Shown: positions 1 through 64,000 of the stretch, piece after piece
Layout of the letters: the number at the start of each line of letters is the position of its first letter
Numbering within the stretch: position 1 is the stretch's first letter
DNA from: an uncultured Spirochaetota bacterium
GTDB lineage: Bacteria; Spirochaetota; Spirochaetia; SZUA-6; Fen-1364
Direction: 5' to 3'
Assembly: GCA_963820525.1 (NCBI GenBank)
Contig: CAWGAA010000003.1
Span: 160,001 to 224,000, forward strand
DNA length: 64,000 bases
The notes under the pieces: model-generated
The model's input: only the letters and a program-made list of their open reading frames with translations
Told to the model about the DNA's origin: nothing
Databases searched by the model: none
Program-made: the position numbers and the translations under genes

Positions 1-1
1 C

Positions 2-265
2 GGCTATCCCATCTTCACCGCCGGGGCGCTTATCTTCGGGGCCATCTGGGCGCAAACGGCGTGGGGGGCATGGTGGAGCTGGGACCCGAAAGAAACGTGG
101 GCTCTCGTGACCTGGCTGATCTACACGGCCTACCTTCACGGCCGGTTGGTGCGCGGGCTTCGGGGAAGAATCGGCGCCCTGCTCGCCATTGCGGGCTTTG
201 CGGCCACGATATTCACTTTCTTCGGCGTCAACTTCCTGCTCTCGGGACTGCACAGCTACGGCTGA
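2..265 (+). CDS. ccsA: Cytochrome c biogenesis protein CcsA/ResC, 3' part (truncated by window edge)
   Basis: Manual translation of frame 2 gives [26 protein letters not shown]...YLH...[13 protein letters not shown], the WWD motif and C-terminal LHSY of system II heme lyases. Not in the ORF track. Confidence 0.9.
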
Positions 266-297
266 AAATCCGAGAGCTCAAAGCGTGTCGCGCAATG

Positions 298-338
298 AGC
301 CCGCCGGGGCCCTTGGGCCGACGGCGGGCTTTGTTTTT
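298..338 (+). terminator. Probable intrinsic terminator
   Basis: AGCCCGCCG...CGGCGGGCT stem followed by TTGTTTTT, downstream of ccsA. Confidence 0.7.
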
Positions 339-360
339 ATGCGGGCCGGGAACGCGGCCC

Positions 361-420
361 CCACCCTTTGCGGCCGTCATTCGATCACGGCCACCCTTTG
401 CGGCCGTCATTCGATCGCGG
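361..420. repeat. 30-bp tandem duplication (2 copies, 1 mismatch)
   Basis: CCACCCTTTGCGGCCGTCATTCGATCACGG / CCACCCTTTGCGGCCGTCATTCGATCGCGG. Confidence 0.9.
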
Positions 421-427
421 CCTGCTC

Positions 428-1276
428 TCAGAAGTCGAGCTTGTAGGATGCGTTCAAACTGAAAGTCTGCAGCGCGCCGCCGCCTGTGAAGTTTGCGATG
501 TTGAGCGTCACGTCCAGAACCGACTTCTCGGTGAGAATAAACCCGAAGCCGGCTGCCGCCCCAGGAGAGAACTGTGTGACAGTGGAAGCCGATCCCGTGA
601 GCCCCGCCGCGACGATGTTTGTCGTCGTGATCCAGTTGACGCCGGCAGAGATTCCCCCCCGAAGCACAACCCACGGGGCCAGCTTGAACTCTCCGCCCAG
701 CACGGGGCGCAGCATCAGCCAGCCGACGGAGTCCGCGGGGCGGGAGCCGGCGCCGGGCGCTTCCGCTGCCCACGATCCGTTGCCATACACAATCGTAACG
801 AGCCCGTCGAAAAACACGGTATCCGCGGGCTTCCAATTCAGGCCCACTCCGCCACCGAATGACAGATAGCCCGCCGGATCGATGCGCGTTGTCGTGTTGT
901 CCAGGTTCGCCCCGGCAAGCGTTGCCGAGGATGAGAGGATCGTCGTGGTGCTGTCCGCAGTCCCGTTTATGTTTGAAATCAGGTTGGCCGCCTGATTGTA
1001 GGAAAACCCGACCCCGCCTCCGACCAGCAGCGTACCCAGCTTCAGCGCGATCAGGATGTCCGCCAGGTTCGTGGGGGCGTTAGGAGCGGTCACGCTCGGC
1101 AGCGCCGCGTTCGCCGCATAGCTTGCGCCGAGCCCCGTAAGGTTTCCCCTCGGCGCTCCGATCACCCATCCGTTCTCATCCGGCCTGTGAAGGAAAAGCC
1201 CCATCACGAAGGACTGGTTCGCGGCGCCGAGAACCACGCCGGCGTTACCGTTGGGGTTTCCCGTCCAATAGCTCAC
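428..1276 (-). CDS. Putative outer-membrane beta-barrel protein, apparently lacking an N-terminal signal peptide (possibly a truncated remnant)
   Basis: Gly-rich alternating beta-strand patterns and C-terminal SYKLDF with terminal Phe. The GTG start overlaps the xylB stop (GTGA). Confidence 0.5.
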   Translation of the reverse strand: MSYWTGNPNGNAGVVLGAANQSFVMGLFLHRPDENGWVIGAPRGNLTGLGASYAANAALPSVTAPNAPTNLADILIALKLGTLLVGGGVGFSYNQAANLISNINGTADSTTTILSSSATLAGANLDNTTTRIDPAGYLSFGGGVGLNWKPADTVFFDGLVTIVYGNGSWAAEAPGAGSRPADSVGWLMLRPVLGGEFKLAPWVVLRGGISAGVNWITTTNIVAAGLTGSASTVTQFSPGAAAGFGFILTEKSVLDVTLNIANFTGGGALQTFSLNASYKLDF

Positions 1277-2817
1277 GGCTTCGCCAGAAGCTTTCCCAGC
1301 GCCTCTTCCCAGGCGCCGTACGCATCACGGTAGGCGGATTGCAGCTCGGGGCGCGGCTCAACGGCACGCACGGCGGCGAGGCCCTCGAACGCCGAGCGGG
1401 CATCGCGATAGATTCCCGCGCCCAGCCCGGCTCCGCGCGCCGCCCCCTGGGAGCCGTCGGTGCTGTAGAGCTCAACGCGGGCACCGGTAGCGCACGCAAA
1501 TGCCTCGGTGAACAGGTCGCTCAGGAACATGTTGGCATAGCCCGCGCGCACCGTGCGCGCCTCCATGCCCATCCCGCCCATGATGCGAAGCCCATAGCGC
1601 AGCGCGAAGACAATCCCCTCCTGGGCGGCCCGCAGGACGTGCCCGATATCGTGGCGATTGAAATCGAGGCTCAAGACCGCGGAGCCGATGTTGAGGTTAT
1701 CCAGTGTGCGCTCCGCCCCATTGCCGAAGGGGAGGATTAAAAGCCCCCCGGAGCCCACCGGCGCTTTGCCCGCCAGAGCGTTGAGCTGCTCGTAGCTCAC
1801 CCGGTTCGACTGCCCCATGAGGTTCCGCCTGATCCAGCTGTACAGAATCCCCGTCCCGTTGAGGCAGAGGAGAATCCCATAACGCGGTTTCTGCTGGCTG
1901 TGGCTGACGTGGAGGAAGGTGTTGACCCGGGACTGGGGGTCGGAGCGCGCGCTTTCCGACACCCCGTAGACCACGCCCGAGGTTCCGGCGGTGGCTGCCG
2001 CCTCCCCGGGGTCGAGCACCTTGAGGGAGAAGGCATTGTTGGGCTGATCGCCGGCGCGATACGCGACGGAAACGCCGGGAAGGAGCCCCAGCTCCGAGGC
2101 GGCCTCTGCGGTGACGGACCCCTGGAGAGAGAAGGTGGGTACGACATCCGCAAGGAGACTGCGCGGTATGCCGTAGTAATCGATCACGATGTCTGAAAGA
2201 CCTCCCTGGCTGAAATCCCAGAGGATCCCCTCGGAGAGCCCGCTGGCCGTGGTCCTGACCTCTCCCGTCATTCGCATCGCCACGTAGTCTCCCGGGAGCA
2301 TTGCCTTATGGGCTCGCTTGAAGATATCGGGCTCGTTCTGCTTGACCCAGGCTATCTTGGAAGCCGTGAAGTTCCCCGGGGAGTTGAGCAGATGCGAGAG
2401 GCAGACCTCTCGGCCTATCTCGCGAAACGCCTCCTCCCCGATATCAACCGCGCGGCTGTCGCACCAGATGATCGCCGGCCGCAATACCGCGCGAGCCTTA
2501 TCCACGAGCACCAGGCCGTGCATCTGGTAGGAGATCCCGATGGCGGCCACCTCTCGGCCGAGGCCGGCCGCCGACGCTCTGCGCGCGGCCGGGGAAGCCT
2601 CGGCTTTTTGAAGCATCTTGCGCGTGGCGAGGACCACGTGGCGCCACCATTGCTCGGGATCCTGCTCGGCCCAACCCGGCCTCGGCGCTGAGATCGGCAT
2701 CTCCTGGTCTGGAGAAGACGCCGAGGCGACGGCCGTGCCGCTTTCGGCGTCGAGGAGCGTTGCCTTGATGGAAGAGCTTCCCACGTCGTAACCCAGGAGA
2801 AAGCGCTTTGCAGCCAT
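1273..2817 (-). CDS. xylB: Xylulokinase (FGGY family)
   Basis: GYDVGSSSIK, GWAEQDPEQWW, ISYQMHGLVLVD, AIIWCDSR, GDQPNNA, AGTSGV motifs. Confidence 0.88.
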   Translation of the reverse strand: MAAKRFLLGYDVGSSSIKATLLDAESGTAVASASSPDQEMPISAPRPGWAEQDPEQWWRHVVLATRKMLQKAEASPAARRASAAGLGREVAAIGISYQMHGLVLVDKARAVLRPAIIWCDSRAVDIGEEAFREIGREVCLSHLLNSPGNFTASKIAWVKQNEPDIFKRAHKAMLPGDYVAMRMTGEVRTTASGLSEGILWDFSQGGLSDIVIDYYGIPRSLLADVVPTFSLQGSVTAEAASELGLLPGVSVAYRAGDQPNNAFSLKVLDPGEAAATAGTSGVVYGVSESARSDPQSRVNTFLHVSHSQQKPRYGILLCLNGTGILYSWIRRNLMGQSNRVSYEQLNALAGKAPVGSGGLLILPFGNGAERTLDNLNIGSAVLSLDFNRHDIGHVLRAAQEGIVFALRYGLRIMGGMGMEARTVRAGYANMFLSDLFTEAFACATGARVELYSTDGSQGAARGAGLGAGIYRDARSAFEGLAAVRAVEPRPELQSAYRDAYGAWEEALGKLLAKP

Positions 2818-3036
2818 GAACCGGGCTCCTTTCCTTTCTCAGGGATGGTATCAAGGTTATATACCTTCAAGCCCCGCGGGGAAAAGCCGTCTCCCGCGGT
2901 TTTCATTCCGCGATCCCTCACGTTGACTCCGCAGCCGCCGGGGGTTATCCTCGGTGTCGGGGCTCGATGCGGTATCGAGGAAGCCCCGCGCGCGTGTTGA
3001 ATTCTATAAGATGCCGGGAATCCGAGAGGAGGCGTC

Positions 3037-3297
3037 ATGGCAGGCGACATCGTGAACGAGTTCAAGGTCAGGGGTGAGGAGTTGCTCAAGAAGATCAGGG
3101 ACCTGATCCACGAGGGAAATGTCAGAAAGATCATCATCAAGGACGACAAGGGGAACACGTACCTCGAGTTTCCCTTGACCTTCGGAGTGGTCGGCGCCGT
3201 GCTGGCCCCCGTATGGGCCGCCATCGGGGCCCTTGCAGCGATGGCGTCGAATTTCACCGTGGAAGTTGTAAAAAAGGACGAAGAGCAGAAAACCTAA
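3037..3297 (+). CDS. DUF4342-type small protein
   Basis: EFKVRGEELLKKIRDLIHEGNVRKIIIKD...LEFPLTFGVVGAVLAPVWAAIGA pattern; GGAGG RBS. Confidence 0.75.
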   Translation: MAGDIVNEFKVRGEELLKKIRDLIHEGNVRKIIIKDDKGNTYLEFPLTFGVVGAVLAPVWAAIGALAAMASNFTVEVVKKDEEQKT

Positions 3298-3318
3298 GAG
3301 GATTTTGCCCGATACGCT

Positions 3319-3513
3319 TCAGCGCCGGCCGCCTCCCAGAACGCGCGCCGGCAGCATGAGTATGGCCCGCACGAGGTCGAACACGGCATCCAGCGTGAAC
3401 CCGACAATCCGAAAGGGCAGCAGCACCAGCCACAGGATCGGATAGAGGATGAGCACGACCAGGGCCAGGGGCCAGCAGATCACAAGAAGTATGAACCAGA
3501 GAAGAATTCTCAT
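3319..3513 (-). CDS. Small hydrophobic membrane protein (64 aa)
   Basis: MRILLWFILLVICWPLALVVLILYP...; ATG at 3513 with GGAGG upstream. Confidence 0.7.
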   Translation of the reverse strand: MRILLWFILLVICWPLALVVLILYPILWLVLLPFRIVGFTLDAVFDLVRAILMLPARVLGGGRR

Positions 3514-3576
3514 GGAATTGCCTCCATCAGGGAAAAGGTTCCCAACCAGCCCTGCTGGGATACCCCCGGCGGGGAT

Positions 3577-3653
3577 ACCATAGTAGGGCTGCAATATCGA
3601 TGTCAAGTTGCATTGTTTTTATGCTTGACAATTCCAGGCATGTATGCTACTTA
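3577..3653. promoter_or_regulatory. Back-to-back sigma70-like promoters
   Basis: TTGACA on the minus strand (3601-3606, TATGGT 18 nt downstream) and on the plus strand (3625-3630, weak -10), in an AT-rich gap between divergent genes. Confidence 0.5.
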
Positions 3654-3654
3654 A

Positions 3655-3682
3655 TTAGTGTATTAGTTAATTAGGACACTAA
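3655..3682. promoter_or_regulatory. Palindromic operator resembling GntR/YtrA-subfamily sites
   Basis: TTAGTGT-ATTAGTTAATTAGG-ACACTAA, a near-perfect 28-bp palindrome between promoter and RBS. Confidence 0.65.
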
Positions 3683-3696
3683 GAAGGAGGAAAATC

Positions 3697-3972
3697 ATGT
3701 CCGACAGTAATGAGAAGTTGGATCTGGCACGGAGGATCGCGGTAAGGAAAATGAGCTTCATCAGGCACGCGATCGTCTATCTCATCGTGATGCTCGCCCT
3801 GGTGCTCATCAACAACCTGACGTGGAGCGGCTACCAGTGGTGGCTCTGGCCGGCGATCCTGTGGGGAATCGGCGTCAGCGCCCACTTCGTCTCCGCCTAC
3901 CTCCCGCGGGAGGGGAGCCTGGTGGACCAGCTGACCAAGAGGGAAATGGAGAAGATGGATGAAAAGAAATAG
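3697..3972 (+). CDS. 2TM domain membrane protein
   Basis: ARR...F.RHAIVYL.V...L..IN...WWLWPAILWGIG...H pattern; AAGGAGG RBS. Confidence 0.8.
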   Translation: MSDSNEKLDLARRIAVRKMSFIRHAIVYLIVMLALVLINNLTWSGYQWWLWPAILWGIGVSAHFVSAYLPREGSLVDQLTKREMEKMDEKK

Positions 3973-4876
3973 TCTCAGCCCCATCGACATCCTGGGAATC
4001 ACCCTCGGAACCATCGTTATCCTGCTCGTCGTGGTCGGGATCATTTTCGTCGCCCGTTTCGGGCCGGTTCGCGGGCCGTGGTTCCCGGGCCGCCACTGGG
4101 CGGAAGAGTTCGGCCATGACTGGTCCGAGGAGTTCTCGGGAGGCGGCGCGCTGCGGGAAGAGAAAGACCAGAGCATTGCAGGAAGCTTCCGGGAAGTCGA
4201 GATCCAGAACGTGGCCGGAGAGATCAGGATATCCGGCGGGTCTGCCGGCGAGGTTCAGGTGCACTCGGTCAAAACCGCTTCATCCGCCCGCGCCATGCAG
4301 GCGGTGCAGGTGGAGATCGAAAAGCAGTCAGAACGCCTCGTGATCCGGGAAAAACGGGAAGACTGGCCCCGGTTCCGCTCGGGATCCATCTCGTACACGG
4401 TAACCCTTCCCCGTGGGGTGAAGTCGGTCGTCGCGCACTCGGTGAGCGGCAGCATCGAGGTTTCCAACATTGAGCCGGGGCTCGATCAGCGGCTGGAAAC
4501 GATCTCGGGGAGCATCAGGACCGACAGGGCGCACAACCTGTGGGCCAACTCGACGAGCGGCCAGATCGACTTCGCCTTCGGGGGGCAGACCCTCGAGGCG
4601 CGCTCCATCTCGGGCTCCGTCCAGGGCGATATCCAGTCCATCGAGAAGGGCGGATCGGTCAACATCAGCACCATATCCGGCGCCGTTTCACTCGACGCTT
4701 TCGCGGGACTGGATGCGGGCCTCAACCTGCGCAGCCTGAGCGGGCATGTGTCGTGCGATTTTCCCGTCACCATCTCTTCGCAGAAGAACAACTCACTGGA
4801 GGGAAAGATCGGGGGCGGAAGCATTCCCATTACGATCAACTCGGTCAGCGGCTCCATCAGAATAGACAAGAGGTAG
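3959..4876 (+). CDS. DUF4097 (beta-strand repeat, adhesin-like) membrane-anchored protein
   Basis: N-terminal TM helix and repeated SVSGSI/TISGSI/SISGSV motifs. Confidence 0.85.
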   Translation: MKRNSLSPIDILGITLGTIVILLVVVGIIFVARFGPVRGPWFPGRHWAEEFGHDWSEEFSGGGALREEKDQSIAGSFREVEIQNVAGEIRISGGSAGEVQVHSVKTASSARAMQAVQVEIEKQSERLVIREKREDWPRFRSGSISYTVTLPRGVKSVVAHSVSGSIEVSNIEPGLDQRLETISGSIRTDRAHNLWANSTSGQIDFAFGGQTLEARSISGSVQGDIQSIEKGGSVNISTISGAVSLDAFAGLDAGLNLRSLSGHVSCDFPVTISSQKNNSLEGKIGGGSIPITINSVSGSIRIDKR

Positions 4877-4897
4877 CGCGAATACTCAATCGAATCG

Positions 4898-4925
4898 AAA
4901 AAGCCCGCTCCGGCGGGCTTTTTTA
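4898..4925. terminator. Bidirectional intrinsic terminator
   Basis: AAAAAGCCCGC-TCCG-GCGGGCTTTTTT between convergent genes. Confidence 0.85.
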
Positions 4926-5182
4926 TGTCCTTCGCGTCGTCTCTGCCCGAAAGCGGGGTGCCCCGGCCTTCAGAGCTTCCGTACCGCCTCGTTCCACTGC
5001 CTGAGGGTGCCGGCGAGCACACGGGCGGCCGCAGAATCCGGCTCAAGCGCTCGAGCCCTCGATCGGAATGAGGCCGTATGGCACTGCGATGGAAACCCGG
5101 GTCATTCTCATCAGCGCAAAGGCGACCCCGTCGATGGTTGCGCCGCGCTTGGCCTCGTACTCCGCGGTCCTTCGCCCGCCGA

Positions 5183-5746
5183 TCAGGTGGATCCCCACCT
5201 GATCCGCACTCCAACGACGGGAGTGTAGATCAGCACGTCTTCGAAGGGCATTCCGGGAATCAGATTGCCGAGCACCTGGAAGCCGGCGTAGCCCACAAGC
5301 TGCATCCATCGGGTGACGGGAATGCCCAGCTCGAGGTTCAGCTCTCCAAAAGCGGCCATGAAGCCGGAGGGATTCTCGAAATCGACGGCAAGCCCGCCGA
5401 GCCCGAGCCAGAGATTCACCGCCACGGTGAAAGGGCCGATGCGAAGCTCCTGCCCCGTGATCAACCCCCCGATGCCTCCCGAGATATCGGGCTGGCCCGC
5501 CGTGGAGCCGATGCCGGTGAAGGCCATGCCGAATCCACCGATCCTCTGGCCGTCCGCGGAGACCCCGTAGCCGAAGCCGCCCACGGAGAAAGCGCTGAGA
5601 TCCCTGTTGGCGAAATCTGGATCGTAGTACTGCGAGCCGAAGGTGATACCGCCCCCGCCGTGGGCAAAGAGGGGACAGGCGGCGAGGGCAATCAAAAGGG
5701 AGATGACCGAAATGACGCGAAGCCTTCTCATGTCAGATTCCTCCAT
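5183..5746 (-). CDS. Secreted small outer-membrane beta-barrel-like protein
   Basis: Signal peptide (MRRLRVISVISLLIALAACPLFA), Gly/aromatic beta strands, ends GVRIRWGST. Confidence 0.65.
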   Translation of the reverse strand: MEESDMRRLRVISVISLLIALAACPLFAHGGGGITFGSQYYDPDFANRDLSAFSVGGFGYGVSADGQRIGGFGMAFTGIGSTAGQPDISGGIGGLITGQELRIGPFTVAVNLWLGLGGLAVDFENPSGFMAAFGELNLELGIPVTRWMQLVGYAGFQVLGNLIPGMPFEDVLIYTPVVGVRIRWGST

Positions 5747-5754
5747 GATGCGTT

Positions 5755-8052
5755 CTACAGCTGCGCTCCGATAAACAGACGCGGAGCGAAACGAGCTGCC
5801 TCCGTGCGCGTCCCGTCGGGCTCTGATGATATGTACGGCAAATACATGTCAACAACCGCCCCCGCAGTCACGGCCATACCGAACACGGGCAGCCCGAGGG
5901 TGGCTTTGAACTGCGGCAGCATGTTCCCCGCCTCGGTCACGTACCAGTCGGCGCCGCCGACGTGCACGGACTGCAGGGTGAGATCGAGGTCGAGGAAAAA
6001 GGGCGAGAGAGGAATATGCCCCCCGAACCCCACGCCGTATGACCAGCGCACGGGGTCGCTTCCCTGCTCGTAGCCCGCCGTGAGCAGGGTATGGGTATAG
6101 CGGGAGCCGAGCTTGAGGGCCGCGTGCCAGCTGGAACCCGTGTCCCACCACATCTCCAGCTCCTGCCTCCCGGCAAGCTCGAAGGTGAGAAGGCCGAACG
6201 GGATCCCGTCGATCACCCGGGCGAAGTTGAAAAGCCCCACCTGGGTGCCCTTCACGGTCCCCGCGATGTTCACAAGCCCCACCTGGGCTCCGTTGACCGT
6301 GTCGGCCACGTTGACCACGCTTATCTGCGGGCCGGCCACTTCCGGAGCGTAGTTGCCCACGCCGGAGATCTGGGCGCCCCTGAAGCGGTCCTGCGACCAG
6401 TTGAACACGCCGGCGATCTGGGCGCCGCTGGATTCCCCGAAGGTCACATTGGCAAGCCCGGAAACGGCGACTCCCTTCTGGCCTCCCGCGGCGATGCACG
6501 AGATTCCAGCGGCCTGGAATCCGGAGGCGAAACCGCCGGTATAGTTGACAATCCCGGCCATCTGGAAGCCCGACGTATCCTCGAGGTTCAGGTTGACGAT
6601 CCCCGCGCTCTGGAAGCCGGAGAAGCTTCCCATGTCGAAGTTGACGATCCCGGCCATCTGCATGAAGCGGCTGTCACGGCCGGCGAAATTCCCGATCCCG
6701 GCCAGCTGCATGCCCCGGACCTTTCCGAGAACGAGGTTTGCAAGCCCGGCCGCCTGGTAGCCGCTCATGGTCTCGGATTCGATATTGGCCAGAACCCCCG
6801 CCTCGAATCCGCTCATGTTGGCGGAGGTTCCCACCAGCATGTTGATGACCACGTTGCGATCCGTTTGGGAAGAGAAAAGCCCATCCTTCAAGTCGGGAAA
6901 GAAGGAGAAGGTGAACTCCTCGACGCGCCGCGGCTTTTCCGTGATGTCGGACGCCGGAGGCTCGTCCTCGGCGTCGCCGCGCGGGATGGTCCTGTCCGCG
7001 GAGAAAGTCCACAGATCCGTGGAGGAGAGGACGCTGCGCTTGTTCGCCGAGATCTTCACCTCGGCGCGATAGCGCGTGTCCTTGGCGTCGAGCACGACGG
7101 CGTAGGCGCCGGGCTCCAGCCCGAGCTCCACCTTCTGACCCTCGGGCTTGTTCAGCTCCACCGCCAGCACGCCCCGGGCGTCCCGGATGTAGAGCCGGCC
7201 CGACACGTCCTCCGCCACGATGAGCCCGGCGGACGCGGCCCGAAGGTCCGTGAGCACGAGGTCTCCCGAGCCGGTGAGGTTGATATCGTAGGCGGGGTGC
7301 TGGGGTCCGTACTGGGTCTTCTCCGTGGAGGCGAGGGTCTCCTGGAAAGCGAAGGCATATGCTTCGTTCAGGGTCACCAGGCCGTCACCGTTGGCATCCG
7401 CGGCGCCGCGAAGACCGGAGACGAGGTAGTGGGTGAAGAACGACGCCCCGATCTTGTCGGATTCCTGCGCCGACTCCTCCGCGGAGCTTGAGGTGAGAAA
7501 CGCGTGGCCCTTCATGTCGGTGGAAGCGTCGAAGAGGAACGCGGGCCGCCAGGTCCCACCCTTGGTCCGGGTGAGGGCTCCCGAGGCGCAGGAATCGAGC
7601 ACCGCCACGCGAACGTCCGAGGGGACGTCCACGATCTGTTTTCGAAGCTCGTCGTAGGGGAAGCTTTCCGTTCCGAGGATCAGCCCCTCGTCGTCGGAGT
7701 GGCCGGAGTAATAGATGAGAAGCTCCCGCCGCTCTCCGCCTTCCCGCTCGCTTTCCATCATCGCCTGGACGCGCCGCAGGCCGTCCTGGAACTCGGACAA
7801 GCGGGGGTCGATGAGCAGGAGCATGTCGCCGTCCTTTACTCCCCCGAGCTCCTTGAGCACGGTGGCGAAGCTCCTGGCGTCCGAGGTGGCGTATTTCAGC
7901 TTCATCCGCGTCGGGCCTCCATTGTTGGAGCCCGCCACCAGGGCGAAACGGCGAAGGGGTACGACGCCGGAGCCCGCTCCATCCGCCGTCAGGGGGATGG
8001 CTCCGACCAGAGCGAAAATGAGAGCCAGACCGAAAAATGACCTTCTATCCAT
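5755..8052 (-). CDS. Secreted caspase-like peptidase (C14) with C-terminal beta-repeat region and barrel-like tail
   Basis: Signal peptide; catalytic His (YYSGHSD) and Cys (VLDSCASG); AQESD..GASFFTHYLVSGLRGAAD; many GxQxAGxxN repeats. Confidence 0.88.
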   Translation of the reverse strand: MDRRSFFGLALIFALVGAIPLTADGAGSGVVPLRRFALVAGSNNGGPTRMKLKYATSDARSFATVLKELGGVKDGDMLLLIDPRLSEFQDGLRRVQAMMESEREGGERRELLIYYSGHSDDEGLILGTESFPYDELRKQIVDVPSDVRVAVLDSCASGALTRTKGGTWRPAFLFDASTDMKGHAFLTSSSAEESAQESDKIGASFFTHYLVSGLRGAADANGDGLVTLNEAYAFAFQETLASTEKTQYGPQHPAYDINLTGSGDLVLTDLRAASAGLIVAEDVSGRLYIRDARGVLAVELNKPEGQKVELGLEPGAYAVVLDAKDTRYRAEVKISANKRSVLSSTDLWTFSADRTIPRGDAEDEPPASDITEKPRRVEEFTFSFFPDLKDGLFSSQTDRNVVINMLVGTSANMSGFEAGVLANIESETMSGYQAAGLANLVLGKVRGMQLAGIGNFAGRDSRFMQMAGIVNFDMGSFSGFQSAGIVNLNLEDTSGFQMAGIVNYTGGFASGFQAAGISCIAAGGQKGVAVSGLANVTFGESSGAQIAGVFNWSQDRFRGAQISGVGNYAPEVAGPQISVVNVADTVNGAQVGLVNIAGTVKGTQVGLFNFARVIDGIPFGLLTFELAGRQELEMWWDTGSSWHAALKLGSRYTHTLLTAGYEQGSDPVRWSYGVGFGGHIPLSPFFLDLDLTLQSVHVGGADWYVTEAGNMLPQFKATLGLPVFGMAVTAGAVVDMYLPYISSEPDGTRTEAARFAPRLFIGAQL

Positions 8053-8058
8053 TGAAGT

Positions 8059-8865
8059 TTATCCTTGTTTCCTGAGCGTCATCGAGAACATGCTCACCCC
8101 GGAGGGAAGCCGCAGGCTTTCCGTATCCGCCGTTCGCGGCTTTGAGGTGAGGGCGCGCGCCGCCAGGGCGATCTTCTGCACGTCGAAGGGAGAGCGGGCG
8201 TACACGAAAAAGAACCTTTCGAACCCCGGAGCGTCATCAAGCTCGTAGGCGAAAGGGAGCACCGCCTGCCCCTGCCTTTCGAGCTCGGGGGAGTTGAGCG
8301 ACTGCCCCTTGTAGTTTCCAGGCAGGTGGTAGGTAAGGACGCCGCGGCCGTCCACGGAAAAGATCACGCCATAGCGCGCTTCCCCGCCCACGTAGCCGAT
8401 CTGAAGGACGTCCTTGGGGTGGACCGCCGAACCGTCCACCAGCTCCTCCGCCCTTCCCGAAGTCTTCTTGAATATGGTGAGATGCGGATTACCGCCCTTC
8501 ACCCTCGTCACCTCCGCTCCCGCTGCCCGCGCAAGGAAAGGCAGCATTGCGTCGCGCAATGTGAAAAACGAGATCAGCACGAGGGCCGCCGCTGCCGCCG
8601 GCAGGATGTAGGGCAGATACGAGCGCCTCCTCGGCTCACGGGCCCGCCCTTCCCCGAGCCTCTCCCGGATGCCGGGGGCCACCCGCTGGGGCGGGTACAT
8701 TGAAAGAATCTCCTGGTTGGACCGCTCGATCTCGGAGAGCCTCGCGCGGAGCTTCTCGTCCGCCTGCAGGGCTTCCCGGACTCTTTGGCTCTCCGCGGCG
8801 GGAAGCTCCCCCAGGACATACTGCTCCAGATGGAGATCCGATACCGTCCATGACTCGCGCCTCAT
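8059..8865 (-). CDS. Putative anti-sigma factor (single TM, DUF4384/ActD-like periplasmic domain)
   Basis: N-terminal LEQYVLGEL, TM helix, RVKGG, SVDGRGVLTYHLP, LPFAYELDDAPGFERFF; directly follows the ECF sigma gene (ATGA overlap). Confidence 0.78.
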   Translation of the reverse strand: MRRESWTVSDLHLEQYVLGELPAAESQRVREALQADEKLRARLSEIERSNQEILSMYPPQRVAPGIRERLGEGRAREPRRRSYLPYILPAAAAALVLISFFTLRDAMLPFLARAAGAEVTRVKGGNPHLTIFKKTSGRAEELVDGSAVHPKDVLQIGYVGGEARYGVIFSVDGRGVLTYHLPGNYKGQSLNSPELERQGQAVLPFAYELDDAPGFERFFFVYARSPFDVQKIALAARALTSKPRTADTESLRLPSGVSMFSMTLRKQG

Positions 8866-9368
8866 GACTGGGCCTCCTCGAGCGCCCGCGTGCGCGTCTT
8901 GAGCGCCGCCAAACGCTTTCTTACCCCGGAGACCGAGAGCCCCACGTGGGAGGCCACCTCCTCCAGGGTCATCTTGTCCACATAATGCAACACCGCCATG
9001 GTGCGCGTGGACGACTGCTCGCGCCGAAAAATCCGCTCGAGGAAATGCCGTGTCACCGCCATTTCCTCTACGTCCTCCGCGGACGCGACAGTAAGGAGGA
9101 TTTCGTCACCGGAGATCTTCGGGTGCCGCCGGTCCGAGCGCAGCATGTTCAGGCAGACATTGGTGGCGATGCAGTACAAAAGGCTCGATGGAGCCCGATC
9201 GTTCAGCCGCTCGCTGTGGCGGAGCACGCGGACGAACGTGTCCTGCATCGCATCCAGGGCCCGCTCCTCGTCGCCGAGGAGCCGTCTGCACCTGCGCAAG
9301 ACCATGGGACCGTACTTATTGTAGAGAGCTTCTACGTTCAGCGCCAAGGGGATCCCCCAATCCTCCAT
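8862..9368 (-). CDS. ECF RNA polymerase sigma factor (start may be TTG 9347)
   Basis: Region 2 LYNKYGPMVLRRCRRLLGDEERALDAMQDTF...LYCIATNVCLN and region 4 TLEEVASHVGLSVSGVRKRL. Confidence 0.9.
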   Translation of the reverse strand: MEDWGIPLALNVEALYNKYGPMVLRRCRRLLGDEERALDAMQDTFVRVLRHSERLNDRAPSSLLYCIATNVCLNMLRSDRRHPKISGDEILLTVASAEDVEEMAVTRHFLERIFRREQSSTRTMAVLHYVDKMTLEEVASHVGLSVSGVRKRLAALKTRTRALEEAQS

Positions 9369-9491
9369 TGACTATAACACGAAAGAGGGTGAAAAATGGT
9401 ACCGGACAATTCGGCGCGCACGCAGTGACACTTGGCGGCGGACCCCGTGTTCCATTGGTGTCTGAACCACGGACACAATGGAGGTTTACCA

Positions 9492-10067
9492 ATGAGAGTT
9501 GCGATCCTTTTCCTTGTCTTCTTCTGCGCCCTGATTCCCGCATGCTTTGCGGCCCCGACGTTCACTTTCACCGCGGACGCGGCCACTGATTTCTCTTCCC
9601 TTCCCTCGGCCGAGCAGGCCTTCAGCGGCATCGCCGACAACTTCCAGCCCCTCTGGGGATTCGGCTGGGAGATCGTGATGCGCCGCATCGGCTTCGGCGG
9701 AACGTATATGGTGGATTTCTTCCGCGACGACACCTCGCGCTGGGCCATGGACTGGTACGGGGAAGGGCTCTTCGTGAGCTACCACATCTTCGGCGGCGGG
9801 GCCTTCCTGGATCCCTTCATCCAGGCCGGAGCGGGATGCGCCGGGAGAGTGCTCCTCCACTCCACCGGCGCTCTCCAGCGGAGCCCCGACATATCGATCT
9901 TTCCGTTCCTCGCAGCCGGTCTCTCCCTGAACCTCGAGGGATTCCTCCTCGGGGCGAAGCTCAGCTACGTTCCCTTCCAGTCCGAGATACCCGTCACGGA
10001 TATCCCCGGCTATCCCGTGGAAAACTTCAAGATCACGATCTTCTCCGGCATCTCCCTGGGCCGCTGA
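9492..10067 (+). CDS. Secreted small beta-barrel-like protein
   Basis: ATG 9492 after GGAGG; signal peptide MRVAILFLVFFCALIPACFA; aromatic beta strands (LDPFIQAGAG). Confidence 0.65.
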   Translation: MRVAILFLVFFCALIPACFAAPTFTFTADAATDFSSLPSAEQAFSGIADNFQPLWGFGWEIVMRRIGFGGTYMVDFFRDDTSRWAMDWYGEGLFVSYHIFGGGAFLDPFIQAGAGCAGRVLLHSTGALQRSPDISIFPFLAAGLSLNLEGFLLGAKLSYVPFQSEIPVTDIPGYPVENFKITIFSGISLGR

Positions 10068-10116
10068 GGCCTCCCGCCCTTTCCCGCGCTTCGGCATCCA
10101 TGCTACCATTGGGTGG

Positions 10117-11367
10117 ATGCCGAGGCATTTTGTCGGGTTCGGTTTCGGGCCCATCCAGATCGGACTCATGCTCACCGAGGCCGCGGAATCGGGAAACTTC
10201 GAAAGCTTCACGATCTCGGAGATCGACAGTGGCCTGGTGAGCGCGATCCGCGGAAACGGCGGCTCGCTCGCTGTCAACATTGCCGCACAGAGCGGGATCC
10301 GCAAGCGGGTCCTCTCCGGGGTCTCGATATTCAATCCCAACGTCGCGGAGGACAGGGCCGAAATCGGCCGCGCAATCCGCGAAGCCGACGAGCTTGCCAC
10401 CGCGGTGCCCAGCGTGAGCGCGTATGCCGCCGGCGGGCCGGCATCAATCGCCGCGCTCCTGGCGGCGAACATTACCCCTGACAAGCCGCGGATCCTCTAC
10501 GCCGCGGAGAACAACAACTTCGCCGCGGAGATCCTGCGCGCCGAGATAGTGAAAGTCGCTTCACCGGGCGCGCTTTCGCGCCTTCAGATCCTCGACACGG
10601 TGATCGGCAAGATGAGCGGCGTGATTTCCTCCCGCCAGGAGATGCGTTCCCTGGGGCTGGAGCCTTTAGCGCCCGGGCTGGACAGGTGCGTCCTGGTGGA
10701 AGAGTTCAACAGGATCCTCATCTCCCGCGTCACGCTGCCCGGCTTCCAGAGGGGCATCCGCGTGTTCGAGGAGAAAGACGACCTTCTGCCGTTCGAAGAG
10801 GCCAAGCTCTTCGGCCACAATGCCATCCACGCCCTCCTGGGATACCTTGCATGGACCCGGGGATACACCGTCATGAGCGAGATCCGCGGGGACGCCGGGC
10901 TTCTGGCGCTGGCAAGAAAGGCATTCCTGGAGGAATCGGGCGGCGCCCTCATCAGAAAGCACGACAAATCGGGGGATCCCCTCTTCACGCCGAAGGGCTA
11001 CAGGGAGTATGCCGAAGACCTCCTCGCGCGCATGACGAACCCCTACCTCCATGACAGGGTGGAGCGCATCATCCGCGACCCCGAGCGGAAGCTGGGCTAC
11101 TCGGACCGGCTCATCGGAACGATGCGAGAGACCTTGAAACAGGGCGTTGAGCCCAGGATCATGGCCGCGGGGGCTGCGGCGGCGGTACTGTTCGCGATGA
11201 ACGCGCGCGATGAATCCCGCAGGGCGAAACCGCACCCGGCGAAGCCCCCAGAATCAGCCGTCGAGGACTTCCTCCTTGACCTTTGGCGGAAGGAGCCCTC
11301 CGACGAGCATCGCCGGAGGTGCATCTCCATGGTGCAGCAGGCAATGCGGGACCTCGCGCTTCCCTGA
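10117..11367 (+). CDS. Mannitol-1-phosphate dehydrogenase-like long-chain polyol dehydrogenase
   Basis: FVGFGFGPI Rossmann motif, AAENN, AKLFGHNAIHA, RMTNPYLHDRVERIIRDPERKLGYSDRL. Confidence 0.8.
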   Translation: MPRHFVGFGFGPIQIGLMLTEAAESGNFESFTISEIDSGLVSAIRGNGGSLAVNIAAQSGIRKRVLSGVSIFNPNVAEDRAEIGRAIREADELATAVPSVSAYAAGGPASIAALLAANITPDKPRILYAAENNNFAAEILRAEIVKVASPGALSRLQILDTVIGKMSGVISSRQEMRSLGLEPLAPGLDRCVLVEEFNRILISRVTLPGFQRGIRVFEEKDDLLPFEEAKLFGHNAIHALLGYLAWTRGYTVMSEIRGDAGLLALARKAFLEESGGALIRKHDKSGDPLFTPKGYREYAEDLLARMTNPYLHDRVERIIRDPERKLGYSDRLIGTMRETLKQGVEPRIMAAGAAAAVLFAMNARDESRRAKPHPAKPPESAVEDFLLDLWRKEPSDEHRRRCISMVQQAMRDLALP

Positions 11368-11406
11368 GGGGACGCGCCGGGCCCCGGATCCGGGCATCGG
11401 TGCGCC

Positions 11407-11435
11407 TTGACGGGCCGCAGAGCTTTCTCTACCAT
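11407..11435 (+). promoter_or_regulatory. sigma70-like promoter of pyk
   Basis: TTGACG-17 nt-TACCAT. Confidence 0.6.
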
Positions 11436-11484
11436 CCCCTGTGGCCGGGCGCCGAGAGACCGCCCCTGGCCCGGGAGAAAACCC

Positions 11485-13257
11485 ATGGCGATCCGCAAAA
11501 CCAAGATTGTCTGCACCCTCGGCCCCGCCACGGAGAGCGTCCGCGTGCTGAAACAGCTCCTCCATGCGGGGATGAACGTCGCGCGTTTCAACATGGCCCA
11601 CGGCGACCACGACTACCACGCCGCGATGATGGCGCGCCTGCGCGAAGCGAGCAAGGCCACCGGCATCCCCGTGGCCCTCCTCATCGACATCAAGGGGCCC
11701 GAGATCCGCACGGGCGTCGTGGAGGCGGACGCGACGATCCAGCTTTCCACGGGAGACGCCGTCACCGTGACGGTGGACGACGAGCCCTGCACCGCCGGCC
11801 GCATCAGCATCACCTACAAGGATCTGCCGGACCAGATCTCGGCGGGCAAGCACATCCTGATCGCGGACGGGCTGATCGACCTCGAGGTGATCGGCGTGGA
11901 AGGCCGCGTGACGCGCTGCGTCGTGCGCTCGGGAGGGACCCTCGGCTCGCGCAAGAACGTGAACATCATCGGGATCAAGAGCAGGCTGCCCGCCGTCACG
12001 GAGAAGGACGTGGCGAACGTCGCCTTCGGCGTGAGCCAGGACATGGATTTCGTCGCCGCCTCCTTCGTTCGAAAGCCCGAGGATGTCCTGGAGATCCGCC
12101 AGCTCCTCCTGGCGAAGGGATCCCGGATGCAGATCGTCTCCAAGATCGAGGACGGGGAAGGCCTGGCCAACATCGACGACATCATTCGGGTGTCGGACGG
12201 CATCATGATCGCGCGGGGAGACCTCGGAGTTCAGCTCCCCACGGAGGAGATTCCCCTGGCGCAGAAGAGGATCATCCTGAAGTGCCACGAACAGAACAAG
12301 ACCGTGATCACGGCCACGCAGATGCTCGACTCGATGATCGTCAACCCCAAGCCCACCCGGGCGGAAGCCACCGACGTGGCCAACGCCATCTTCGACGGCT
12401 CGGACGCCGTGATGCTCTCCGGAGAGACGGCGAGCGGAAAGTTCCCCGTGCTGGCCGTCCAGACAATGGACCGCATCGCCCGGGCTTCCGAAGACTCTCC
12501 GGAGTACGAGTCGCGGGTTCGGCGATTCTTCCGTCTGGAGGAGAAGGAGGAAGACACGGCCCAGGCCGTTGCCCGGGCGGCCTACATGGTGGCGCGCGAG
12601 ATCGGGGCCGCGGCCATCCTGGCGCCCACGATCCACGGCACCACCCCGAAGCTGATCAGCAAGTACCGCCCCGCGGCCATCGTCCTCGCGGTCACGCCCT
12701 CCGAGGCCGTTCAGCGCAAGCTCCTCCTCTACTGGGGAGTGGTCCCCCTCATCGCAGATATCGGGGAGAACACGGACGAGATGCTGAACAATGCGCTCCA
12801 GGCGGCGCTCGACAAGGGGCTTGTGAAGAACGCGCAGAGGGTCGTGATCCTCGCCGGAGTGCCCGTCCGCTCGCCGGCGATGCTCAACATGATCCGCGTC
12901 CACTTCATCGGAAACGTGCTGAACAAGGGCAAGCGCGGCTTCGGGGGATATCGAGCCGGCAGGGTGGTGAAGGTGATCGACGCGCTGGACGCCGAGCTCC
13001 GCCTCAAGCACGACGGGACCGAGATCCTCCTGGTCAAGTTCCTCACCCCCGATTTCCTGCCGCTCCTGAAGGGCGTGGCGGGAATAATCATCGAGCAGTC
13101 CTCCTACTTAAGCGAAGAGCAGATCAAGTCGGTGGAGCCCGCGGTCGTCGCCATCGCGGAGGTTCCCGAGGCGGTGCAGAGCCTCGAGGACGGCATCACC
13201 GTCACCCTCCACGGCGACGAGTTTGTCATCTACGAGGGAGTGCTCACCAGCAGCTAG
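11485..13257 (+). CDS. pyk: Pyruvate kinase with C-terminal PEP-utilising-like extra domain
   Basis: RKTKIVCTLGPA, DIKGPEIRTG, IMIARGDLGV, TATQMLDSM, PTRAEATDVANAIFDGSDAVMLSGETA. Confidence 0.96.
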   Translation: MAIRKTKIVCTLGPATESVRVLKQLLHAGMNVARFNMAHGDHDYHAAMMARLREASKATGIPVALLIDIKGPEIRTGVVEADATIQLSTGDAVTVTVDDEPCTAGRISITYKDLPDQISAGKHILIADGLIDLEVIGVEGRVTRCVVRSGGTLGSRKNVNIIGIKSRLPAVTEKDVANVAFGVSQDMDFVAASFVRKPEDVLEIRQLLLAKGSRMQIVSKIEDGEGLANIDDIIRVSDGIMIARGDLGVQLPTEEIPLAQKRIILKCHEQNKTVITATQMLDSMIVNPKPTRAEATDVANAIFDGSDAVMLSGETASGKFPVLAVQTMDRIARASEDSPEYESRVRRFFRLEEKEEDTAQAVARAAYMVAREIGAAAILAPTIHGTTPKLISKYRPAAIVLAVTPSEAVQRKLLLYWGVVPLIADIGENTDEMLNNALQAALDKGLVKNAQRVVILAGVPVRSPAMLNMIRVHFIGNVLNKGKRGFGGYRAGRVVKVIDALDAELRLKHDGTEILLVKFLTPDFLPLLKGVAGIIIEQSSYLSEEQIKSVEPAVVAIAEVPEAVQSLEDGITVTLHGDEFVIYEGVLTSS

Positions 13258-13260
13258 CTC

Positions 13261-14490
13261 TCAAGAGCGCACCCATCGGGCGATCTCCGCCAGCCTGAAC
13301 CTCTTTCCCGTCATGAGTATCCCCACGCGAAAGATCTTCGCCGACAGGAAAGCCACCAGCGCGATCGTCGCGGCAAGGAGCGCGATGCAAAGAGCGATCT
13401 GCCAGGACGGGACCGCTCCCATCACGATTCGCAGGAACATCACCACGGGGGCGGTGAGGGGAAAGAGGGAAAGGGCCACGGCGAGGGGAGCGGCGGGGTT
13501 CATGATGATGGGCGTGATCATCACCACCGGAACCAGGAGGAAGATGACGACCGGCCAGCCGAGCTGGCTCAGGTGCTGCTCGTCCTGGGCGGCGGAGCCG
13601 AGGGCCGCGTAGAGGCTGGAAAAAAGAAGGAAGCCGAGCAGAAAAAAGAGCACGAGGTACAGGAGCGTGGCCGGCGTGATGGCCAGGTTGAGGGCCACTC
13701 CCAGCCGCCCGCCGAAAGCCGCGAGAAAGCCCGCGGTCATGAGAACCCAGACCGCGTACTGCAGCATGGCCGCAAGAGCCTTGCCGAGTATTTTCCCGTA
13801 GAGGATATCCAGAGGCTTCACCGAGGAGAGCAGGATCTCAACGGTCCTGGACGTCCTCTCCATGAGGACGGCGCGCCCCGTTGCCTGGCCGTAGAGCTGG
13901 ATCGAGAAATAGAGCAGGAGCACGAGGGAGACGGCGGTGAAAAGCAGCATGAGAAAATCGCGGCCATCCGCGCTGCCCGCACCGCCGAGCTGCCTGGTCT
14001 CTATCGTGGGAGGCTCGAGGAGAGAGGCGATTTTCTCCGCGGGAAAACCCGCGTCCTCCAGGCGCAATGCCACCACGGACTTTCCAACCGCGGACTCCAG
14101 CGCGCTTATGATGCGGAAGTCGACGGCGCCGCGCGAAACGTACTCGAGCCGGGTGGCGGTCTCCAGGTGGTCGGGAAGCACGATGTAGCCGTCCAGAGCG
14201 CCCTCCTTGACCAGCCCCTCCATGGCCTGCGGGGAGGCCTGAACGTCGACCACGCGGATCCCCGCGCGAAGGAGCGCGGGCTCCACGCCGTCGAGGAAGC
14301 GCTGATCCGCGTTGGCGAAAGCGATCGAAAGCCTGGCGCTCCCCTGCCCTCCACGCGCCGCAAGCAGGCCGGGAAGGACGCTCAAGGCCACGATGAGGAG
14401 GGGCCCCAGGATGGTGAGCAGGACGAATGCCCTGTTGGCCGCCGTGAGCTTGAACTCCATGCGGGTTATCCTGGCCAGCTTGCTAGCCAT
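13261..14490 (-). CDS. ABC-2 type exporter permease (NatB/YhaP-like)
   Basis: ERTSRTVEILLSSVKP..ILYGKILG, SLFPLTAPVVMFLR, multiple TM helices. Confidence 0.85.
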   Translation of the reverse strand: MASKLARITRMEFKLTAANRAFVLLTILGPLLIVALSVLPGLLAARGGQGSARLSIAFANADQRFLDGVEPALLRAGIRVVDVQASPQAMEGLVKEGALDGYIVLPDHLETATRLEYVSRGAVDFRIISALESAVGKSVVALRLEDAGFPAEKIASLLEPPTIETRQLGGAGSADGRDFLMLLFTAVSLVLLLYFSIQLYGQATGRAVLMERTSRTVEILLSSVKPLDILYGKILGKALAAMLQYAVWVLMTAGFLAAFGGRLGVALNLAITPATLLYLVLFFLLGFLLFSSLYAALGSAAQDEQHLSQLGWPVVIFLLVPVVMITPIIMNPAAPLAVALSLFPLTAPVVMFLRIVMGAVPSWQIALCIALLAATIALVAFLSAKIFRVGILMTGKRFRLAEIARWVRS

Positions 14491-15388
14491 CCCGCGTCCC
14501 CCTTCGCCCCAGCTTCTCCACGAAGATCCTGTGGAGGGAGGGGCCGACGATCTCGAATCGGCGCACCGCCGCCTGGGCGGCGATGCCCATGAGCAGCTCC
14601 TGGGGGTTCGCCCCAGCGGCAGGCTCGATCTCCACCCATCGGGGGTAGCGGGTGATATTCCTGATCAGGGACGAAAGCCTCGAAAAATCGACGTTTCCAT
14701 CGAACTCGACGACGACCGTGTTCCTCCCATGGCGGTCCTTCACCTCGGCCATGGTTCCCGAGATCACCTCGCGGCCCCGATCCATGACGAGGATCCGCGT
14801 GCAGAGCTTTTCAGCGACATCCATGTTGTGGGTTGAAAAGAGAATGGTCTTCCCCTTTGCCGCAAGCTCCAGAACCGCTTCACGGAGCACGTCGCTCGCC
14901 ACGGGATCGAGGCCGGTGAAGGGCTCGTCGAGGAAGAGGAACTGCGGGTCATGGGCGACGGAGGCGATGAACTGCACCTTCTGGGCCATGCCCTTGGAAA
15001 GCTCCTCGCACCTGCAGAGCTTCCAGTCCGAGATGTCGAAGCGCTCGAGCCAGCCGTCTATCCCCCGCTGCGCCCGGCGCGGGTCCGCGCTCTTCAGGCC
15101 GGCCAGGTAGAGGAGCATCTCGTTGACCCTGACCCTGCGGTACAGCCCCCGCTCCTCGGGAAGGTAGCCGATCCTGTCCTTGTCCGCCTCCGCGATGCGC
15201 CTGCCGTCGAACAGGATGGAGCCCGAGTCCGGCGCCAGGATGTTCATGATCATCTTGATCGTGGTGGATTTGCCCGCGCCATTCGGTCCCAGGAGGCCGA
15301 ATATCTCGCTCTCCGTCGTGGAGAACGATATGCCGTCCACGGCGCGCACCTCGCCGAAGCGTTTCCGTACTTCTTTCAGCTCGACCAT
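14483..15388 (-). CDS. ABC exporter ATP-binding protein
   Basis: GPNGAGKST, IGYLPEERGLY, LSKGMAQK, LDEPFTGLDP. Confidence 0.92.
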   Translation of the reverse strand: MVELKEVRKRFGEVRAVDGISFSTTESEIFGLLGPNGAGKSTTIKMIMNILAPDSGSILFDGRRIAEADKDRIGYLPEERGLYRRVRVNEMLLYLAGLKSADPRRAQRGIDGWLERFDISDWKLCRCEELSKGMAQKVQFIASVAHDPQFLFLDEPFTGLDPVASDVLREAVLELAAKGKTILFSTHNMDVAEKLCTRILVMDRGREVISGTMAEVKDRHGRNTVVVEFDGNVDFSRLSSLIRNITRYPRWVEIEPAAGANPQELLMGIAAQAAVRRFEIVGPSLHRIFVEKLGRRGTRDG

Positions 15389-15400
15389 GGGATGCCGAGC

Positions 15401-16513
15401 TTACTCGCCCATGGAGCGGGCAAGCTCCTCGACGAGCTTCCTCTGATCCGCGCTCAGGCGGCCGGGAATTGCGACTTTCATAGTGACCAGTTCATCTCCT
15501 GCGCCGCCGCCGCGCAGCTCCGGCATCCCCTTTCCCCGGAGACGGAAAACGGAGCCGCTCTGCGTCCCCGGCGGGATTTTCATCACCACTCCGCCGTTGA
15601 GCGTCGGCACCCGGATCTCCGTGCCGAGGATTGCCTTGGGGAGGCTGATGGAGACCTCGGTATGCAGATCGCTTCCCTGGCGCTGGAAGGAAGGGTGAGG
15701 CTGGACTTCGACCACGACAAAAAGATCTCCCTTCCCTTTCGCGCCGGGCTCACCCTCCCCCCGCATCCGCAGGCGCGAGCCCGAGTCGACGCCCGGCGGT
15801 ATCGTGACGGTGAGGGTGCGGGTCACCCTGATTCTGCCTTCCCCGTGACACTCCGCGCACGGGGTCTGGACCACGGTCCCGGTCCCGCCGCAGCGGGGAC
15901 AGGTCTGGGCCATCTGGAAGATCCCGCTCGTCACCACCTTTTTCCCCGAGCCTTTGCACTCGGGGCATTTGGTCCTGCTGGTGCCCGGCTTGGCTCCGCT
16001 TCCCTTGCAGACGGGGCAGGTCTCGAATCTCGGCACCGAGATGGTCTTCTCGGTCCCCCGGAATGCCTCATCCAGGGTGACCGCGACTGCGATCTCCAGG
16101 TTCCTCCCCCGGGCGGCCGCGGCGCTCTCGCCCTGCCGTCCGCGCCTGCCGAACAGGTCGAAACCCAGATCTCCGAAGAGGTTCTCGAAGAAGCCGCCGC
16201 CCAGCCCGAAGTCCCCCATGCCCTCGAACACGCTGGAGAAATCCGTGCCCCGGTAGATGTCCTCGTAGGCGTACTTCTGATCGATCCCGGAGTGACCGTA
16301 CTGGTCGTAAAGGGCGCGCTTCTGGGGATCCGAGAGCACTGCGTACGCCTCGGAAATCTCCTTGAATCTCTCCTCCGCCTCTTTCTTCTTTTCCTGCGGA
16401 ACGCGGTCGGGGTGGTGGCGCAGCGCCAGCTCCCGGTAGGCTTTCTTGATGTCCTCGCTGGTGGCGTTCTTCTTGACGCCGAGAATCTCGTAATAGTCTC
16501 TTTTTGACGACAT
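15401..16513 (-). CDS. dnaJ: Chaperone DnaJ
   Basis: Starts [16 protein letters not shown] motif; G/F region; four CxxCxGxG repeats. Confidence 0.95.
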
Positions 16514-16561
16514 AGGGTTCGAGGCCGCCGCCGGGGGCGGGCGGCCTCTCAACGCCCCCTC

Positions 16562-18484
16562 TTATTTTTTCTCCTCGCGGAACTCGGCGTCTATGACGTC
16601 GTCCTTGTCCTTCTTGGCCTGTTCCTGGGCTCCCTGCGCGCCCTGCTCTCCGCCGGGCTCGCCGCCGGCTGCCCCTCCGGGCTGCTGTCGGCCGGCGCCG
16701 CTCTGCTTGTAGACCTCCTCGGCCAGCTTGTGGGAGGCCTGGGTGAGCTCGTCCATTCCCCTCTTGATGCGGTCCGTATTCTTGTCCTTGATCGCCTGCT
16801 TCAGATCGTTGAGCTTCACCTCGATCTGCGCCCTCTCCGCCTGGCTCACCTTGTCGCCGTAGTCCTTGAGGGATTTCTCCACGGAGTACGCAAGGGTGTC
16901 GGCCTGGTTGACCAGCTCCACCTCTTCCTTCTTCTTGGAGTCCTCGGACGCGAACTGCTCCGCCTGGCGGACCATCTTCTCGATCTCTTCCTTGGAGAGC
17001 TTCTTGGGCGCCGTTATCTTGATGGACTGCTGTTTGCCCGTACCCAGGTCCTTGGCGGAAACGCTCACGATGCCGTTGGCGTCGATGTCGAAGGCCACCT
17101 CCACCTGCGGTACACCGCGGGGCGCCGGGGGAATACCCACCAGGTTGAACCGGCCAAGCTCGACGTTGTCGTTGGCCATCGGCCGCTCACCCTGAAGAAC
17201 CCGGATGGTCACCTCGGTCTGGTTGTCCGCGGCCGTGGAGAAGATCTCGCTCTTCCTCGTGGGGATCGTGGTGTTGCGATCGATGAGCTTGGTGAGCACG
17301 CCGCCGAGGGTCTCGATTCCCAGGGACAGCGGGGTCACGTCGAGGAGCAGGATGTCCTTGACCTCTCCCTTTATGATGGAGGCCTGGATGGCGGCGCCCA
17401 TGGCAACACACTCCATGGGGTCGACGCCGCGCTCGATCTTCTTGCCGAAGAAATCCTCGACGAACTTCGCCACGATGGGCATCCGCGTTGGGCCGCCCAC
17501 CATGATGATCTTGTCGATATCGGCTCCGCTTTCGTTGAACTGGACCCCGTCCTTGGAGAAGGCCGCCCGGGAGTCCTTGAGCGCCATCTCCAGGGGGCCG
17601 CGGCAGCGCTGGACGATGGGGGCGATCAGCTCTTCCAGCTTTGCCCTATTCACGCTCATGGTGAGGTGCTTGGGGCCGCTCGCGTCCGCCGTGATGAAGG
17701 GCAGGTTGATGTCCGTGGTGAGGGTGCTGGAAAGTTCCACCTTGGCCTTCTCCGCCGCCTCTCGCACCCGCTGCATGGCCATCGTGTCCTTCTTGAGGTC
17801 GATGCCGGTCTGGCGCTGGAACTCCCTGACGATGTAATCCACGAAGGCATTGTCCATGTCGGTGCCGCCGAGCTGGGTATCACCGCTTGTGGCGACCACC
17901 TTGAACCCGCCCTCCTTCCACATCTCCATGATCGTGACGTCGAGGGTTCCGCCCCCGAGGTCGAACACGAGGATCTTCAGCTCCCGCCCGGCCTTCTCCA
18001 GGCCGTAGGCGAGACAGGCGGCGGTCGGCTCGTTGATGATGCGAAGAACTTTCAAGCCGGCGATCTCCCCGGCGTCCTTGGTGGCCGTACGCTGGTTGTC
18101 GTCGAAGTAGGCGGGACAGGTGATGACGACTTCCTCCACGGTATCTCCAAGGTACGCCTCGGCGTCCTGCTTGATCTTCTGCAGAATGTATGCCGAGATC
18201 TGCTGAGGGGTGTACTCCTTGCCGAACACATGGAACTTGTGGTCCGTGCCCATCTTCCGCTTGGCAGCGTAGATCGTGCCATCCGGGTTGATTGCCGCCT
18301 GGCGCCGCGCCGGCTCGCCCACGAGCCTGTCGCCGTCCTTCGTGAAGGCGACGAACGAGGGGAACGCCTTTCCGGAAGAGACCCCGGCCCCCTCAGCCGA
18401 GGGGAGGATCACGGGCCTGCCGCCCTCCATGACGGCCGCCGCCGAGTTCGAGGTTCCCAGGTCGATTCCAATCACTCGTGCCAT
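16562..18484 (-). CDS. dnaK: Chaperone DnaK (Hsp70)
   Basis: [42 protein letters not shown]. Confidence 0.97.
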
Positions 18485-18686
18485 CTTTCCTCACTCCTTG
18501 TCTCCGCAGTTATGCGTTTCGTTTTCGATCTCTTGGAGAGCGCTGCATGGCCGCAGGGCGCGATCGCCGGCAGCCAGCTCGAACCTCCCGCTTTTGCCGC
18601 CCCCCGCGCCTCCTCGCGTTTCGAGGACATATGCCTGCCTTCTTCTTTCGGGCTAGAGCTTCGCGTGAGACGTTTGGCTGATCAAA

Positions 18687-18715
18687 AAGGTAAGAACAAA
18701 GGGTAGGGAAGTCAA
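18687..18715 (-). promoter_or_regulatory. sigma70-like promoter of dnaK-dnaJ
   Basis: Minus strand TTGACT-17 nt-TACCTT, about 200 nt upstream of dnaK. Confidence 0.55.
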
Positions 18716-18810
18716 GAGCACTTCCGGCTCCGGCGCTTGGCGGGCTCGGGGCGCGTGAAGAGCAGCGTGCGGCTCGACGCTTCGCGCAAAAACCGCTACC
18801 ATCCGGGACC

Positions 18811-20184
18811 ATGACGCGCATCACATTTCCCGCAGGCTTCCAATGGGGGGTGGCCACCTCGTCGTGCCAGATCGAGGGCTCCCCGCTGGAAGACGGTGCC
18901 GGCCCCTCGATCTGGCACGAGTTCGCCCACAAAAAGGGAAAGATCAGGGACGGCTCCACGGCGGACGTGGCGAGCGACCACTACCACCGCTGGGCCGAAG
19001 ACATCCAGATCATGAAAGGCCTCGGGCTCGGGGCCTATCGCTTCTCCATAGCCTGGCCGCGGATATTCCCCGCGCCCGGCAGGCTGAATCCAAAGGGCAT
19101 CGATTTCTACTCCCGGATCGTGGACGGCCTCCTTTCCGCCGGCATTACGCCCTACCCCACCCTCTTCCACTGGGACGAGCCGTCGTGGCTGGAGCGCGCT
19201 GGCGGCTTCGTCGAGCGCTCGTCCATCGACAGATTCCTCGAGTACGGCGCCGCGGTGATGGAGCGGCTGGGAGACAGGGTGAAGAACTGGATCACGCTCA
19301 ACGAACCGTCCGTGTTCTCTTTCTTCGGCTACGGAACCGGAGAGTTCGCCCCGGGACGAAAGCGGGACCTTCGCGCCTTCTATCACGTCGCCCACAACCT
19401 CCTCCTGGCCCACGCGCGCATGGTGGAGGCGTTCCCATCCCTGGTGAAGAACGGCAGGATCGGCATCGCCCACCACTTTGTGTGGGTATCCGCGAAGAAC
19501 CCTCCCGGCCCGAGAGATGGAGAGGCCGCCGCGTTCATGGATGACGCGGTCAACCGCTTCTTCATGGATCCCCTTTTCTTCGGCAGGTATCCCCAGCGCG
19601 TCGTATCCCGGCTGCGCCGCTTCCTGCCCAAATCCTTCGAGAAGGACCTCTCCGAGATTGCGGGAAAGAGGGGAGACTTCTTCGGCTTGAACTACTACAC
19701 CAGAAACGAATACCGCTACGCCCTGCTCCAGCCCTATATGCACGCCAGGGAAGTCATCGACCCGCGGCGGCCGCGCAGCGCCATGTGGGAGATCTACCCC
19801 GCGGGGATGGGCAAGTCCCTGGCGCGCCTGCGCGACGAATACGGAAATCCTCCGTGCTTCATCACCGAGAACGGGTTTCCGCTGGTGGAAAGGGCGGGCC
19901 GCGATCCATTGGACGATCGCGAAAGGATTGCCTACCTTTCCAGCCACCTTGCCGAGGTGGGAAAGGCGGTTGCCGACGGCGTGGACTGCCGCGGATATTT
20001 CCATTGGACGCTCATGGACAACTGGGAATGGGACAAGGGATTCGAGATGCGCTTCGGCCTGGTGCGGACCGATTTCGCCAACCAGAAACGCACGTGGAAG
20101 GCGAGCGCCTCCTGGTACCGCGAGCTTGCGCACGCCAATGCCCTGGAGGTTGAAAGCCTCCCTGCTTCCGGTGACGACTCATGA
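18811..20184 (+). CDS. GH1 beta-glucosidase
   Basis: FPAGFQWGVATSSCQIEG, YRFSIAWPRI, TLNEP (acid/base), ITENG (nucleophile), WTLMDNWEW. Confidence 0.93.
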   Translation: MTRITFPAGFQWGVATSSCQIEGSPLEDGAGPSIWHEFAHKKGKIRDGSTADVASDHYHRWAEDIQIMKGLGLGAYRFSIAWPRIFPAPGRLNPKGIDFYSRIVDGLLSAGITPYPTLFHWDEPSWLERAGGFVERSSIDRFLEYGAAVMERLGDRVKNWITLNEPSVFSFFGYGTGEFAPGRKRDLRAFYHVAHNLLLAHARMVEAFPSLVKNGRIGIAHHFVWVSAKNPPGPRDGEAAAFMDDAVNRFFMDPLFFGRYPQRVVSRLRRFLPKSFEKDLSEIAGKRGDFFGLNYYTRNEYRYALLQPYMHAREVIDPRRPRSAMWEIYPAGMGKSLARLRDEYGNPPCFITENGFPLVERAGRDPLDDRERIAYLSSHLAEVGKAVADGVDCRGYFHWTLMDNWEWDKGFEMRFGLVRTDFANQKRTWKASASWYRELAHANALEVESLPASGDDS

Positions 20185-20873
20185 TCGATTTCCAATCCCT
20201 TGGAGGTTCCGCCAGCTTCTACTTCACCCGCCATGGGGAAAGCGAAGGCAACCGGGACGGCATCATGCAGGGCAGGACCCCCTCCACGCTCACGGACAAG
20301 GGGCGCGCGCAGGCCCGGCAGGCGGGCCTGTGGTTCCGACCGCGGGGAATAAAGACGATCGTCTCCTCGCCCCTCGCCCGCGCCGGCCAGACCGCCCGGA
20401 TCATCGCGGATGAAACCGGCGTTTCGGACCTCAGGTTCCTGGACGAGCTCGTGGAAATAGACACGGGGATCTTCAGCAACCTGACCCGGGCCGAGGCGCG
20501 CGCGAAATACCCCGAGGCCTGGCTTTCCTTCACGCGGGAGAGCTGGGAAGGAGTGCCGGGTTCCGAGAAGATCGAGGAGATTCTAGAACGAACCCGCGCG
20601 GCATGGGACAGGCTTTTCGACGTGTACCGCGAGGGAAAGGAAACCCTTTTGTGCGTGACGCACAGCGGGTTCCTCCAGTGGATGATCCGCTCGACCCTCG
20701 GCCTCACGACCTGGATGCCCCTCCTCTCCACGGGCGGCAATTGCGCCATCAGCCTCCTGCGCGTGGAGAACGGGCCGTCGAACGAAGAACGGCCTTTCCC
20801 CTTCGTCAGCTGGGAAATGATCAATGTGCCGCCGGATCGCTCATCCGTTGACGCCTCCCCGGCCGATCATTAG
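20181..20873 (+). CDS. Histidine phosphatase superfamily protein
   Basis: RHGES, SSPLARA.QTA, CVTHSG. Confidence 0.88.
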   Translation: MIDFQSLGGSASFYFTRHGESEGNRDGIMQGRTPSTLTDKGRAQARQAGLWFRPRGIKTIVSSPLARAGQTARIIADETGVSDLRFLDELVEIDTGIFSNLTRAEARAKYPEAWLSFTRESWEGVPGSEKIEEILERTRAAWDRLFDVYREGKETLLCVTHSGFLQWMIRSTLGLTTWMPLLSTGGNCAISLLRVENGPSNEERPFPFVSWEMINVPPDRSSVDASPADH

Positions 20874-20884
20874 AGTAGCGAATC

Positions 20885-22183
20885 ATGAAAATACGCATTC
20901 TTTCCTGGGGCTCCCTCCCCCCCCGTGAGCGAAAGTCCATCCTCGCAAGATCGGAGCAGGACATCTCCCGCGCAATGGAGCAGGTCAGGAAGATCCTCGA
21001 CCGCGTCAAGGCCGAAGGAGACCGGGCGCTCGTGGAGTACACGCGGCAGTTCCATGGCGCGGACCTCACGGGAAAGGCCCTCCGGGTGTCGGAAGAAGAG
21101 ATCGAGGAGGCGGGCCGGTCCATCCCACGCGCCGTAGCCGAGGCCATCACGGCGTCCGCGGGGAACGTGCGCGCCTGCCACGAGGACCAGCTCCCCGGCC
21201 CCCTGAAGCTCAGGGAGGTGCGGCCCGGGGTCTTTGCCGGAGAGCGGGCCGTCCCGATCCCTTCCGCCGGGCTGTATGCGCCCCGCGGCAAGGGCAGCTT
21301 CCCATCCTCGATGTACATGATGGCGGTGCCCGCTTCGGTGGCGGGGGTTTCGAGGATCGTGGTCGTGAGCCCGCCGGACGCCCAGGGGCGCTCTGATCCG
21401 GCCACGCTTCATGCCGCGCGGGTATGCGGGGTTCACGAGATCTACCGCATCGGCGGGGTGCAGGCGGTTGCCGCGCTCGCCTACGGGACCGAGAGCGTTC
21501 CCGCCGTGGCCAAGATCGTCGGGCCGGGCAGCCAGTTCGTGACGGCCGCCAAACGGCTTCTCTTCGGCATCGTGGACGTCGGCCTCCCCGCCGGTCCGTC
21601 GGAATCCCTCGTCATCGCGGACGACACCACGGATCCCCGGCGGGCCGCCCTCGACCTCCTCATCGAGGCCGAGCACGGCCCCGATTCCCAGGCCCTCCTG
21701 GTCACGGCAAGCCGCGCCGTGGCCGACGCCGTTGCCGCCCAGCTGCCGAAGCTCGCCGCCGAGCTTCCCGAGCCGCGCCGCTCCTTCGTGGAAAGCGTCT
21801 TCGCCGGCTACGGCGGGATCATCCTCACGTCGAGCATCGAGGAGACGGCCGACGTGGCCAATGCGGTGGCCCCCGAGCACCTCCAGATCGCGACGGCTGA
21901 GCCCTTCGCGGTGCTTGGCCTGATCAAAAACGCCGGAGAGATTCTCCTCGGGCAGCACACCCCCTTCTCCCTCGCCAACTACTCCATCGGCGCCAACGCC
22001 GTGCTCCCCACGGGCGGCGCGGCGAGGACCTGGTCCCCCCTCTCCACGCGGGACTTCATGAAGTGGTCTTCGATTGCGTATCTGACCCAGGAAGGTTATA
22101 GTTCATTGAAAGACACCGCCCTTGCCCTCGCGGATTACGAAGGTTTCCCCGCGCACGCCAAGGCGTTGCGAGAAAGGAGCTGA
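20885..22183 (+). CDS. hisD: Histidinol dehydrogenase
   Basis: GGVQAVAALAYGTESVP, KIVGPG, PAGPSE, EAEHGPDS, APEHL. Confidence 0.9.
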   Translation: MKIRILSWGSLPPRERKSILARSEQDISRAMEQVRKILDRVKAEGDRALVEYTRQFHGADLTGKALRVSEEEIEEAGRSIPRAVAEAITASAGNVRACHEDQLPGPLKLREVRPGVFAGERAVPIPSAGLYAPRGKGSFPSSMYMMAVPASVAGVSRIVVVSPPDAQGRSDPATLHAARVCGVHEIYRIGGVQAVAALAYGTESVPAVAKIVGPGSQFVTAAKRLLFGIVDVGLPAGPSESLVIADDTTDPRRAALDLLIEAEHGPDSQALLVTASRAVADAVAAQLPKLAAELPEPRRSFVESVFAGYGGIILTSSIEETADVANAVAPEHLQIATAEPFAVLGLIKNAGEILLGQHTPFSLANYSIGANAVLPTGGAARTWSPLSTRDFMKWSSIAYLTQEGYSSLKDTALALADYEGFPAHAKALRERS

Positions 22184-22184
22184 C

Positions 22185-23681
22185 ATGAGCCCGGCGAGAG
22201 CCAAGCCGCGAAAACCCACCCAGCGTCCCGCGAAGAAGCCCACCCCCTCCGCGCGGCGAACCGCCGCAAAGGCGAAGCCTGCCAGGAGGGCCGCCGCAAA
22301 GCGCCCCGCGCGCGCCGCCGAACAAGCCCGAAAGCGCCCTCCCCGCGCCAACGCGAAGCTGTTGGATCTCAAGGACGACACCCTCAAGGCATGGGTCGTA
22401 ACCGCAGACATGGGGCTGGGGCACCAGAGGGCCGCCTACCCGCTTCGCTCTATCGCCAAGAGCGGGATCATGACCCTGGGAAAGGCGGCCGACACGCCGC
22501 CGGAAGAGCACAAGCTGTGGGTGCGGATGCGCAAGAACTACGAGTTTCTCTCTCGTACCAAGAACTGGCCCGTCGTCGGCAACATGCTCTTCAGCCTCCT
22601 GGACCGCATCCAGAACATCCCGCCCTTCTACCCGATACGCGACATGTCCAGCCCTTCGTTCCAGGTGATGTGGCTGAAGTCCTACATCGAGAAGGGCATG
22701 TGCATGGGGATGATGGAAAGAATCCGCCAGACCCCGCTTCCGCTCATCACCACGTACTTCGCCCCGGCCATCGCGGCCGATATGGCGGGCTACTCCCGCG
22801 TCTACTGCATCCTCTGCGACGCGGAGATCAACCGGGCCTGGGTGGCGGAGAACCCCCGCAGGAGCAAGATCGTCTATCTCGCCCCCTGCGGAAGGACGGT
22901 GCGCAGGCTCCACCAGTACGGGGTGCCCGACGAGCGGATCTGGCTCACGGGCTTCCCCTTCCCCATCGAGCTCCTGGGAGATCACAACCTCAATGTCCTG
23001 AAGTGGGACGCCGCGCAGCGGCTGTTCTACCTCGATCCGATGAACCGCTTCTGGCCCCTGCACGGGAGAAACGTGACCCACTTCCTGGGCCCCCAGAACT
23101 GCCGCTTCGCCAAGGACCGCGTGCTCACCATCACCTTCGGGGTCGGAGGCGCCGGCGCGCAGACCGACATCGCCTACGCGGTGGCGCGAAGCCTGCGGGA
23201 CAAGATCGCCAAGGGCACGATCCAGTACAACGTGCTCGCCGGGATCAGGCCGGAAGTCAACGAGTTCCTCCAGAAGATGAAGAAGGACCTGGGGTGCCCC
23301 TCCATCAACATCGTGTTCGGCCGCAGCCTCGAGGAGTACTTCAAGAACTTCACGGAATGCATGCGGGTCACCGACATTCTCTGGACCAAGCCCAGCGAGC
23401 TTTCCTTCTACTGCGGCCTGGGAATCCCCGTCGTCATCGCCCCGCCCATCGGCTCGCAGGAGAAGTACAACCAGAGCTGGCTGCTGGAGATCCAGGCCGG
23501 CTATCCCCAGGAAGACCCCCAGTACGCGGACCAATGGCTCTTCGACCTGCTGAACGCGGGGAGGCTCGCCGACGCGGCGTGGGACGGCTTCCTCAAGGCG
23601 CGCAAGTACGGTACTTACAAGATCTACGAGATCCTGCAAAACGGGGCCATGGAGAGGGAGACGTCCGTTCTCCGCAGATGA
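22185..23681 (+). CDS. GT-B fold glycosyltransferase-like protein with basic K/R/A/P-rich N-terminal extension
   Basis: DMGLGHQRAA, TGFP, GGAGAQ, DILWTKPSEL...GIP...PIGSQEKYN resemble UgtP/MurG-like GT-B motifs. Confidence 0.6.
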   Translation: MSPARAKPRKPTQRPAKKPTPSARRTAAKAKPARRAAAKRPARAAEQARKRPPRANAKLLDLKDDTLKAWVVTADMGLGHQRAAYPLRSIAKSGIMTLGKAADTPPEEHKLWVRMRKNYEFLSRTKNWPVVGNMLFSLLDRIQNIPPFYPIRDMSSPSFQVMWLKSYIEKGMCMGMMERIRQTPLPLITTYFAPAIAADMAGYSRVYCILCDAEINRAWVAENPRRSKIVYLAPCGRTVRRLHQYGVPDERIWLTGFPFPIELLGDHNLNVLKWDAAQRLFYLDPMNRFWPLHGRNVTHFLGPQNCRFAKDRVLTITFGVGGAGAQTDIAYAVARSLRDKIAKGTIQYNVLAGIRPEVNEFLQKMKKDLGCPSINIVFGRSLEEYFKNFTECMRVTDILWTKPSELSFYCGLGIPVVIAPPIGSQEKYNQSWLLEIQAGYPQEDPQYADQWLFDLLNAGRLADAAWDGFLKARKYGTYKIYEILQNGAMERETSVLRR

Positions 23682-25012
23682 TCGGCGAGATGCAAACGCC
23701 CGAGGACGTCTTTGACTGGGCGGACGGGTTCACGAACCTCGAGAGGGGCAGGCTGCCCTTCGACAAGCGCAATTACCGCCTGGACCGGATGCGCCGCCTG
23801 CTTGCCCTCTTCGGCGGCCCCGAACAAGCCTTCCGGACAATCCACGTCGCGGGGACCAAGGGCAAAGGCTCCACGGCCGCGCTCCTTTCGGCGGTCATCG
23901 ACGCGGCGGGCGGAAGGTGCGGCCTGTATACCTCGCCCCATGTGAGCTCGCCGCTCGAGCGGATCTCGGTGTCCGGCGCCCCGCCGCTTCCCGAGCTGTT
24001 CGTCGGCCTGGGACAGGAGCTTCGAGAGAGGGTGGAGCGGGTTCGCCCGGGCGAGCTTCCCGGCGGCTTTCCCCCAACAACCTTCGAGCTGTATACCATG
24101 CTGGCATTCCTCGCTTTCCGCTCGAGCGGATGCACGGACGCCGTTGTGGAAACGGGGATCGGGGGGCGGCTCGATGCCACCAACGTCGTCCACCCCGAGG
24201 CATCGGTGATAACTCCCCTGGACCTGGAGCACACCGAGATCCTCGGAGACACCATTGAACGGATCGCCTTCGAGAAGGCGGGCATCATCAAGGAGGGGGT
24301 CCCCGCTTTCATCGCCGCGCAGCCCGCGGATGCCCGGCGGGTCTTCCGGGACGCGGCCCGCCGGAGAAACGCCCCGCTTGTCTTCCTCGACGAGGAGCTT
24401 GAAAGCCTGGAGGTGTCACTGACGGACTGCGGCACCTCGTTCAGCATGAAGCTCAAGGGGATGAAGAGCGAGGAGTTCCGCCTCTCCCTCCTGGGCCGCT
24501 TCCAGGCCGAGAATGCCACCCTGGCGTACCTCGTGCTCAGGCGGTGCCGGCCCGATATCCCCCGCGCCGCTTTCCAGCGAGGCTTTCTGGGCGCCCTTCT
24601 TCCGGGGAGAATGGAGGTGATTCAACGCTCTCCCGTCATCGTCGTGGACGGCGCCCATACCCCGCTTGCCGTCCGGCGCCTCCTGGAATCGTTCTCCGCC
24701 ATCTTTCCCGGCGAAGCGGTTCTCATCTTCGGCTCGGTTGCGGGCAAAAGACCTCATGAGATGGCGGAGATCCTCGCCCCGGCTTTCAACACTGTCATCG
24801 TCTCCACGCCCGGGACCTTCAAGGCGAGCAGACCGGAAGATGTGTATTCTATTTTCAATGCTCTCAATCCCCGCTCAGTGCTGGAGAAAGACCCGGCCGC
24901 CGCGCTCGCGCGTGCCCGGCAGGCCGCGGCGGGAAAGCTGCCCATCCTGGTGACGGGATCGTTCTACATGGTCGCGGAGATAAGAAAGCTGGTATCGGGC
25001 AGCGAACGATAG
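23678..25012 (+). CDS. folC: Dihydrofolate/folylpolyglutamate synthase
   Basis: IHVAGTKGKGST, GLYTSPH, ETGIGGRLDATNV, EKAGIIK, DGAH, VTGSFY. Confidence 0.93.
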   Translation: MIGEMQTPEDVFDWADGFTNLERGRLPFDKRNYRLDRMRRLLALFGGPEQAFRTIHVAGTKGKGSTAALLSAVIDAAGGRCGLYTSPHVSSPLERISVSGAPPLPELFVGLGQELRERVERVRPGELPGGFPPTTFELYTMLAFLAFRSSGCTDAVVETGIGGRLDATNVVHPEASVITPLDLEHTEILGDTIERIAFEKAGIIKEGVPAFIAAQPADARRVFRDAARRRNAPLVFLDEELESLEVSLTDCGTSFSMKLKGMKSEEFRLSLLGRFQAENATLAYLVLRRCRPDIPRAAFQRGFLGALLPGRMEVIQRSPVIVVDGAHTPLAVRRLLESFSAIFPGEAVLIFGSVAGKRPHEMAEILAPAFNTVIVSTPGTFKASRPEDVYSIFNALNPRSVLEKDPAAALARARQAAAGKLPILVTGSFYMVAEIRKLVSGSER

Positions 25013-25035
25013 GCCCGATGGGGCGGGAGGTGACA

Positions 25036-25587
25036 ATGCGTCAGGAAATCTTCTTCAAAGATCGGCTGATTGTGGAAACAGGCGACATCACGGAGGCGGT
25101 CGTCGACGCCATCGTGAACGCGGCGAACTCCAGCCTCAAGGGCGGCGGGGGCGTCGATGGCGCCATACACCGGGCCGGCGGCCCCGAAATCCTGGAGGAA
25201 TGCCGGAAACTGCGGCAGGGAAAGTACCTCGGAGGGCTTTCCCCCGGGGAGGCGGTTCCGACCACGGCAGGGCGTCTTCACGCCCGCTATGTGATCCACA
25301 CCGTCGGCCCCGTGTGGCACGGCGGGGGCTCCGGAGAGGCTGAAACCCTCTCCCGCTGCTACAGAAACAGCCTGGAGCTCGCCGGCAAGCTGGGCCTCGA
25401 CAGCATCGCCTTCCCCGCCATCTCCACCGGCGTCTACGGTTATCCCATGGAGGAAGCCGCCCGTATTGTCTGGAAGACGCTCGAGGATTTTTTCGCCTCG
25501 GCCGCAGCGCCGCGCGTTGTGCGCCTGGTGTTCTATTCCGACGAGGACATGAGCCTTTTCCTCTCCGCCCGGCCGGAGGCTGTCTAG
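25036..25587 (+). CDS. Macro domain protein (O-acetyl-ADP-ribose deacetylase-like)
   Basis: GDIT..VDAIVNAANSSL.GGGGVDGAIHRAGG, IHTVGPVW, FPAISTGVYGYP. Confidence 0.92.
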   Translation: MRQEIFFKDRLIVETGDITEAVVDAIVNAANSSLKGGGGVDGAIHRAGGPEILEECRKLRQGKYLGGLSPGEAVPTTAGRLHARYVIHTVGPVWHGGGSGEAETLSRCYRNSLELAGKLGLDSIAFPAISTGVYGYPMEEAARIVWKTLEDFFASAAAPRVVRLVFYSDEDMSLFLSARPEAV

Positions 25588-25591
25588 CGGC

Positions 25592-27007
25592 ATGACGGCC
25601 AGCGCGTCCCTGAACTGGAAAGAGATCGACCTTCTCCTGGAGGAGCTCTCCCTTGCAGGCAGCCTCGTTCAGGACGTGCACCAGCCCACCCACGACAAGC
25701 TGGTGTTCTCTCTTTTCAGGTCCGGCGAGCATTTCACGCTTCTGGTGAGTCTCTCCACCCGCTTCCCCCGGCTGCACCTGCTCACCGAGAAGCTCCCCAA
25801 CCCGCCAAAGCCCTACCGGTTCGCCGCATTTCTGCGCGCCCATATCAAGGGGGGAAAGATCGAGTCCACCGGGCAGGTGGGGCGGGAAAGGATTGTCCGA
25901 ATCGACATGAAAAAGGCGGACGAGCGGAAAACCCTCTGGCTCAGGCTCTGGGGATCCGCGGCCAATGCAATCGTCACCGATGCCGATGGCGTCATCCTGG
26001 ACGCGTTCTATCGGCGGCCAAAGCGCGGTGAGGTTTCGGGAGGCAAGTTCGAGCCCCCCGCCGCCCGCCCTATTGAAGCGCAGCGGGAGTACGGGGTGCG
26101 GGAGCTTCCCGGAGAAGGGGGCTTCAACGCGCGGGTGGAAAACTTTTTCAGGAAGCTCGAGGCGAGCGGGGACGCGGAGAACACGCGCGCGCGCCTGGAG
26201 ACGGAGCTCTCCGTGCGCGAGAGCAAAGTGCTGGCCAACCTGGAAAAGCTGGAGAAGCGACTTGCCGAATACTCCAACCTCGAGCGCTTCAAGGAGCTGG
26301 GAGACCTGCTCATCTCCTCCCTCCATCGGATCTCCAAGGGAGACAGGTGGGTGAAGGTGGAAGACTTCTTCCACGGCGATGTTCCCGTGGACATCGAGCT
26401 TTCCCCCGAGCTCACCCCGCCGCAGAACGCGGAAAGCTACTACGAGCGCTACAGGAAGGCGCGCGACGGCATGGGCAAGGTCGTCGACGAGATCGCGCAC
26501 CTGCGCGGGATGCTGGATGCTATAGAGAGAGATCGAAGCGCTCTTTCCCGGGGAGACGTGGAAACCCTGCGAGCCCAGGAAGGGAAGGCAGAGCAGCGAA
26601 GGAAAACGGCCGTATCCCCCGATACGCCGGGGCTCGTGTTCGAGCGGCCACCCTACAGGCTCATCGTCGGCCGCTCCGGCAGGGAGAACGACGAGCTCTT
26701 GCGTCATGCGGTGCGGGGAAACGACTGGTGGTTTCACTCCCGTGACTATCCCGGCGCCTACGTGTTCGTCAAAGCTCCCCAGGGCAAGAGCCTACCCTTG
26801 GAGGTGATGCTCGACGCGGGAAACCTCGCAATTCACTTCAGCAAAGGGAAGAACTCGGGCGCCGGGGACGTGTACTACACCCGGGTGAAGTACCTGCGCA
26901 GGGCCAAGGGGGGAAAGAGGGGGCTTGTGATCCCGACCCAGGAGAAGAACCTCCATGTCAGGTTGGACGAGGCCAGGATCGAGAGGCTCAAGAGCGGTGG
27001 GGAGTAG
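25592..27007 (+). CDS. rqcH: NFACT family RqcH/FbpA ribosome quality control protein
   Basis: QNAESYYERYRK, VGRSGRENDEL, DWWFHSRDYPGAYV. Confidence 0.85.
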   Translation: MTASASLNWKEIDLLLEELSLAGSLVQDVHQPTHDKLVFSLFRSGEHFTLLVSLSTRFPRLHLLTEKLPNPPKPYRFAAFLRAHIKGGKIESTGQVGRERIVRIDMKKADERKTLWLRLWGSAANAIVTDADGVILDAFYRRPKRGEVSGGKFEPPAARPIEAQREYGVRELPGEGGFNARVENFFRKLEASGDAENTRARLETELSVRESKVLANLEKLEKRLAEYSNLERFKELGDLLISSLHRISKGDRWVKVEDFFHGDVPVDIELSPELTPPQNAESYYERYRKARDGMGKVVDEIAHLRGMLDAIERDRSALSRGDVETLRAQEGKAEQRRKTAVSPDTPGLVFERPPYRLIVGRSGRENDELLRHAVRGNDWWFHSRDYPGAYVFVKAPQGKSLPLEVMLDAGNLAIHFSKGKNSGAGDVYYTRVKYLRRAKGGKRGLVIPTQEKNLHVRLDEARIERLKSGGE

Positions 27008-27019
27008 TACATTTTCAGC

Positions 27020-27499
27020 ATGAAAGAGACGGTATCGATCGATTCCATCATTACGCAGCTCATGGCTGTCTTGGGAGAGGCCTTCGAAGGCCCGAAGGAA
27101 CGGTGGAGCTACTTCACGGACACCGGCGCGGACGCGGGGATGTTCGCGACGATCGGCAAGCTTAGCGCCGAGGAGGCCACCCGGGTGCTGGGGGAAACCT
27201 CGATCGCCGCGCACGTGAGCCACGTGCTCTTCGGGCTGGAAGCATCCGCGGCCTGGATATAAGGGGATCGGACAACGCGGGATTGGAAAGGCAGCTGGAG
27301 GGTGAGCTCGATCGAGGAAGCGGATTGGAAGCGCCTCCTCGAACGGCTCAGGGCCGGCTATCAGACGCTTCGCCGGGCAATACCGATGTATGCGGCAACC
27401 ACCCCCGAGGCGATGGGCGGGGCCGTCGGCGCCCTTGCCCATGCAGCCTATCACCTGGGGGCGATCCGGCAGAAAGTCACATTCGCCAGGAAAGCGTGA
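27020..27499 (+). pseudogene. DinB-like protein interrupted by an in-frame TAA (27260-27262)
   Basis: Both ORF-track pieces are in the same frame; readthrough gives SIAAHVSHV...DWKGSW...AHAAYHLGAIRQ (DinB His motifs). Confidence 0.75.
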
Positions 27500-27514
27500 A
27501 CGACGGCGCCCGGC

Positions 27515-28924
27515 CTATGCCGGGCCGCCCGCGGCGGTCGCAGTCCGCTTCCGGTGCCGCACGAAATAAATGACGCCTGCCAGCATGATGAGAGCGGCGA
27601 AAGCAAGCAACAGGTTGCTGTAGGGGAAAGCCTTGCTTTCCGAAACCAGGGGATTGACCGGCACCTGGAGCCACCCGCTTTCCAGGATCCTCGCAACGAG
27701 GGCGGTCCCGACCGCGGCGGAAACAAAGGTGACCAGGTTGAAGAGCCCCATGCCCACTCCGGTCTCGGTCACCGCCAGGGTCTGGGAAACGCTGTTGACG
27801 AGGGCCGTCTGGACCAGGGTGAAGCCGATGTAGGTTAAAAGCAGCGCGGCTGAAACAATCCAGGCGGAGAAGCCGAGAAAGGAAGAGATCAGAAGGAGGC
27901 TGGCAACCAGGAGCGCCAGCCCGATGGCGACTACCGAGTCGTTGCCCCTCTTGTCCGCCAGGCTGCCGCCTATCCTCCCGAAAACGACGCCGCTGATGGC
28001 GCCGGGAAACATGATCAATCCGATCTCCTTCGTGCTCATGCCGCGAAGCGCGTTGAACATCAGCGGAATGATGAAAATAATCCCGATGGAGGCGCTGAAG
28101 AGGATGAACCCCACGAGCATGCCGCTCCTGAACCTGAGATTCCGGAAGAGGGAAGGCTCGATGAACGGGTTTCGGGCGCGAAGGATGTGGAGGGTGAAGG
28201 CTCCCAGCGCCAGTACGCTCGCCGCAAGGTAATACCATGCCGTGAAGGAAAGGAACAGGATAAAGGAAGTGATGCCGATTCCGATGAGGAATGCGCCCAG
28301 AATGTCCACGCCTCCCTCCTTCCTCGGCTCTTCGGGCAGCACGCGGAAGAAGAATGGAACCGAAACCAGGGTGAGCAGGGGGATCAGGAACAGGTACGTC
28401 CACCCGAGGCTTCCCGAGATGAAGCCGCCGATGACGGGCCCAATCCCGGCGGCGAACGCGACCGTCGAAGTGATCGAGCCGAACACCTTGCCCCTGTCCG
28501 AAGCGGGGAAGAACCGCGCGACGATGACCATGATCAGGGCGGGGATCGCGGAGGCGCCGGCGCCCTGGATCGCGCGCGCCGCGATGACGGCGGGATAGAA
28601 GGATTGCAGGAGAAAGCCGGCCAGGGAGCCCGACGCGTAGATGAAGACGCCGATGATGATCAGCCGCTTGAGGCTGAAGATATCGGAGAGCCTCCCGAAG
28701 ATGACGGAACCCATCGCGAAAAAGACAATGAAGGTCGTCATCACCCAGCTCACCCCCGAGGGATTCAGCCCAAACTGGCGGGCGATCGCGGGTATCGAAA
28801 CATTGAATACCGTTTCGTTGAGCACGCCGAAGAATACGAGGAAAACGATCCACGGGAGGGCCTTCCTCGCATCCAGTGAAACAGCCTGAGGCGCCATTCT
28901 GGGCGCCGTGTTGTCCATGTCCAA
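27515..28924 (-). CDS. 14-TM MFS efflux transporter, Tet(K)/Tet(L)-like
   Basis: FFGVLNETVFNVSIP, GRLSD...KRL, ARAIQGAGASAIP, NPFIEP.LF.N, GMGLFN, YSNLLL. Confidence 0.8.
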   Translation of the reverse strand: MDMDNTAPRMAPQAVSLDARKALPWIVFLVFFGVLNETVFNVSIPAIARQFGLNPSGVSWVMTTFIVFFAMGSVIFGRLSDIFSLKRLIIIGVFIYASGSLAGFLLQSFYPAVIAARAIQGAGASAIPALIMVIVARFFPASDRGKVFGSITSTVAFAAGIGPVIGGFISGSLGWTYLFLIPLLTLVSVPFFFRVLPEEPRKEGGVDILGAFLIGIGITSFILFLSFTAWYYLAASVLALGAFTLHILRARNPFIEPSLFRNLRFRSGMLVGFILFSASIGIIFIIPLMFNALRGMSTKEIGLIMFPGAISGVVFGRIGGSLADKRGNDSVVAIGLALLVASLLLISSFLGFSAWIVSAALLLTYIGFTLVQTALVNSVSQTLAVTETGVGMGLFNLVTFVSAAVGTALVARILESGWLQVPVNPLVSESKAFPYSNLLLAFAALIMLAGVIYFVRHRKRTATAAGGPA

Positions 28925-29007
28925 TGTGCCTCCCTTCGCTATATATTGTTTTGAATATTCACCAATATGCGAAGAGAAGGAACCGGAGTCAATGGTTTTC
29001 TAAAGAA

Positions 29008-30593
29008 TCAATCCGCGGCTGAGGGCACATGCGCGCCTGAGCATTCGAACCAGTCGAAGTCAGCCGGGCTTGAGCACTCGCGCCCGTTGCCCGTCGCGTA
29101 CATCCCCATGGTGACTCCCGTGAATCCGCCCGCCGCTTCGGACGATAGATCCAAGGTTTCCGCCGTTCCCAGTCCGGTCTTCTCCCCGTCGACAGGCCGG
29201 TAGAAGAAGCTGTAGCTTCGTGGAGAGCAATCCACGGACAGGACGACGTCACTGCGGCCAAGCTCGCGCCCGGCCTTCTCGACAGTCACCCCATTCACGG
29301 TCGTCCTGAAGAATACCCGCCGTCCCCCCGCGCCCGCCGTGATTCCGATCTCGTAGTGGAATTTCTCGTTTGCGCGAAGGACAATCCCGGCCTCCTCGCT
29401 TGCGCTGCGCGGGTCGAAGGAGACGCGCGCCGAGACGCTGCACGCAAGGTGTGTCTGCCGGCGCGCGACGAATGCGGGCGAATCCTGGTGATTCAGGCTC
29501 ACGGGGGAGCCCCAGAGCCGCAGGTGCCCCGGTCTCTCGCAGAGAGAGTAGTCTCTCTCCTTTGGGTTTCTTATGAAAATCCACTGAAGGCCGAGCACGG
29601 CATCATTGAAATCGTCTCTCGCCGGCTCCTGCGGGCAGGGGCATTGGGGAAGGCGCGGCGAGGGCATGGAAAGCTCGATTGTGCCGTTTCCATTGACTAC
29701 GGGCCAGCCTTCCCTCGACCAGCGCACGGGCGCCAGGCAGGTTTCACGGCCGATGAAGTGGAAGCGGGCGGCCGCCCCCCCTGGGGCCTGATTCCCAGGC
29801 ACACCAGCCACGTGCCGTCAGGTGTCTCGACCATGTCCGCGTGGCCGAGGGCCTGGAGGGGATGACCGGGGCGTCCGCGATGCGTGAGGATGGGATTGGC
29901 TGGATTCGCGACGAACGGCCCCCACGGGGAATCGCTTCGGGCGATTGTCTCCCTGTGCCCGTAGCTCGTCCCGCCTTCAGCGATCATGAGATAGTATTTC
30001 CCGCCCACCTTGTACATGTGCGGCCCTTCAGGCCAGACCCCGCCCGTCCCCCTCCACAGCTCCCGCAAGCCGCCTTCCAGCGAGCCCGTCTCAAGGTTCA
30101 GCCGTGACTGAACGATGGCGCCGTCTCCCATGCCTTCGTGGCGGGTGTAGTAGCACGTTCCATCATCGTCAAAGAAGAGGGAGGGATCGATGCCGTCCGC
30201 ATCCAGCCAGACCGGCTCCGACCAGGGGCCTGCCGGGTCCCTGGCCGTGACAGAGAAGTTGCCCCTGGGACGGGCCGCCGCACCGTCCCCTCCATCAACG
30301 AGCGTCGTCACCATGATGAAGGTGCCGTCGTGGAAGCGAAGCGTTGGAGCGTAGATGCCGCCGGAGGATCTTATGCCGCCGAGGGCGAGCTGGCTCCTGC
30401 GCGTCAGGCAGTGGCCGATCTGGCGCCAGTGGACGAGGTCCCTGCTGTGGAACACGGGCACGCCCGGGAAATACTCGAAGGTGCTCGTGACCAGGTAGTA
30501 GTCGTCGCCGGCGCGGCAGATGCTGGGATCCGGATAGAAGCCGGTGATGATGGGGTTGGAGAACTCTCCGCCCCTGGGACTGCGCTGCGCCAT
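29008..30593 (-). pseudogene. GH43 beta-xylosidase/arabinofuranosidase, frameshifted at a G7 run (29775-29781)
   Basis: NPIITGFYPDPSICR, GIDPSLF, PEGPH, GHADMV; the C-terminal domain (FHFIGRETCLAPV...GGFTG) continues in another frame. Confidence 0.85.
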
Positions 30594-30813
30594 GGGTATC
30601 CTTTACTCCATGATGGATCGAGATTCAACCGTCGCGGCGGCCCGCCCTGGATCCAAGGCATCCTCTCCCGAAAGTATACGGCCCGAGGTGCAGCATGGAA
30701 TCAGTGAAACCACCTATGCGCCTCTTCGAGGAGACGGTGGAGGCATAGGCGATTACACCGATGGACGGCGGATACCTCCCGAACTATTCTCCAGGGAAGG
30801 CAGGCCCGACATC

Positions 30814-32058
30814 TTGAGCATTACTGCGAATGAGAGAATCACGAGATACAGGACGGCAGCCGCAACTCTCAAATTCATGAAGCGGGATGGCACGCCCCTG
30901 GCCGGCCGGACGCTGTCCATTGCCCAGAAAAGCCACCACTTCCTTTTTGGGTGCAATGGCTTTCCCATCATCGCGCTGGTCAATGGCGAGCTTGAGGGCG
31001 GAGAAAAGGAGCGTGCCGAGAAGGCTCTGGACAGTTTCATGAAGCTTTTCAACTTCGTGACGCTTCCCTTCTATTGGGGCCAGTTCGAGCCGCGGCAGGG
31101 ACACACGGCCACCGACAGAATACGCGCCGCCGCCAGGTGGTTTCGAGACCGCGGGCTGCTCGTGAAAGGCCATACCCTCTGCTGGCATACCCTCGCCCCG
31201 GATTGGCTCCTGGCCATGGATAACGCCGAAATCCTTCGGGCCCAGCGAAACCGGATCAAACGGGAGGTTTCCCGCTTTGGCGGGCTGATCGACATGTGGG
31301 ACGTCATAAACGAAGCCGTCATCATGCCGGTGTTCGCCAGGTACGATAATGGAATCACGCGGATCGCGAGAGAGCTGGGACGGACGAAAACCATCAAAAC
31401 GATGTTCGACGAGGCAAGAGCCGCCAACCCGTCGGCCGTTTTGCTGATAAACGATTTCGACGTCTCGCCCGCCTATGACATCCTCATCGAAGCGTGCCTG
31501 GAGGCGGGTGTAAAGATCGATGTAATCGGAATCCAATCCCACATGCACCAGGGTTATTGGGGAGCGGAGAAGACGTTGAAGGTCCTGGAACAGTTCGAAA
31601 GATTCAACCTGCCCATTCACTTCTCGGAAAGCACCATCGTTTCGGGAAGGCTCATGCCTCCCGATATCGTAGACCTCAATGACTATCGCTCCGACCACTG
31701 GCCCAGCACGGCGGAAGGCGAGGAGCGTCAAGCCCGCGAAGTGCTCCTGCACTACGAGACTCTCTTTTCGCATCCCCTTGTTTCAGGCATCTCGTGGTGG
31801 GATTTTTCGGATGGGCAATGGCTTGCCGCACCCTCCGGCCTGATTCGAAAGGACGCCTCCGTGAAGCCCGCCTACGAAGAGCTCCTGAAGATGGTAAAGA
31901 AGGAATGGTGGATGGCCCCCGCGCAATTCACAACCGATGCGGAAGGACGTGTTCAGTTCAGCGGATTTTTCGGTGAATACGAGGTGAGTCTCGCGGAAAA
32001 AAGGGCTTGCTTCTCCCTCGTCAAGGAAGGACCACGGTCTCTGGAGATTCATCTCTAA
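30814..32058 (+). CDS. GH10 endo-1,4-beta-xylanase-like protein (start uncertain; ORF open from 30544)
   Basis: VKGHTLCWH, WDVINEA (acid/base), IGIQSHMH, IHFSE (nucleophile). Confidence 0.85.
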   Translation: MSITANERITRYRTAAATLKFMKRDGTPLAGRTLSIAQKSHHFLFGCNGFPIIALVNGELEGGEKERAEKALDSFMKLFNFVTLPFYWGQFEPRQGHTATDRIRAAARWFRDRGLLVKGHTLCWHTLAPDWLLAMDNAEILRAQRNRIKREVSRFGGLIDMWDVINEAVIMPVFARYDNGITRIARELGRTKTIKTMFDEARAANPSAVLLINDFDVSPAYDILIEACLEAGVKIDVIGIQSHMHQGYWGAEKTLKVLEQFERFNLPIHFSESTIVSGRLMPPDIVDLNDYRSDHWPSTAEGEERQAREVLLHYETLFSHPLVSGISWWDFSDGQWLAAPSGLIRKDASVKPAYEELLKMVKKEWWMAPAQFTTDAEGRVQFSGFFGEYEVSLAEKRACFSLVKEGPRSLEIHL

Positions 32059-32116
32059 AGTCGGCTGTGCGGGCAGCGCTCACATACCGGCCTCGGCCTC
32101 ATGACGGGAGGTCCCT

Positions 32117-33127
32117 CTACGCGGCCCGCTCTCTCTTCAGCTGTCTGCGCTCCTGCAGGCTGCCGAGGGAGCCGGGAAGCAGAATCGCGAAGATCAGGAG
32201 CACCCCTGAAAAGATGTTCTGCACATTGCCCGGCACGTTGATGAGGCCCATCCCGAAACGGAGAAAGCCCAAGAGGAAGATGCCGAGGATGACCCCGAAG
32301 AAGTTCCCCTTTCCTCCCGTGATCGCCACGCCCCCCAGCACTACTGTCGTGATGACCTCCATCTCCCACCCGCTTGCGATGTTCGGCCGCGTGCTTCCGA
32401 TGCGGGATGTGAGAAGGACCCCGGCCAGTCCCGACATGAGGCCCGTGAGACAGGAGACGGACAGGCGGATGCGCTCCACCGGAACGCCCGAAAACCTCGC
32501 TGTGACCGCGTTGTTTCCTATCGCGTAGACCTTGCGGCCGAAGGTGGTGCGGTGGAGCAGGATCCCGAACAGGACGGCGAGCAGGACGAAAAGGACGAGC
32601 TCGAAGGGGATGTGGGTGCCCGGGATGTAGCCCTGGCCGAAATACGAGAATGTCGGCGGATATCTGGTGAAAGCCTGGTCGCCCAACGCCGCGTAGGCGA
32701 GTCCGCGGAAAAGGGATATCCCGCCGATGGTCACGGCGATCATGGGGATGCGGAAACGGGTGGCCAGGAGCCCATTGAGGGCCCCCGCGGCCAGACCCGT
32801 GCCCAGCCCCGCCGCCACCAGAACGCCGGTTCCGGCGCCCACGGAGGAAAGCGCCCCCATGACGAGCGATGACAGCGCGACTATCCCGGCCACCGAGATG
32901 TCGATGTCGCCGAGGATGATCCCCAGCGTCATGGGCAGTGCGATGAGCGCCTTCTCCGTGAAGTTGAAGGTGGTGTCCAGCAGGTTGGCAGGATCCAGGA
33001 AGTAGGGGGATGCGACGCTGTTGAAAACGATGACGGCCGCGAAGATGACGAGGAGGATCGCTTCCCAGCGGGAGAAAAACTCCCGAAGCCCGCTTCCGCC
33101 TTTCGCGGGTGTCGTCCTGCCCTCCAT
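32117..33127 (-). CDS. Sugar ABC permease, RhaQ-like
   Basis: FSRWEAILL, FNFTEKALIALPM, SRIGSTRPNIASGWEMEVITTVVLGG. Confidence 0.85.
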   Translation of the reverse strand: MEGRTTPAKGGSGLREFFSRWEAILLVIFAAVIVFNSVASPYFLDPANLLDTTFNFTEKALIALPMTLGIILGDIDISVAGIVALSSLVMGALSSVGAGTGVLVAAGLGTGLAAGALNGLLATRFRIPMIAVTIGGISLFRGLAYAALGDQAFTRYPPTFSYFGQGYIPGTHIPFELVLFVLLAVLFGILLHRTTFGRKVYAIGNNAVTARFSGVPVERIRLSVSCLTGLMSGLAGVLLTSRIGSTRPNIASGWEMEVITTVVLGGVAITGGKGNFFGVILGIFLLGFLRFGMGLINVPGNVQNIFSGVLLIFAILLPGSLGSLQERRQLKRERAA

Positions 33128-34101
33128 CACAGCCTCCTGGTACGCAGCATCGCCGCCTGGTTCCTGCGGTCCACGACGGAGTTGGCGATTATGGCGGCAA
33201 GGATCACGAACCCCTGGATGGCCATCTGGTAGAAAGGCGAAAGCCCCACCACGGTGAGAGCGTTGTTCACGATCCCGAGGAACAGGGCCCCCAGGATCAC
33301 TCCACCGATGTTCCCCGTTCCGCCCAGGATGCTCACCCCGCCGATCATGCAGGCGGCTATCGTCTGAAGCTCGAAGCCGGAGGCGGTGTCGTTCTGGGCG
33401 GAGGCGTAGCGGGCCACCCAGAGGAGCCCCGAGAGGCCCACCAGGACGCCGCAGATGGCGTACACGAGGTAGTTGATTTTCCGCAGGCTGATGCCCACGT
33501 AGCGCGCGGCGGTCTTGTTTCCCCCGACTCCATAGATCTCGCGGCCCGTGCGCGTGAGGCGGATGAATACCGCGGAGACGATCGCCACCAGCACCGCCGC
33601 GGCAAGAAGGTTGGATATCCCGAGGGGTGTCTCGTGAGGCAGATCCCGGAAGCTCTCGCTCATCTTGTGGGCGCTCACCCATTGGCCGCCGCTCTCCAGA
33701 AAAACCAGCCCTCGGTAGATCCCCATGGTCCCCAGTGTCGTGATGATGGGCGGGATTCCCGCCACGGAAACCAGCAGGCCGTTGAGGGAGCCGAGAGCCA
33801 GGCCGATGGCCAGGGCCAGGCCGAGGATAACGGGGATCGGGATGCCGGGATGAAACCAGTTCAGCATCGCCACGCTCATGCCCGTGAAGGCGATACCCGA
33901 GGCTACGGAAAGGTCCGCGCCCCCCGTGATGATCACCATCATCTGGCCGATGGCCACGATGGCGAGGATCGCGGTGTCCGTGAGAATGTCGTTGGCGTTT
34001 TTCAGCGTGAGGAAGCCGGGAGCGCGGAGGCTCACCGCCGCGAGAATGGCGACGATGATCAGGACGAGGGTGATCTCCCGCCGCTTCAGGAGTCTATGCA
34101 T
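33127..34101 (-). CDS. Sugar ABC permease, RhaP-like
   Basis: DLSVAS, TRTGREIYGVGGN, GFELQTIAACMIGGVSI.GG.G. Confidence 0.85.
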   Translation of the reverse strand: MHRLLKRREITLVLIIVAILAAVSLRAPGFLTLKNANDILTDTAILAIVAIGQMMVIITGGADLSVASGIAFTGMSVAMLNWFHPGIPIPVILGLALAIGLALGSLNGLLVSVAGIPPIITTLGTMGIYRGLVFLESGGQWVSAHKMSESFRDLPHETPLGISNLLAAAVLVAIVSAVFIRLTRTGREIYGVGGNKTAARYVGISLRKINYLVYAICGVLVGLSGLLWVARYASAQNDTASGFELQTIAACMIGGVSILGGTGNIGGVILGALFLGIVNNALTVVGLSPFYQMAIQGFVILAAIIANSVVDRRNQAAMLRTRRL

Positions 34102-35623
34102 CTCGATCCCCCTCTCGATCGCTTTTGTGTCCCATGGCCGCCCGGATGAGCTTCTCCTGGTCAGACCCTTTTCCGGGCAGCGTGGCCGTCACCCTGCCCT
34201 CGTGCATGATCACGATGCGGTCGGCCATGCCGAGGATCTCGGGCATCTCCGATGATACCAGGACAATCCCCAGCCCTTCCCTGGCCAGCTGGGAGATGAA
34301 CTCGTGGACGCGCGCTTTGGTGGCGACGTCGATCCCTTTGGTGGGCTCGTCGAGGATGAGGATCTTCGGCCGGGTGGCCAGCCATTTGGCCAGAACGACC
34401 TTCTGCTGATTGCCGCCGGAGAGGCTGTTGGCTGCCTGCTCCCAGCTTCCGGCCTTGATCTCCATGCGGCCGCCGTACTCGTCGGTGACCGCTTTCTCCC
34501 GCGCGGTGTTGAGAAGCGAGCGGGAGGCGAGCTTGTCCACGATGGGAAGCGTGACGTTCTCCCTGATGTTCATGGCGAGGATGGTTCCCTGAAGCTGGCG
34601 GTCCTCGGGCACGTAGGCGATGCCCTTCTCAATGGCCGCTACGGCGCTGGAGATCCGCGCGGGGCTGCCCTCCACCATGATCATTCCGGCGTCCGCCGCC
34701 TCGATTCCGAAGACGGCGCGCATGACCTCGGACCTCCCCGAGCCGATCAGGCCGAAGAAGCCCAGGATCTCTCCCCGGCGCAGGCTGAAGGAGACGTCCT
34801 TGAACACCCCCGCGCGAGAGAGACCGCGCACTTCCAGGAGCGTCTCCCCGGGCTCGACGGGGATCTTGGGGAACATCTGGGTGAGGGAGCGCCCGATCAT
34901 CATCCGTATGATCTCGTCCATCTTCGTCTCGGAAACCACGCCCGTTCCGGCAAGCTTTCCGTCGCGCAGCACGGTGAAGCGGTCCGCGATCTCGTAGATG
35001 TCCTCGAACTTGTGTGAGATGAAAACGATCGCGCGTCCGGCCGCCTTCAGGCGCCGGATGATCTTGTACAGGTCATCGACCTCCCTCAGGGAAAGCGCGG
35101 AGGTCGGCTCGTCCATGATGACGATGCGGGCATCCTGGGAGAGCGCCTTCACGATTTCCACCATGTGGCGCTGCGCCACGCTCAGGCTCTTCATTGGCGC
35201 GTCGGGATCGATTGCCAGCTCCAGCTCTTCCAGCAGCTCGCGCGTCCTCCTGCGCATCAGCGCCCAGCTCAGGAGCGGAATACCGTGCATGCGCCTGTGG
35301 TGGCCCATGTAGATGTTTTCCGCTACGGAAAGGTCGGGGAATATCGTCGCCTCCTGGTGGATCGCGGCGATTCCGGCGGTCTGTGCGGCCACAGGGGAAT
35401 GGAACTCGACGCCCCGCCCCTCAAGGATTATCTCTCCGGCGTCGGGGCGGTAGATGCCGGTGAGGATCTTCACGAGCGTGGACTTGCCCGCTCCGTTCTC
35501 TCCGATCAGGGCCTGCACTTCGCCCGCGCGCACGCCGAAGTCCACCTCGTCGAGGGCCTTGATGCCGGGGAAGAATTTGCTCACCTTGCGGCATTCAACA
35601 ATGCTTTCCGCCACAGCCTGCAC
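34094..35623 (-). CDS. Sugar ABC ATP-binding protein (two NBDs), RhaT-like
   Basis: GENGAGKST, MDEPT, YVPEDR, LSGGNQQKV, LDEPTKGIDV. Confidence 0.92.
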   Translation of the reverse strand: MQAVAESIVECRKVSKFFPGIKALDEVDFGVRAGEVQALIGENGAGKSTLVKILTGIYRPDAGEIILEGRGVEFHSPVAAQTAGIAAIHQEATIFPDLSVAENIYMGHHRRMHGIPLLSWALMRRRTRELLEELELAIDPDAPMKSLSVAQRHMVEIVKALSQDARIVIMDEPTSALSLREVDDLYKIIRRLKAAGRAIVFISHKFEDIYEIADRFTVLRDGKLAGTGVVSETKMDEIIRMMIGRSLTQMFPKIPVEPGETLLEVRGLSRAGVFKDVSFSLRRGEILGFFGLIGSGRSEVMRAVFGIEAADAGMIMVEGSPARISSAVAAIEKGIAYVPEDRQLQGTILAMNIRENVTLPIVDKLASRSLLNTAREKAVTDEYGGRMEIKAGSWEQAANSLSGGNQQKVVLAKWLATRPKILILDEPTKGIDVATKARVHEFISQLAREGLGIVLVSSEMPEILGMADRIVIMHEGRVTATLPGKGSDQEKLIRAAMGHKSDREGDRDA

Positions 35624-35638
35624 TCCCGCCTTTTAGAA

Positions 35639-35726
35639 AGGGCGGCGGCGACAAGGATGTCGCCAAAGCCGCCCCCAAGCACGGGCCGAGGGCGGCGGGC
35701 AACAGGGATGCTGCAAACGCCGCTCC
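35639..35726. repeat. Two degenerate tandem REP-like hairpins (50-bp period)
   Basis: AGGGCGGCGGCGACAAGGATGTCGCCAAAGCCGCCC and AGGGCGGCGGGCAACAGGGATGCTGCAAACGCCGCTC. Confidence 0.6.
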
Positions 35727-35762
35727 ACCCGGCGAATCAGTACGTCGTAAGTCCCGCCGCGC

Positions 35763-36776
35763 CTAGTAGATCGCGGCGAACTTGTCGATATTGCTCTTGT
35801 CGAACACGTAGGGCTCGCTCATGACGGCCACCAGGCCGGAGCCGATCGTGATCGTGCCCATGCGGCCCACCTTCATGGCCTCGGCCGCGGTGCCCTTGAT
35901 CTGCCCGCGCACGATCTGGGCGGCGATATAGGTGGCCGAGTAGCCCAGGTCGATCGGGTTCCACAGAGACATCTTCAGGCAGGTCCCGTCTTTAATATAC
36001 TGCTTCATCTCCGAAGGCAGTCCGAGCCCGGTGAGCTGGATCTTTCCCTGGAGCCCCGCGTCCTCGATGGCCTTGCCGCCGGCGGCGATGCCGACGGTTG
36101 TGGGCGCGATGATCCCCTTGAGGTTGGGGTAGGACTTGAACAGCCCCATCGCTTCCCTGTAGCTCTTGTCGGAGAGGTCGTCGCCGTACACCACGGCATC
36201 GAGCTTGATATTGGGGTGATTGACAAGCTCCTTCTTCATCCACTCGATCCACGCGTTCTGGTTCGTGGCCTGGGAGGATGCGCTCAGGATCGCGATCTCA
36301 CCCGAGTCGCCGATGAGGTCGGCGACCATCTTCACCTGGCTCCTGCCAATGAACTCGTCTCCCGAGGGCGCGAGGTGCAGGATGCGGCCGGCCGGCGCGA
36401 TCCCCGAGTCGAATGAGATGACCTTGATGCCCGCAGCCATCGCCTTCTTGCAGATCGGCACCAGGGCGTCCACGTCGTTTGCGGAGATGGCCAAGGCGTC
36501 CACCTTCTGTGCGATCAGGGAATCGATGATCTCGATCTGGCCCTCGGCCGTCGGCGTGCTCGGCCCCTGGAAAATGAGCTCGACGCCGCCCAGCTCCTTT
36601 GCCGCCTCCTGCCCGCCGTCGCGGCAGGCCTCGAAGAAGGAGTTTCCGAGGTTCTTCACGATCATTGCGACCCTGATGTTTCCCTTCTTTGCTTCCGTGG
36701 CGCCGCCCGCGAACACGAGCCCCGCGGAGACCAGGAGAGCGATCAGGCAGAGAACGAAAACCTTGCTCTTCTTCAT
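35763..36776 (-). CDS. Rhamnose-type sugar ABC substrate-binding protein (RhaS-like)
   Basis: Signal peptide; KNLGNSFFEA, TAEGQIEII, ATNQNAWIEWMK, YGDDLSDKSYREA, IIAPTTVGI, LWNPIDLGY. Confidence 0.85.
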   Translation of the reverse strand: MKKSKVFVLCLIALLVSAGLVFAGGATEAKKGNIRVAMIVKNLGNSFFEACRDGGQEAAKELGGVELIFQGPSTPTAEGQIEIIDSLIAQKVDALAISANDVDALVPICKKAMAAGIKVISFDSGIAPAGRILHLAPSGDEFIGRSQVKMVADLIGDSGEIAILSASSQATNQNAWIEWMKKELVNHPNIKLDAVVYGDDLSDKSYREAMGLFKSYPNLKGIIAPTTVGIAAGGKAIEDAGLQGKIQLTGLGLPSEMKQYIKDGTCLKMSLWNPIDLGYSATYIAAQIVRGQIKGTAAEAMKVGRMGTITIGSGLVAVMSEPYVFDKSNIDKFAAIY

Positions 36777-36858
36777 CGATCTACCTCCTCTTGATACATG
36801 GGTAACGATATTGCCGCAATGGTATCACGCGGGATCGGGCGGGCCCCATGCCACAATT

Positions 36859-38388
36859 CTACGTTTCCTGGGCGTTTTTCTCCGGTTGGGGGTCATCCGG
36901 CGGCGCTGAGGAGCCATGGCGGATCTCAGAGGGGTAGCGGCCGAAGTGCTTCAGGAACAGCCTGCTGAAGTGGCGAACGCTGGAGTAGCCCACGGCGCGC
37001 GCCGCATCCTGAACTTGAATCCCGCCGGACAGAAGGTCCCGAGCCTTCTCCATGCGCAGGCGCGTCACGTACCTGACGAAGGTCTCCCCGTGCACGCTGT
37101 GGAACAGGGTGCTGAGGTAGTTTGGGGTGACTCCGAGGCGATATGCGATCTGTGCGACGCCCACATCGTTCATATAGTTGGAGCCGATGAAGGAGAGAGC
37201 CTGGTCGACGAGGCCGGCGGGCCCGTCGCCGCGTTCGAATGCCTGGATCGTCTCTCCCTGGGATTCAAGCGAACGAATCCAGCCATCCTCTTGGGGCGAT
37301 GACGGCGGCTGGACTCCAACGGAGAATCGCAGGAAGCGCTCGATGTTCTGAATGACAGGATCGCCATGGGAGAGCGGGGCAAGTCCTTCGAAGGTCTTCC
37401 GAGCCCGTTGGACCGCGGCAAGGAACTCAAGCCGATTGCTCTGCCGCCAGGCCAGGACCACCTCATTGATGCTTCGGCACAATGGGGCGAGCCGACGCTC
37501 GGCGTCTTCGGCATCGGCGAGGAGAATCAGCCGCCCGATCCCGAGCGCGGCCCGAAGAGGGGCAAGCCGATCTGCCGCGGCGAGCTCTCCCGGGAGCTCC
37601 GCAAAGGAGGCGCACGGGCGGCCTGCCATGACGGTGACGCGAAGCGCTTCACCGCCCGCCGAATCGAGAACGACCTGAAGCGTCTTCAAGAGGCCGCGTA
37701 CGGCCTCCCGGGCCGCGGCTTCCTCCGCGTCGGGCTGCCAGGCGCCAACCAGGGCGAGATGACCCTCGGGCAGCGTGCACAGGGCGATGCGCAATCGCGA
37801 GTCGACGGTGGAGATGATGCGGGACCTGATTTCGCGGCAGGCGGTAAGCTGCCGATCCGCCAGCGCCCTCTCCTCCAGGGCGCCGTCAAACAGAACAAGG
37901 GCGCCTTGAAACCGCGCGTCGGAGATGAACTCACGCTGCTCCTGCGAGAGGGAGAGGGTGTTGTGGAGGAGCGAATTGAGGCGGCTCTCGAACTCGTCAT
38001 TGGCGCGCAGGAGGTCCCGCCTCCGCTCGCCCTCCATCTTTCCGATCACCCGCCGCAGGTCCTCGGGGCTGACGGGCTTCAGCAGGTATTCCGCGGCGCC
38101 TAGCTCCAGCGCCCGCTTCGCGTAGTCGAAGGAGGAGTGGCTGGTAAGGATGATCCAACACGTGCCCGGAGACACGAGGCGGCCGCGCTCGATCCCGGCC
38201 AGTCCGTCCATTCGGGGCATGCGGATATCGACGAAGGCGATGTCGGGGGCCAGGCGGGCGGCCATCTGGAGCATCTCTTCGCCGTCGGAGGCGGCGCTGA
38301 TGGAGCGGGCGGGAACGCCGATCTCCTCCAGCATGCTCTTCAGGCCGTAGCGAACGAGCCGCTCGTCATCCGCAATCAGCACCTTCAC
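36859..38388 (-). CDS. Response regulator with C-terminal AraC HTH (YesN-like)
   Basis: VLIADDE, DIRMPRMDG, YLLKP; C-terminal PNYLSTLF...VGYSSVRHFSRLF..FGRYP. Confidence 0.9.
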   Translation of the reverse strand: MKVLIADDERLVRYGLKSMLEEIGVPARSISAASDGEEMLQMAARLAPDIAFVDIRMPRMDGLAGIERGRLVSPGTCWIILTSHSSFDYAKRALELGAAEYLLKPVSPEDLRRVIGKMEGERRRDLLRANDEFESRLNSLLHNTLSLSQEQREFISDARFQGALVLFDGALEERALADRQLTACREIRSRIISTVDSRLRIALCTLPEGHLALVGAWQPDAEEAAAREAVRGLLKTLQVVLDSAGGEALRVTVMAGRPCASFAELPGELAAADRLAPLRAALGIGRLILLADAEDAERRLAPLCRSINEVVLAWRQSNRLEFLAAVQRARKTFEGLAPLSHGDPVIQNIERFLRFSVGVQPPSSPQEDGWIRSLESQGETIQAFERGDGPAGLVDQALSFIGSNYMNDVGVAQIAYRLGVTPNYLSTLFHSVHGETFVRYVTRLRMEKARDLLSGGIQVQDAARAVGYSSVRHFSRLFLKHFGRYPSEIRHGSSAPPDDPQPEKNAQET

Positions 38389-40351
38389 GCCTGCCCCCCT
38401 CCGATGGGGATCTCCATCGAAACCCTGGTTCCCTGCCCCGGCGCTCCCGTCACCTCCAGACGCGCGCCGGGATAGGCCGTGAGCAGCCGCTCCCGCACAT
38501 TGGCCAATCCTATCCCCCGATCCTCGCCCTGCCCGTCCGTCGAAATCCCGATCCCGTCATCGACAACGGAGATGCCCAGCGTTGTCGAGCCGTTGCTGCG
38601 GATGACATGCGCTTCCACGGTGAGCTTGCCCGGCCGGTCGAGCGGCTCGATGCCGTGGATGACCGCGTTCTCCACCAGGGGCTGGAGGATCAGCTTGGGG
38701 ATGCGGAAGGGCGCCGCCTGCGGATCGAGGAGGCACTCCGCGCTCAGCCGCTCGGCGAAGCGCATCCCCTGAAGCTCCAGATACCGCTCCAGAAAGCGGA
38801 ACTCCTCTCCAATGGTCGTCCAGTTTCCCGCGTCCAGGATGTAGCGCAGCATGTCCTTCAGCGAGAGGATGGCCTTCTCCAGGCTCTGTGCATCGCCCAT
38901 CCGGTTGAGGCCGATCAGCCCATTCAGCACGTTGTAGAGGAAGTGGGGCTGGATCTGAGACTGAAGTGCCCGGTATTCCGCCTCCCTCTTGGTCAGCAGC
39001 TCCCGGTACTTGTAGTAGTTGTCGATGATGAGGCCGGCATGTTCCGCGAAAGTGCGGAAGTTGGTGTAGTCCAGGTCCGTGAGCGGCGGCTCGTTCTCCC
39101 CCGTGACGATGCAGAGCATGCCCACCATCCCCTGCGACACGCACAGCGGAAGGGCGAGGAAGGAGCCGACCGTCCCGGCCGCGTCCAGGGAGCGTGCCTC
39201 GCGCACGAACACCGTTTCCTTTCGTTCAAAGATTTCGTGGAGGACGATCGCTTTTGCCGGCGAGGCGGCAGCAGCCGGCGCGCGGCCCGCGATGGGAACC
39301 GGCTCGCCCGCGGGATACGGAAACGCGCCGGCGGAACGCGCAACGGCCGGCCTGCCCTCGGGGTCCGCCGCGATGACGGCGGCGCCTCCCGCGTGAGAAT
39401 CCTTCACCGCCGCTTCCACGATGAGCTCCAGGATCCTCTCGAAGCTCGGCCTGTCCGTGATGCTCTGCCCCACATCCCTCATGAGGCTCTGGATGGAATC
39501 GACGTTCCTCTTGAGGTCCGTCATGAAGAGGTTGAAGCTCGCCGCCAGCGCGCCCAGCTCGTCGGTGGAGCGCACGTCCAGGCGCGCCGTGAAATCCCCG
39601 TGGGAGACCCTGCGAAATCCCTCCTCGACGATCTTGATCCTGAGGGAGATCCTGCGGGCAAAGCCGATGGAGAGCGTGACGGTGGCAGTGCCGATGACGG
39701 CGGTGAGGGTCCAGAAGAGGATCAATATCTGCCGGCGGATCAGGTCGCTCTCCTGTCGGAGCGAACTGATGAAATGGGAGAGGAAGCTCTCGAAGCTGTA
39801 GGTGAGGTAGTAGGACGTCTCGCGCGCCTCGTCGAAGAAGAGGGGGATCGACGGGTCTCCCTCGGTCTGAAGCTGGTGGTAGAGGCTCCCCTCGCCGCCG
39901 ACTCCGGCTTCAAAGAGACTGTCGATTTTACGCTGGAAAGAGTCGATGCGCTTGGAGGCTTTGGAGATCATTGTTCCTGCAATCTGATAGGCGTCCCGGA
40001 AGCTCCGTCTCCCGGAGCAGCGCCTTGACCCGGGGCGATTCCATAAAACGGGAGGTGGCGCTTTCGAACTCCACCATCGCGGCGCGGAAGTCGTTTCGCG
40101 TGGTTTGGGAACGAGGGGTATGCAGCACGTCCTTGAGCAGCAGGTAGGTCTGCGGCGTGAAGAGATCGAACAGGAGGTCACTTCATCAATCCGTGGAGCC
40201 TGCTCGCGGATGCGATGAGCTGGGATCCGCTTTCGATCGTGTCGCGCAGGCGCGCCGTCTCGCGCATTGTCCAGATGGAAAGGCCCATGATAAGAAGCGC
40301 GCCCAGGAATACAACTCCGGTCAGGATGGAAATCTTGGACCTGAGCCTCAT
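38385..40351 (-). pseudogene. YesM/LytS-type sensor histidine kinase (TM-HAMP-GAF-HisKA) with two +1 frameshifts in the N-terminal region
   Basis: LQSQIQPHFLYNVLN, LQPLVENAVIHG, DDGIG, GIGLANVRERL. From ATG 40351 (MRLRSKI, TM helix) the frame shifts at about 40180 and 39998. Confidence 0.8.
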
Positions 40352-40457
40352 GGAAGTGAGTATAGCAGATCACGCCAAGCCGGTCAGAGCGGGCGGCCGG
40401 CTGGAGCTCCATTGCTCGGGCCCGGTTGCGGCGAACACGCTGCGGAACGTCGGGCGT

Positions 40458-41348
40458 TCAGCGCCCCTTCATGATCCAGGAGAGAGTCTTGTAGAGCAGC
40501 TTCGCTGCGGCGAACTCGGCCATGTGGAGCCCCGGCCGCGGGGCAAGCTCCACGCAATCGAGGGCAACCACGGTCGCGGAGCGCGCCACGGCCCGAAGGA
40601 TCAGGCACGCCTCGGCCCAGGAAAGCCCGTCCGGCTCAGGAGTGCCCGTGGCCGGGATTACTGAAGGATCGAGGCCATCCACGTCTATAGTGAGGTAAAC
40701 TTTCTTCCCTTTGACTGCGCGAGCAATCTCGCCTTCGAGGCGCGTGGGTTTCATGCCGTGGATTGCCTCCGCCGAAAACAGGGAAACCCGGCGAGGGTTC
40801 TCCTTGATGAAAGCAGCCTCTTCGAGGGAATACGAGCGAATGCCGATCTGGACCGCGCGCTCAACGTTCTCTTCCAGCACCCGCCTCATGGCGCATGCAT
40901 GGCTGTAGCCCGTCCCGGAGTAGCTTTCCCGAAGATCGGCATGAGCGTCGAGCTGCACGACCACCAGGGGCTCCGACAGCGTGCGCCCGACTCCGCGCAC
41001 CACGGCGGGCGTTATGCTGTGCTCGCCTCCCAGGACCAGGAGGAGCTTTCCCGCGCGAGCAACGGCTTCCGCGGCGTCCGAGATACGGCACATCATTGCC
41101 TGGGCATCCGGATCCTGTGAAAGCTCGGGGAGGGTGTGCACGCCGTATCCCAGGGCAGGCTCGCCGCCGAGCTCGGCGTCGAAGAGCTCGACCTGCTGGG
41201 ACGCTTCGATTATGGCCCGCGGTCCGAGTCGCGTGCCGCCCTCATAGCTCACCGTGGCCTCATAGGGGATGGGAAGCACGTGGACCCTCGACCCTTCCGG
41301 CGCGCTCATCTGCGGCGGCAGGCCGAGAAAACCGTCGATCTGGGACAT
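40458..41348 (-). CDS. speB: Agmatinase / ureohydrolase
   Basis: GGEHSIT, DAHAD, SHAC, DVDGLDP, TGTPEP.GL. Confidence 0.92.
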   Translation of the reverse strand: MSQIDGFLGLPPQMSAPEGSRVHVLPIPYEATVSYEGGTRLGPRAIIEASQQVELFDAELGGEPALGYGVHTLPELSQDPDAQAMMCRISDAAEAVARAGKLLLVLGGEHSITPAVVRGVGRTLSEPLVVVQLDAHADLRESYSGTGYSHACAMRRVLEENVERAVQIGIRSYSLEEAAFIKENPRRVSLFSAEAIHGMKPTRLEGEIARAVKGKKVYLTIDVDGLDPSVIPATGTPEPDGLSWAEACLILRAVARSATVVALDCVELAPRPGLHMAEFAAAKLLYKTLSWIMKGR

Positions 41349-42424
41349 CAGCCCTTTTTCTTCCTTTTAAAATCCTTTGCGAGCCTGTCGACCAGCCCCG
41401 CGCGCTGGTCGTAGAGGCGTTTCAAAGCCCTGGGCTTGCGCGTCGTCAAGGCGTAGGAAACCAGGATGGGAAGGGCGATTGTCGTGTCCGTGTAGCAGAC
41501 AACGGTATCGGGAAGCTGGTCGGGGTCCACCTTGCCCCACGTGACCGCCTCCTGGGAGGTGGCGCCGGAAAGCCCCCCCGTGTCCGCCCGGGCATCCGTG
41601 ATCTGCACGAAGTAGTCGTGCCCTTTTTCCTCCAGGCCGTAGATTTCCTGTATCTGGGGCTCGGTCTGGAGGGCGAAGTTCTTGGGGCTGCCACCGCCCA
41701 GGATCACGACACCGCTTTTTCCGCCGGAGCGCTTGGCCCCGTACACGATGGAGGCGGTCTCATTCACATCCAGCTCGGGATCGAAGCCGACGGCCAGGCC
41801 CTGGAGGCGCAGGGCGGCCACGCCCATGCCGAGGCTCGAATCCCCCGGGCTCGACGTGTAGATGGGGACCCCGGCCTCGAACGCGGCGCCCAGGAGCGAG
41901 CGGTAGGTGGAGCCGAGGATCTTCTCCCGCTCGCGCACGTACTTTCCGAGGTTGTAGTGCAGCTCCGCGGTTCCCATGCGCTTCTGGAACTCCTTGGAGG
42001 CGAGCACCTCGCCGATGAAGGCGTCCGTCTTGTAGAGCACGTCCGCGTCGAAGACGATGTCGTAGATCCTGATCACGTGATCGCGGCGCAGGGCAACGTC
42101 GTCCACGTTGGGGGACACGCCATAGAGCGAGAAGCCCAGGGAGCGGTGAAGGTCGTGGTAGAGGTTGGCGCCCGTGGAGACGATCCAGTCCACGAAACCC
42201 GCTTCCACCAGCGGCACGAACGCCGCGGTGCCGAGGCCGGCGGGCGTCAGGGCGCCGCTGATGGTGAGGCCGACGGTGACGTCGGGCTCCAGCATCTTTT
42301 TGGCGAAGATGTGGCAGGCCTCGCGCAGACGCGCCGCGTTGTAAGCGAGGAAGAACTCGTCGACGAGGTCCGTGATGCCGAGGTTTCCCGTGATGGGCTT
42401 GGGATCAAGCTTGCGCCCGTGCAT
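41348..42424 (-). CDS. Deoxyhypusine synthase-like (homospermidine biosynthesis) protein
   Basis: [38 protein letters not shown] (catalytic Lys retained). Confidence 0.88.
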
Positions 42425-42969
42425 TACAAGAGGACCGCGGCGGAGACCACGGTGGTCCACGCCCCTCCCGAGGCGCCCTCCGCGGTCTGGACGATGCTGG
42501 TGCTGTCGACGATGTGGCCGCCCATGCGATACTGCTCGCGCCGCTCGTTGTAGTCCTTGTCAAGGTCGAAGGGCACGCCGAGCAGGGTTGCCAGCATGGA
42601 GGCGGCGAGGTCCTCCGCGTAGTCCCCCGCTTCCTTCTCGGTCTGGCCGTAGGAGTGATGCTCCGATAGATATCCGTACATTTGCAAATCGGCCGGGATC
42701 GCGATGCCGATGGAGGCGGCGATGCGCCGGCCCGGCTCGTTGGTGGCCATCTCGGCGAGCACGACGAAGGTGACCTCGCCCGCTTCCAGGGCCGCCAGGC
42801 CTTCCTCGGGGCTCACGATCTTGCATCCCGGCGGAAATATCGAAGAGACTCGCACGATATTGAGGTGCGCGATGCCGGCATTCCTCAGCGCCATCTCGAA
42901 GCTGTTCAGTTTTTCCTTGCTTATTCCGACCCCGCGGGTCAGGAAGAGCTTCCGGGGAACGAATCTCAC
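42424..42969 (-). CDS. Pyruvoyl-dependent arginine decarboxylase
   Basis: [33 protein letters not shown] (Ser-Ser autocleavage), YGYLSEHH. Confidence 0.9.
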
Positions 42970-43148
42970 TGCCTTCTCTCCTCTCGACTCTGCACTGGGA
43001 ATGCGCGCCGACGCCGCGCCGTCAACCTCCGAACAGTAGATCGGAATGCGACACCTCGTCAAGGATTACGGTATCACGATCGCCGGCTCAAAGCGCGCGC
43101 AAGCCGCAACCCTTGCAAACGGGTTTCCGATCCGCGATACTTTATGGC

Positions 43149-43994
43149 ATGGGGATCACGGCCGCGGAGAGGAAGGTGAGGCCCACGATCGTGGACGGAA
43201 TCTTCTATCCCGCGGAGCGAGGCAAGCTGCGCGACATAGTGGAGGAGCTCCTCGAAACCTCCCCCACTCCCCAGGGCAACTGCTTCGGAATTGTTTCGCC
43301 CCACGCGGGTTACTCATACGCGGGGCATGTGATGGCATCCGCCTTCCGCTCCATCCAGAAAAGAAGCGTGAAGAAGGCCGTGCTCATCGGTCCCGTTCAT
43401 CGGGATCCGCTGGAAGGTGTGTTCCTCCCCGAATCCGAGCTCTTCGCCACTCCGTTCGGCCCCTTGAGCGTCGACATGGACTCCGTGGAAAAGCTCCTCG
43501 CCTCGGCTCCCGTCTTCATGAAAAGCGACGTCCCGCACCTGGAGGAGCATTGCCTGGAAGTGCAGCTTCCCTTCATCGCCCGCCTGTTTCCCGACGCATC
43601 CATCGTGCCGCTGCTCATCGGCAAGCCGGGGCTGAATACGATCGAGGCGATCTGCAAGGGCCTTCGATTGACATCCGAATCCGCCGACGACTACAATGTT
43701 TACATCGTCTCCGCCAACATGGCCTCCTACATGAAGGGAACGGATACGATGAGGGAGTCCGAGACGATCATGAGTCTCATCGAGAGCGGCGACTGGCGGG
43801 GGATCGCGGCCGCTGCCGAGAAGGGCGGAATCAGCTCCTGCGGAGCGGCGGCAATTGCGGCACTGATCTCCCTCGCCGGAGAGAGCGCCCGGATCGAGCG
43901 GCTGGCCGTCGCCGATTCCCGCGGAGTGGACGGTGATCCGAAGCGCGCCGTGCACTACGCGGCTTTCAGTATCGCGAAGGAAAAAACCGGCTAG
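43149..43994 (+). CDS. amrB: AmmeMemoRadiSam system protein B (MEMO1 family)
   Basis: VRP..V.G.FYP, SPHAGYSYAG, EEHCLEVQLPF, CG..A. Confidence 0.87.
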   Translation: MGITAAERKVRPTIVDGIFYPAERGKLRDIVEELLETSPTPQGNCFGIVSPHAGYSYAGHVMASAFRSIQKRSVKKAVLIGPVHRDPLEGVFLPESELFATPFGPLSVDMDSVEKLLASAPVFMKSDVPHLEEHCLEVQLPFIARLFPDASIVPLLIGKPGLNTIEAICKGLRLTSESADDYNVYIVSANMASYMKGTDTMRESETIMSLIESGDWRGIAAAAEKGGISSCGAAAIAALISLAGESARIERLAVADSRGVDGDPKRAVHYAAFSIAKEKTG

Positions 43995-43997
43995 CAC

Positions 43998-44693
43998 ATG
44001 GAGTTCCAGCTCACCCAGGAAGAAAAGCTCCTCCTGCTTCAATCGGCCCGGGATGCCATTGCGGCGCGCTTCACGAAGGGCGGCGGAGGCCCGCGGCGGC
44101 TTGCCGAGGGCAACGAGGCAAACGCCGCGCAGGATGCCGGCAGCCGCCCCAAGCCAGGGAAGGCGGAGGGCGCCGGAGGCCCGCGGCGGCTTGCCGAGGG
44201 CAACGAGGCAAACGCCGCGCAGGATGCCGGCAGCAGCCCCAAGCCCACCGGCGCGCTCGCCACCCCGTGCGGCGCCTTCGTCACGCTGCGCCAGGGTGGG
44301 GAGCTTCGCGGCTGCATCGGTTTCATCGCGGCCTCGCGGCCGCTCCTGGACACGGTCCGGGAAGTGGCCGTGGCGAGCGCATTCGAGGACCCCCGCTTTT
44401 CCCCGCTCCGCTGCGAGGAGCTGGAACGGACGAGCATCGAGATTTCGGTGCTCTCCCCTTTACGGCAGATCTCCGACGTGTCGGAGATACGGACCGGCGT
44501 GCATGGAATCCTGATCAGACGCGGGTTTCGCTCGGGGCTGCTCCTTCCCCAGGTGGCCACGGAGCAGGGCTGGGACCGGGACACGTTCCTGACCCATACC
44601 TGCTACAAGGCGGGGCTTCCCCCCGACGCATGGAAGAGCCCCGAAACGACGATAGAGATATTCAGCGCGCTGGTATTCCACGAAGATCTGTGA
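43998..44693 (+). CDS. amrA: AmmeMemoRadiSam system protein A (AMMECR1 family) with in-frame repeat insertion
   Basis: GAFVTL...LRGCIG, AFEDPRF, IEISVLSP, GLLLPQVA, CYKAGLP. Confidence 0.9.
   Translation: MEFQLTQEEKLLLLQSARDAIAARFTKGGGGPRRLAEGNEANAAQDAGSRPKPGKAEGAGGPRRLAEGNEANAAQDAGSSPKPTGALATPCGAFVTLRQGGELRGCIGFIAASRPLLDTVREVAVASAFEDPRFSPLRCEELERTSIEISVLSPLRQISDVSEIRTGVHGILIRRGFRSGLLLPQVATEQGWDRDTFLTHTCYKAGLPPDAWKSPETTIEIFSALVFHEDL
44077..44245 (+). repeat. Two copies of a ~79-bp palindromic unit (90-bp period) inside amrA
   Basis: GGAGGCCCGCGGCGGCTTGCCGAGGGCAACGAGGCAAACGCCGCGCAGGATGCCGGCAGC repeated exactly; encodes GGPRRLAEGNEANAAQDAGS twice. Confidence 0.92.
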
Positions 44694-44709
44694 AGAAGGC
44701 CCCTAGAAC

Positions 44710-46119
44710 ATGATCATGGAAATCGTCGAGGGGGGCGAGAAGCGCCTCGCCTTTCCCGTGGGCCCGAGCGCGGCAAGCCGCACCCTTGCCAGGATAACCA
44801 CGCTGAGAAGCTCCCCCGGCTGGATCATAAAGGGAGAGGAGGCGCGGCAATGGCTTTTCGAAGGCTTCCTGGAGAGAGACGGAGTACTGTACCTCTACGG
44901 CCCCCACTCCTCATGCAGGAGCCTTTCGAGCGTCCTCGAGCCCGGCCTCGCTGAGGCGCTCCCCTCCATCTCCCTGCTCATCGGTTCGCTCCTCGTTCTC
45001 TCGAGAAACGGCCTGGGCTGGTTTCCGCTCGAGACCGATGGCGTGTATTTCATCGAAGGCGGCGGCGTTCTTTTTCTCCCTCCCGAAGTCTTGCGCGAGC
45101 TTCGGGGGCTTCGTCCCTTCGAGGCCAATCGGGATACTTTCGAGGTGATAAGCCATCCCGACCTGAAGGATGAGCAGCTTGCCTCTTTTTCAATCTCCGC
45201 GCTGCTCTATAGGGCCTCGACCGGCAGGTTTCCCTACGGAGGCTCAACTGCCGAAGAGATCCACGAGGAGGTTCGAAAGCGCGAGATCCTCCCTCCGGAT
45301 CGGATAGTGCCCGAGCTTTCACCCGACTTTTCAAAGTCCATCATGTCGTGCCTGAGCGGACAACACTCGCAGATCATCCGGCTCGATCGCTGGAAGGAGC
45401 TTGCAGATTCCTGGATCGCGAAGCCTCCCCTTCGCGAGCTTTCCCAGGAGGAGAAGGAGCAGATAGCGCGGGAAGCGGCGACCCAGGGCCGGGCGGCTAA
45501 TCGGCGCTACCGCCGAAGGGTGTTCTGGCAAAGGAACAGGATGACGGTTGCCATCGTCGCCGGAATCTGTCTGATTGCCGGTGCCGTGCTGGGAACCATC
45601 CTGAAAGGTGTGCTCGCTCCCCGGCCCACGCATGGCTTCTCCCCGCAAAAGGTCGTAGAGACCTTCTACAATTCGATGAACACCCTGGACCAGACCGTCA
45701 TCTCGGCATGCGTGATCGGAAAGGCCGGACGAACGGAGACCACCGAGGTGACCAACCTCTACGTCATCTCACGGATGAACCTCGGCTACACGGGAAAGTC
45801 GAGCATCATCAGCGCTTCCGATTGGGACGCAAAAGGCAGACCCAAGCCTGCTCCCGGCATTTCAGTCTACGGCGTGACCAACCTCACCGTTACCTGGGAG
45901 CAGGGCCCGCCGAATCCCGTGTTCCTCGCTCGCTATGAAAAGTGGCGCCCTGCGACGCCCCCGGATGATTCGAACCAGCCTCCCCAAACGCCCACCCCGT
46001 CCTTTGAGGGCAGCTCGGTCACGGACCGCCTGTCCCTGAAGCAGGACCGGGGGGACTGGGTCATCTTCGACATCGAAAGACTCAAGGAGGAGCCTATCGA
46101 TACGAGCCGGTGGAAATAG
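44710..46119 (+). CDS. Membrane protein with degenerate kinase-like N-terminal domain
   Basis: HPDL...FSISALLYRASTGRFPY resembles kinase subdomain IX; single TM; extracytoplasmic C-terminal domain; no HRD/DFG motifs. Confidence 0.55.
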   Translation: MIMEIVEGGEKRLAFPVGPSAASRTLARITTLRSSPGWIIKGEEARQWLFEGFLERDGVLYLYGPHSSCRSLSSVLEPGLAEALPSISLLIGSLLVLSRNGLGWFPLETDGVYFIEGGGVLFLPPEVLRELRGLRPFEANRDTFEVISHPDLKDEQLASFSISALLYRASTGRFPYGGSTAEEIHEEVRKREILPPDRIVPELSPDFSKSIMSCLSGQHSQIIRLDRWKELADSWIAKPPLRELSQEEKEQIAREAATQGRAANRRYRRRVFWQRNRMTVAIVAGICLIAGAVLGTILKGVLAPRPTHGFSPQKVVETFYNSMNTLDQTVISACVIGKAGRTETTEVTNLYVISRMNLGYTGKSSIISASDWDAKGRPKPAPGISVYGVTNLTVTWEQGPPNPVFLARYEKWRPATPPDDSNQPPQTPTPSFEGSSVTDRLSLKQDRGDWVIFDIERLKEEPIDTSRWK

Positions 46120-46231
46120 GGGTAGAGGGAAGCTACAAGTGATCAAGCCGGATAGCCGGGTAGCCTCAAGCGCCGGGACATGTTATACTTTTATTCACTG
46201 TAGATGATGCCCGCAATTCGGAACCGAAAGC

Positions 46232-47902
46232 GTGGAAAACTGTACGATGTCTGATCCACTAGCAATAGCAGAGCTTTACCGTCAATCTCTCAAGAAAAGC
46301 CAAGATCAGAATCGCCGAAGCACTCTCGGCCAGTTCTTAACCCCGACGGTGACTGCCCGCCTCATGGCCTCCATGAGCACACACTCGCGCAGTCACCTCC
46401 GTTTTTTGGACGCAGGCGCCGGGGCGGGAGCACTCACTGCCGCGTGGGTGGCCGAGATCTGCTCTCGAGCCCGTCGCCCAAAGGAGATTTCTCTCACCGC
46501 CGTCGAAGTCGACGAGAGGTTTCTTCCCGAGCTCAAGCGAACGCTAAAAGCATGCGAGCAATCGTGTACGGATGTCGGGATCCTCTGCCGTTGGGAAATC
46601 AAGCACGGAGATTTCATCGAGATAGCGGTACACGCACTCGATGCCGATCTTTTCAAAACCGAAGATACAAAGTTCGATGTAGCTATTCTTAATCCTCCAT
46701 ATAAAAAACTAAGAAGTGATTCGGCAGGCCGGAGTCTTCTTCACCGGCTCGGCATCGAAACAAGCAATTTCTACACGGCCTTCACCTCCCTCGCCGTACT
46801 CCTTTTAGAGAAAGGTGGAGAGCTGATCGCCATTACTCCCCGAAGCTTCTGCAATGGGCCCTATTTCCGGCCGTTCCGCCGTCACCTTTTAAAGCAAACA
46901 AATCTTACCCATTTCCACGTCTTCGAAACCCGGGATCAGGCTTTTCGCGACGACGAGGTCCTCCAGGAGAATGTCATCATCAGGGTAGTGAAAGGATTGC
47001 CCCAGCAATCTCACCTCCTAATCTCGCATTCCCGCACCCCCGATGACCCCCAGGTGATACGAAACACCGTTTTTTTCGAACAGGTCGTCAAGAAAGGCGA
47101 CCCACAGTATTTTTTCCATTTGGTTCCCGATGACAACGGTCACGCGGTTGCCCGGGCCATCGAGAGCCTGCCTTGCAAGCTGTCCGATCTGGGGCTCACC
47201 GTAAGCACGGGCCGTGTCGTCGACTTCCGCGCTAGGCAGTGGATCCGGATGGCACCCTCCGCAGATACCGTTCCCCTTATATACCCCGCTCACTTCGAAA
47301 ACGGCGCTGTGCGCTGGCCTAAGCCTCATATAAGAAAGCCGAACGCAATCTTTCTAAACGATGAGAGTGCCGTTCTTATGGTTCCCGCGGGCGCATACAC
47401 ACTCGTCAGGCGGTTCTCAGCGAAGGAAGAACGCCGGCGTGTGGTCGCCGCCGTCTTCGAATCAACAGGAATGTCTTTTCCTGTTGTCGGCTTTGAGAAT
47501 CATCTCAACTATTTCCATCGCGCCGGTAAACCCCTTGATCCTATACTCGCCAGAGGGCTTGCGGCATTTCTTAACTCCACACTCGTGGACAGCTACTTCC
47601 GCCAGTTCAATGGTCACACGCAGGTGAACGCCGAAGACCTCAGGGCCTTGCGCTACCCCGCTCAGAATGTTTTAATCGCCCTCGGGCGCCGCGTTGGGAA
47701 TACACTCCCCGAACAGGACGCTCTGGATTCAATTGTAGAGGAAAAGATCAGGCAGGATGAAAGTAAGCATTCGGCAACGTCGCATAGCCGAAGCCCGGAA
47801 CGTGCTGGCGGCTTTCGGACTACCCAAGGAACAGCAAAACGAGAGAGCCGCCCTCACTCTACTCGCCCTTCTCGATCTGCCGCCCCAAAAATCGTGGACT
47901 GA
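46232..47902 (+). CDS. Type II N6-adenine DNA methyltransferase (BsuBI/PstI-like; start may be 46247)
   Basis: GQFLTP, LDAGAGAG, ILNPPY, ITPRSFCNGPYF, STGRVVDFR, RRFSAKEERRR, FENHLN, FNGHTQVNA. Confidence 0.92.
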   Translation: MENCTMSDPLAIAELYRQSLKKSQDQNRRSTLGQFLTPTVTARLMASMSTHSRSHLRFLDAGAGAGALTAAWVAEICSRARRPKEISLTAVEVDERFLPELKRTLKACEQSCTDVGILCRWEIKHGDFIEIAVHALDADLFKTEDTKFDVAILNPPYKKLRSDSAGRSLLHRLGIETSNFYTAFTSLAVLLLEKGGELIAITPRSFCNGPYFRPFRRHLLKQTNLTHFHVFETRDQAFRDDEVLQENVIIRVVKGLPQQSHLLISHSRTPDDPQVIRNTVFFEQVVKKGDPQYFFHLVPDDNGHAVARAIESLPCKLSDLGLTVSTGRVVDFRARQWIRMAPSADTVPLIYPAHFENGAVRWPKPHIRKPNAIFLNDESAVLMVPAGAYTLVRRFSAKEERRRVVAAVFESTGMSFPVVGFENHLNYFHRAGKPLDPILARGLAAFLNSTLVDSYFRQFNGHTQVNAEDLRALRYPAQNVLIALGRRVGNTLPEQDALDSIVEEKIRQDESKHSATSHSRSPERAGGFRTTQGTAKRESRPHSTRPSRSAAPKIVD

Positions 47903-48707
47903 AGCCACAGATCCCCTTCAAGGCGTTACCCCCATCATGGAGTTCGCCGCCAAGCACTACAAGAAAAACTGGGCGCCCAACACCCGGGAGACCGTCCGCA
48001 GGTTTACCCTTCATCAATTCGAACAGGCCGGTCTCGTAGTCGCCAACCCCGATGAGCCAGACCGCCCCACCAATAGCCCCCTCTATTGTTACCAGATCGG
48101 ACCCCGAGCGCTTTCGGTCATTCGAAAGTTCGACACGAAAGAATGGGAGATGTCGCTCCGCCACTACCTTGCCGACGCGCGTACTCTCACACAACGCTAT
48201 GCTCAGGTCCGCGATATGCGCCGCATTCCTCTAGTCCTTTTGCCAGGAAAGGCGATCAAGCTCTCGCCGGGCAAGCATAACGCTCTCATCGAGAAGATTG
48301 TGGCTGAGTTCTGCCCCCGCTTCACTCCGGGCGCACGACCCGTCTATGTCGGCGATACGGGAAAGAAATGGGCTTACTTCGATGCCGCCTACCTTGAAGG
48401 CCTGGGCGTTCATGTCGAAGAGCATGGCAAGATGCCCGATCTCTGTATCCATTTTGTTCAGAAGAACTGGGTTGTTCTCATAGAGGCGGTCACAAGCCAC
48501 GGGCCTGTCAACCCCAAACGACTGGCAGAGCTGAAGAGGTTATTCTCAGGCAGCAAAGCGGGACTGGTGTTCGTGACGGCGTTCCCGGACAGACGAACAC
48601 TAATGAAATATATACAAGAGATCGCATGGGAAACCGAAGTGTGGGTCGCGGAAGCTCCAGATCACATGGTCCATTTCAACGGTGAACGGTTCCTCGGGCC
48701 GTATTAG
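47757..48707 (+). CDS. BsuBI/PstI family type II restriction endonuclease
   Basis: APNTRETVRRFTLHQF, LSPGKHN, HGKMPD, LIEAVTSHGP, IAWETEVW, HFNGERFLGPY. Confidence 0.92.
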   Translation: MKVSIRQRRIAEARNVLAAFGLPKEQQNERAALTLLALLDLPPQKSWTEATDPLQGVTPIMEFAAKHYKKNWAPNTRETVRRFTLHQFEQAGLVVANPDEPDRPTNSPLYCYQIGPRALSVIRKFDTKEWEMSLRHYLADARTLTQRYAQVRDMRRIPLVLLPGKAIKLSPGKHNALIEKIVAEFCPRFTPGARPVYVGDTGKKWAYFDAAYLEGLGVHVEEHGKMPDLCIHFVQKNWVVLIEAVTSHGPVNPKRLAELKRLFSGSKAGLVFVTAFPDRRTLMKYIQEIAWETEVWVAEAPDHMVHFNGERFLGPY

Positions 48708-48755
48708 CAAAGAAAATACGCGGCTCTGTGCAAAGGTTTGATTACATCCCTTTCC

Positions 48756-49046
48756 GCCCGGCGGAAACGGTTCCGGGCTGAGCTTACCCGTGGGGGTCGC
48801 CCTGACGGGCTCCAGGGCGGGCCGCGCGGCGCCGGCTAATAGGCCCATTATCCGGACGCCGCGCTCTCCCTCAGCCCGGAACTTCGCCATTCGGTGCGGC
48901 ATTATTTTAGGACACGGCTCGGCCCTCCATGGCCTCGCCGCTTCCGGCCGTTCCCGCGGCGGCTCTCCGCCTACCGCTATCATCGGGCCATGTCTGCCGC
49001 CCCTTCAGGGTTGGCTGAGCACGCTGCAGCCCAACTTCCGCCGGGC
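48756..49046 (+). repeat. Structured non-coding element, copy A (~290 nt)
   Basis: Closing stem 48756-48766/49036-49046 (11 bp perfect), stem 48770-48782/48870-48882 (13 bp perfect) enclosing two hairpins, and a 33-bp block 48911-48943 identical to copy B. Confidence 0.8.
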
Positions 49047-49254
49047 CTGGTGGGCGCGTGCGCTGTACTGCTCAATCCGCACTGCAGGACTGGTCGCCGA
49101 ACCGTGAAAAAAGACGACAGCGGACGCTCGGCTGCTAACCGAATGCACTGCAAGCCCGGGCAGGAAGGTAACCGTCAAATAAACCCCACCTTGCGGCCGG
49201 CATAAAAAGCCGCGATCCTGAGCCCACTCAATTCAGGGAATCAGGAGGCCGTAG

Positions 49255-49596
49255 ATGGAGTCAAGACAGGAGAATCGAAAACAACCACGCAGAAACGCAG
49301 AGAAATGGAGCGAGCTCATCACCGCGTGGCGATCAAGCGGGAAGACGAGAAAGGCATGGTGCCAGGAACAAGGGATACCCTACGAATCCCTGAGGCGATG
49401 GGTGAAGCGATTGCGCGGCTCCGCCGACGGATTGTCATTTGTAGGAATCCGCGACACATCCCAAGCCCTGGATGCTGCGGAGCAGGCGCGCGTGAGAGTA
49501 AGCAGAGATGGAGATATTGAACTGTATGGAAACATCGGCGAGGAGCTTCTGCGCAGAGTGCTGCGCGTGATGCGGGAGACGGCTGATGTTCATTGA
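49255..49596 (+). CDS. tnpA: IS66 accessory protein TnpA
   Basis: W..LI.AWRSSGKT...WC....I...SL..W HTH pattern. Confidence 0.85.
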   Translation: MESRQENRKQPRRNAEKWSELITAWRSSGKTRKAWCQEQGIPYESLRRWVKRLRGSADGLSFVGIRDTSQALDAAEQARVRVSRDGDIELYGNIGEELLRRVLRVMRETADVH

Positions 49597-49934
49597 ATGG
49601 AGCAACGTCAAGATATTTGTTCGTCCGGGCGCGACGGATTTGAGAAAACAGATAAACGGACTGGCCATCCTGGTACAGACGGCGATGGGCAAAGATCCGC
49701 TTTCCGGACACCTCTACCTTTTCAGCAATCATGAGAAACGTCTCCTGAAGGTGCCTGTACTGGGATCGAAACGGGTTCTGCATGTGGCAGAAAAGGCTGG
49801 AGCGGGATCGCTTCCCCTGGCCAAGAACGGAAGAGGCAGCGCGGGAGATCAGCTTGGAGCAGCTTCGGATGCTGCTTTCGGGAATCGACTTCTGGAACGC
49901 GCACCAGAGCCTCGCGTATACCGCGGTCGTATAA
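49586..49934 (+). pseudogene. tnpB: IS66 accessory protein TnpB, +1 frameshift at 49754-49755
   Basis: TDLRKQINGL...LYLFSN...LLKV; the conserved LYWDRNGFCMWQKRLERDRFPWP continues in the shifted frame. Confidence 0.88.
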
Positions 49935-49973
49935 AAACATCTAGATTTTAAGGCCCCATCATGGTATTCTCAT

Positions 49974-51620
49974 GTGGTGAACGAAAAACTGGGAGAACTA
50001 CCGAACAACGTCGAACAGCTGCACGAGCTGGTTCGACGGATTGTCAGGGAGCACGATGAAGAGCTCGCTCGACTGCAGGCCGAGTTGGAGAAGGAGCGCA
50101 GCGAACGAATCGAGCACCAAAACAAGGCCATAGAGCATTTCGAAGAGCTGCAGCTTCTGCGGCGCAAGCTCTTTGGCCGCAGCGCCGAGAAGCTATCCGA
50201 GGAGGAGCAAAAGCAGCTTCTTCTTTTCAACGAGGCGGAGGATATCGTATTCAGCCAACAACAGGAGCCTGCCGCCGAGGAGCGCATTGAGGTAAGGGCG
50301 CACACGCGGGTGAAGCGGGGCAGAAAGCCGCTGCCGCCTGAGCTTCCCCGTGTGGAGATGGTCCACGACATAAGTGAAGAAGACAAGAAATGTGCCTGCG
50401 GACAGGAGCTTACACGTATCGGAGAGGAAAGCCTCGAGAAACTTGAGGTCATCCCGCCCCAGATACGGGTACGGCGGCACCTGAGACCCCAGTACGCCTG
50501 CAAGGCCTGCGAAGGCTCCGGGGATGAGGACCGTCCCGCGGTGCGGATCGCCCCGGCGGTGAGGCAGCTTCTTCCCAAGAGCATCGCCTCACCGGCACTG
50601 GTGGCCTACATAATGACGGCGAAGTTCTGCGACGCCCTGCCGTTCTACCGCCAAGAGAAGCAGTTTCAGCGCATCGGAGTAGATATCAGCCGCCAGGACA
50701 TGGCCAACTGGAGCATCGCGGTATTCCATAGGCTTGCGCCGGTTATCGAGCTACTTCGAGCAGAGATTCGAAGAGGCCCGCATGTAGGAATCGACGAGAC
50801 GACCCTTCAGGTGATGGGGGAGCCGGATCGCCCCAATACTTCAAAGTCGTATATGTGGGTGTTCCTGGGAGGCAGTCCGAAAAGACCCGTGGTTGAGTTT
50901 CAGTATCATCCCACACGATCCGGTAAGGTTCCCCTTGAGGCTCTGCGGGGTTACAACGGCTTCATCCAGACTGATGGCTATGACGGATATAACGAAGTGG
51001 GAAGCCAACCCGGAGTCATTCACGCGACCTGTTGGGCGCACTCGCGTAGAAAGTTCTTCGAGGCCAAGGAGGCATCCAAGCAGGCGGGAAGTGTCGATGA
51101 GGCCCTGGCACGAATCGATGCTCTGTTCAGGATCGAGCGGACCTTAAGAGCTCAAGAGCTTTCACCGCAGGAGTTCGTCCGCCAACGGCGAGAGCAGGCC
51201 GAACCCGTGTTGGAAAAGCTCAAGGCGTGGCTTCACAAGCGTCAGGGGCAGGTTCCCCCGTCTCTGCTTCTGGGCAAAGCGATCGCCTACACCATCGAGC
51301 AGTGGCCCAAGATGATTCGGTACCTGGACAGTCCCGATTTGGGTCCGAGTAATAACGCGGTCGAGCAGGCGATACGGCCGTTTGTGGTGGGAAGAAAAAA
51401 TTGGATGCTATCTGGGAGCCCCGCGGGCGCCGAAGCCAGTGCGGGGTGGTACAGTATCATCGAGACGGCCAAACTGAACGGCGTGGAGCCCTACCTATAT
51501 CTTCGCTACATTCTCTCGCGGCTTCCTGAGAGCGACAACCCTGAGGATTATCGTGAGCTGCTTCCCTGGAATGTTCCACGCGAGTCTCTGCTGAACTTTG
51601 ATTCCGGTCATTTGTTCTGA
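49974..51620 (+). CDS. tnpC: IS66 DDE transposase TnpC
   Basis: LFGRSAEK, KFCDALPFYRQ, IDETT, QTDGYDGY, CWAHSRRKF, NNAVEQAIRP, SIIETAKLNG. Confidence 0.96.
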   Translation: MVNEKLGELPNNVEQLHELVRRIVREHDEELARLQAELEKERSERIEHQNKAIEHFEELQLLRRKLFGRSAEKLSEEEQKQLLLFNEAEDIVFSQQQEPAAEERIEVRAHTRVKRGRKPLPPELPRVEMVHDISEEDKKCACGQELTRIGEESLEKLEVIPPQIRVRRHLRPQYACKACEGSGDEDRPAVRIAPAVRQLLPKSIASPALVAYIMTAKFCDALPFYRQEKQFQRIGVDISRQDMANWSIAVFHRLAPVIELLRAEIRRGPHVGIDETTLQVMGEPDRPNTSKSYMWVFLGGSPKRPVVEFQYHPTRSGKVPLEALRGYNGFIQTDGYDGYNEVGSQPGVIHATCWAHSRRKFFEAKEASKQAGSVDEALARIDALFRIERTLRAQELSPQEFVRQRREQAEPVLEKLKAWLHKRQGQVPPSLLLGKAIAYTIEQWPKMIRYLDSPDLGPSNNAVEQAIRPFVVGRKNWMLSGSPAGAEASAGWYSIIETAKLNGVEPYLYLRYILSRLPESDNPEDYRELLPWNVPRESLLNFDSGHLF

Positions 51621-51999
51621 ATAAAGCAGGAGCGCACCCCCTCGGCGTCCGAATTCAGGGGTGGGGTTTATTTGACGGTTACGCAGGAAGTAGACAGAAC
51701 CACGTTCTGTCTACCCGCAGGGGCGGCCGTATGGCAAATGCTGCCAACCGAATCAAAGAACATCAGCGGACACGGCCATCAAGCGGCGAGGCCATGGAGG
51801 GCCGAGCCGTGTCACATATGAAATCCGCCCCGAAGGGCGAGCGAGGGCTTGAGTTCAGCGCGGACTTCCGATAACGGCCGGCGTTATCGGAAGTCGCGCG
51901 GTACTCCCAGGAGCCGCGCAAGCGGCTCCACCCAGGCAGAACTCAAGCCCGAAGCCGCTTCCTGCCCCGGACTTGCTAATGGTTAGTGTCGGAGTCACC

Positions 52000-53283
52000 T
52001 CAGTTCGTCGGTGGCCAGATGAGTGTACCTTTGGCGTTGACGTAACCCACCTTCATTGCAGTACCATTTCCTAACATTATTCGAGCAACACCGTTCTTGA
52101 AAGGCGAAACCGAATCATACAATGAAGGGACCACCGTCTTTCCTTTCTTATCGATGAAGCCATACTTGCTCTGACTACCACTCCTCACCCTGAAGTCTGA
52201 CAGTCCCTCCGAGTAGCCTCCCAGTCTATACGCCTGCATCTCAAAGAGCAGTGCGCCATTTTTGTCGATAGCACCCCACTGGGTACTTCCTTTTTTATCA
52301 GTCGTTGTCACTATGGCTACCCCATTGGAGTATCGGTCCACGCTGGAGTATGGAAGCCTTACTTTCACGAACCCTCTTTCATCAATTAGTGCGTATTGCT
52401 CAGTTTTGCCCTGTTGGTAGCTGACAACGGCTATACCATCATCGTAGCGATCGATTCTGTCATACTTCGGGACAACGATCATCTTCCCCTGTTTGTTGAT
52501 AAGCCCGAACTTGCCTTCTCTTTTAACAATTGCTAATCCATTCGGCTGAAAAGAATCACAATCCTCGAACTGCAGTCGTATGATCTCATGGCCAGATGTA
52601 TCAATATAGCCCCATTTCCCGTTGAGCGAGACTGTAGCGGTTGCATCAGCGAAGTATCCACAGTAGTCATATTTCAGTGGAATCACGACCTTACCTATTT
52701 TGTCGATGTATCCGCTCTTTCTGTTCTTCGTAACGGGAACCAACCCACTCCGGAAGCCATATCCGATTACAGGGTCGTTTGAATGCTGCCAAGCATTGTT
52801 GAGATCATATTCATACTGGGGTTCTACTACTATCCTTCCACCCAGATCGATGAAGCCATACTTGCCACCGGTCACGATGCAGGCCATCCCTTCGAAGAAA
52901 GGAAACACTTGGTCAAATTGGAACTCACCGACAGGGTTACCGCTCAAGTCGATATAACCCCATCGGTCGCCTAGCTGCACCTCTGCCCGTCCTTCCTTGT
53001 AGTTGCCTACCGCGCTATATATGGGATCAGCAACAAGCCGACCCCCGTCATCTATGAACCCCCATTTTCCGTTCAGCTGGACTCCAGCTCTATTCTCGTG
53101 GAATGGATATACTTTTTCAAAGGTTGGCTCAATCACGACTCCGCCAGTAGCGTTTATGAACCCAGCGCGTCTGTTCTTTGTTATAGGCAGGTAGACATCA
53201 CTTTTGAGAGCAGTGGCTTCCGCTACTAGCGGCACAGTTCCAGCCAAAAGGAGTAGCAGTGCGATCAGTCGTCGGCTCTTCAT
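52000..53283 (-). CDS. Secreted WG-repeat protein, candidate immunity protein
   Basis: Signal peptide; repeated KWGFID/KYGFID/RWGYID..G...I..(F/Y)....F.EG; low GC; directly downstream of the RHS gene. Confidence 0.88.
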   Translation of the reverse strand: MKSRRLIALLLLLAGTVPLVAEATALKSDVYLPITKNRRAGFINATGGVVIEPTFEKVYPFHENRAGVQLNGKWGFIDDGGRLVADPIYSAVGNYKEGRAEVQLGDRWGYIDLSGNPVGEFQFDQVFPFFEGMACIVTGGKYGFIDLGGRIVVEPQYEYDLNNAWQHSNDPVIGYGFRSGLVPVTKNRKSGYIDKIGKVVIPLKYDYCGYFADATATVSLNGKWGYIDTSGHEIIRLQFEDCDSFQPNGLAIVKREGKFGLINKQGKMIVVPKYDRIDRYDDGIAVVSYQQGKTEQYALIDERGFVKVRLPYSSVDRYSNGVAIVTTTDKKGSTQWGAIDKNGALLFEMQAYRLGGYSEGLSDFRVRSGSQSKYGFIDKKGKTVVPSLYDSVSPFKNGVARIMLGNGTAMKVGYVNAKGTLIWPPTN

Positions 53284-53293
53284 CCGCCATCCC

Positions 53294-56200
53294 CTATTTC
53301 GTTGCTTTGTAGGGCGGAGTGAATATGAGGAAATAATCCGCATCCCTCCCAGATCGACCCGTGATAAAGGCTTCCGTTGCGACGAACCACTTGGTCGCAT
53401 CGGCTTTCCAAATGCCGGCGGTTGCCGGGTCTTTATTATTCGGGTCGATGCCCCCACCTCCAATAAGTGTATCTCCGTTGGTTTGGCTTCCTACTACCCA
53501 TGCAGAATGCCCATGAACAGCAGTAGCCGATGTGTTCCATATTTCAGCAACCGTATATCCCTTGTTTTGGTATACCTTTGCTTGCGACTCTGTTTCCACT
53601 TCCCGAATTACATTCCTCATTGTTGGATCTTGAGCCATCCTGTTGTACTCATCATATCGCTCCGCTGAGCTGCGCATACCTCGGAGCCTGGGATCTATCT
53701 GTATCTTCTGGCCAACCTGCTCAAACGCAGTCCCGCATGTCCACTTGTCCTCAGCCGTGCTACTTATGTTCTCGGCCTTGTTGGCAACATCGCTGATAAC
53801 ATCAAGAAACTGGGCGGGATTTGAGAACGTTGGAGCCGGCATGCTGTCACGACTCACGAAGTTCGCCATAGCGTCTTTAGCATCGATAAATCTATCCCAT
53901 ACCGCCTTCACCGCCTTCTCCGTTCCTCTCTTGAGCGTTCCTCCAATCTTCCTCGCTTCTCCATAGATGTCCTTGAAACTCAACAGTCCCGTGGGATCCG
54001 TGTACGCCATCGGGTTATTGTTGACGTAGGCATACCAATTGTTTCCATCCCGTGCCGGGTCCTCGGTAATGAATCTTCCGAGTTGTGGGTCATACCATCT
54101 GGCGTTGGTGTAATACAGGCCTGTATCCGGATCCAGCTCGCGGCCTGTGTACAGGGCTTTGAAATCAATCGACCCGTTGCTCCTCGAAATCTCTCCAAAA
54201 GCCTCATACTCGGCATCCCAGACGATTTTCCCGGAACTATCGGTGACCACATTGGTCGTCCCTTCGTGATCGGTGTGGTGCCAGTAAATAGTGGTGGTTG
54301 TTCCCGAGGTACGCACTTCCGCCCAGATCTGCCCCAGGACTTCAATATACTTCCTCTGTTGGATTCCGTCTTCAGTCCAGAGCAGATCTCCGGACAGGTC
54401 ATATTGGTAGTAGCTTACGGTGGAACCTTTAGTTGTCTGAATCCTCAAGTCACGGATATTGTAAGCGTAGCGGGCGGCTGTCTTGATTCCGTTCGCTCCC
54501 TGAAGCGAGTGATCCACTTGGATCAGGCGGTTCTTCAGGTCATAGGAGTATTGCCAGACCTCTCCTTGGGCTTCATCCCAGGTGAATCTATCGGTTGTAG
54601 AATCCCATGTTCCTTGGTTCCCGCGCGAGGTCAGATTACCGTTCGCGTCGTAGTTGAATGCCCAGCTTCCCGCCTGCTTGATGCGGCTTGAGCCGGGGTA
54701 ATAAGAGTATTCCGTGTTGTTTGTGTAGCTTCCTTTCGCATCGTATTCCGTGAGCCTATTCCCCAAGGCATCGTAGGTCCAGGAGGTCATATGGCCGTTG
54801 ACTGTGAACCAGACCTGGATGAGCTTGGATGGAGAATCGGCGATTGTAGAATTATCGATTGCCCTGTTAGAGCCGTCTCTTTCGTCCCATGTCATATGGA
54901 CCTTCACGAATTGGGCCTGGTGGGAGTCTTTTAGCTGCAGCGTCACCCCTGTTTCATCTTGCATCCACGTAGTGTCGGTGACCTTTGACCAACTCACAGA
55001 TGTTCCCTCGTTGCTTGTATACAATTCCACGGTTCGGGGGCTAATTCTAGGGCTGACACCTACGAGCCTGACTTTGTTGACATTCCTCGAGGTTTGGAGA
55101 TTGATGCCAACACTCGATGCATGATAGTCCAGCTTGACAGGTGTGGCGGAAGCAGTGTAGCTGAGGGAGTTTCTGCCGGCCACGTCGCGCTCGCGTCTTC
55201 CATAGTCAAGTCCGCCTATATCTTTACTATTTACCTCAAACTCACCATCTTCATTAACAAGGACCAACCGGTTGAGCTTATCGTAGCCGTATGAGCTGTT
55301 ATGCCCTTCCTTTACGAGGTTAATGAGGTTTCCTCGATTGTCCCACGCCAGAGCCCGGGAGGTTTTTTCAGAAATGTGCCAGTCATACCCATCGAGTGTC
55401 CCTCGGATCGGATCCCAACTCTTCGTCCTCTGTGTTCTGTTGGTGGCGGAAAGGCTTGTGAGTCTTCCCATGAAGTTGTACAGGCCGCCAGTGGCATAGC
55501 TGGGGACATCCGTTAGCTGTCCAAGACCATTATAGAGGTAGCTTATAGTAGAATTGTCAGGGTATGTGATACTCGTCACGTTATGAGCGTTGTCATATGT
55601 ATAGGAGACACTGAGATTCTTTGAGCCGATAGAGGTGCTGTAGCTATTAATCAAATCGTAGGGGTCAGGGACATACGTCGTCCCCGTCCAGTTTATCTGG
55701 GTGAGCACGCTGCCCTCGGTTGCGGACTTCAGGGACCCTGCGGCGTCGTAGCTCCAGGATTCGCTTACGAAACGGCTGCCGTTGGAGAAGCTCTTTGAAA
55801 TGATCCGTCCCGCGTTGTCATAGCTGCTTGTCACAGTGGTCTGGTTGGGATCCATTGCCTGGATCACGAGGCCCCGCGAGTCATAGCTGAAGGCCCACTG
55901 TTGGCCCAGATTGTTCTGCTCGTAGACAAGCTCTCCGTATTGGTTGTATCCACGCACCCATACCTGATTTCCGTTCTGGGGGTTTCCGAGCATGCTTTGA
56001 ACGGGCTCTGCCCAGACATCGTAAACGGTACTCGTGACGTTGTTGTCGGGGTCGGTCACGGAGGTTGGCTTATTCAGGCTGTTGAAAACAGTATTGGTAG
56101 TATAGTCCATGGCGTCGGTGGTGCTAGTGGCACGGCCCAGGAGGTCCAGCCCCAGGTGCTCTTCTCTTCCGTCGGGGAAGTAAATATCGGTGAGACGGTT

Positions 56201-59200
56201 CAGACTGTCATAGATTTTTGCAGTCACCAAGCCGGAGCTCAGCTCGGGTTTGGCCGTATTCAGGCTTGACACGACGATTTCCCTGACCGGGTTTCCCTTG
56301 GCGTCATAGCCCCAGGCCGTGACGATGGGCCCTGTGCCGTCTGAGCCCGTTATGCTTTGGCTGGTCTTGCGATTACGTGGATCATATGTCCACACAGTCG
56401 CTTTGCCCGCCGGATCAATCTGCTCGACCGCGTTTCCACGAAGGTCGTAGGATATCTGCACCTTCCCGCGCGGCTGCCCGGCTACCGGTGGCAGATCCGC
56501 CAGCACGAGCCTGTCAAAGTCGTTATAGGTGTAGTTCAAGGTGAAGCTGTCTGAAACCGAGGGATCGGGATTGGATCTTGGGTCCTTCATCTGGGTCTTT
56601 CGATCCTTGAGATCGTAGCGGTATCGAACAACACCGCCCGTGGGATCGGTCTCACTTGTCACCTGGTTCCGGCTGGAGTAGCTCGTCAAGCTTATTCCCT
56701 GGATCCCGTCCAGGTCCAAGTTATTGCTCTTGATCGACTCGACAACAAGCGGATCGGCGTGCTTGACAAGGTTTCCTGCGGCATCGTACCAGCTCCACTC
56801 CTCACGAGTTCCCACGGTCTTCTTGATCGTTCTTCCAGCCGTGTCGTAGGTGAAGTCGGTCGAGCGGTAGTTGCCGGGGTGCCCTGTCTGCTGCCTAATG
56901 GCCTGCCCGGCATCATCGAAGAGGGTGATCTCAGTGGGCACTACGCTGGTAAGGGATACTGTTGGGAGACTTGAGGAAGCGCTGGACGGGCTTTGCCAGA
57001 CATCGACCGGGGGATGGCGCACCTCCCTGGGCTTACCGAAGGGGCTGTACCACGTGACCGTCTTTTGTCCCAGTGGGTCGACAACCGCGACAACCTCTTC
57101 AAGGCCGTTGTAGTATGTTTGCGTGACAGCATTGATCCCGCTTGGGTCCACAATTTTGGTTTGGGTATTGCCCTTCCACGTCACCCATTCCTGGGTGATG
57201 ACCCTGCGCTCATCCGTTGTTGTTTTAAGGTTTTGCGAGTCGTCGTATACGGTGCTGATATGAGCGCCGTCGGGATAGGATATCAGTGAAGGCCTTCCCT
57301 TGGCATCGTATCCATAGATGGTTGTATGACCGTTTGGATCCGTCACCGATGCGACATCTCCCCAGGGACTATAGGTCACGAGCGTCTTGCTATCTTCGAC
57401 AACGGCAAGAGTAACAAGAGCGCCGTTCTTAACGCGCAAATAGTTGAACTTGTCAATTTGGATCAATTGGCCAAGGTTGTCGTACCTATACACTTCGGCT
57501 GCTTTTCCTGGAGCATTGTTCGCACCAGAGCTGAAGGAAGATTTATATACGGTGGCGGTCAGCGCGGTATCGTTGTAGACAATATGGTCCCACGGTGAAT
57601 TGGTATGAGTTACATTCCAGCTTCCCGGGCTCAGCGGAGCTTCTTCTCCGGCTCTGATTGTGTCCGTGGCCCTACCCAGCTTGTCGTAGCCGTATTCCGT
57701 GACGTATCCCCTGCTGTCTTTCTCGTAGAGCTTCCAGCCGCTCCGCCAATCCGTGACGGTTTCACTGACAACATTCACGCCGTTGCCGGTGGGGTCTGCC
57801 ACGTTTTGAACGGTCTGTGTGGCGATGAAAAAGTCCTTCGAGGACCGGGTGAAGTCGTATTCCCAAACCGTCTTCTGGTCCGGGTTTGGGCCTATCTTGC
57901 TCTTGACCATGCCTGAGGAAAGCAAGCCCGTATCGGTGAAGTATTCGTAGTCCGTCCTTGCCCAGTGGTCTCCCAGCCACAGCCCTTCTGATTTCTTGAG
58001 GCCGTAGGAGTTATAGAGATACTGTTGGGCCCGCTCATCGAAGCCGCCGCCGGCTTCAGCGGGACGGTAGCCGCGAACAAACGTGCCCTTGAGAAGATCG
58101 TGTATCTCGCCATTGCTCAATGTTTCATCGGCTCCAAGGGAAGGCAAAGCCCATACCGAAGGTGCGGAAGATCCGCTGTTCAGGTACCACATCCACTTCT
58201 CGCACTTGTTCTCCCTTCCATTTGCGACACTATCTTCCAAGACATAAGTCTGGTTCCCCCAGCTATCGTATTGGAACGCATTAGAAGAACGAGCGCCCGA
58301 TCCGCGGATTGTGGTCGAAGCGGTGATGCGGTGATGCGTTGTATCCCAGGTATTGGACACCGATTCAAACATGCTCCCGCTCGATGCGTCGTAGGTGCTT
58401 GAGCCGGATTGAAGGGTTGAAACTTCGTTCACAGTCAGCCCTTCGGAGGAAAAGTATGACTGAAGAACGGAAGTGAGGTAGTCATCCCAACTAATGAATC
58501 GGTTGCGTGAGTGCACAATCGTCATGAAATCCTGAACGGTTTTCAGTCGCCCATTATTGGTTGTTGCCCGACTCACATAGAACTGGTACTCCCTGGAGCT
58601 CCAGTCATAGGAATAGTAAGTGTTTTGCACCACCCCGGTGCTGCTCGTCACTTTGACATGGTCCGTGGCCAGCCGATAGATAATATCGTAGCTGAACTTG
58701 ATCGCTGTCGGGATCAAGCCCAAGAACCAATCATCCAATTCAGACTTGAACTGCGTCAGATCCATAGCAGCTACATTGACCTCCGTGGTTCCGATTCCCG
58801 GAGCGACGACCTTGCTTATTGTGTAGGGGAAATTGAACTCGATATGCCCACTTAAGGTCAAAGTGCTTATTCCCAAGAGCGTATTGACAAATCCACATCC
58901 GGGTATTAGGTCAAAAATAAGGGCCAAAAAGTTTATCTTCACACTGCCGCCACCGGCCACCAGGCATCTGCGGTCATATGTGAAGCTGGAGATTCTGCCC
59001 GCCGGATCCGTTGAAGAGACTAGTGTGGGCAAGAAATTGAAAAGATACCACAGATCGCTTGAGGCATCCCAATCGTAGTCATAGTTCACTGTCCGGTTCT
59101 GGCCTTCAAAGCCGGAAGTGGAGATATTGGTAATGACAGGCTTCAAAAAGATAGCCACATTTGGAGGCATATCGTACTGGAAGTTGACTTTCCTCCCCAT

Positions 59201-62200
59201 ATCATCGGTGATGCTGGACAGCAGAAGCCCGTTGTAGGTGAGGTCAAAGCTGGAAAACCCCGTCTTGTCTTTGATCTGTACCACCCTACCGTTTCCGTCA
59301 AAAAGGTAGTACGTTCCGTCCTTTGTCCACAGCTCGCATGCGATGGTATTCCAGCCCGGGATGAGGTTGGTTAGGCTTATTTCTTGGTTTTGAAGGACCT
59401 TACGCAAGCCGGCAATTGCTATTCCAGTAACATCTATACTGTCCCGGACCTGTACGGCACGGAAATGAAAATCTTCCCCTTCGTGAAACTGGAAATCCAG
59501 CGTCCGTGAAACCGGATTTGACCAGAAGCTGTTCTGGCTTTCCATCTGGTTAATACCGTAGTAGCCGCCGTTGGGAAGCCTTACCATTACCGTTGAGTTT
59601 GTGGTAACCACGTATGGCAGGCTTAACCGCCATCCAACGCCGGTCGATAAAGCGTAGTCTCCGTTATGTTTTAATAAGCCGTCAACCTTGCTCTTGATAG
59701 CCCCTACCAAATTGGCTGTGCCGTTTGAGGCCAATTGTCCCGCCAGATACGCAAGGCTGCCAAGGGAGCCAAGGTCGTAAGCCCCCAAGCTGATCGAGGC
59801 GCTTAACGATACACTGGGACTATCCACCATTGCCGTGGCTGTGTCGTACATTCGCTTTATCGGCAGAGTAAATCCGTTCTTGCCTTGAAGCACAAACTCC
59901 GTGACTTCCACCATCGCCGTTCCCCCTTGAGGGGATACCGTCACCGCCCCCGTGGAACTTTCCGCCTTGAAGGGACTGTGTCCGGCATCCTTGAGTTGCT
60001 GGGGCGAAAGATCCTGTATCATCGTGGGTTGAACGGAAAATGCGGTAAAATGGTTGGTGAGAAAGACTATCTTATTCTGGTCGCGGTCAACGGCCGATCT
60101 CTCAACAAGGAACCACTTGTTCCAGGTGGTGTCAAAATAGTATACGCCAAGGTTCGCTTCCGGAAAACCGATGGGAACCTGGCTGTCATCATAGTCGAGG
60201 ACCACCACCACTTCTTTCGAGAACTCCGTGTGTGTGTTTTCGCTCAGCGTACCGTCCGCCGCGAGCGCCAGGGTGCTCAGCGAGTAGATCGGCCCGAGGA
60301 TGGGATAGCTGGAAGCATCTTTGAGTTTCGGGCTGTCTATCTTTTGTATTAGGACAACCTTATCCTCTTCAGGAAGCGCCGCCGGAGGTATCACCACCTC
60401 CATTCCTTTGTAATCTACGACGGTTGACTGTTGTGGATCCGAGGAAATCACCTGTACGGCCAAACCCGATATCGTGTCCCGCGTCTGGGTTATTGGCCCC
60501 ATGTTGGCGGCGCGGTCTTCCGCCCAGACCTGGTAGCTATAGACTTCCCCATTGCTTAAGCCCGTGTCGGTGAACTCAAGAACGGAAACGATATGCTCAC
60601 CATCGCTCCAGGCAGGCAAGCGGACAACGTGATACCGCACCACGTCGGTGTTCACAGTTTTCCAAATCACCTCAACCAGGCCCGAGCCGGGTATGGCGGC
60701 AAGCTCGCTGACGGCGACGGGCGGCGTGGTATCTATCTTGAGCTCTATCGATTCAATGCTGGCGTTTCCCGCCACGTCCAGAGCCTTCACCTGGACCTGG
60801 TGAACTCCATCGGAAAGTAGGGGCAGCTTGTAGGGGCTTGCCTGGCTCGTCCAGCTTCCCGAATCGAGTCGAACCTCATAGTGGGAGATTCCCGAATAGC
60901 TGTCAGTTGTAGAGAATGAAATGGTGGGCTGGTTGTTGCTCGTCCATCCCGTGATATTGGCCGCAATGATAAACCGCGCGGGAGGAGTATTGTCGATCTT
61001 AAGCGGTATGCTGACCTCAGACCCCGTGGTTCCCGCCTTGTTCACGGGCTGCAGCTTGAATACAAAGGCGCCTTCCACCGTCATGGGAATCGTCAGGCTG
61101 AAGGATCCCGAAGAGGCGTCATAGCTAACGCCGTTTACCACGATGCGATCGGGATCCGCACTGATCACCTTTCCATTGACCGGAACCGCGTGGGAATAGA
61201 ACGTGTTTGCGACGGGCTGCGTAATGCTCAAGCCCGGTTTCGAGCGGTCCAGAAACACCTGAAGCGTTTTCGTCACCGGCTTGATGCGGTCATCAGCGGT
61301 GACGGAAAGCGTGTTCATGCCGTCCGAAAGAGCGATGGGCTGGCCGGCAAAGCGGTAGCCGTCCACATTTGCCGCTTTTCCATTTACGGTGACCTTTACC
61401 CGGTTTTTGCTTATCACAGTGCCCGTAACGGTGAACCTGGTCGCGCTGACGTAAGCCACGCTTCCCTCACCGTCTAGTGACAGGATTATCCCTGGGCCGA
61501 ACCGCACGATCGTCACCGTGGCCTTCTTGATCACGGCGCCCGTTTTCACGTCAAAGGCGTAGATGGTAATCGTGTTGATTCCGAATTGAAGGCTCACTGT
61601 ATAGGTGAACGCATCCGAGACAACGGGAACTTCCTCGCTCCCCGCCAGGATGCGGACATTCGAATCCTCTACCCATCCCGAAAGCTTGTAAGTTTCGCTT
61701 TCGGTTGTGATCGTGCGGCTGGAGTCGAACCAGAACTTCACGATATCGTCGGGATCCTCACCGACAAGCACTCCGATCGAGCGGCTCGCAAGGATGTCTT
61801 TATCCTTCAGGGCTTGAACCGAAATCGTCGTCAGGCCTTTTCTGTCCAAATCGAGCGTTCGTAGAGGAATCGTAAAGATATTGCCGTGAATCCAAGCCTT
61901 GTGTCCGTTGACCCTGACCTCCACGCCTTCCCGGTCTACCTCTCCGATCAGGTAGTCGCTTCTGCAGTCTCCTCGGGACAGGCTTTGCCCGTTTTTGGGC
62001 CACAACACCTCCACACTCGCGGCGCCCGCCTCGTTCAGGTCTCCCCATGTTTCAATTTCGCCGATACCGCCTTCCCCGGCAGTAACATCTACCTGGCTCA
62101 GATCCCCCCACGAGGAGTACAGTTTCCCCCCGTCCTCGGAAATGTACTCACCCTCGGTCCATCCGCCGGCGCCGTCGGGCATCAAGAGCTGCCCGTTGCC

Positions 62201-63562
62201 CACAAGCCTCAGCCGTCCAAAGCTCACGGCCGGAGAGAATGCCTTCACGAAGCTTTCACCGGTCCAGGCGCCTGCATGCCACCCATCCGAAAGCTCAGGC
62301 ACGCCCCAATCCGCACGAATGCGCCCGTCAAACGCAGGCAGGCGTACCCGGCCGCTCACCCATGATGTTCCTACCCCATGTATGCTTACGAAGTTCTCAC
62401 CATCATTCAGGGCCGTTTCAAGCCCATCGGCACGGAAGTAGCTGATGCCTTCGTTTGAAGCCAGAAGGCGCACCGGCCGTGAGCTGCCGTTGATCGCAAG
62501 GCTCGGCGTCAGGCTTTCTTCCCCTCGGACGGCAAACTCATAGCAGGCCTTCCTTGGGTCGTCCTCGGCTTTAGAGAACACCGCAAAACGACCACCATCC
62601 ACCAGGTTTCCTTCGGCCAGGATCTCGGGATACTCGTCTCCGCCATAGGCCCCGATTCCCCAAAGAGAGATCTCCCCGATGCTTCCCCAATCGAAAATGC
62701 CTTTTGAGAGGGTGAACTTGATCTGGCTTATGAGCGCCTGTTTTTTCGGATTGTCCAGGCTTGCCCACTGCCCCGGCTGCGCTGCGAGGCGGCCCAGCTC
62801 CTGCCAGCTTCCATCGATGAGCCCCTGCACGATAACTGCGGCTCTGGCTTCCTCGTCGAAGTACACGTCGATCCTATGCAGGTGCTTTCCCGTTCCCAGG
62901 TCCGCCCATGCCACGGACCCCCAGTCGTTTCGAGGCCCCCAGCGCCCGTCGGTCTTGTCGTGGAAAAACCTGCAGGCATCATCGTCGTCCCACTCATCGT
63001 CATGGAAAGTCGGCCGGACTTTCCAAATGGTTTGGGTGTTGCCGTCGAAGAGGTTCGTCACGGGATAGAACGACGATCCATCCGGGGTGCCCTTGACCGC
63101 CATGGGCTGGATGCGGTTCCAGATCGTTCCCACGTCCCTGCCCTGGATCGACAGGCGGCTGAGCCGAACCTGGCTCAAGTCCGCCGCTTCTATGCTGAGC
63201 CTGATCTTCTCCGTTACCAGGTTTTCAAAGCTCAAATCCCAGACGTCTCCGCTCCGTCTTGCGAAAAAGTCCCGGTATGTTCCGTTTGTCTCAAACTGCC
63301 AGTGAACGGAGACCCCTTCACCGCCTTCGACCGAAAGGCCGGCTTTCCCGATCAGGTAGGGGCCCGCAAGGCCGATGTCGATCCAGCCCGAGCTTCCCCC
63401 TTGAAAGCGAACAGTGGTGTCGGAACCGTTAATAAGCTCCGCCCCAACGCTCCCTCCCTGAAGTGCGGAGGAGAAGACCAGCTTGGAGATCGCAACGCCC
63501 TGGCCGTAGCCCCAAGCGCCCGTGACAATCAGCACTGCAAGGACTGCAATAATCTTTTTCAT
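53294..63562 (-). CDS. Giant secreted RHS/YD-repeat polymorphic toxin (~3,420 aa)
   Basis: Signal peptide MKKIIAVLAVLIVTGAWGYG; discoidin-, Ig- and FN3-like modules (IDNTPP, IDTTPP); YD repeats; core YTGRELDPDTGLYYTNARWYDPQLGRFITEDP...NNPMAYTDPTGL. Confidence 0.93.
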   Translation of the reverse strand: MKKIIAVLAVLIVTGAWGYGQGVAISKLVFSSALQGGSVGAELINGSDTTVRFQGGSSGWIDIGLAGPYLIGKAGLSVEGGEGVSVHWQFETNGTYRDFFARRSGDVWDLSFENLVTEKIRLSIEAADLSQVRLSRLSIQGRDVGTIWNRIQPMAVKGTPDGSSFYPVTNLFDGNTQTIWKVRPTFHDDEWDDDDACRFFHDKTDGRWGPRNDWGSVAWADLGTGKHLHRIDVYFDEEARAAVIVQGLIDGSWQELGRLAAQPGQWASLDNPKKQALISQIKFTLSKGIFDWGSIGEISLWGIGAYGGDEYPEILAEGNLVDGGRFAVFSKAEDDPRKACYEFAVRGEESLTPSLAINGSSRPVRLLASNEGISYFRADGLETALNDGENFVSIHGVGTSWVSGRVRLPAFDGRIRADWGVPELSDGWHAGAWTGESFVKAFSPAVSFGRLRLVGNGQLLMPDGAGGWTEGEYISEDGGKLYSSWGDLSQVDVTAGEGGIGEIETWGDLNEAGAASVEVLWPKNGQSLSRGDCRSDYLIGEVDREGVEVRVNGHKAWIHGNIFTIPLRTLDLDRKGLTTISVQALKDKDILASRSIGVLVGEDPDDIVKFWFDSSRTITTESETYKLSGWVEDSNVRILAGSEEVPVVSDAFTYTVSLQFGINTITIYAFDVKTGAVIKKATVTIVRFGPGIILSLDGEGSVAYVSATRFTVTGTVISKNRVKVTVNGKAANVDGYRFAGQPIALSDGMNTLSVTADDRIKPVTKTLQVFLDRSKPGLSITQPVANTFYSHAVPVNGKVISADPDRIVVNGVSYDASSGSFSLTIPMTVEGAFVFKLQPVNKAGTTGSEVSIPLKIDNTPPARFIIAANITGWTSNNQPTISFSTTDSYSGISHYEVRLDSGSWTSQASPYKLPLLSDGVHQVQVKALDVAGNASIESIELKIDTTPPVAVSELAAIPGSGLVEVIWKTVNTDVVRYHVVRLPAWSDGEHIVSVLEFTDTGLSNGEVYSYQVWAEDRAANMGPITQTRDTISGLAVQVISSDPQQSTVVDYKGMEVVIPPAALPEEDKVVLIQKIDSPKLKDASSYPILGPIYSLSTLALAADGTLSENTHTEFSKEVVVVLDYDDSQVPIGFPEANLGVYYFDTTWNKWFLVERSAVDRDQNKIVFLTNHFTAFSVQPTMIQDLSPQQLKDAGHSPFKAESSTGAVTVSPQGGTAMVEVTEFVLQGKNGFTLPIKRMYDTATAMVDSPSVSLSASISLGAYDLGSLGSLAYLAGQLASNGTANLVGAIKSKVDGLLKHNGDYALSTGVGWRLSLPYVVTTNSTVMVRLPNGGYYGINQMESQNSFWSNPVSRTLDFQFHEGEDFHFRAVQVRDSIDVTGIAIAGLRKVLQNQEISLTNLIPGWNTIACELWTKDGTYYLFDGNGRVVQIKDKTGFSSFDLTYNGLLLSSITDDMGRKVNFQYDMPPNVAIFLKPVITNISTSGFEGQNRTVNYDYDWDASSDLWYLFNFLPTLVSSTDPAGRISSFTYDRRCLVAGGGSVKINFLALIFDLIPGCGFVNTLLGISTLTLSGHIEFNFPYTISKVVAPGIGTTEVNVAAMDLTQFKSELDDWFLGLIPTAIKFSYDIIYRLATDHVKVTSSTGVVQNTYYSYDWSSREYQFYVSRATTNNGRLKTVQDFMTIVHSRNRFISWDDYLTSVLQSYFSSEGLTVNEVSTLQSGSSTYDASSGSMFESVSNTWDTTHHRITASTTIRGSGARSSNAFQYDSWGNQTYVLEDSVANGRENKCEKWMWYLNSGSSAPSVWALPSLGADETLSNGEIHDLLKGTFVRGYRPAEAGGGFDERAQQYLYNSYGLKKSEGLWLGDHWARTDYEYFTDTGLLSSGMVKSKIGPNPDQKTVWEYDFTRSSKDFFIATQTVQNVADPTGNGVNVVSETVTDWRSGWKLYEKDSRGYVTEYGYDKLGRATDTIRAGEEAPLSPGSWNVTHTNSPWDHIVYNDTALTATVYKSSFSSGANNAPGKAAEVYRYDNLGQLIQIDKFNYLRVKNGALVTLAVVEDSKTLVTYSPWGDVASVTDPNGHTTIYGYDAKGRPSLISYPDGAHISTVYDDSQNLKTTTDERRVITQEWVTWKGNTQTKIVDPSGINAVTQTYYNGLEEVVAVVDPLGQKTVTWYSPFGKPREVRHPPVDVWQSPSSASSSLPTVSLTSVVPTEITLFDDAGQAIRQQTGHPGNYRSTDFTYDTAGRTIKKTVGTREEWSWYDAAGNLVKHADPLVVESIKSNNLDLDGIQGISLTSYSSRNQVTSETDPTGGVVRYRYDLKDRKTQMKDPRSNPDPSVSDSFTLNYTYNDFDRLVLADLPPVAGQPRGKVQISYDLRGNAVEQIDPAGKATVWTYDPRNRKTSQSITGSDGTGPIVTAWGYDAKGNPVREIVVSSLNTAKPELSSGLVTAKIYDSLNRLTDIYFPDGREEHLGLDLLGRATSTTDAMDYTTNTVFNSLNKPTSVTDPDNNVTSTVYDVWAEPVQSMLGNPQNGNQVWVRGYNQYGELVYEQNNLGQQWAFSYDSRGLVIQAMDPNQTTVTSSYDNAGRIISKSFSNGSRFVSESWSYDAAGSLKSATEGSVLTQINWTGTTYVPDPYDLINSYSTSIGSKNLSVSYTYDNAHNVTSITYPDNSTISYLYNGLGQLTDVPSYATGGLYNFMGRLTSLSATNRTQRTKSWDPIRGTLDGYDWHISEKTSRALAWDNRGNLINLVKEGHNSSYGYDKLNRLVLVNEDGEFEVNSKDIGGLDYGRRERDVAGRNSLSYTASATPVKLDYHASSVGINLQTSRNVNKVRLVGVSPRISPRTVELYTSNEGTSVSWSKVTDTTWMQDETGVTLQLKDSHQAQFVKVHMTWDERDGSNRAIDNSTIADSPSKLIQVWFTVNGHMTSWTYDALGNRLTEYDAKGSYTNNTEYSYYPGSSRIKQAGSWAFNYDANGNLTSRGNQGTWDSTTDRFTWDEAQGEVWQYSYDLKNRLIQVDHSLQGANGIKTAARYAYNIRDLRIQTTKGSTVSYYQYDLSGDLLWTEDGIQQRKYIEVLGQIWAEVRTSGTTTTIYWHHTDHEGTTNVVTDSSGKIVWDAEYEAFGEISRSNGSIDFKALYTGRELDPDTGLYYTNARWYDPQLGRFITEDPARDGNNWYAYVNNNPMAYTDPTGLLSFKDIYGEARKIGGTLKRGTEKAVKAVWDRFIDAKDAMANFVSRDSMPAPTFSNPAQFLDVISDVANKAENISSTAEDKWTCGTAFEQVGQKIQIDPRLRGMRSSAERYDEYNRMAQDPTMRNVIREVETESQAKVYQNKGYTVAEIWNTSATAVHGHSAWVVGSQTNGDTLIGGGGIDPNNKDPATAGIWKADATKWFVATEAFITGRSGRDADYFLIFTPPYKATK

Positions 63563-63566
63563 ATTC

Positions 63567-63998
63567 TCACCGATTTCCACTATTGCCCGGAAGGGCGTTC
63601 AACTCATCCATCGTGATCTGAGTGATCCCCTGCCTGTAGTAGTTCACGCCGTTGTTGAAGAAGACACTGCTAAGCACCCCATATGCACCAGCGCCATCCT
63701 CTTTAATCCCGTACTCGATGTTATCCGTAAACGTGGCGCCGATTAGGTTCATCGTCCCCCCCAAGAGGTGGATGCCGATGAGATCCTCACTCAGCACTGC
63801 CTGGCTGAGGCTCAAGCTCCCTGCGGGAAGGAGGATAAGGCCCCGCTCCGCGCACTGTAGCTCCAATCCGCTGCCGCTCGCAGTGCCTCCCACCGTAATC
63901 CCGCGCCACAATAGCCCGCTGTAGATCGCATCGAAGACCGAGCGCGTCCCGGAGTTCGCCACGGTAAGCAGCGCGCCCGAGTCAACGACAATCCCCCC
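63567..63998 (-). CDS. 3' end of a gene with right-handed beta-helix-like C-terminus (truncated by window edge)
   Basis: Frame open to the window edge; WRGITV...IGIHL...FTDNIEYGIKED...FFNNGVNYY; stops 4 nt before the RHS ATG. Confidence 0.65.
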   Translation of the reverse strand, partial: GGIVVDSGALLTVANSGTRSVFDAIYSGLLWRGITVGGTASGSGLELQCAERGLILLPAGSLSLSQAVLSEDLIGIHLLGGTMNLIGATFTDNIEYGIKEDGAGAYGVLSSVFFNNGVNYYRQGITQITMDELNALPGNSGNR

Positions 63999-64000
63999 AT

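Follow-up and report, generated by a model that had tools for sequence, protein, structure and literature searches.

The attC sites of integrons are single imperfect palindromes of ~55-140 nt closed by RYYYAAC ... GTTRRRY core sites, and REP/BIME repeats are present in tens to hundreds of copies per genome. Among transposable elements, the known DDE-type ends need no intrastrand pairing, and in the known single-stranded DNA transposons the two end hairpins lie on the same strand and are not inverted. Here, we report that in a 64-kb window (the whole stretch of 64,000 nt that was analysed) from the genome of an uncultured spirochaete, two homologous ~300-nt folded non-coding elements, copy A and copy B, lie tail to tail, with a restriction-modification operon on one side and an RHS toxin locus on the other. 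Both are members of an undescribed, lineage-restricted family of ~300-nt elements with roughly ten helices, here named M1, which in a single group of uncultured spirochaetes is found where cassettes of toxin, immunity and defence genes have their outer ends.

These elements match no named family, and the initial annotation had recognised none. No Rfam 15 model matched the 64-kb window at the gathering score; at E ≤ 1, the sole hit across five element-bearing loci was an unrelated snoRNA (20 bits), and the hits in loci L007, L059 and L092 were to rRNA only. Nor are they integron attC sites: the attC sites of the same genome are canonical and end in CTCAACAGCGTCGTTAGGCG, a motif with 0 matches in the window at up to two mismatches, and its integron integrases (C1:1954228 and C1:682092) lie away from the M1 copies. 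A gapped attC pattern of our own composition proved too strict, giving 0 sites even genome-wide. A full-text literature search returned no M1-like element, and it is to that search that the statement "not in print" is limited; none is named in passages of a preprint on non-coding element mining.

Copies A and B in the window

Copy A is preceded by an operon whose first gene (46232..47902, + strand) encodes an N6-adenine DNA methyltransferase of the Eco57I type (Pfam Eco57I, 1.3e-12), and whose last gene (47757..48707, + strand) encodes a BsuBI/PstI-type restriction endonuclease (Pfam BsuBI_PstI_RE, 2.7e-60; N-terminal domain, 1.4e-48). The endonuclease is 74% identical to that of genome G015, where a homologous methyltransferase is found in the same arrangement. 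Starting 48 nt past the stop of the endonuclease ORF, copy A is of M1 subtype 2 (48754..49050, + strand; model R1, 175.7 bits, E ~5e-47). Its closing stem P1 pairs 48756-48766 with 49036-49046 (arms GCCCGGCGGAA/TTCCGCCGGGC), a long stem placed from the model alignment and the sequence pairs 48769-48781 with 48871-48883, and a final hairpin occupies 49010-49035 (+ strand). On either strand, the predicted fold of copy A was more stable than that of every one of 100 shuffles (z -3.8 and -5.1).

Copy B, of subtype 1 and on the minus strand, starts at 51976, 23 nt past the stop of a WG-repeat protein gene (52000..53463, - strand; Pfam WG_beta_rep, 3.8e-79). The latter may serve the RHS locus, which copy B closes, as an immunity or accessory gene; that locus encodes a 3428-aa RHS-repeat protein (53294..63580, - strand; Pfam RHS_repeat, 1.8e-58; RHS core, 1.6e-9). 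The element runs from 51976 down to 51684 (main body 51684..51976; model R1, 269.5 bits, E ~5e-73) and then from 49160 to 49151. In the model alignment, the 5′ strand of P1 spans 51976-51958 and the long stem pairs 51950-51939 with 51856-51845; the final hairpin lies at 51714-51690 (- strand). What interrupts copy B, within its closing stem, is an IS66-family insertion sequence (49169..51683, + strand) with terminal inverted repeats GTAACCGTCAAATAAACCCCACC, three ORFs (49255-49596, 49586-49951 and 49974-51620) and the Pfam domains DDE_Tnp_IS66 (2.1e-96) and TnpB_IS66. It is flanked by an 8-bp target duplication, GCAGGAAG, at 49161-49168 and 51684-51691. The distal 3′ piece of copy B (49151..49168, - strand) thus consists of the remainder of the closing strand (49151-49160) and one copy of the duplication (49161-49168). 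One metagenome contig carries the IS-free junction, from 49159 to 51683, a weak observation at depth 2 with 22 letters on the shorter side; among contig pieces from four DNA runs, no further joint was seen at the elements.

The 3′ ends of the two copies are separated by a spacer of ~104 nt (49047..49150), and their alignment spans the entire length of the element. They have in common an identical 33-mer (48911..48943, + strand, in copy A; 51781..51813, - strand, in copy B), which contains the most conserved hairpin and occurs exactly twice in the window, where none is expected (100 shuffles).

Fold, covariation and distribution of the M1 family

The initial annotation had described a conserved, large multi-stem element with compensatory base changes, and the covariation in our M1 alignments bears this out. 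In an alignment of 15 copies made with MAFFT only, double compensatory changes were found at 26/66 predicted pairs. In a model-fitted alignment of 32 copies, pairing was retained in 92.5% of 1808 cells, compared with 40.5-49.1% when the partners were slid, and double changes occurred at 41/66 pairs, compared with 16-22; the covariation score was 0.287 versus at most 0.058, and 0/500 shuffles reached the observed values. In the core hairpin, CGGC..GGCC-CTCCAT-GGCC..GCCG, pairs are either invariant or covary between GC and CG, as at pair 300:437 of A4 (GC in 21 copies, CG in 5), although the apparent invariance of this core is inflated because most M1 copies were first located through the exact core pattern. 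Highly conserved loops and junctions include GGAAGCGG, the AAU/AUU tip of P4 and the core loop NTCCNT. In the closing stem, the inner part GGAAG/CTTCC is conserved, while the outer 3-10 bp vary between copies and yet stay complementary.

Not every helix proposed from the two copies in the window extends to the family. Of the six features listed by the initial annotation, two, its fourth helix and the TTCG-loop hairpin, are not conserved family-wide. The pairing of the 5′ end of the 33-mer with a downstream GCCGT(G/T) arm forms a perfect 8-bp helix in copy B only and, over 15 copies, is paired in 53% of cells, which is no better than slid controls. The TTCG-loop hairpin can form (81% paired) with zero covariation, and competes with an equally possible long-range pairing with GCCGCCCC (85% paired).

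The covariance model located 32 M1 copies, four of them in the source genome. Matches were found in 11/92 genomes of the same order, with 1-4 copies in each of the other ten, and in 0/150 other genomes of the phylum. Samples of freshwater sediment, wetland and peat contain the genomes with these elements. With blastn, neither M1 nor M1 plus M2-M4 (a second family, see below) had a match in 72,556 plasmids, and a scan of viral contigs yielded a single isolated core hairpin and no M1. The family comprises two old subtypes, one trailing RHS toxin tip and immunity genes, the other trailing restriction-modification, toxin-antitoxin and other defence genes. Across two families of the order, M1 keeps its long-range helices P1 and P2 and an ordered set of ten helices; the copies are old and divergent, and truncated, mini and chimeric copies exist. 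In the 5-Mb source genome, each of the four copies (on C3, on C2 and at C1:1362165) sits at the 3′ junction of one of the three full RHS loci, copy D being 5′-truncated and abutting an rRNA fragment. These four copies include both subtypes and have one common compensatory core variant (GGCC/GGCC), which suggests conversion. Copies within a genome are 60-80% alike, and therefore point to no recent burst.

Gene context and possible roles

The claim that the elements neighbour accessory genes held up: RHS toxin-immunity, restriction-modification, toxin-antitoxin and other defence genes adjoin them, and throughout the family the neighbours are conflict genes. In 24/31 M1 copies, the element begins -6 to 125 nt (mostly 10-60 nt) after the end of an ORF (≥70 aa) on the same strand; by orientation relative to the upstream gene, 24 of these 31 copies are co-directional and one is clearly divergent. 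The divergent copy, of subtype 2 in G004, nonetheless faces away from its adjoining MTase-HNH cargo, and M1 and M2-M4 elements are all oriented away from their cargo. A toxin tip and a small ORF precede seven M1 copies in six genomes, and many copies trail non-RHS genes; a Pfam search for RHS repeats over the order was too insensitive for a correlation with M1, scoring 0 in G004 although an RHS gene adjoins its M1. Flanks upstream of M1 are not conserved. Tail-to-tail M1 pairs are present in three genomes (the source genome, G004 and, as a fused chimera, G022), and the subtype-1/subtype-2 pair recurs beside non-orthologous genes in two genera. A PstI-type restriction-modification system abuts a subtype-1 M1 in the source genome and in G015, where the gene preceding that M1 differs. 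G014 carries tandem units in the order RHS tip, immunity, mini-M1, orphan tip, immunity, M1; its orphan tip is 46% identical to the RHS C-terminus in an alignment that begins at the toxin domain. The two RHS paralogues of the source genome have a common core up to window position ~53948, and their 3′ flanks are non-homologous in the same orientation. Besides the IS66 in copy B, insertion sequences near copies comprise an IS110-type gene overlapping M1 in G078, IS200-type genes in G015 and L033, and a DUF772 transposase beside L036.

A second structured family of ~330 nt, M2-M4, often follows M1 and is present in 20/92 genomes of the order. Of five inverted M2-M4 pairs, all in (-,+) order, four enclose defence cargos that differ from one another, and the fifth (G016) encloses an empty site of ~216 nt; the inverted ~200-nt copies flank 3.5-7 kb of cargo with no recognisable transposase. 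In M3, the M1 core is present as its reverse complement, with the loop A(N)GGA(N). We considered that the core loop of M1 might form a kissing contact with that of M3 and dropped the idea, the variable loop positions showing no covariation between loci on inspection.

We tentatively favour the possibility that M1 is an RNA module on transcripts leaving the cassette, where it would act as a 3′ end or an insulator. The homology of the copies, their fold and strand bias, and their position, orientation and gene context are observations; transcription of M1, its action as RNA and such a role are what we infer. M1 and M2-M4 border horizontally variable "conflict" gene cassettes on the outside; as they point away from the cassette, any outgoing transcript would therefore carry them in sense. 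As cis-acting RNA domains, they could form and shield the 3′ end of these transcripts and block or insulate read-out into the neighbouring, usually convergent, locus, and a host factor might dock on the near-invariant core hairpin (loop NUCCNU). The 32-copy alignment holds 89 G·U/U·G cells against 42 A·C/C·A, a bias that favours the sense strand, in a count that depends on alignments and structures picked on that strand; at pair 49:153 of A4, one G·U is retained in 24/27 copies, and the bias of M2-M4 matches (~31 versus 12, a hand count from the pair table). Against this reading, the elements have no classical hairpin-plus-U-tract terminator, and a ten-helix, 300-nt fold with conserved loops far exceeds the needs of known 3′-end stabilisers. 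Promoter and terminator scans gave nothing above shuffles: at A and C, the interval from stop codon to element contains no sigma-70-like promoter, the 3′ ends of A and B show no GC-rich hairpin with a trailing T run, and the A-B spacer has neither a terminator-like nor a sigma-70-like site, the single terminator-like match of that scan lying inside the IS at 49285-49300. At copy C, one weak terminator-like site 250 nt downstream does not exceed the shuffle expectation. Copies on the 5′ side of their cargo (subtype 2 in G004; the right-hand M2-M4 in L059, L106 and L107) have no co-directional gene to provide a transcript, and the inverted outward geometry, the "empty" pair, the mini, truncated and chimeric copies and the IS insertions would also be expected of cassette ends or mobile DNA.

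The main rival, that M1 and M2-M4 are recombination or recognition ends, either of an integron-independent cassette system or of transposase-less cassettes moved in trans, is in our opinion doubtful. Folding of the ends as single strands, while the DNA is replicated or transferred, would allow toxin tip-immunity units and defence operons to be inserted, exchanged or displaced. Much of the gene context fits it: the inverted M2-M4 pairs around four defence cargos and one empty site, the tandem tip-immunity units of G014, the recurrence of the subtype-1/subtype-2 pair in two genera, the PstI-type system abutting subtype-1 M1 behind different genes, the clustering of the source genome's M1 copies at RHS 3′ junctions and their core variant common to both subtypes. 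In its strongest form, in which the elements are folded single-strand ends (~200-300 nt) of a new integron-independent system with a putative recombinase and dedicated docking sites, the empty inverted pair of G016 being an unoccupied site, we find it unlikely. No recombinase or transposase is consistently close to the elements, the integron integrases and attC sites lie elsewhere in the genome, and many units are one-ended. Copy numbers are low (1-4 per genome), the copies old and divergent, and target duplications were not visible at the 13 copies with a delimitable closing stem, in a check by eye that 2-3 bp duplications could escape. As to the earlier suggestion that the element travels with accessory cassettes, neither an excision product, nor a target duplication, nor a dedicated recombinase was seen.

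We judge it improbable that M1 is a structured repeat, selfish or neutral, which forms mosaics of the REP/BIME or MITE kind in dispensable DNA between convergent accessory genes and folds only for its own spread. The region is indeed a mosaic of hairpin modules with IS elements in or beside copies and with truncated and chimeric members, and two proteobacterial MAGs carry the core 22-24-mer as a high-copy REP-like repeat (33 and 18 sites at ≤2 mismatches, versus 0-1 for a reversed-pattern control). Taken alone, the core hairpin resembles the short GC-rich imperfect palindrome that is the REP/BIME unit. However, in M1 this hairpin is one helix within a larger fold whose P1, P2 and ten ordered helices are retained across two families, there are just four copies in 5 Mb and 1-4 elsewhere, divergent enough to speak against a recent burst, with a strong orientation bias towards the upstream gene and target duplications not seen; the five identical IS200-type Y1-transposase genes of the source genome are none of them adjacent to M1. 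Quite improbable, too, is an independently transcribed trans-acting RNA, for example a protein-binding or sponge RNA regulating the adjacent toxin and defence genes with the UCC-loop core of M1 and the GGA-loop hairpins of M3 as putative binding sites. The highly conserved loops and junctions, the core reverse complement in M3, and a size and complexity like those of large orphan RNAs agree with it, but a promoter-like site and conserved upstream sequence are both absent, the start 10-60 nt past a stop codon in most copies is compatible with co-transcription, and inspection of the M1 and M3 loops gave no covariation between loci. As for a pure homology arm, a conserved flank that allows RHS tip-immunity swapping by homologous recombination and whose fold has no role, the RHS 3′ junctions of the source genome and the seven copies behind a toxin tip and small ORF are as it would predict; it is nevertheless highly improbable, since it leaves unexplained the two-sided changes with pairing kept at 41/66 pairs, the 3′ flanks of the RHS paralogues are non-homologous in the same orientation and many copies trail non-RHS genes. 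DGR, retron, group II intron and omega-RNA were rejected: no RT, IscB or TnpB is nearby, and there is no Rfam hit.

If the elements do act as RNA, acquired toxin and defence cassettes would carry large dedicated RNA end-caps or insulators, to our knowledge an undescribed class of cis element, with a bearing on how dangerous genes are domesticated. If they act as DNA, they would define a second structurally defined cassette system besides integrons, for polymorphic toxins and anti-phage defence. Under either reading, M1 is a well-supported large structured family with no database entry, and a practical metagenome marker for variable toxin and defence cargo.

Comparison with known systems

Like attC sites, M1 is non-coding, is defined more by its fold, and lies co-oriented right after the last cassette ORF, with a cargo rich in toxin-antitoxin, restriction-modification and similar genes, and integrons are present in the same genome. 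M1 differs from attC in being 2-5 times longer, with about ten helices instead of one imperfect palindrome, and in having no RYYYAAC/GTTRRRY ends, by the consensus given above. Moreover, M1 is not arrayed beside intI, its copies are convergent or inverted and not tandem, and its G·U bias is to the top strand and not the bottom. With REP/BIME, it has in common hairpins that lie between convergent genes and, putatively, on the transcribed strand, a modular mosaic make-up, the role of IS target and a core hairpin nearly identical to the high-copy unit of the two proteobacterial MAGs, whereas its 1-4 copies per genome, its long-range closing stems around a 300-nt fold and the lack of an adjacent RAYT-type gene set it apart.

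Mobile insertion cassettes and transposase-less cargo between inverted repeats resemble the inverted M2-M4 copies that flank 3.5-7 kb, and an empty pair is present. Here, however, neither target duplications nor a cognate IS with matching ends came to light, many units are one-ended, and the ends show intrastrand covariation with strand-biased G·U. M1 recalls GOLLD, ROOL, OLE and HEARO/omega RNA in its length of hundreds of nucleotides, its many helices with strong covariation, its restricted phyletic range and its link with mobile or accessory DNA; unlike them, it has no Rfam match and no IscB/TnpB-type or prophage/tRNA context, keeps to the 3′ ends of genes and occurs in inverted pairs. Finally, the tandem tip-immunity units that follow the full-length RHS gene in G014 are reminiscent of the orphan toxin-immunity modules of rhs/cdi loci, but the orphan tip carries no RHS core stretch and each unit is closed by a conserved structured element.

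The fold of M1 and its probable strand

The window contains two copies, A and B, of the ~300-nt structured element family M1. They can be aligned over their full length and have one 33-mer in common without mismatch, for which the chance expectation is 0. Copy A (48756-49046, + strand) lies 48 nt 3′ of a BsuBI/PstI-type restriction endonuclease gene, with an Eco57I-type methyltransferase gene 5′ of the latter (Pfam). Copy B (- strand, starting at 51976) lies 23 nt 3′ of a WG-repeat gene that is preceded by the gene of a 3428-aa RHS protein (Pfam). The RHS and WG-repeat ORFs overlap by ~170 nt (53294-53463) when called from their first start codons, and the real start of the WG-repeat gene probably lies further downstream than called. 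The closing stem of copy B is interrupted by a 2515-bp IS66 (49169-51683; Pfam) with an 8-bp duplication, GCAGGAAG, on each side; the IS-free form, with 49159 joined to 51683, was found in one low-depth metagenome contig. Within IS66 orf2 (tnpB-like), which in the window matches its Pfam model over positions 1-49 of 101 only, one base at 49753 is absent in contigs from two metagenome runs, a possible frameshift or assembly error.

The initial annotation had proposed a conserved fold, to be checked by a covariance model and by covariation. This fold is real. From an alignment made with MAFFT only, RNAalifold predicts 66 pairs, 26 of them with double compensatory changes. When 32 copies (E≤1e-8) were aligned to R1, the covariance model of M1, an alignment biased towards the structure of the model, 92.5% of 1808 cells were paired (40.5-49.1% with partners slid by 1-3 columns), 41/66 pairs showed double changes (16-22 when slid) and the covariation score was 0.287 (at most 0.058 when slid). 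None of 500 shuffles gave a value as high as any of those observed for pairing, double changes or covariation.

The closing stem P1 (8-17 bp) varies in its outer part among copies and keeps its complementarity. A P1b-P2 stack bears the hairpins P3 and P4, the latter with an invariant AAU/AUU tip, and is followed in order by the conserved core hairpin, a variable hairpin and a GCCGCCCCU segment; the final hairpin (8-11 bp) adjoins P1. Conservation is lacking for the helix initially drawn, in which the 5′ end of the 33-mer pairs with a GCCGT arm further downstream. A TTCG hairpin and a rival long-range pairing are both putative, and two pairs of the long-range alternative covary in a 19-copy alignment. 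G·U/U·G cells number 89 vs 42 for A·C/C·A, and a single G·U pair is retained in 24/27 copies. This excess points towards the sense strand of the upstream gene, in a test that is soft because the alignments were made on that same strand; folding-energy z-scores did not tell the strands apart.

Distribution, subtypes and neighbouring genes

The genome of the window (5.05 Mb) has exactly four M1 copies, a number given both by a profile built on A and B and by the later covariance model: A, B, C (C1:1362165-1362464) and the 5′-truncated D (C2:473925-474131). Directly beside copy D, at about C2:474200-475335, are the 3′-terminal ~800 nt of a 23S rRNA gene (L007 8202-8925; positions 2144-2973 of the 2987 in the model) and a 5S gene (L007 9222-9335). 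They may reflect a join made in assembly, or else a rearrangement or broken rRNA operon. An exact-pattern scan with the core hit reference genomes at 17 loci and metagenome contigs at 32, and most metagenome copies were recovered in this way. The profile recognised whole elements at 3/17 and 16/32 of these loci, several duplicating one sequence, the remainder being unrelated repeats or chance matches to GC-rich coding sequence; the matching reference MAGs are labelled Spirochaetaceae, Spirochaetia or Spirochaetota. R1, built from 15 copies and independent of the core pattern, found further homologues, with matches in 11/92 genomes of the same order (1-4 copies each), all surveyed genomes being MAGs or short contigs and relatives not being independent. 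These are found in the window's genus, in 8/21 genomes of a sister genus and in two genera of another family; R1 matched 0/150 genomes in a sample of the rest of the phylum.

In a tree of 30 copies, a subtype-2 clade (SH-aLRT 99) includes A, C, D and the copies that trail defence/TA genes; the remainder is subtype 1, with B and every copy that trails RHS-plus-immunity genes. Since several genera carry both subtypes, the split is old. All four copies of the window's genome stand at the 3′ junctions of its three full RHS loci, B behind the immunity-side gene and A, C and D facing the RHS locus from the other side. In genome G015, a PstI-type R-M system 74% identical to that of the window is likewise convergent with the subtype-1 M1 that it adjoins; there is no subtype-2 copy, and the gene preceding the subtype-1 M1 differs from that of the window. 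Genome G014 has, in order, an RHS gene with an NlpC/P60 tip, a 174-aa ORF, a mini-M1 that retains the 5′ domain only, an orphan tip, a 184-aa ORF and an M1. The orphan tip shares 46% identity with the last 155 aa of the RHS protein encoded upstream and forms a unit with its own small ORF and M1 (L085 7276-9258, contig C21). A chimeric M1 in genome G022 (L084 7671-7973, contig C18) joins the initial ~250 nt of a subtype-2 element to the initial ~70 nt of a subtype-1 element, the latter in reverse complement, with the closing stem retained, and looks like a deletion inside a tail-to-tail pair.

In 24 of 31 copies (the 32nd, a 147-nt fragment from G022, was excluded), an ORF on the same strand and ≥70 aa long ends -6 to 125 nt upstream, ORF calling being noisy in this 60-70% GC DNA. 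Five of the other seven are truncated or cut by a contig end, the G078 copy has no qualifying same-strand upstream ORF, and the subtype-2 copy of G004 lies upstream of a methyltransferase-HNH operon and divergent from it. By Pfam, the upstream genes encode an RHS or other toxin tip with a small ORF (window B, G004, G014 twice, G021, G075 and, with an M23-peptidase tip, G011), a pesticin-like toxin with a 298-aa ORF (G022), R-M systems (window A; XhoI type in L056), an MTase-HerA system (copy C), BrnA antitoxin (L033, L039), HTH_3 proteins (L027, L036, L045, L038), NYN-domain proteins (L028, L047) and DUF6788 (G008), several copies following a gene of no Pfam family. The downstream-gene tally counts some probably spurious ORFs, which overlap M2-M4. 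An IS110-type gene overlaps a truncated M1 in G078 (L093 773-2089), IS200-type genes lie 1-3 kb from M1 (L090 6538-7020 in G015; L033 548-985) and a DUF772 transposase is near another copy (L036 1-669).

A second family and the outward orientation

About one third of M1 copies are followed by further modules, M2, M3 and M4, that together span ~200-330 nt and also occur without M1. M3 is a long stem enclosing a reverse-complement copy of the M1 core and M4 a C-rich/G-rich hairpin; in ten aligned copies, double changes affect 14/38 predicted pairs. R2, the model of this family, matches 20/92 genomes of the order, at 1-6 copies per genome, including, in the window's genome, L006 8470-8740 (C1:1362534-1362737), L007 7670-7876 and a pair at L059 4645-4851 and 9843-10048 (C1:1248641-1248852 and 1253840-1254047).

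Five inverted M2-M4 pairs are in (-,+) order, so both copies face away from the enclosed DNA: a caspase-TIR operon in the window's genome (C1:1248641-1254047), a Type ISP R-M in G020, a DUF4357-containing trio in G016, a RadC-MTase-ResIII set in G022 and, for a second G016 pair, only ~216 nt, which looks like an empty docking site. The loci other than L059 are L106 2593-7105, L107 2201-6152, L108 2372-9776 and L109 2062-2667; one weak pair in the same orientation occurs in G004. When the M1 pairs in tail-to-tail layout and the divergent copy of G004 are added, the rule emerges that the elements all face outward from their cargo.

Possible roles and comparison with known systems

Given this orientation, transcripts leaving a cassette either way would carry the elements in sense. 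At copies A and C, a promoter scan found no promoter-like site between the stop codon and the start of M1. The outward orientation, the intrastrand covariation, the G·U bias and the start just after a stop codon without such a site lead us to read the elements as RNA. As a tentative leading proposal, in which sequence, fold, position and orientation are observed and transcription, RNA action and role are inferred, M1 and M2-M4 could act in cis as RNA domains, forming and protecting the 3′ ends of outgoing transcripts and insulating the adjoining, mostly convergent, locus, the near-invariant core hairpin being a candidate factor-binding site. That they are instead the ends of mobile or exchangeable cassettes is rather unlikely. 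The same outward geometry would fit such ends, and four observations favour them: the empty M2-M4 pair, the units of tip, immunity gene and M1 in tandem, a subtype pair that recurs next to genes that are not orthologous, and the one core variant common to all four copies of the window's genome. Against them, neither a recombinase nor target duplications were found, some units are one-ended, and no DNA mechanism is known to select inverted, strand-specific folds. Weaker than such cassette ends are a REP/MITE-like selfish repeat, which we consider improbable, a trans-acting RNA, for which the chances are slimmer still, and a bare homology arm, which is very improbable.

The novelty suggested initially held against Rfam, in which no model matches M1, and a literature search found no description of it. 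The closest system in its working is attC, which M1 resembles in its placement and in being defined by its fold; M1 differs in size, end motifs, array context and strand, on which membership of the integron attC sites was rejected. The integron integrases and the attC type of the window's genome were confirmed, and nothing connected them to the locus of A and B. The 22-24-mer of the M1 core (CTCGGGCATCCATGCCCTCGCC...; L011, L012, L015 and L024 in G242; L017 in G245; L010/L013; L019) is also present in intergenic repeats of other phyla. In two proteobacterial MAGs it is a REP-like high-copy repeat, with 33 and 18 sites at ≤2 mismatches vs 0-1 for the control, and in one MAG it lies beside a GGTTTCTGTA...TACAGAAACC hairpin resembling that of M3. 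The M1 core resembles a REP unit, whereas the copy number and long-range structure of M1 do not fit REP/BIME elements.
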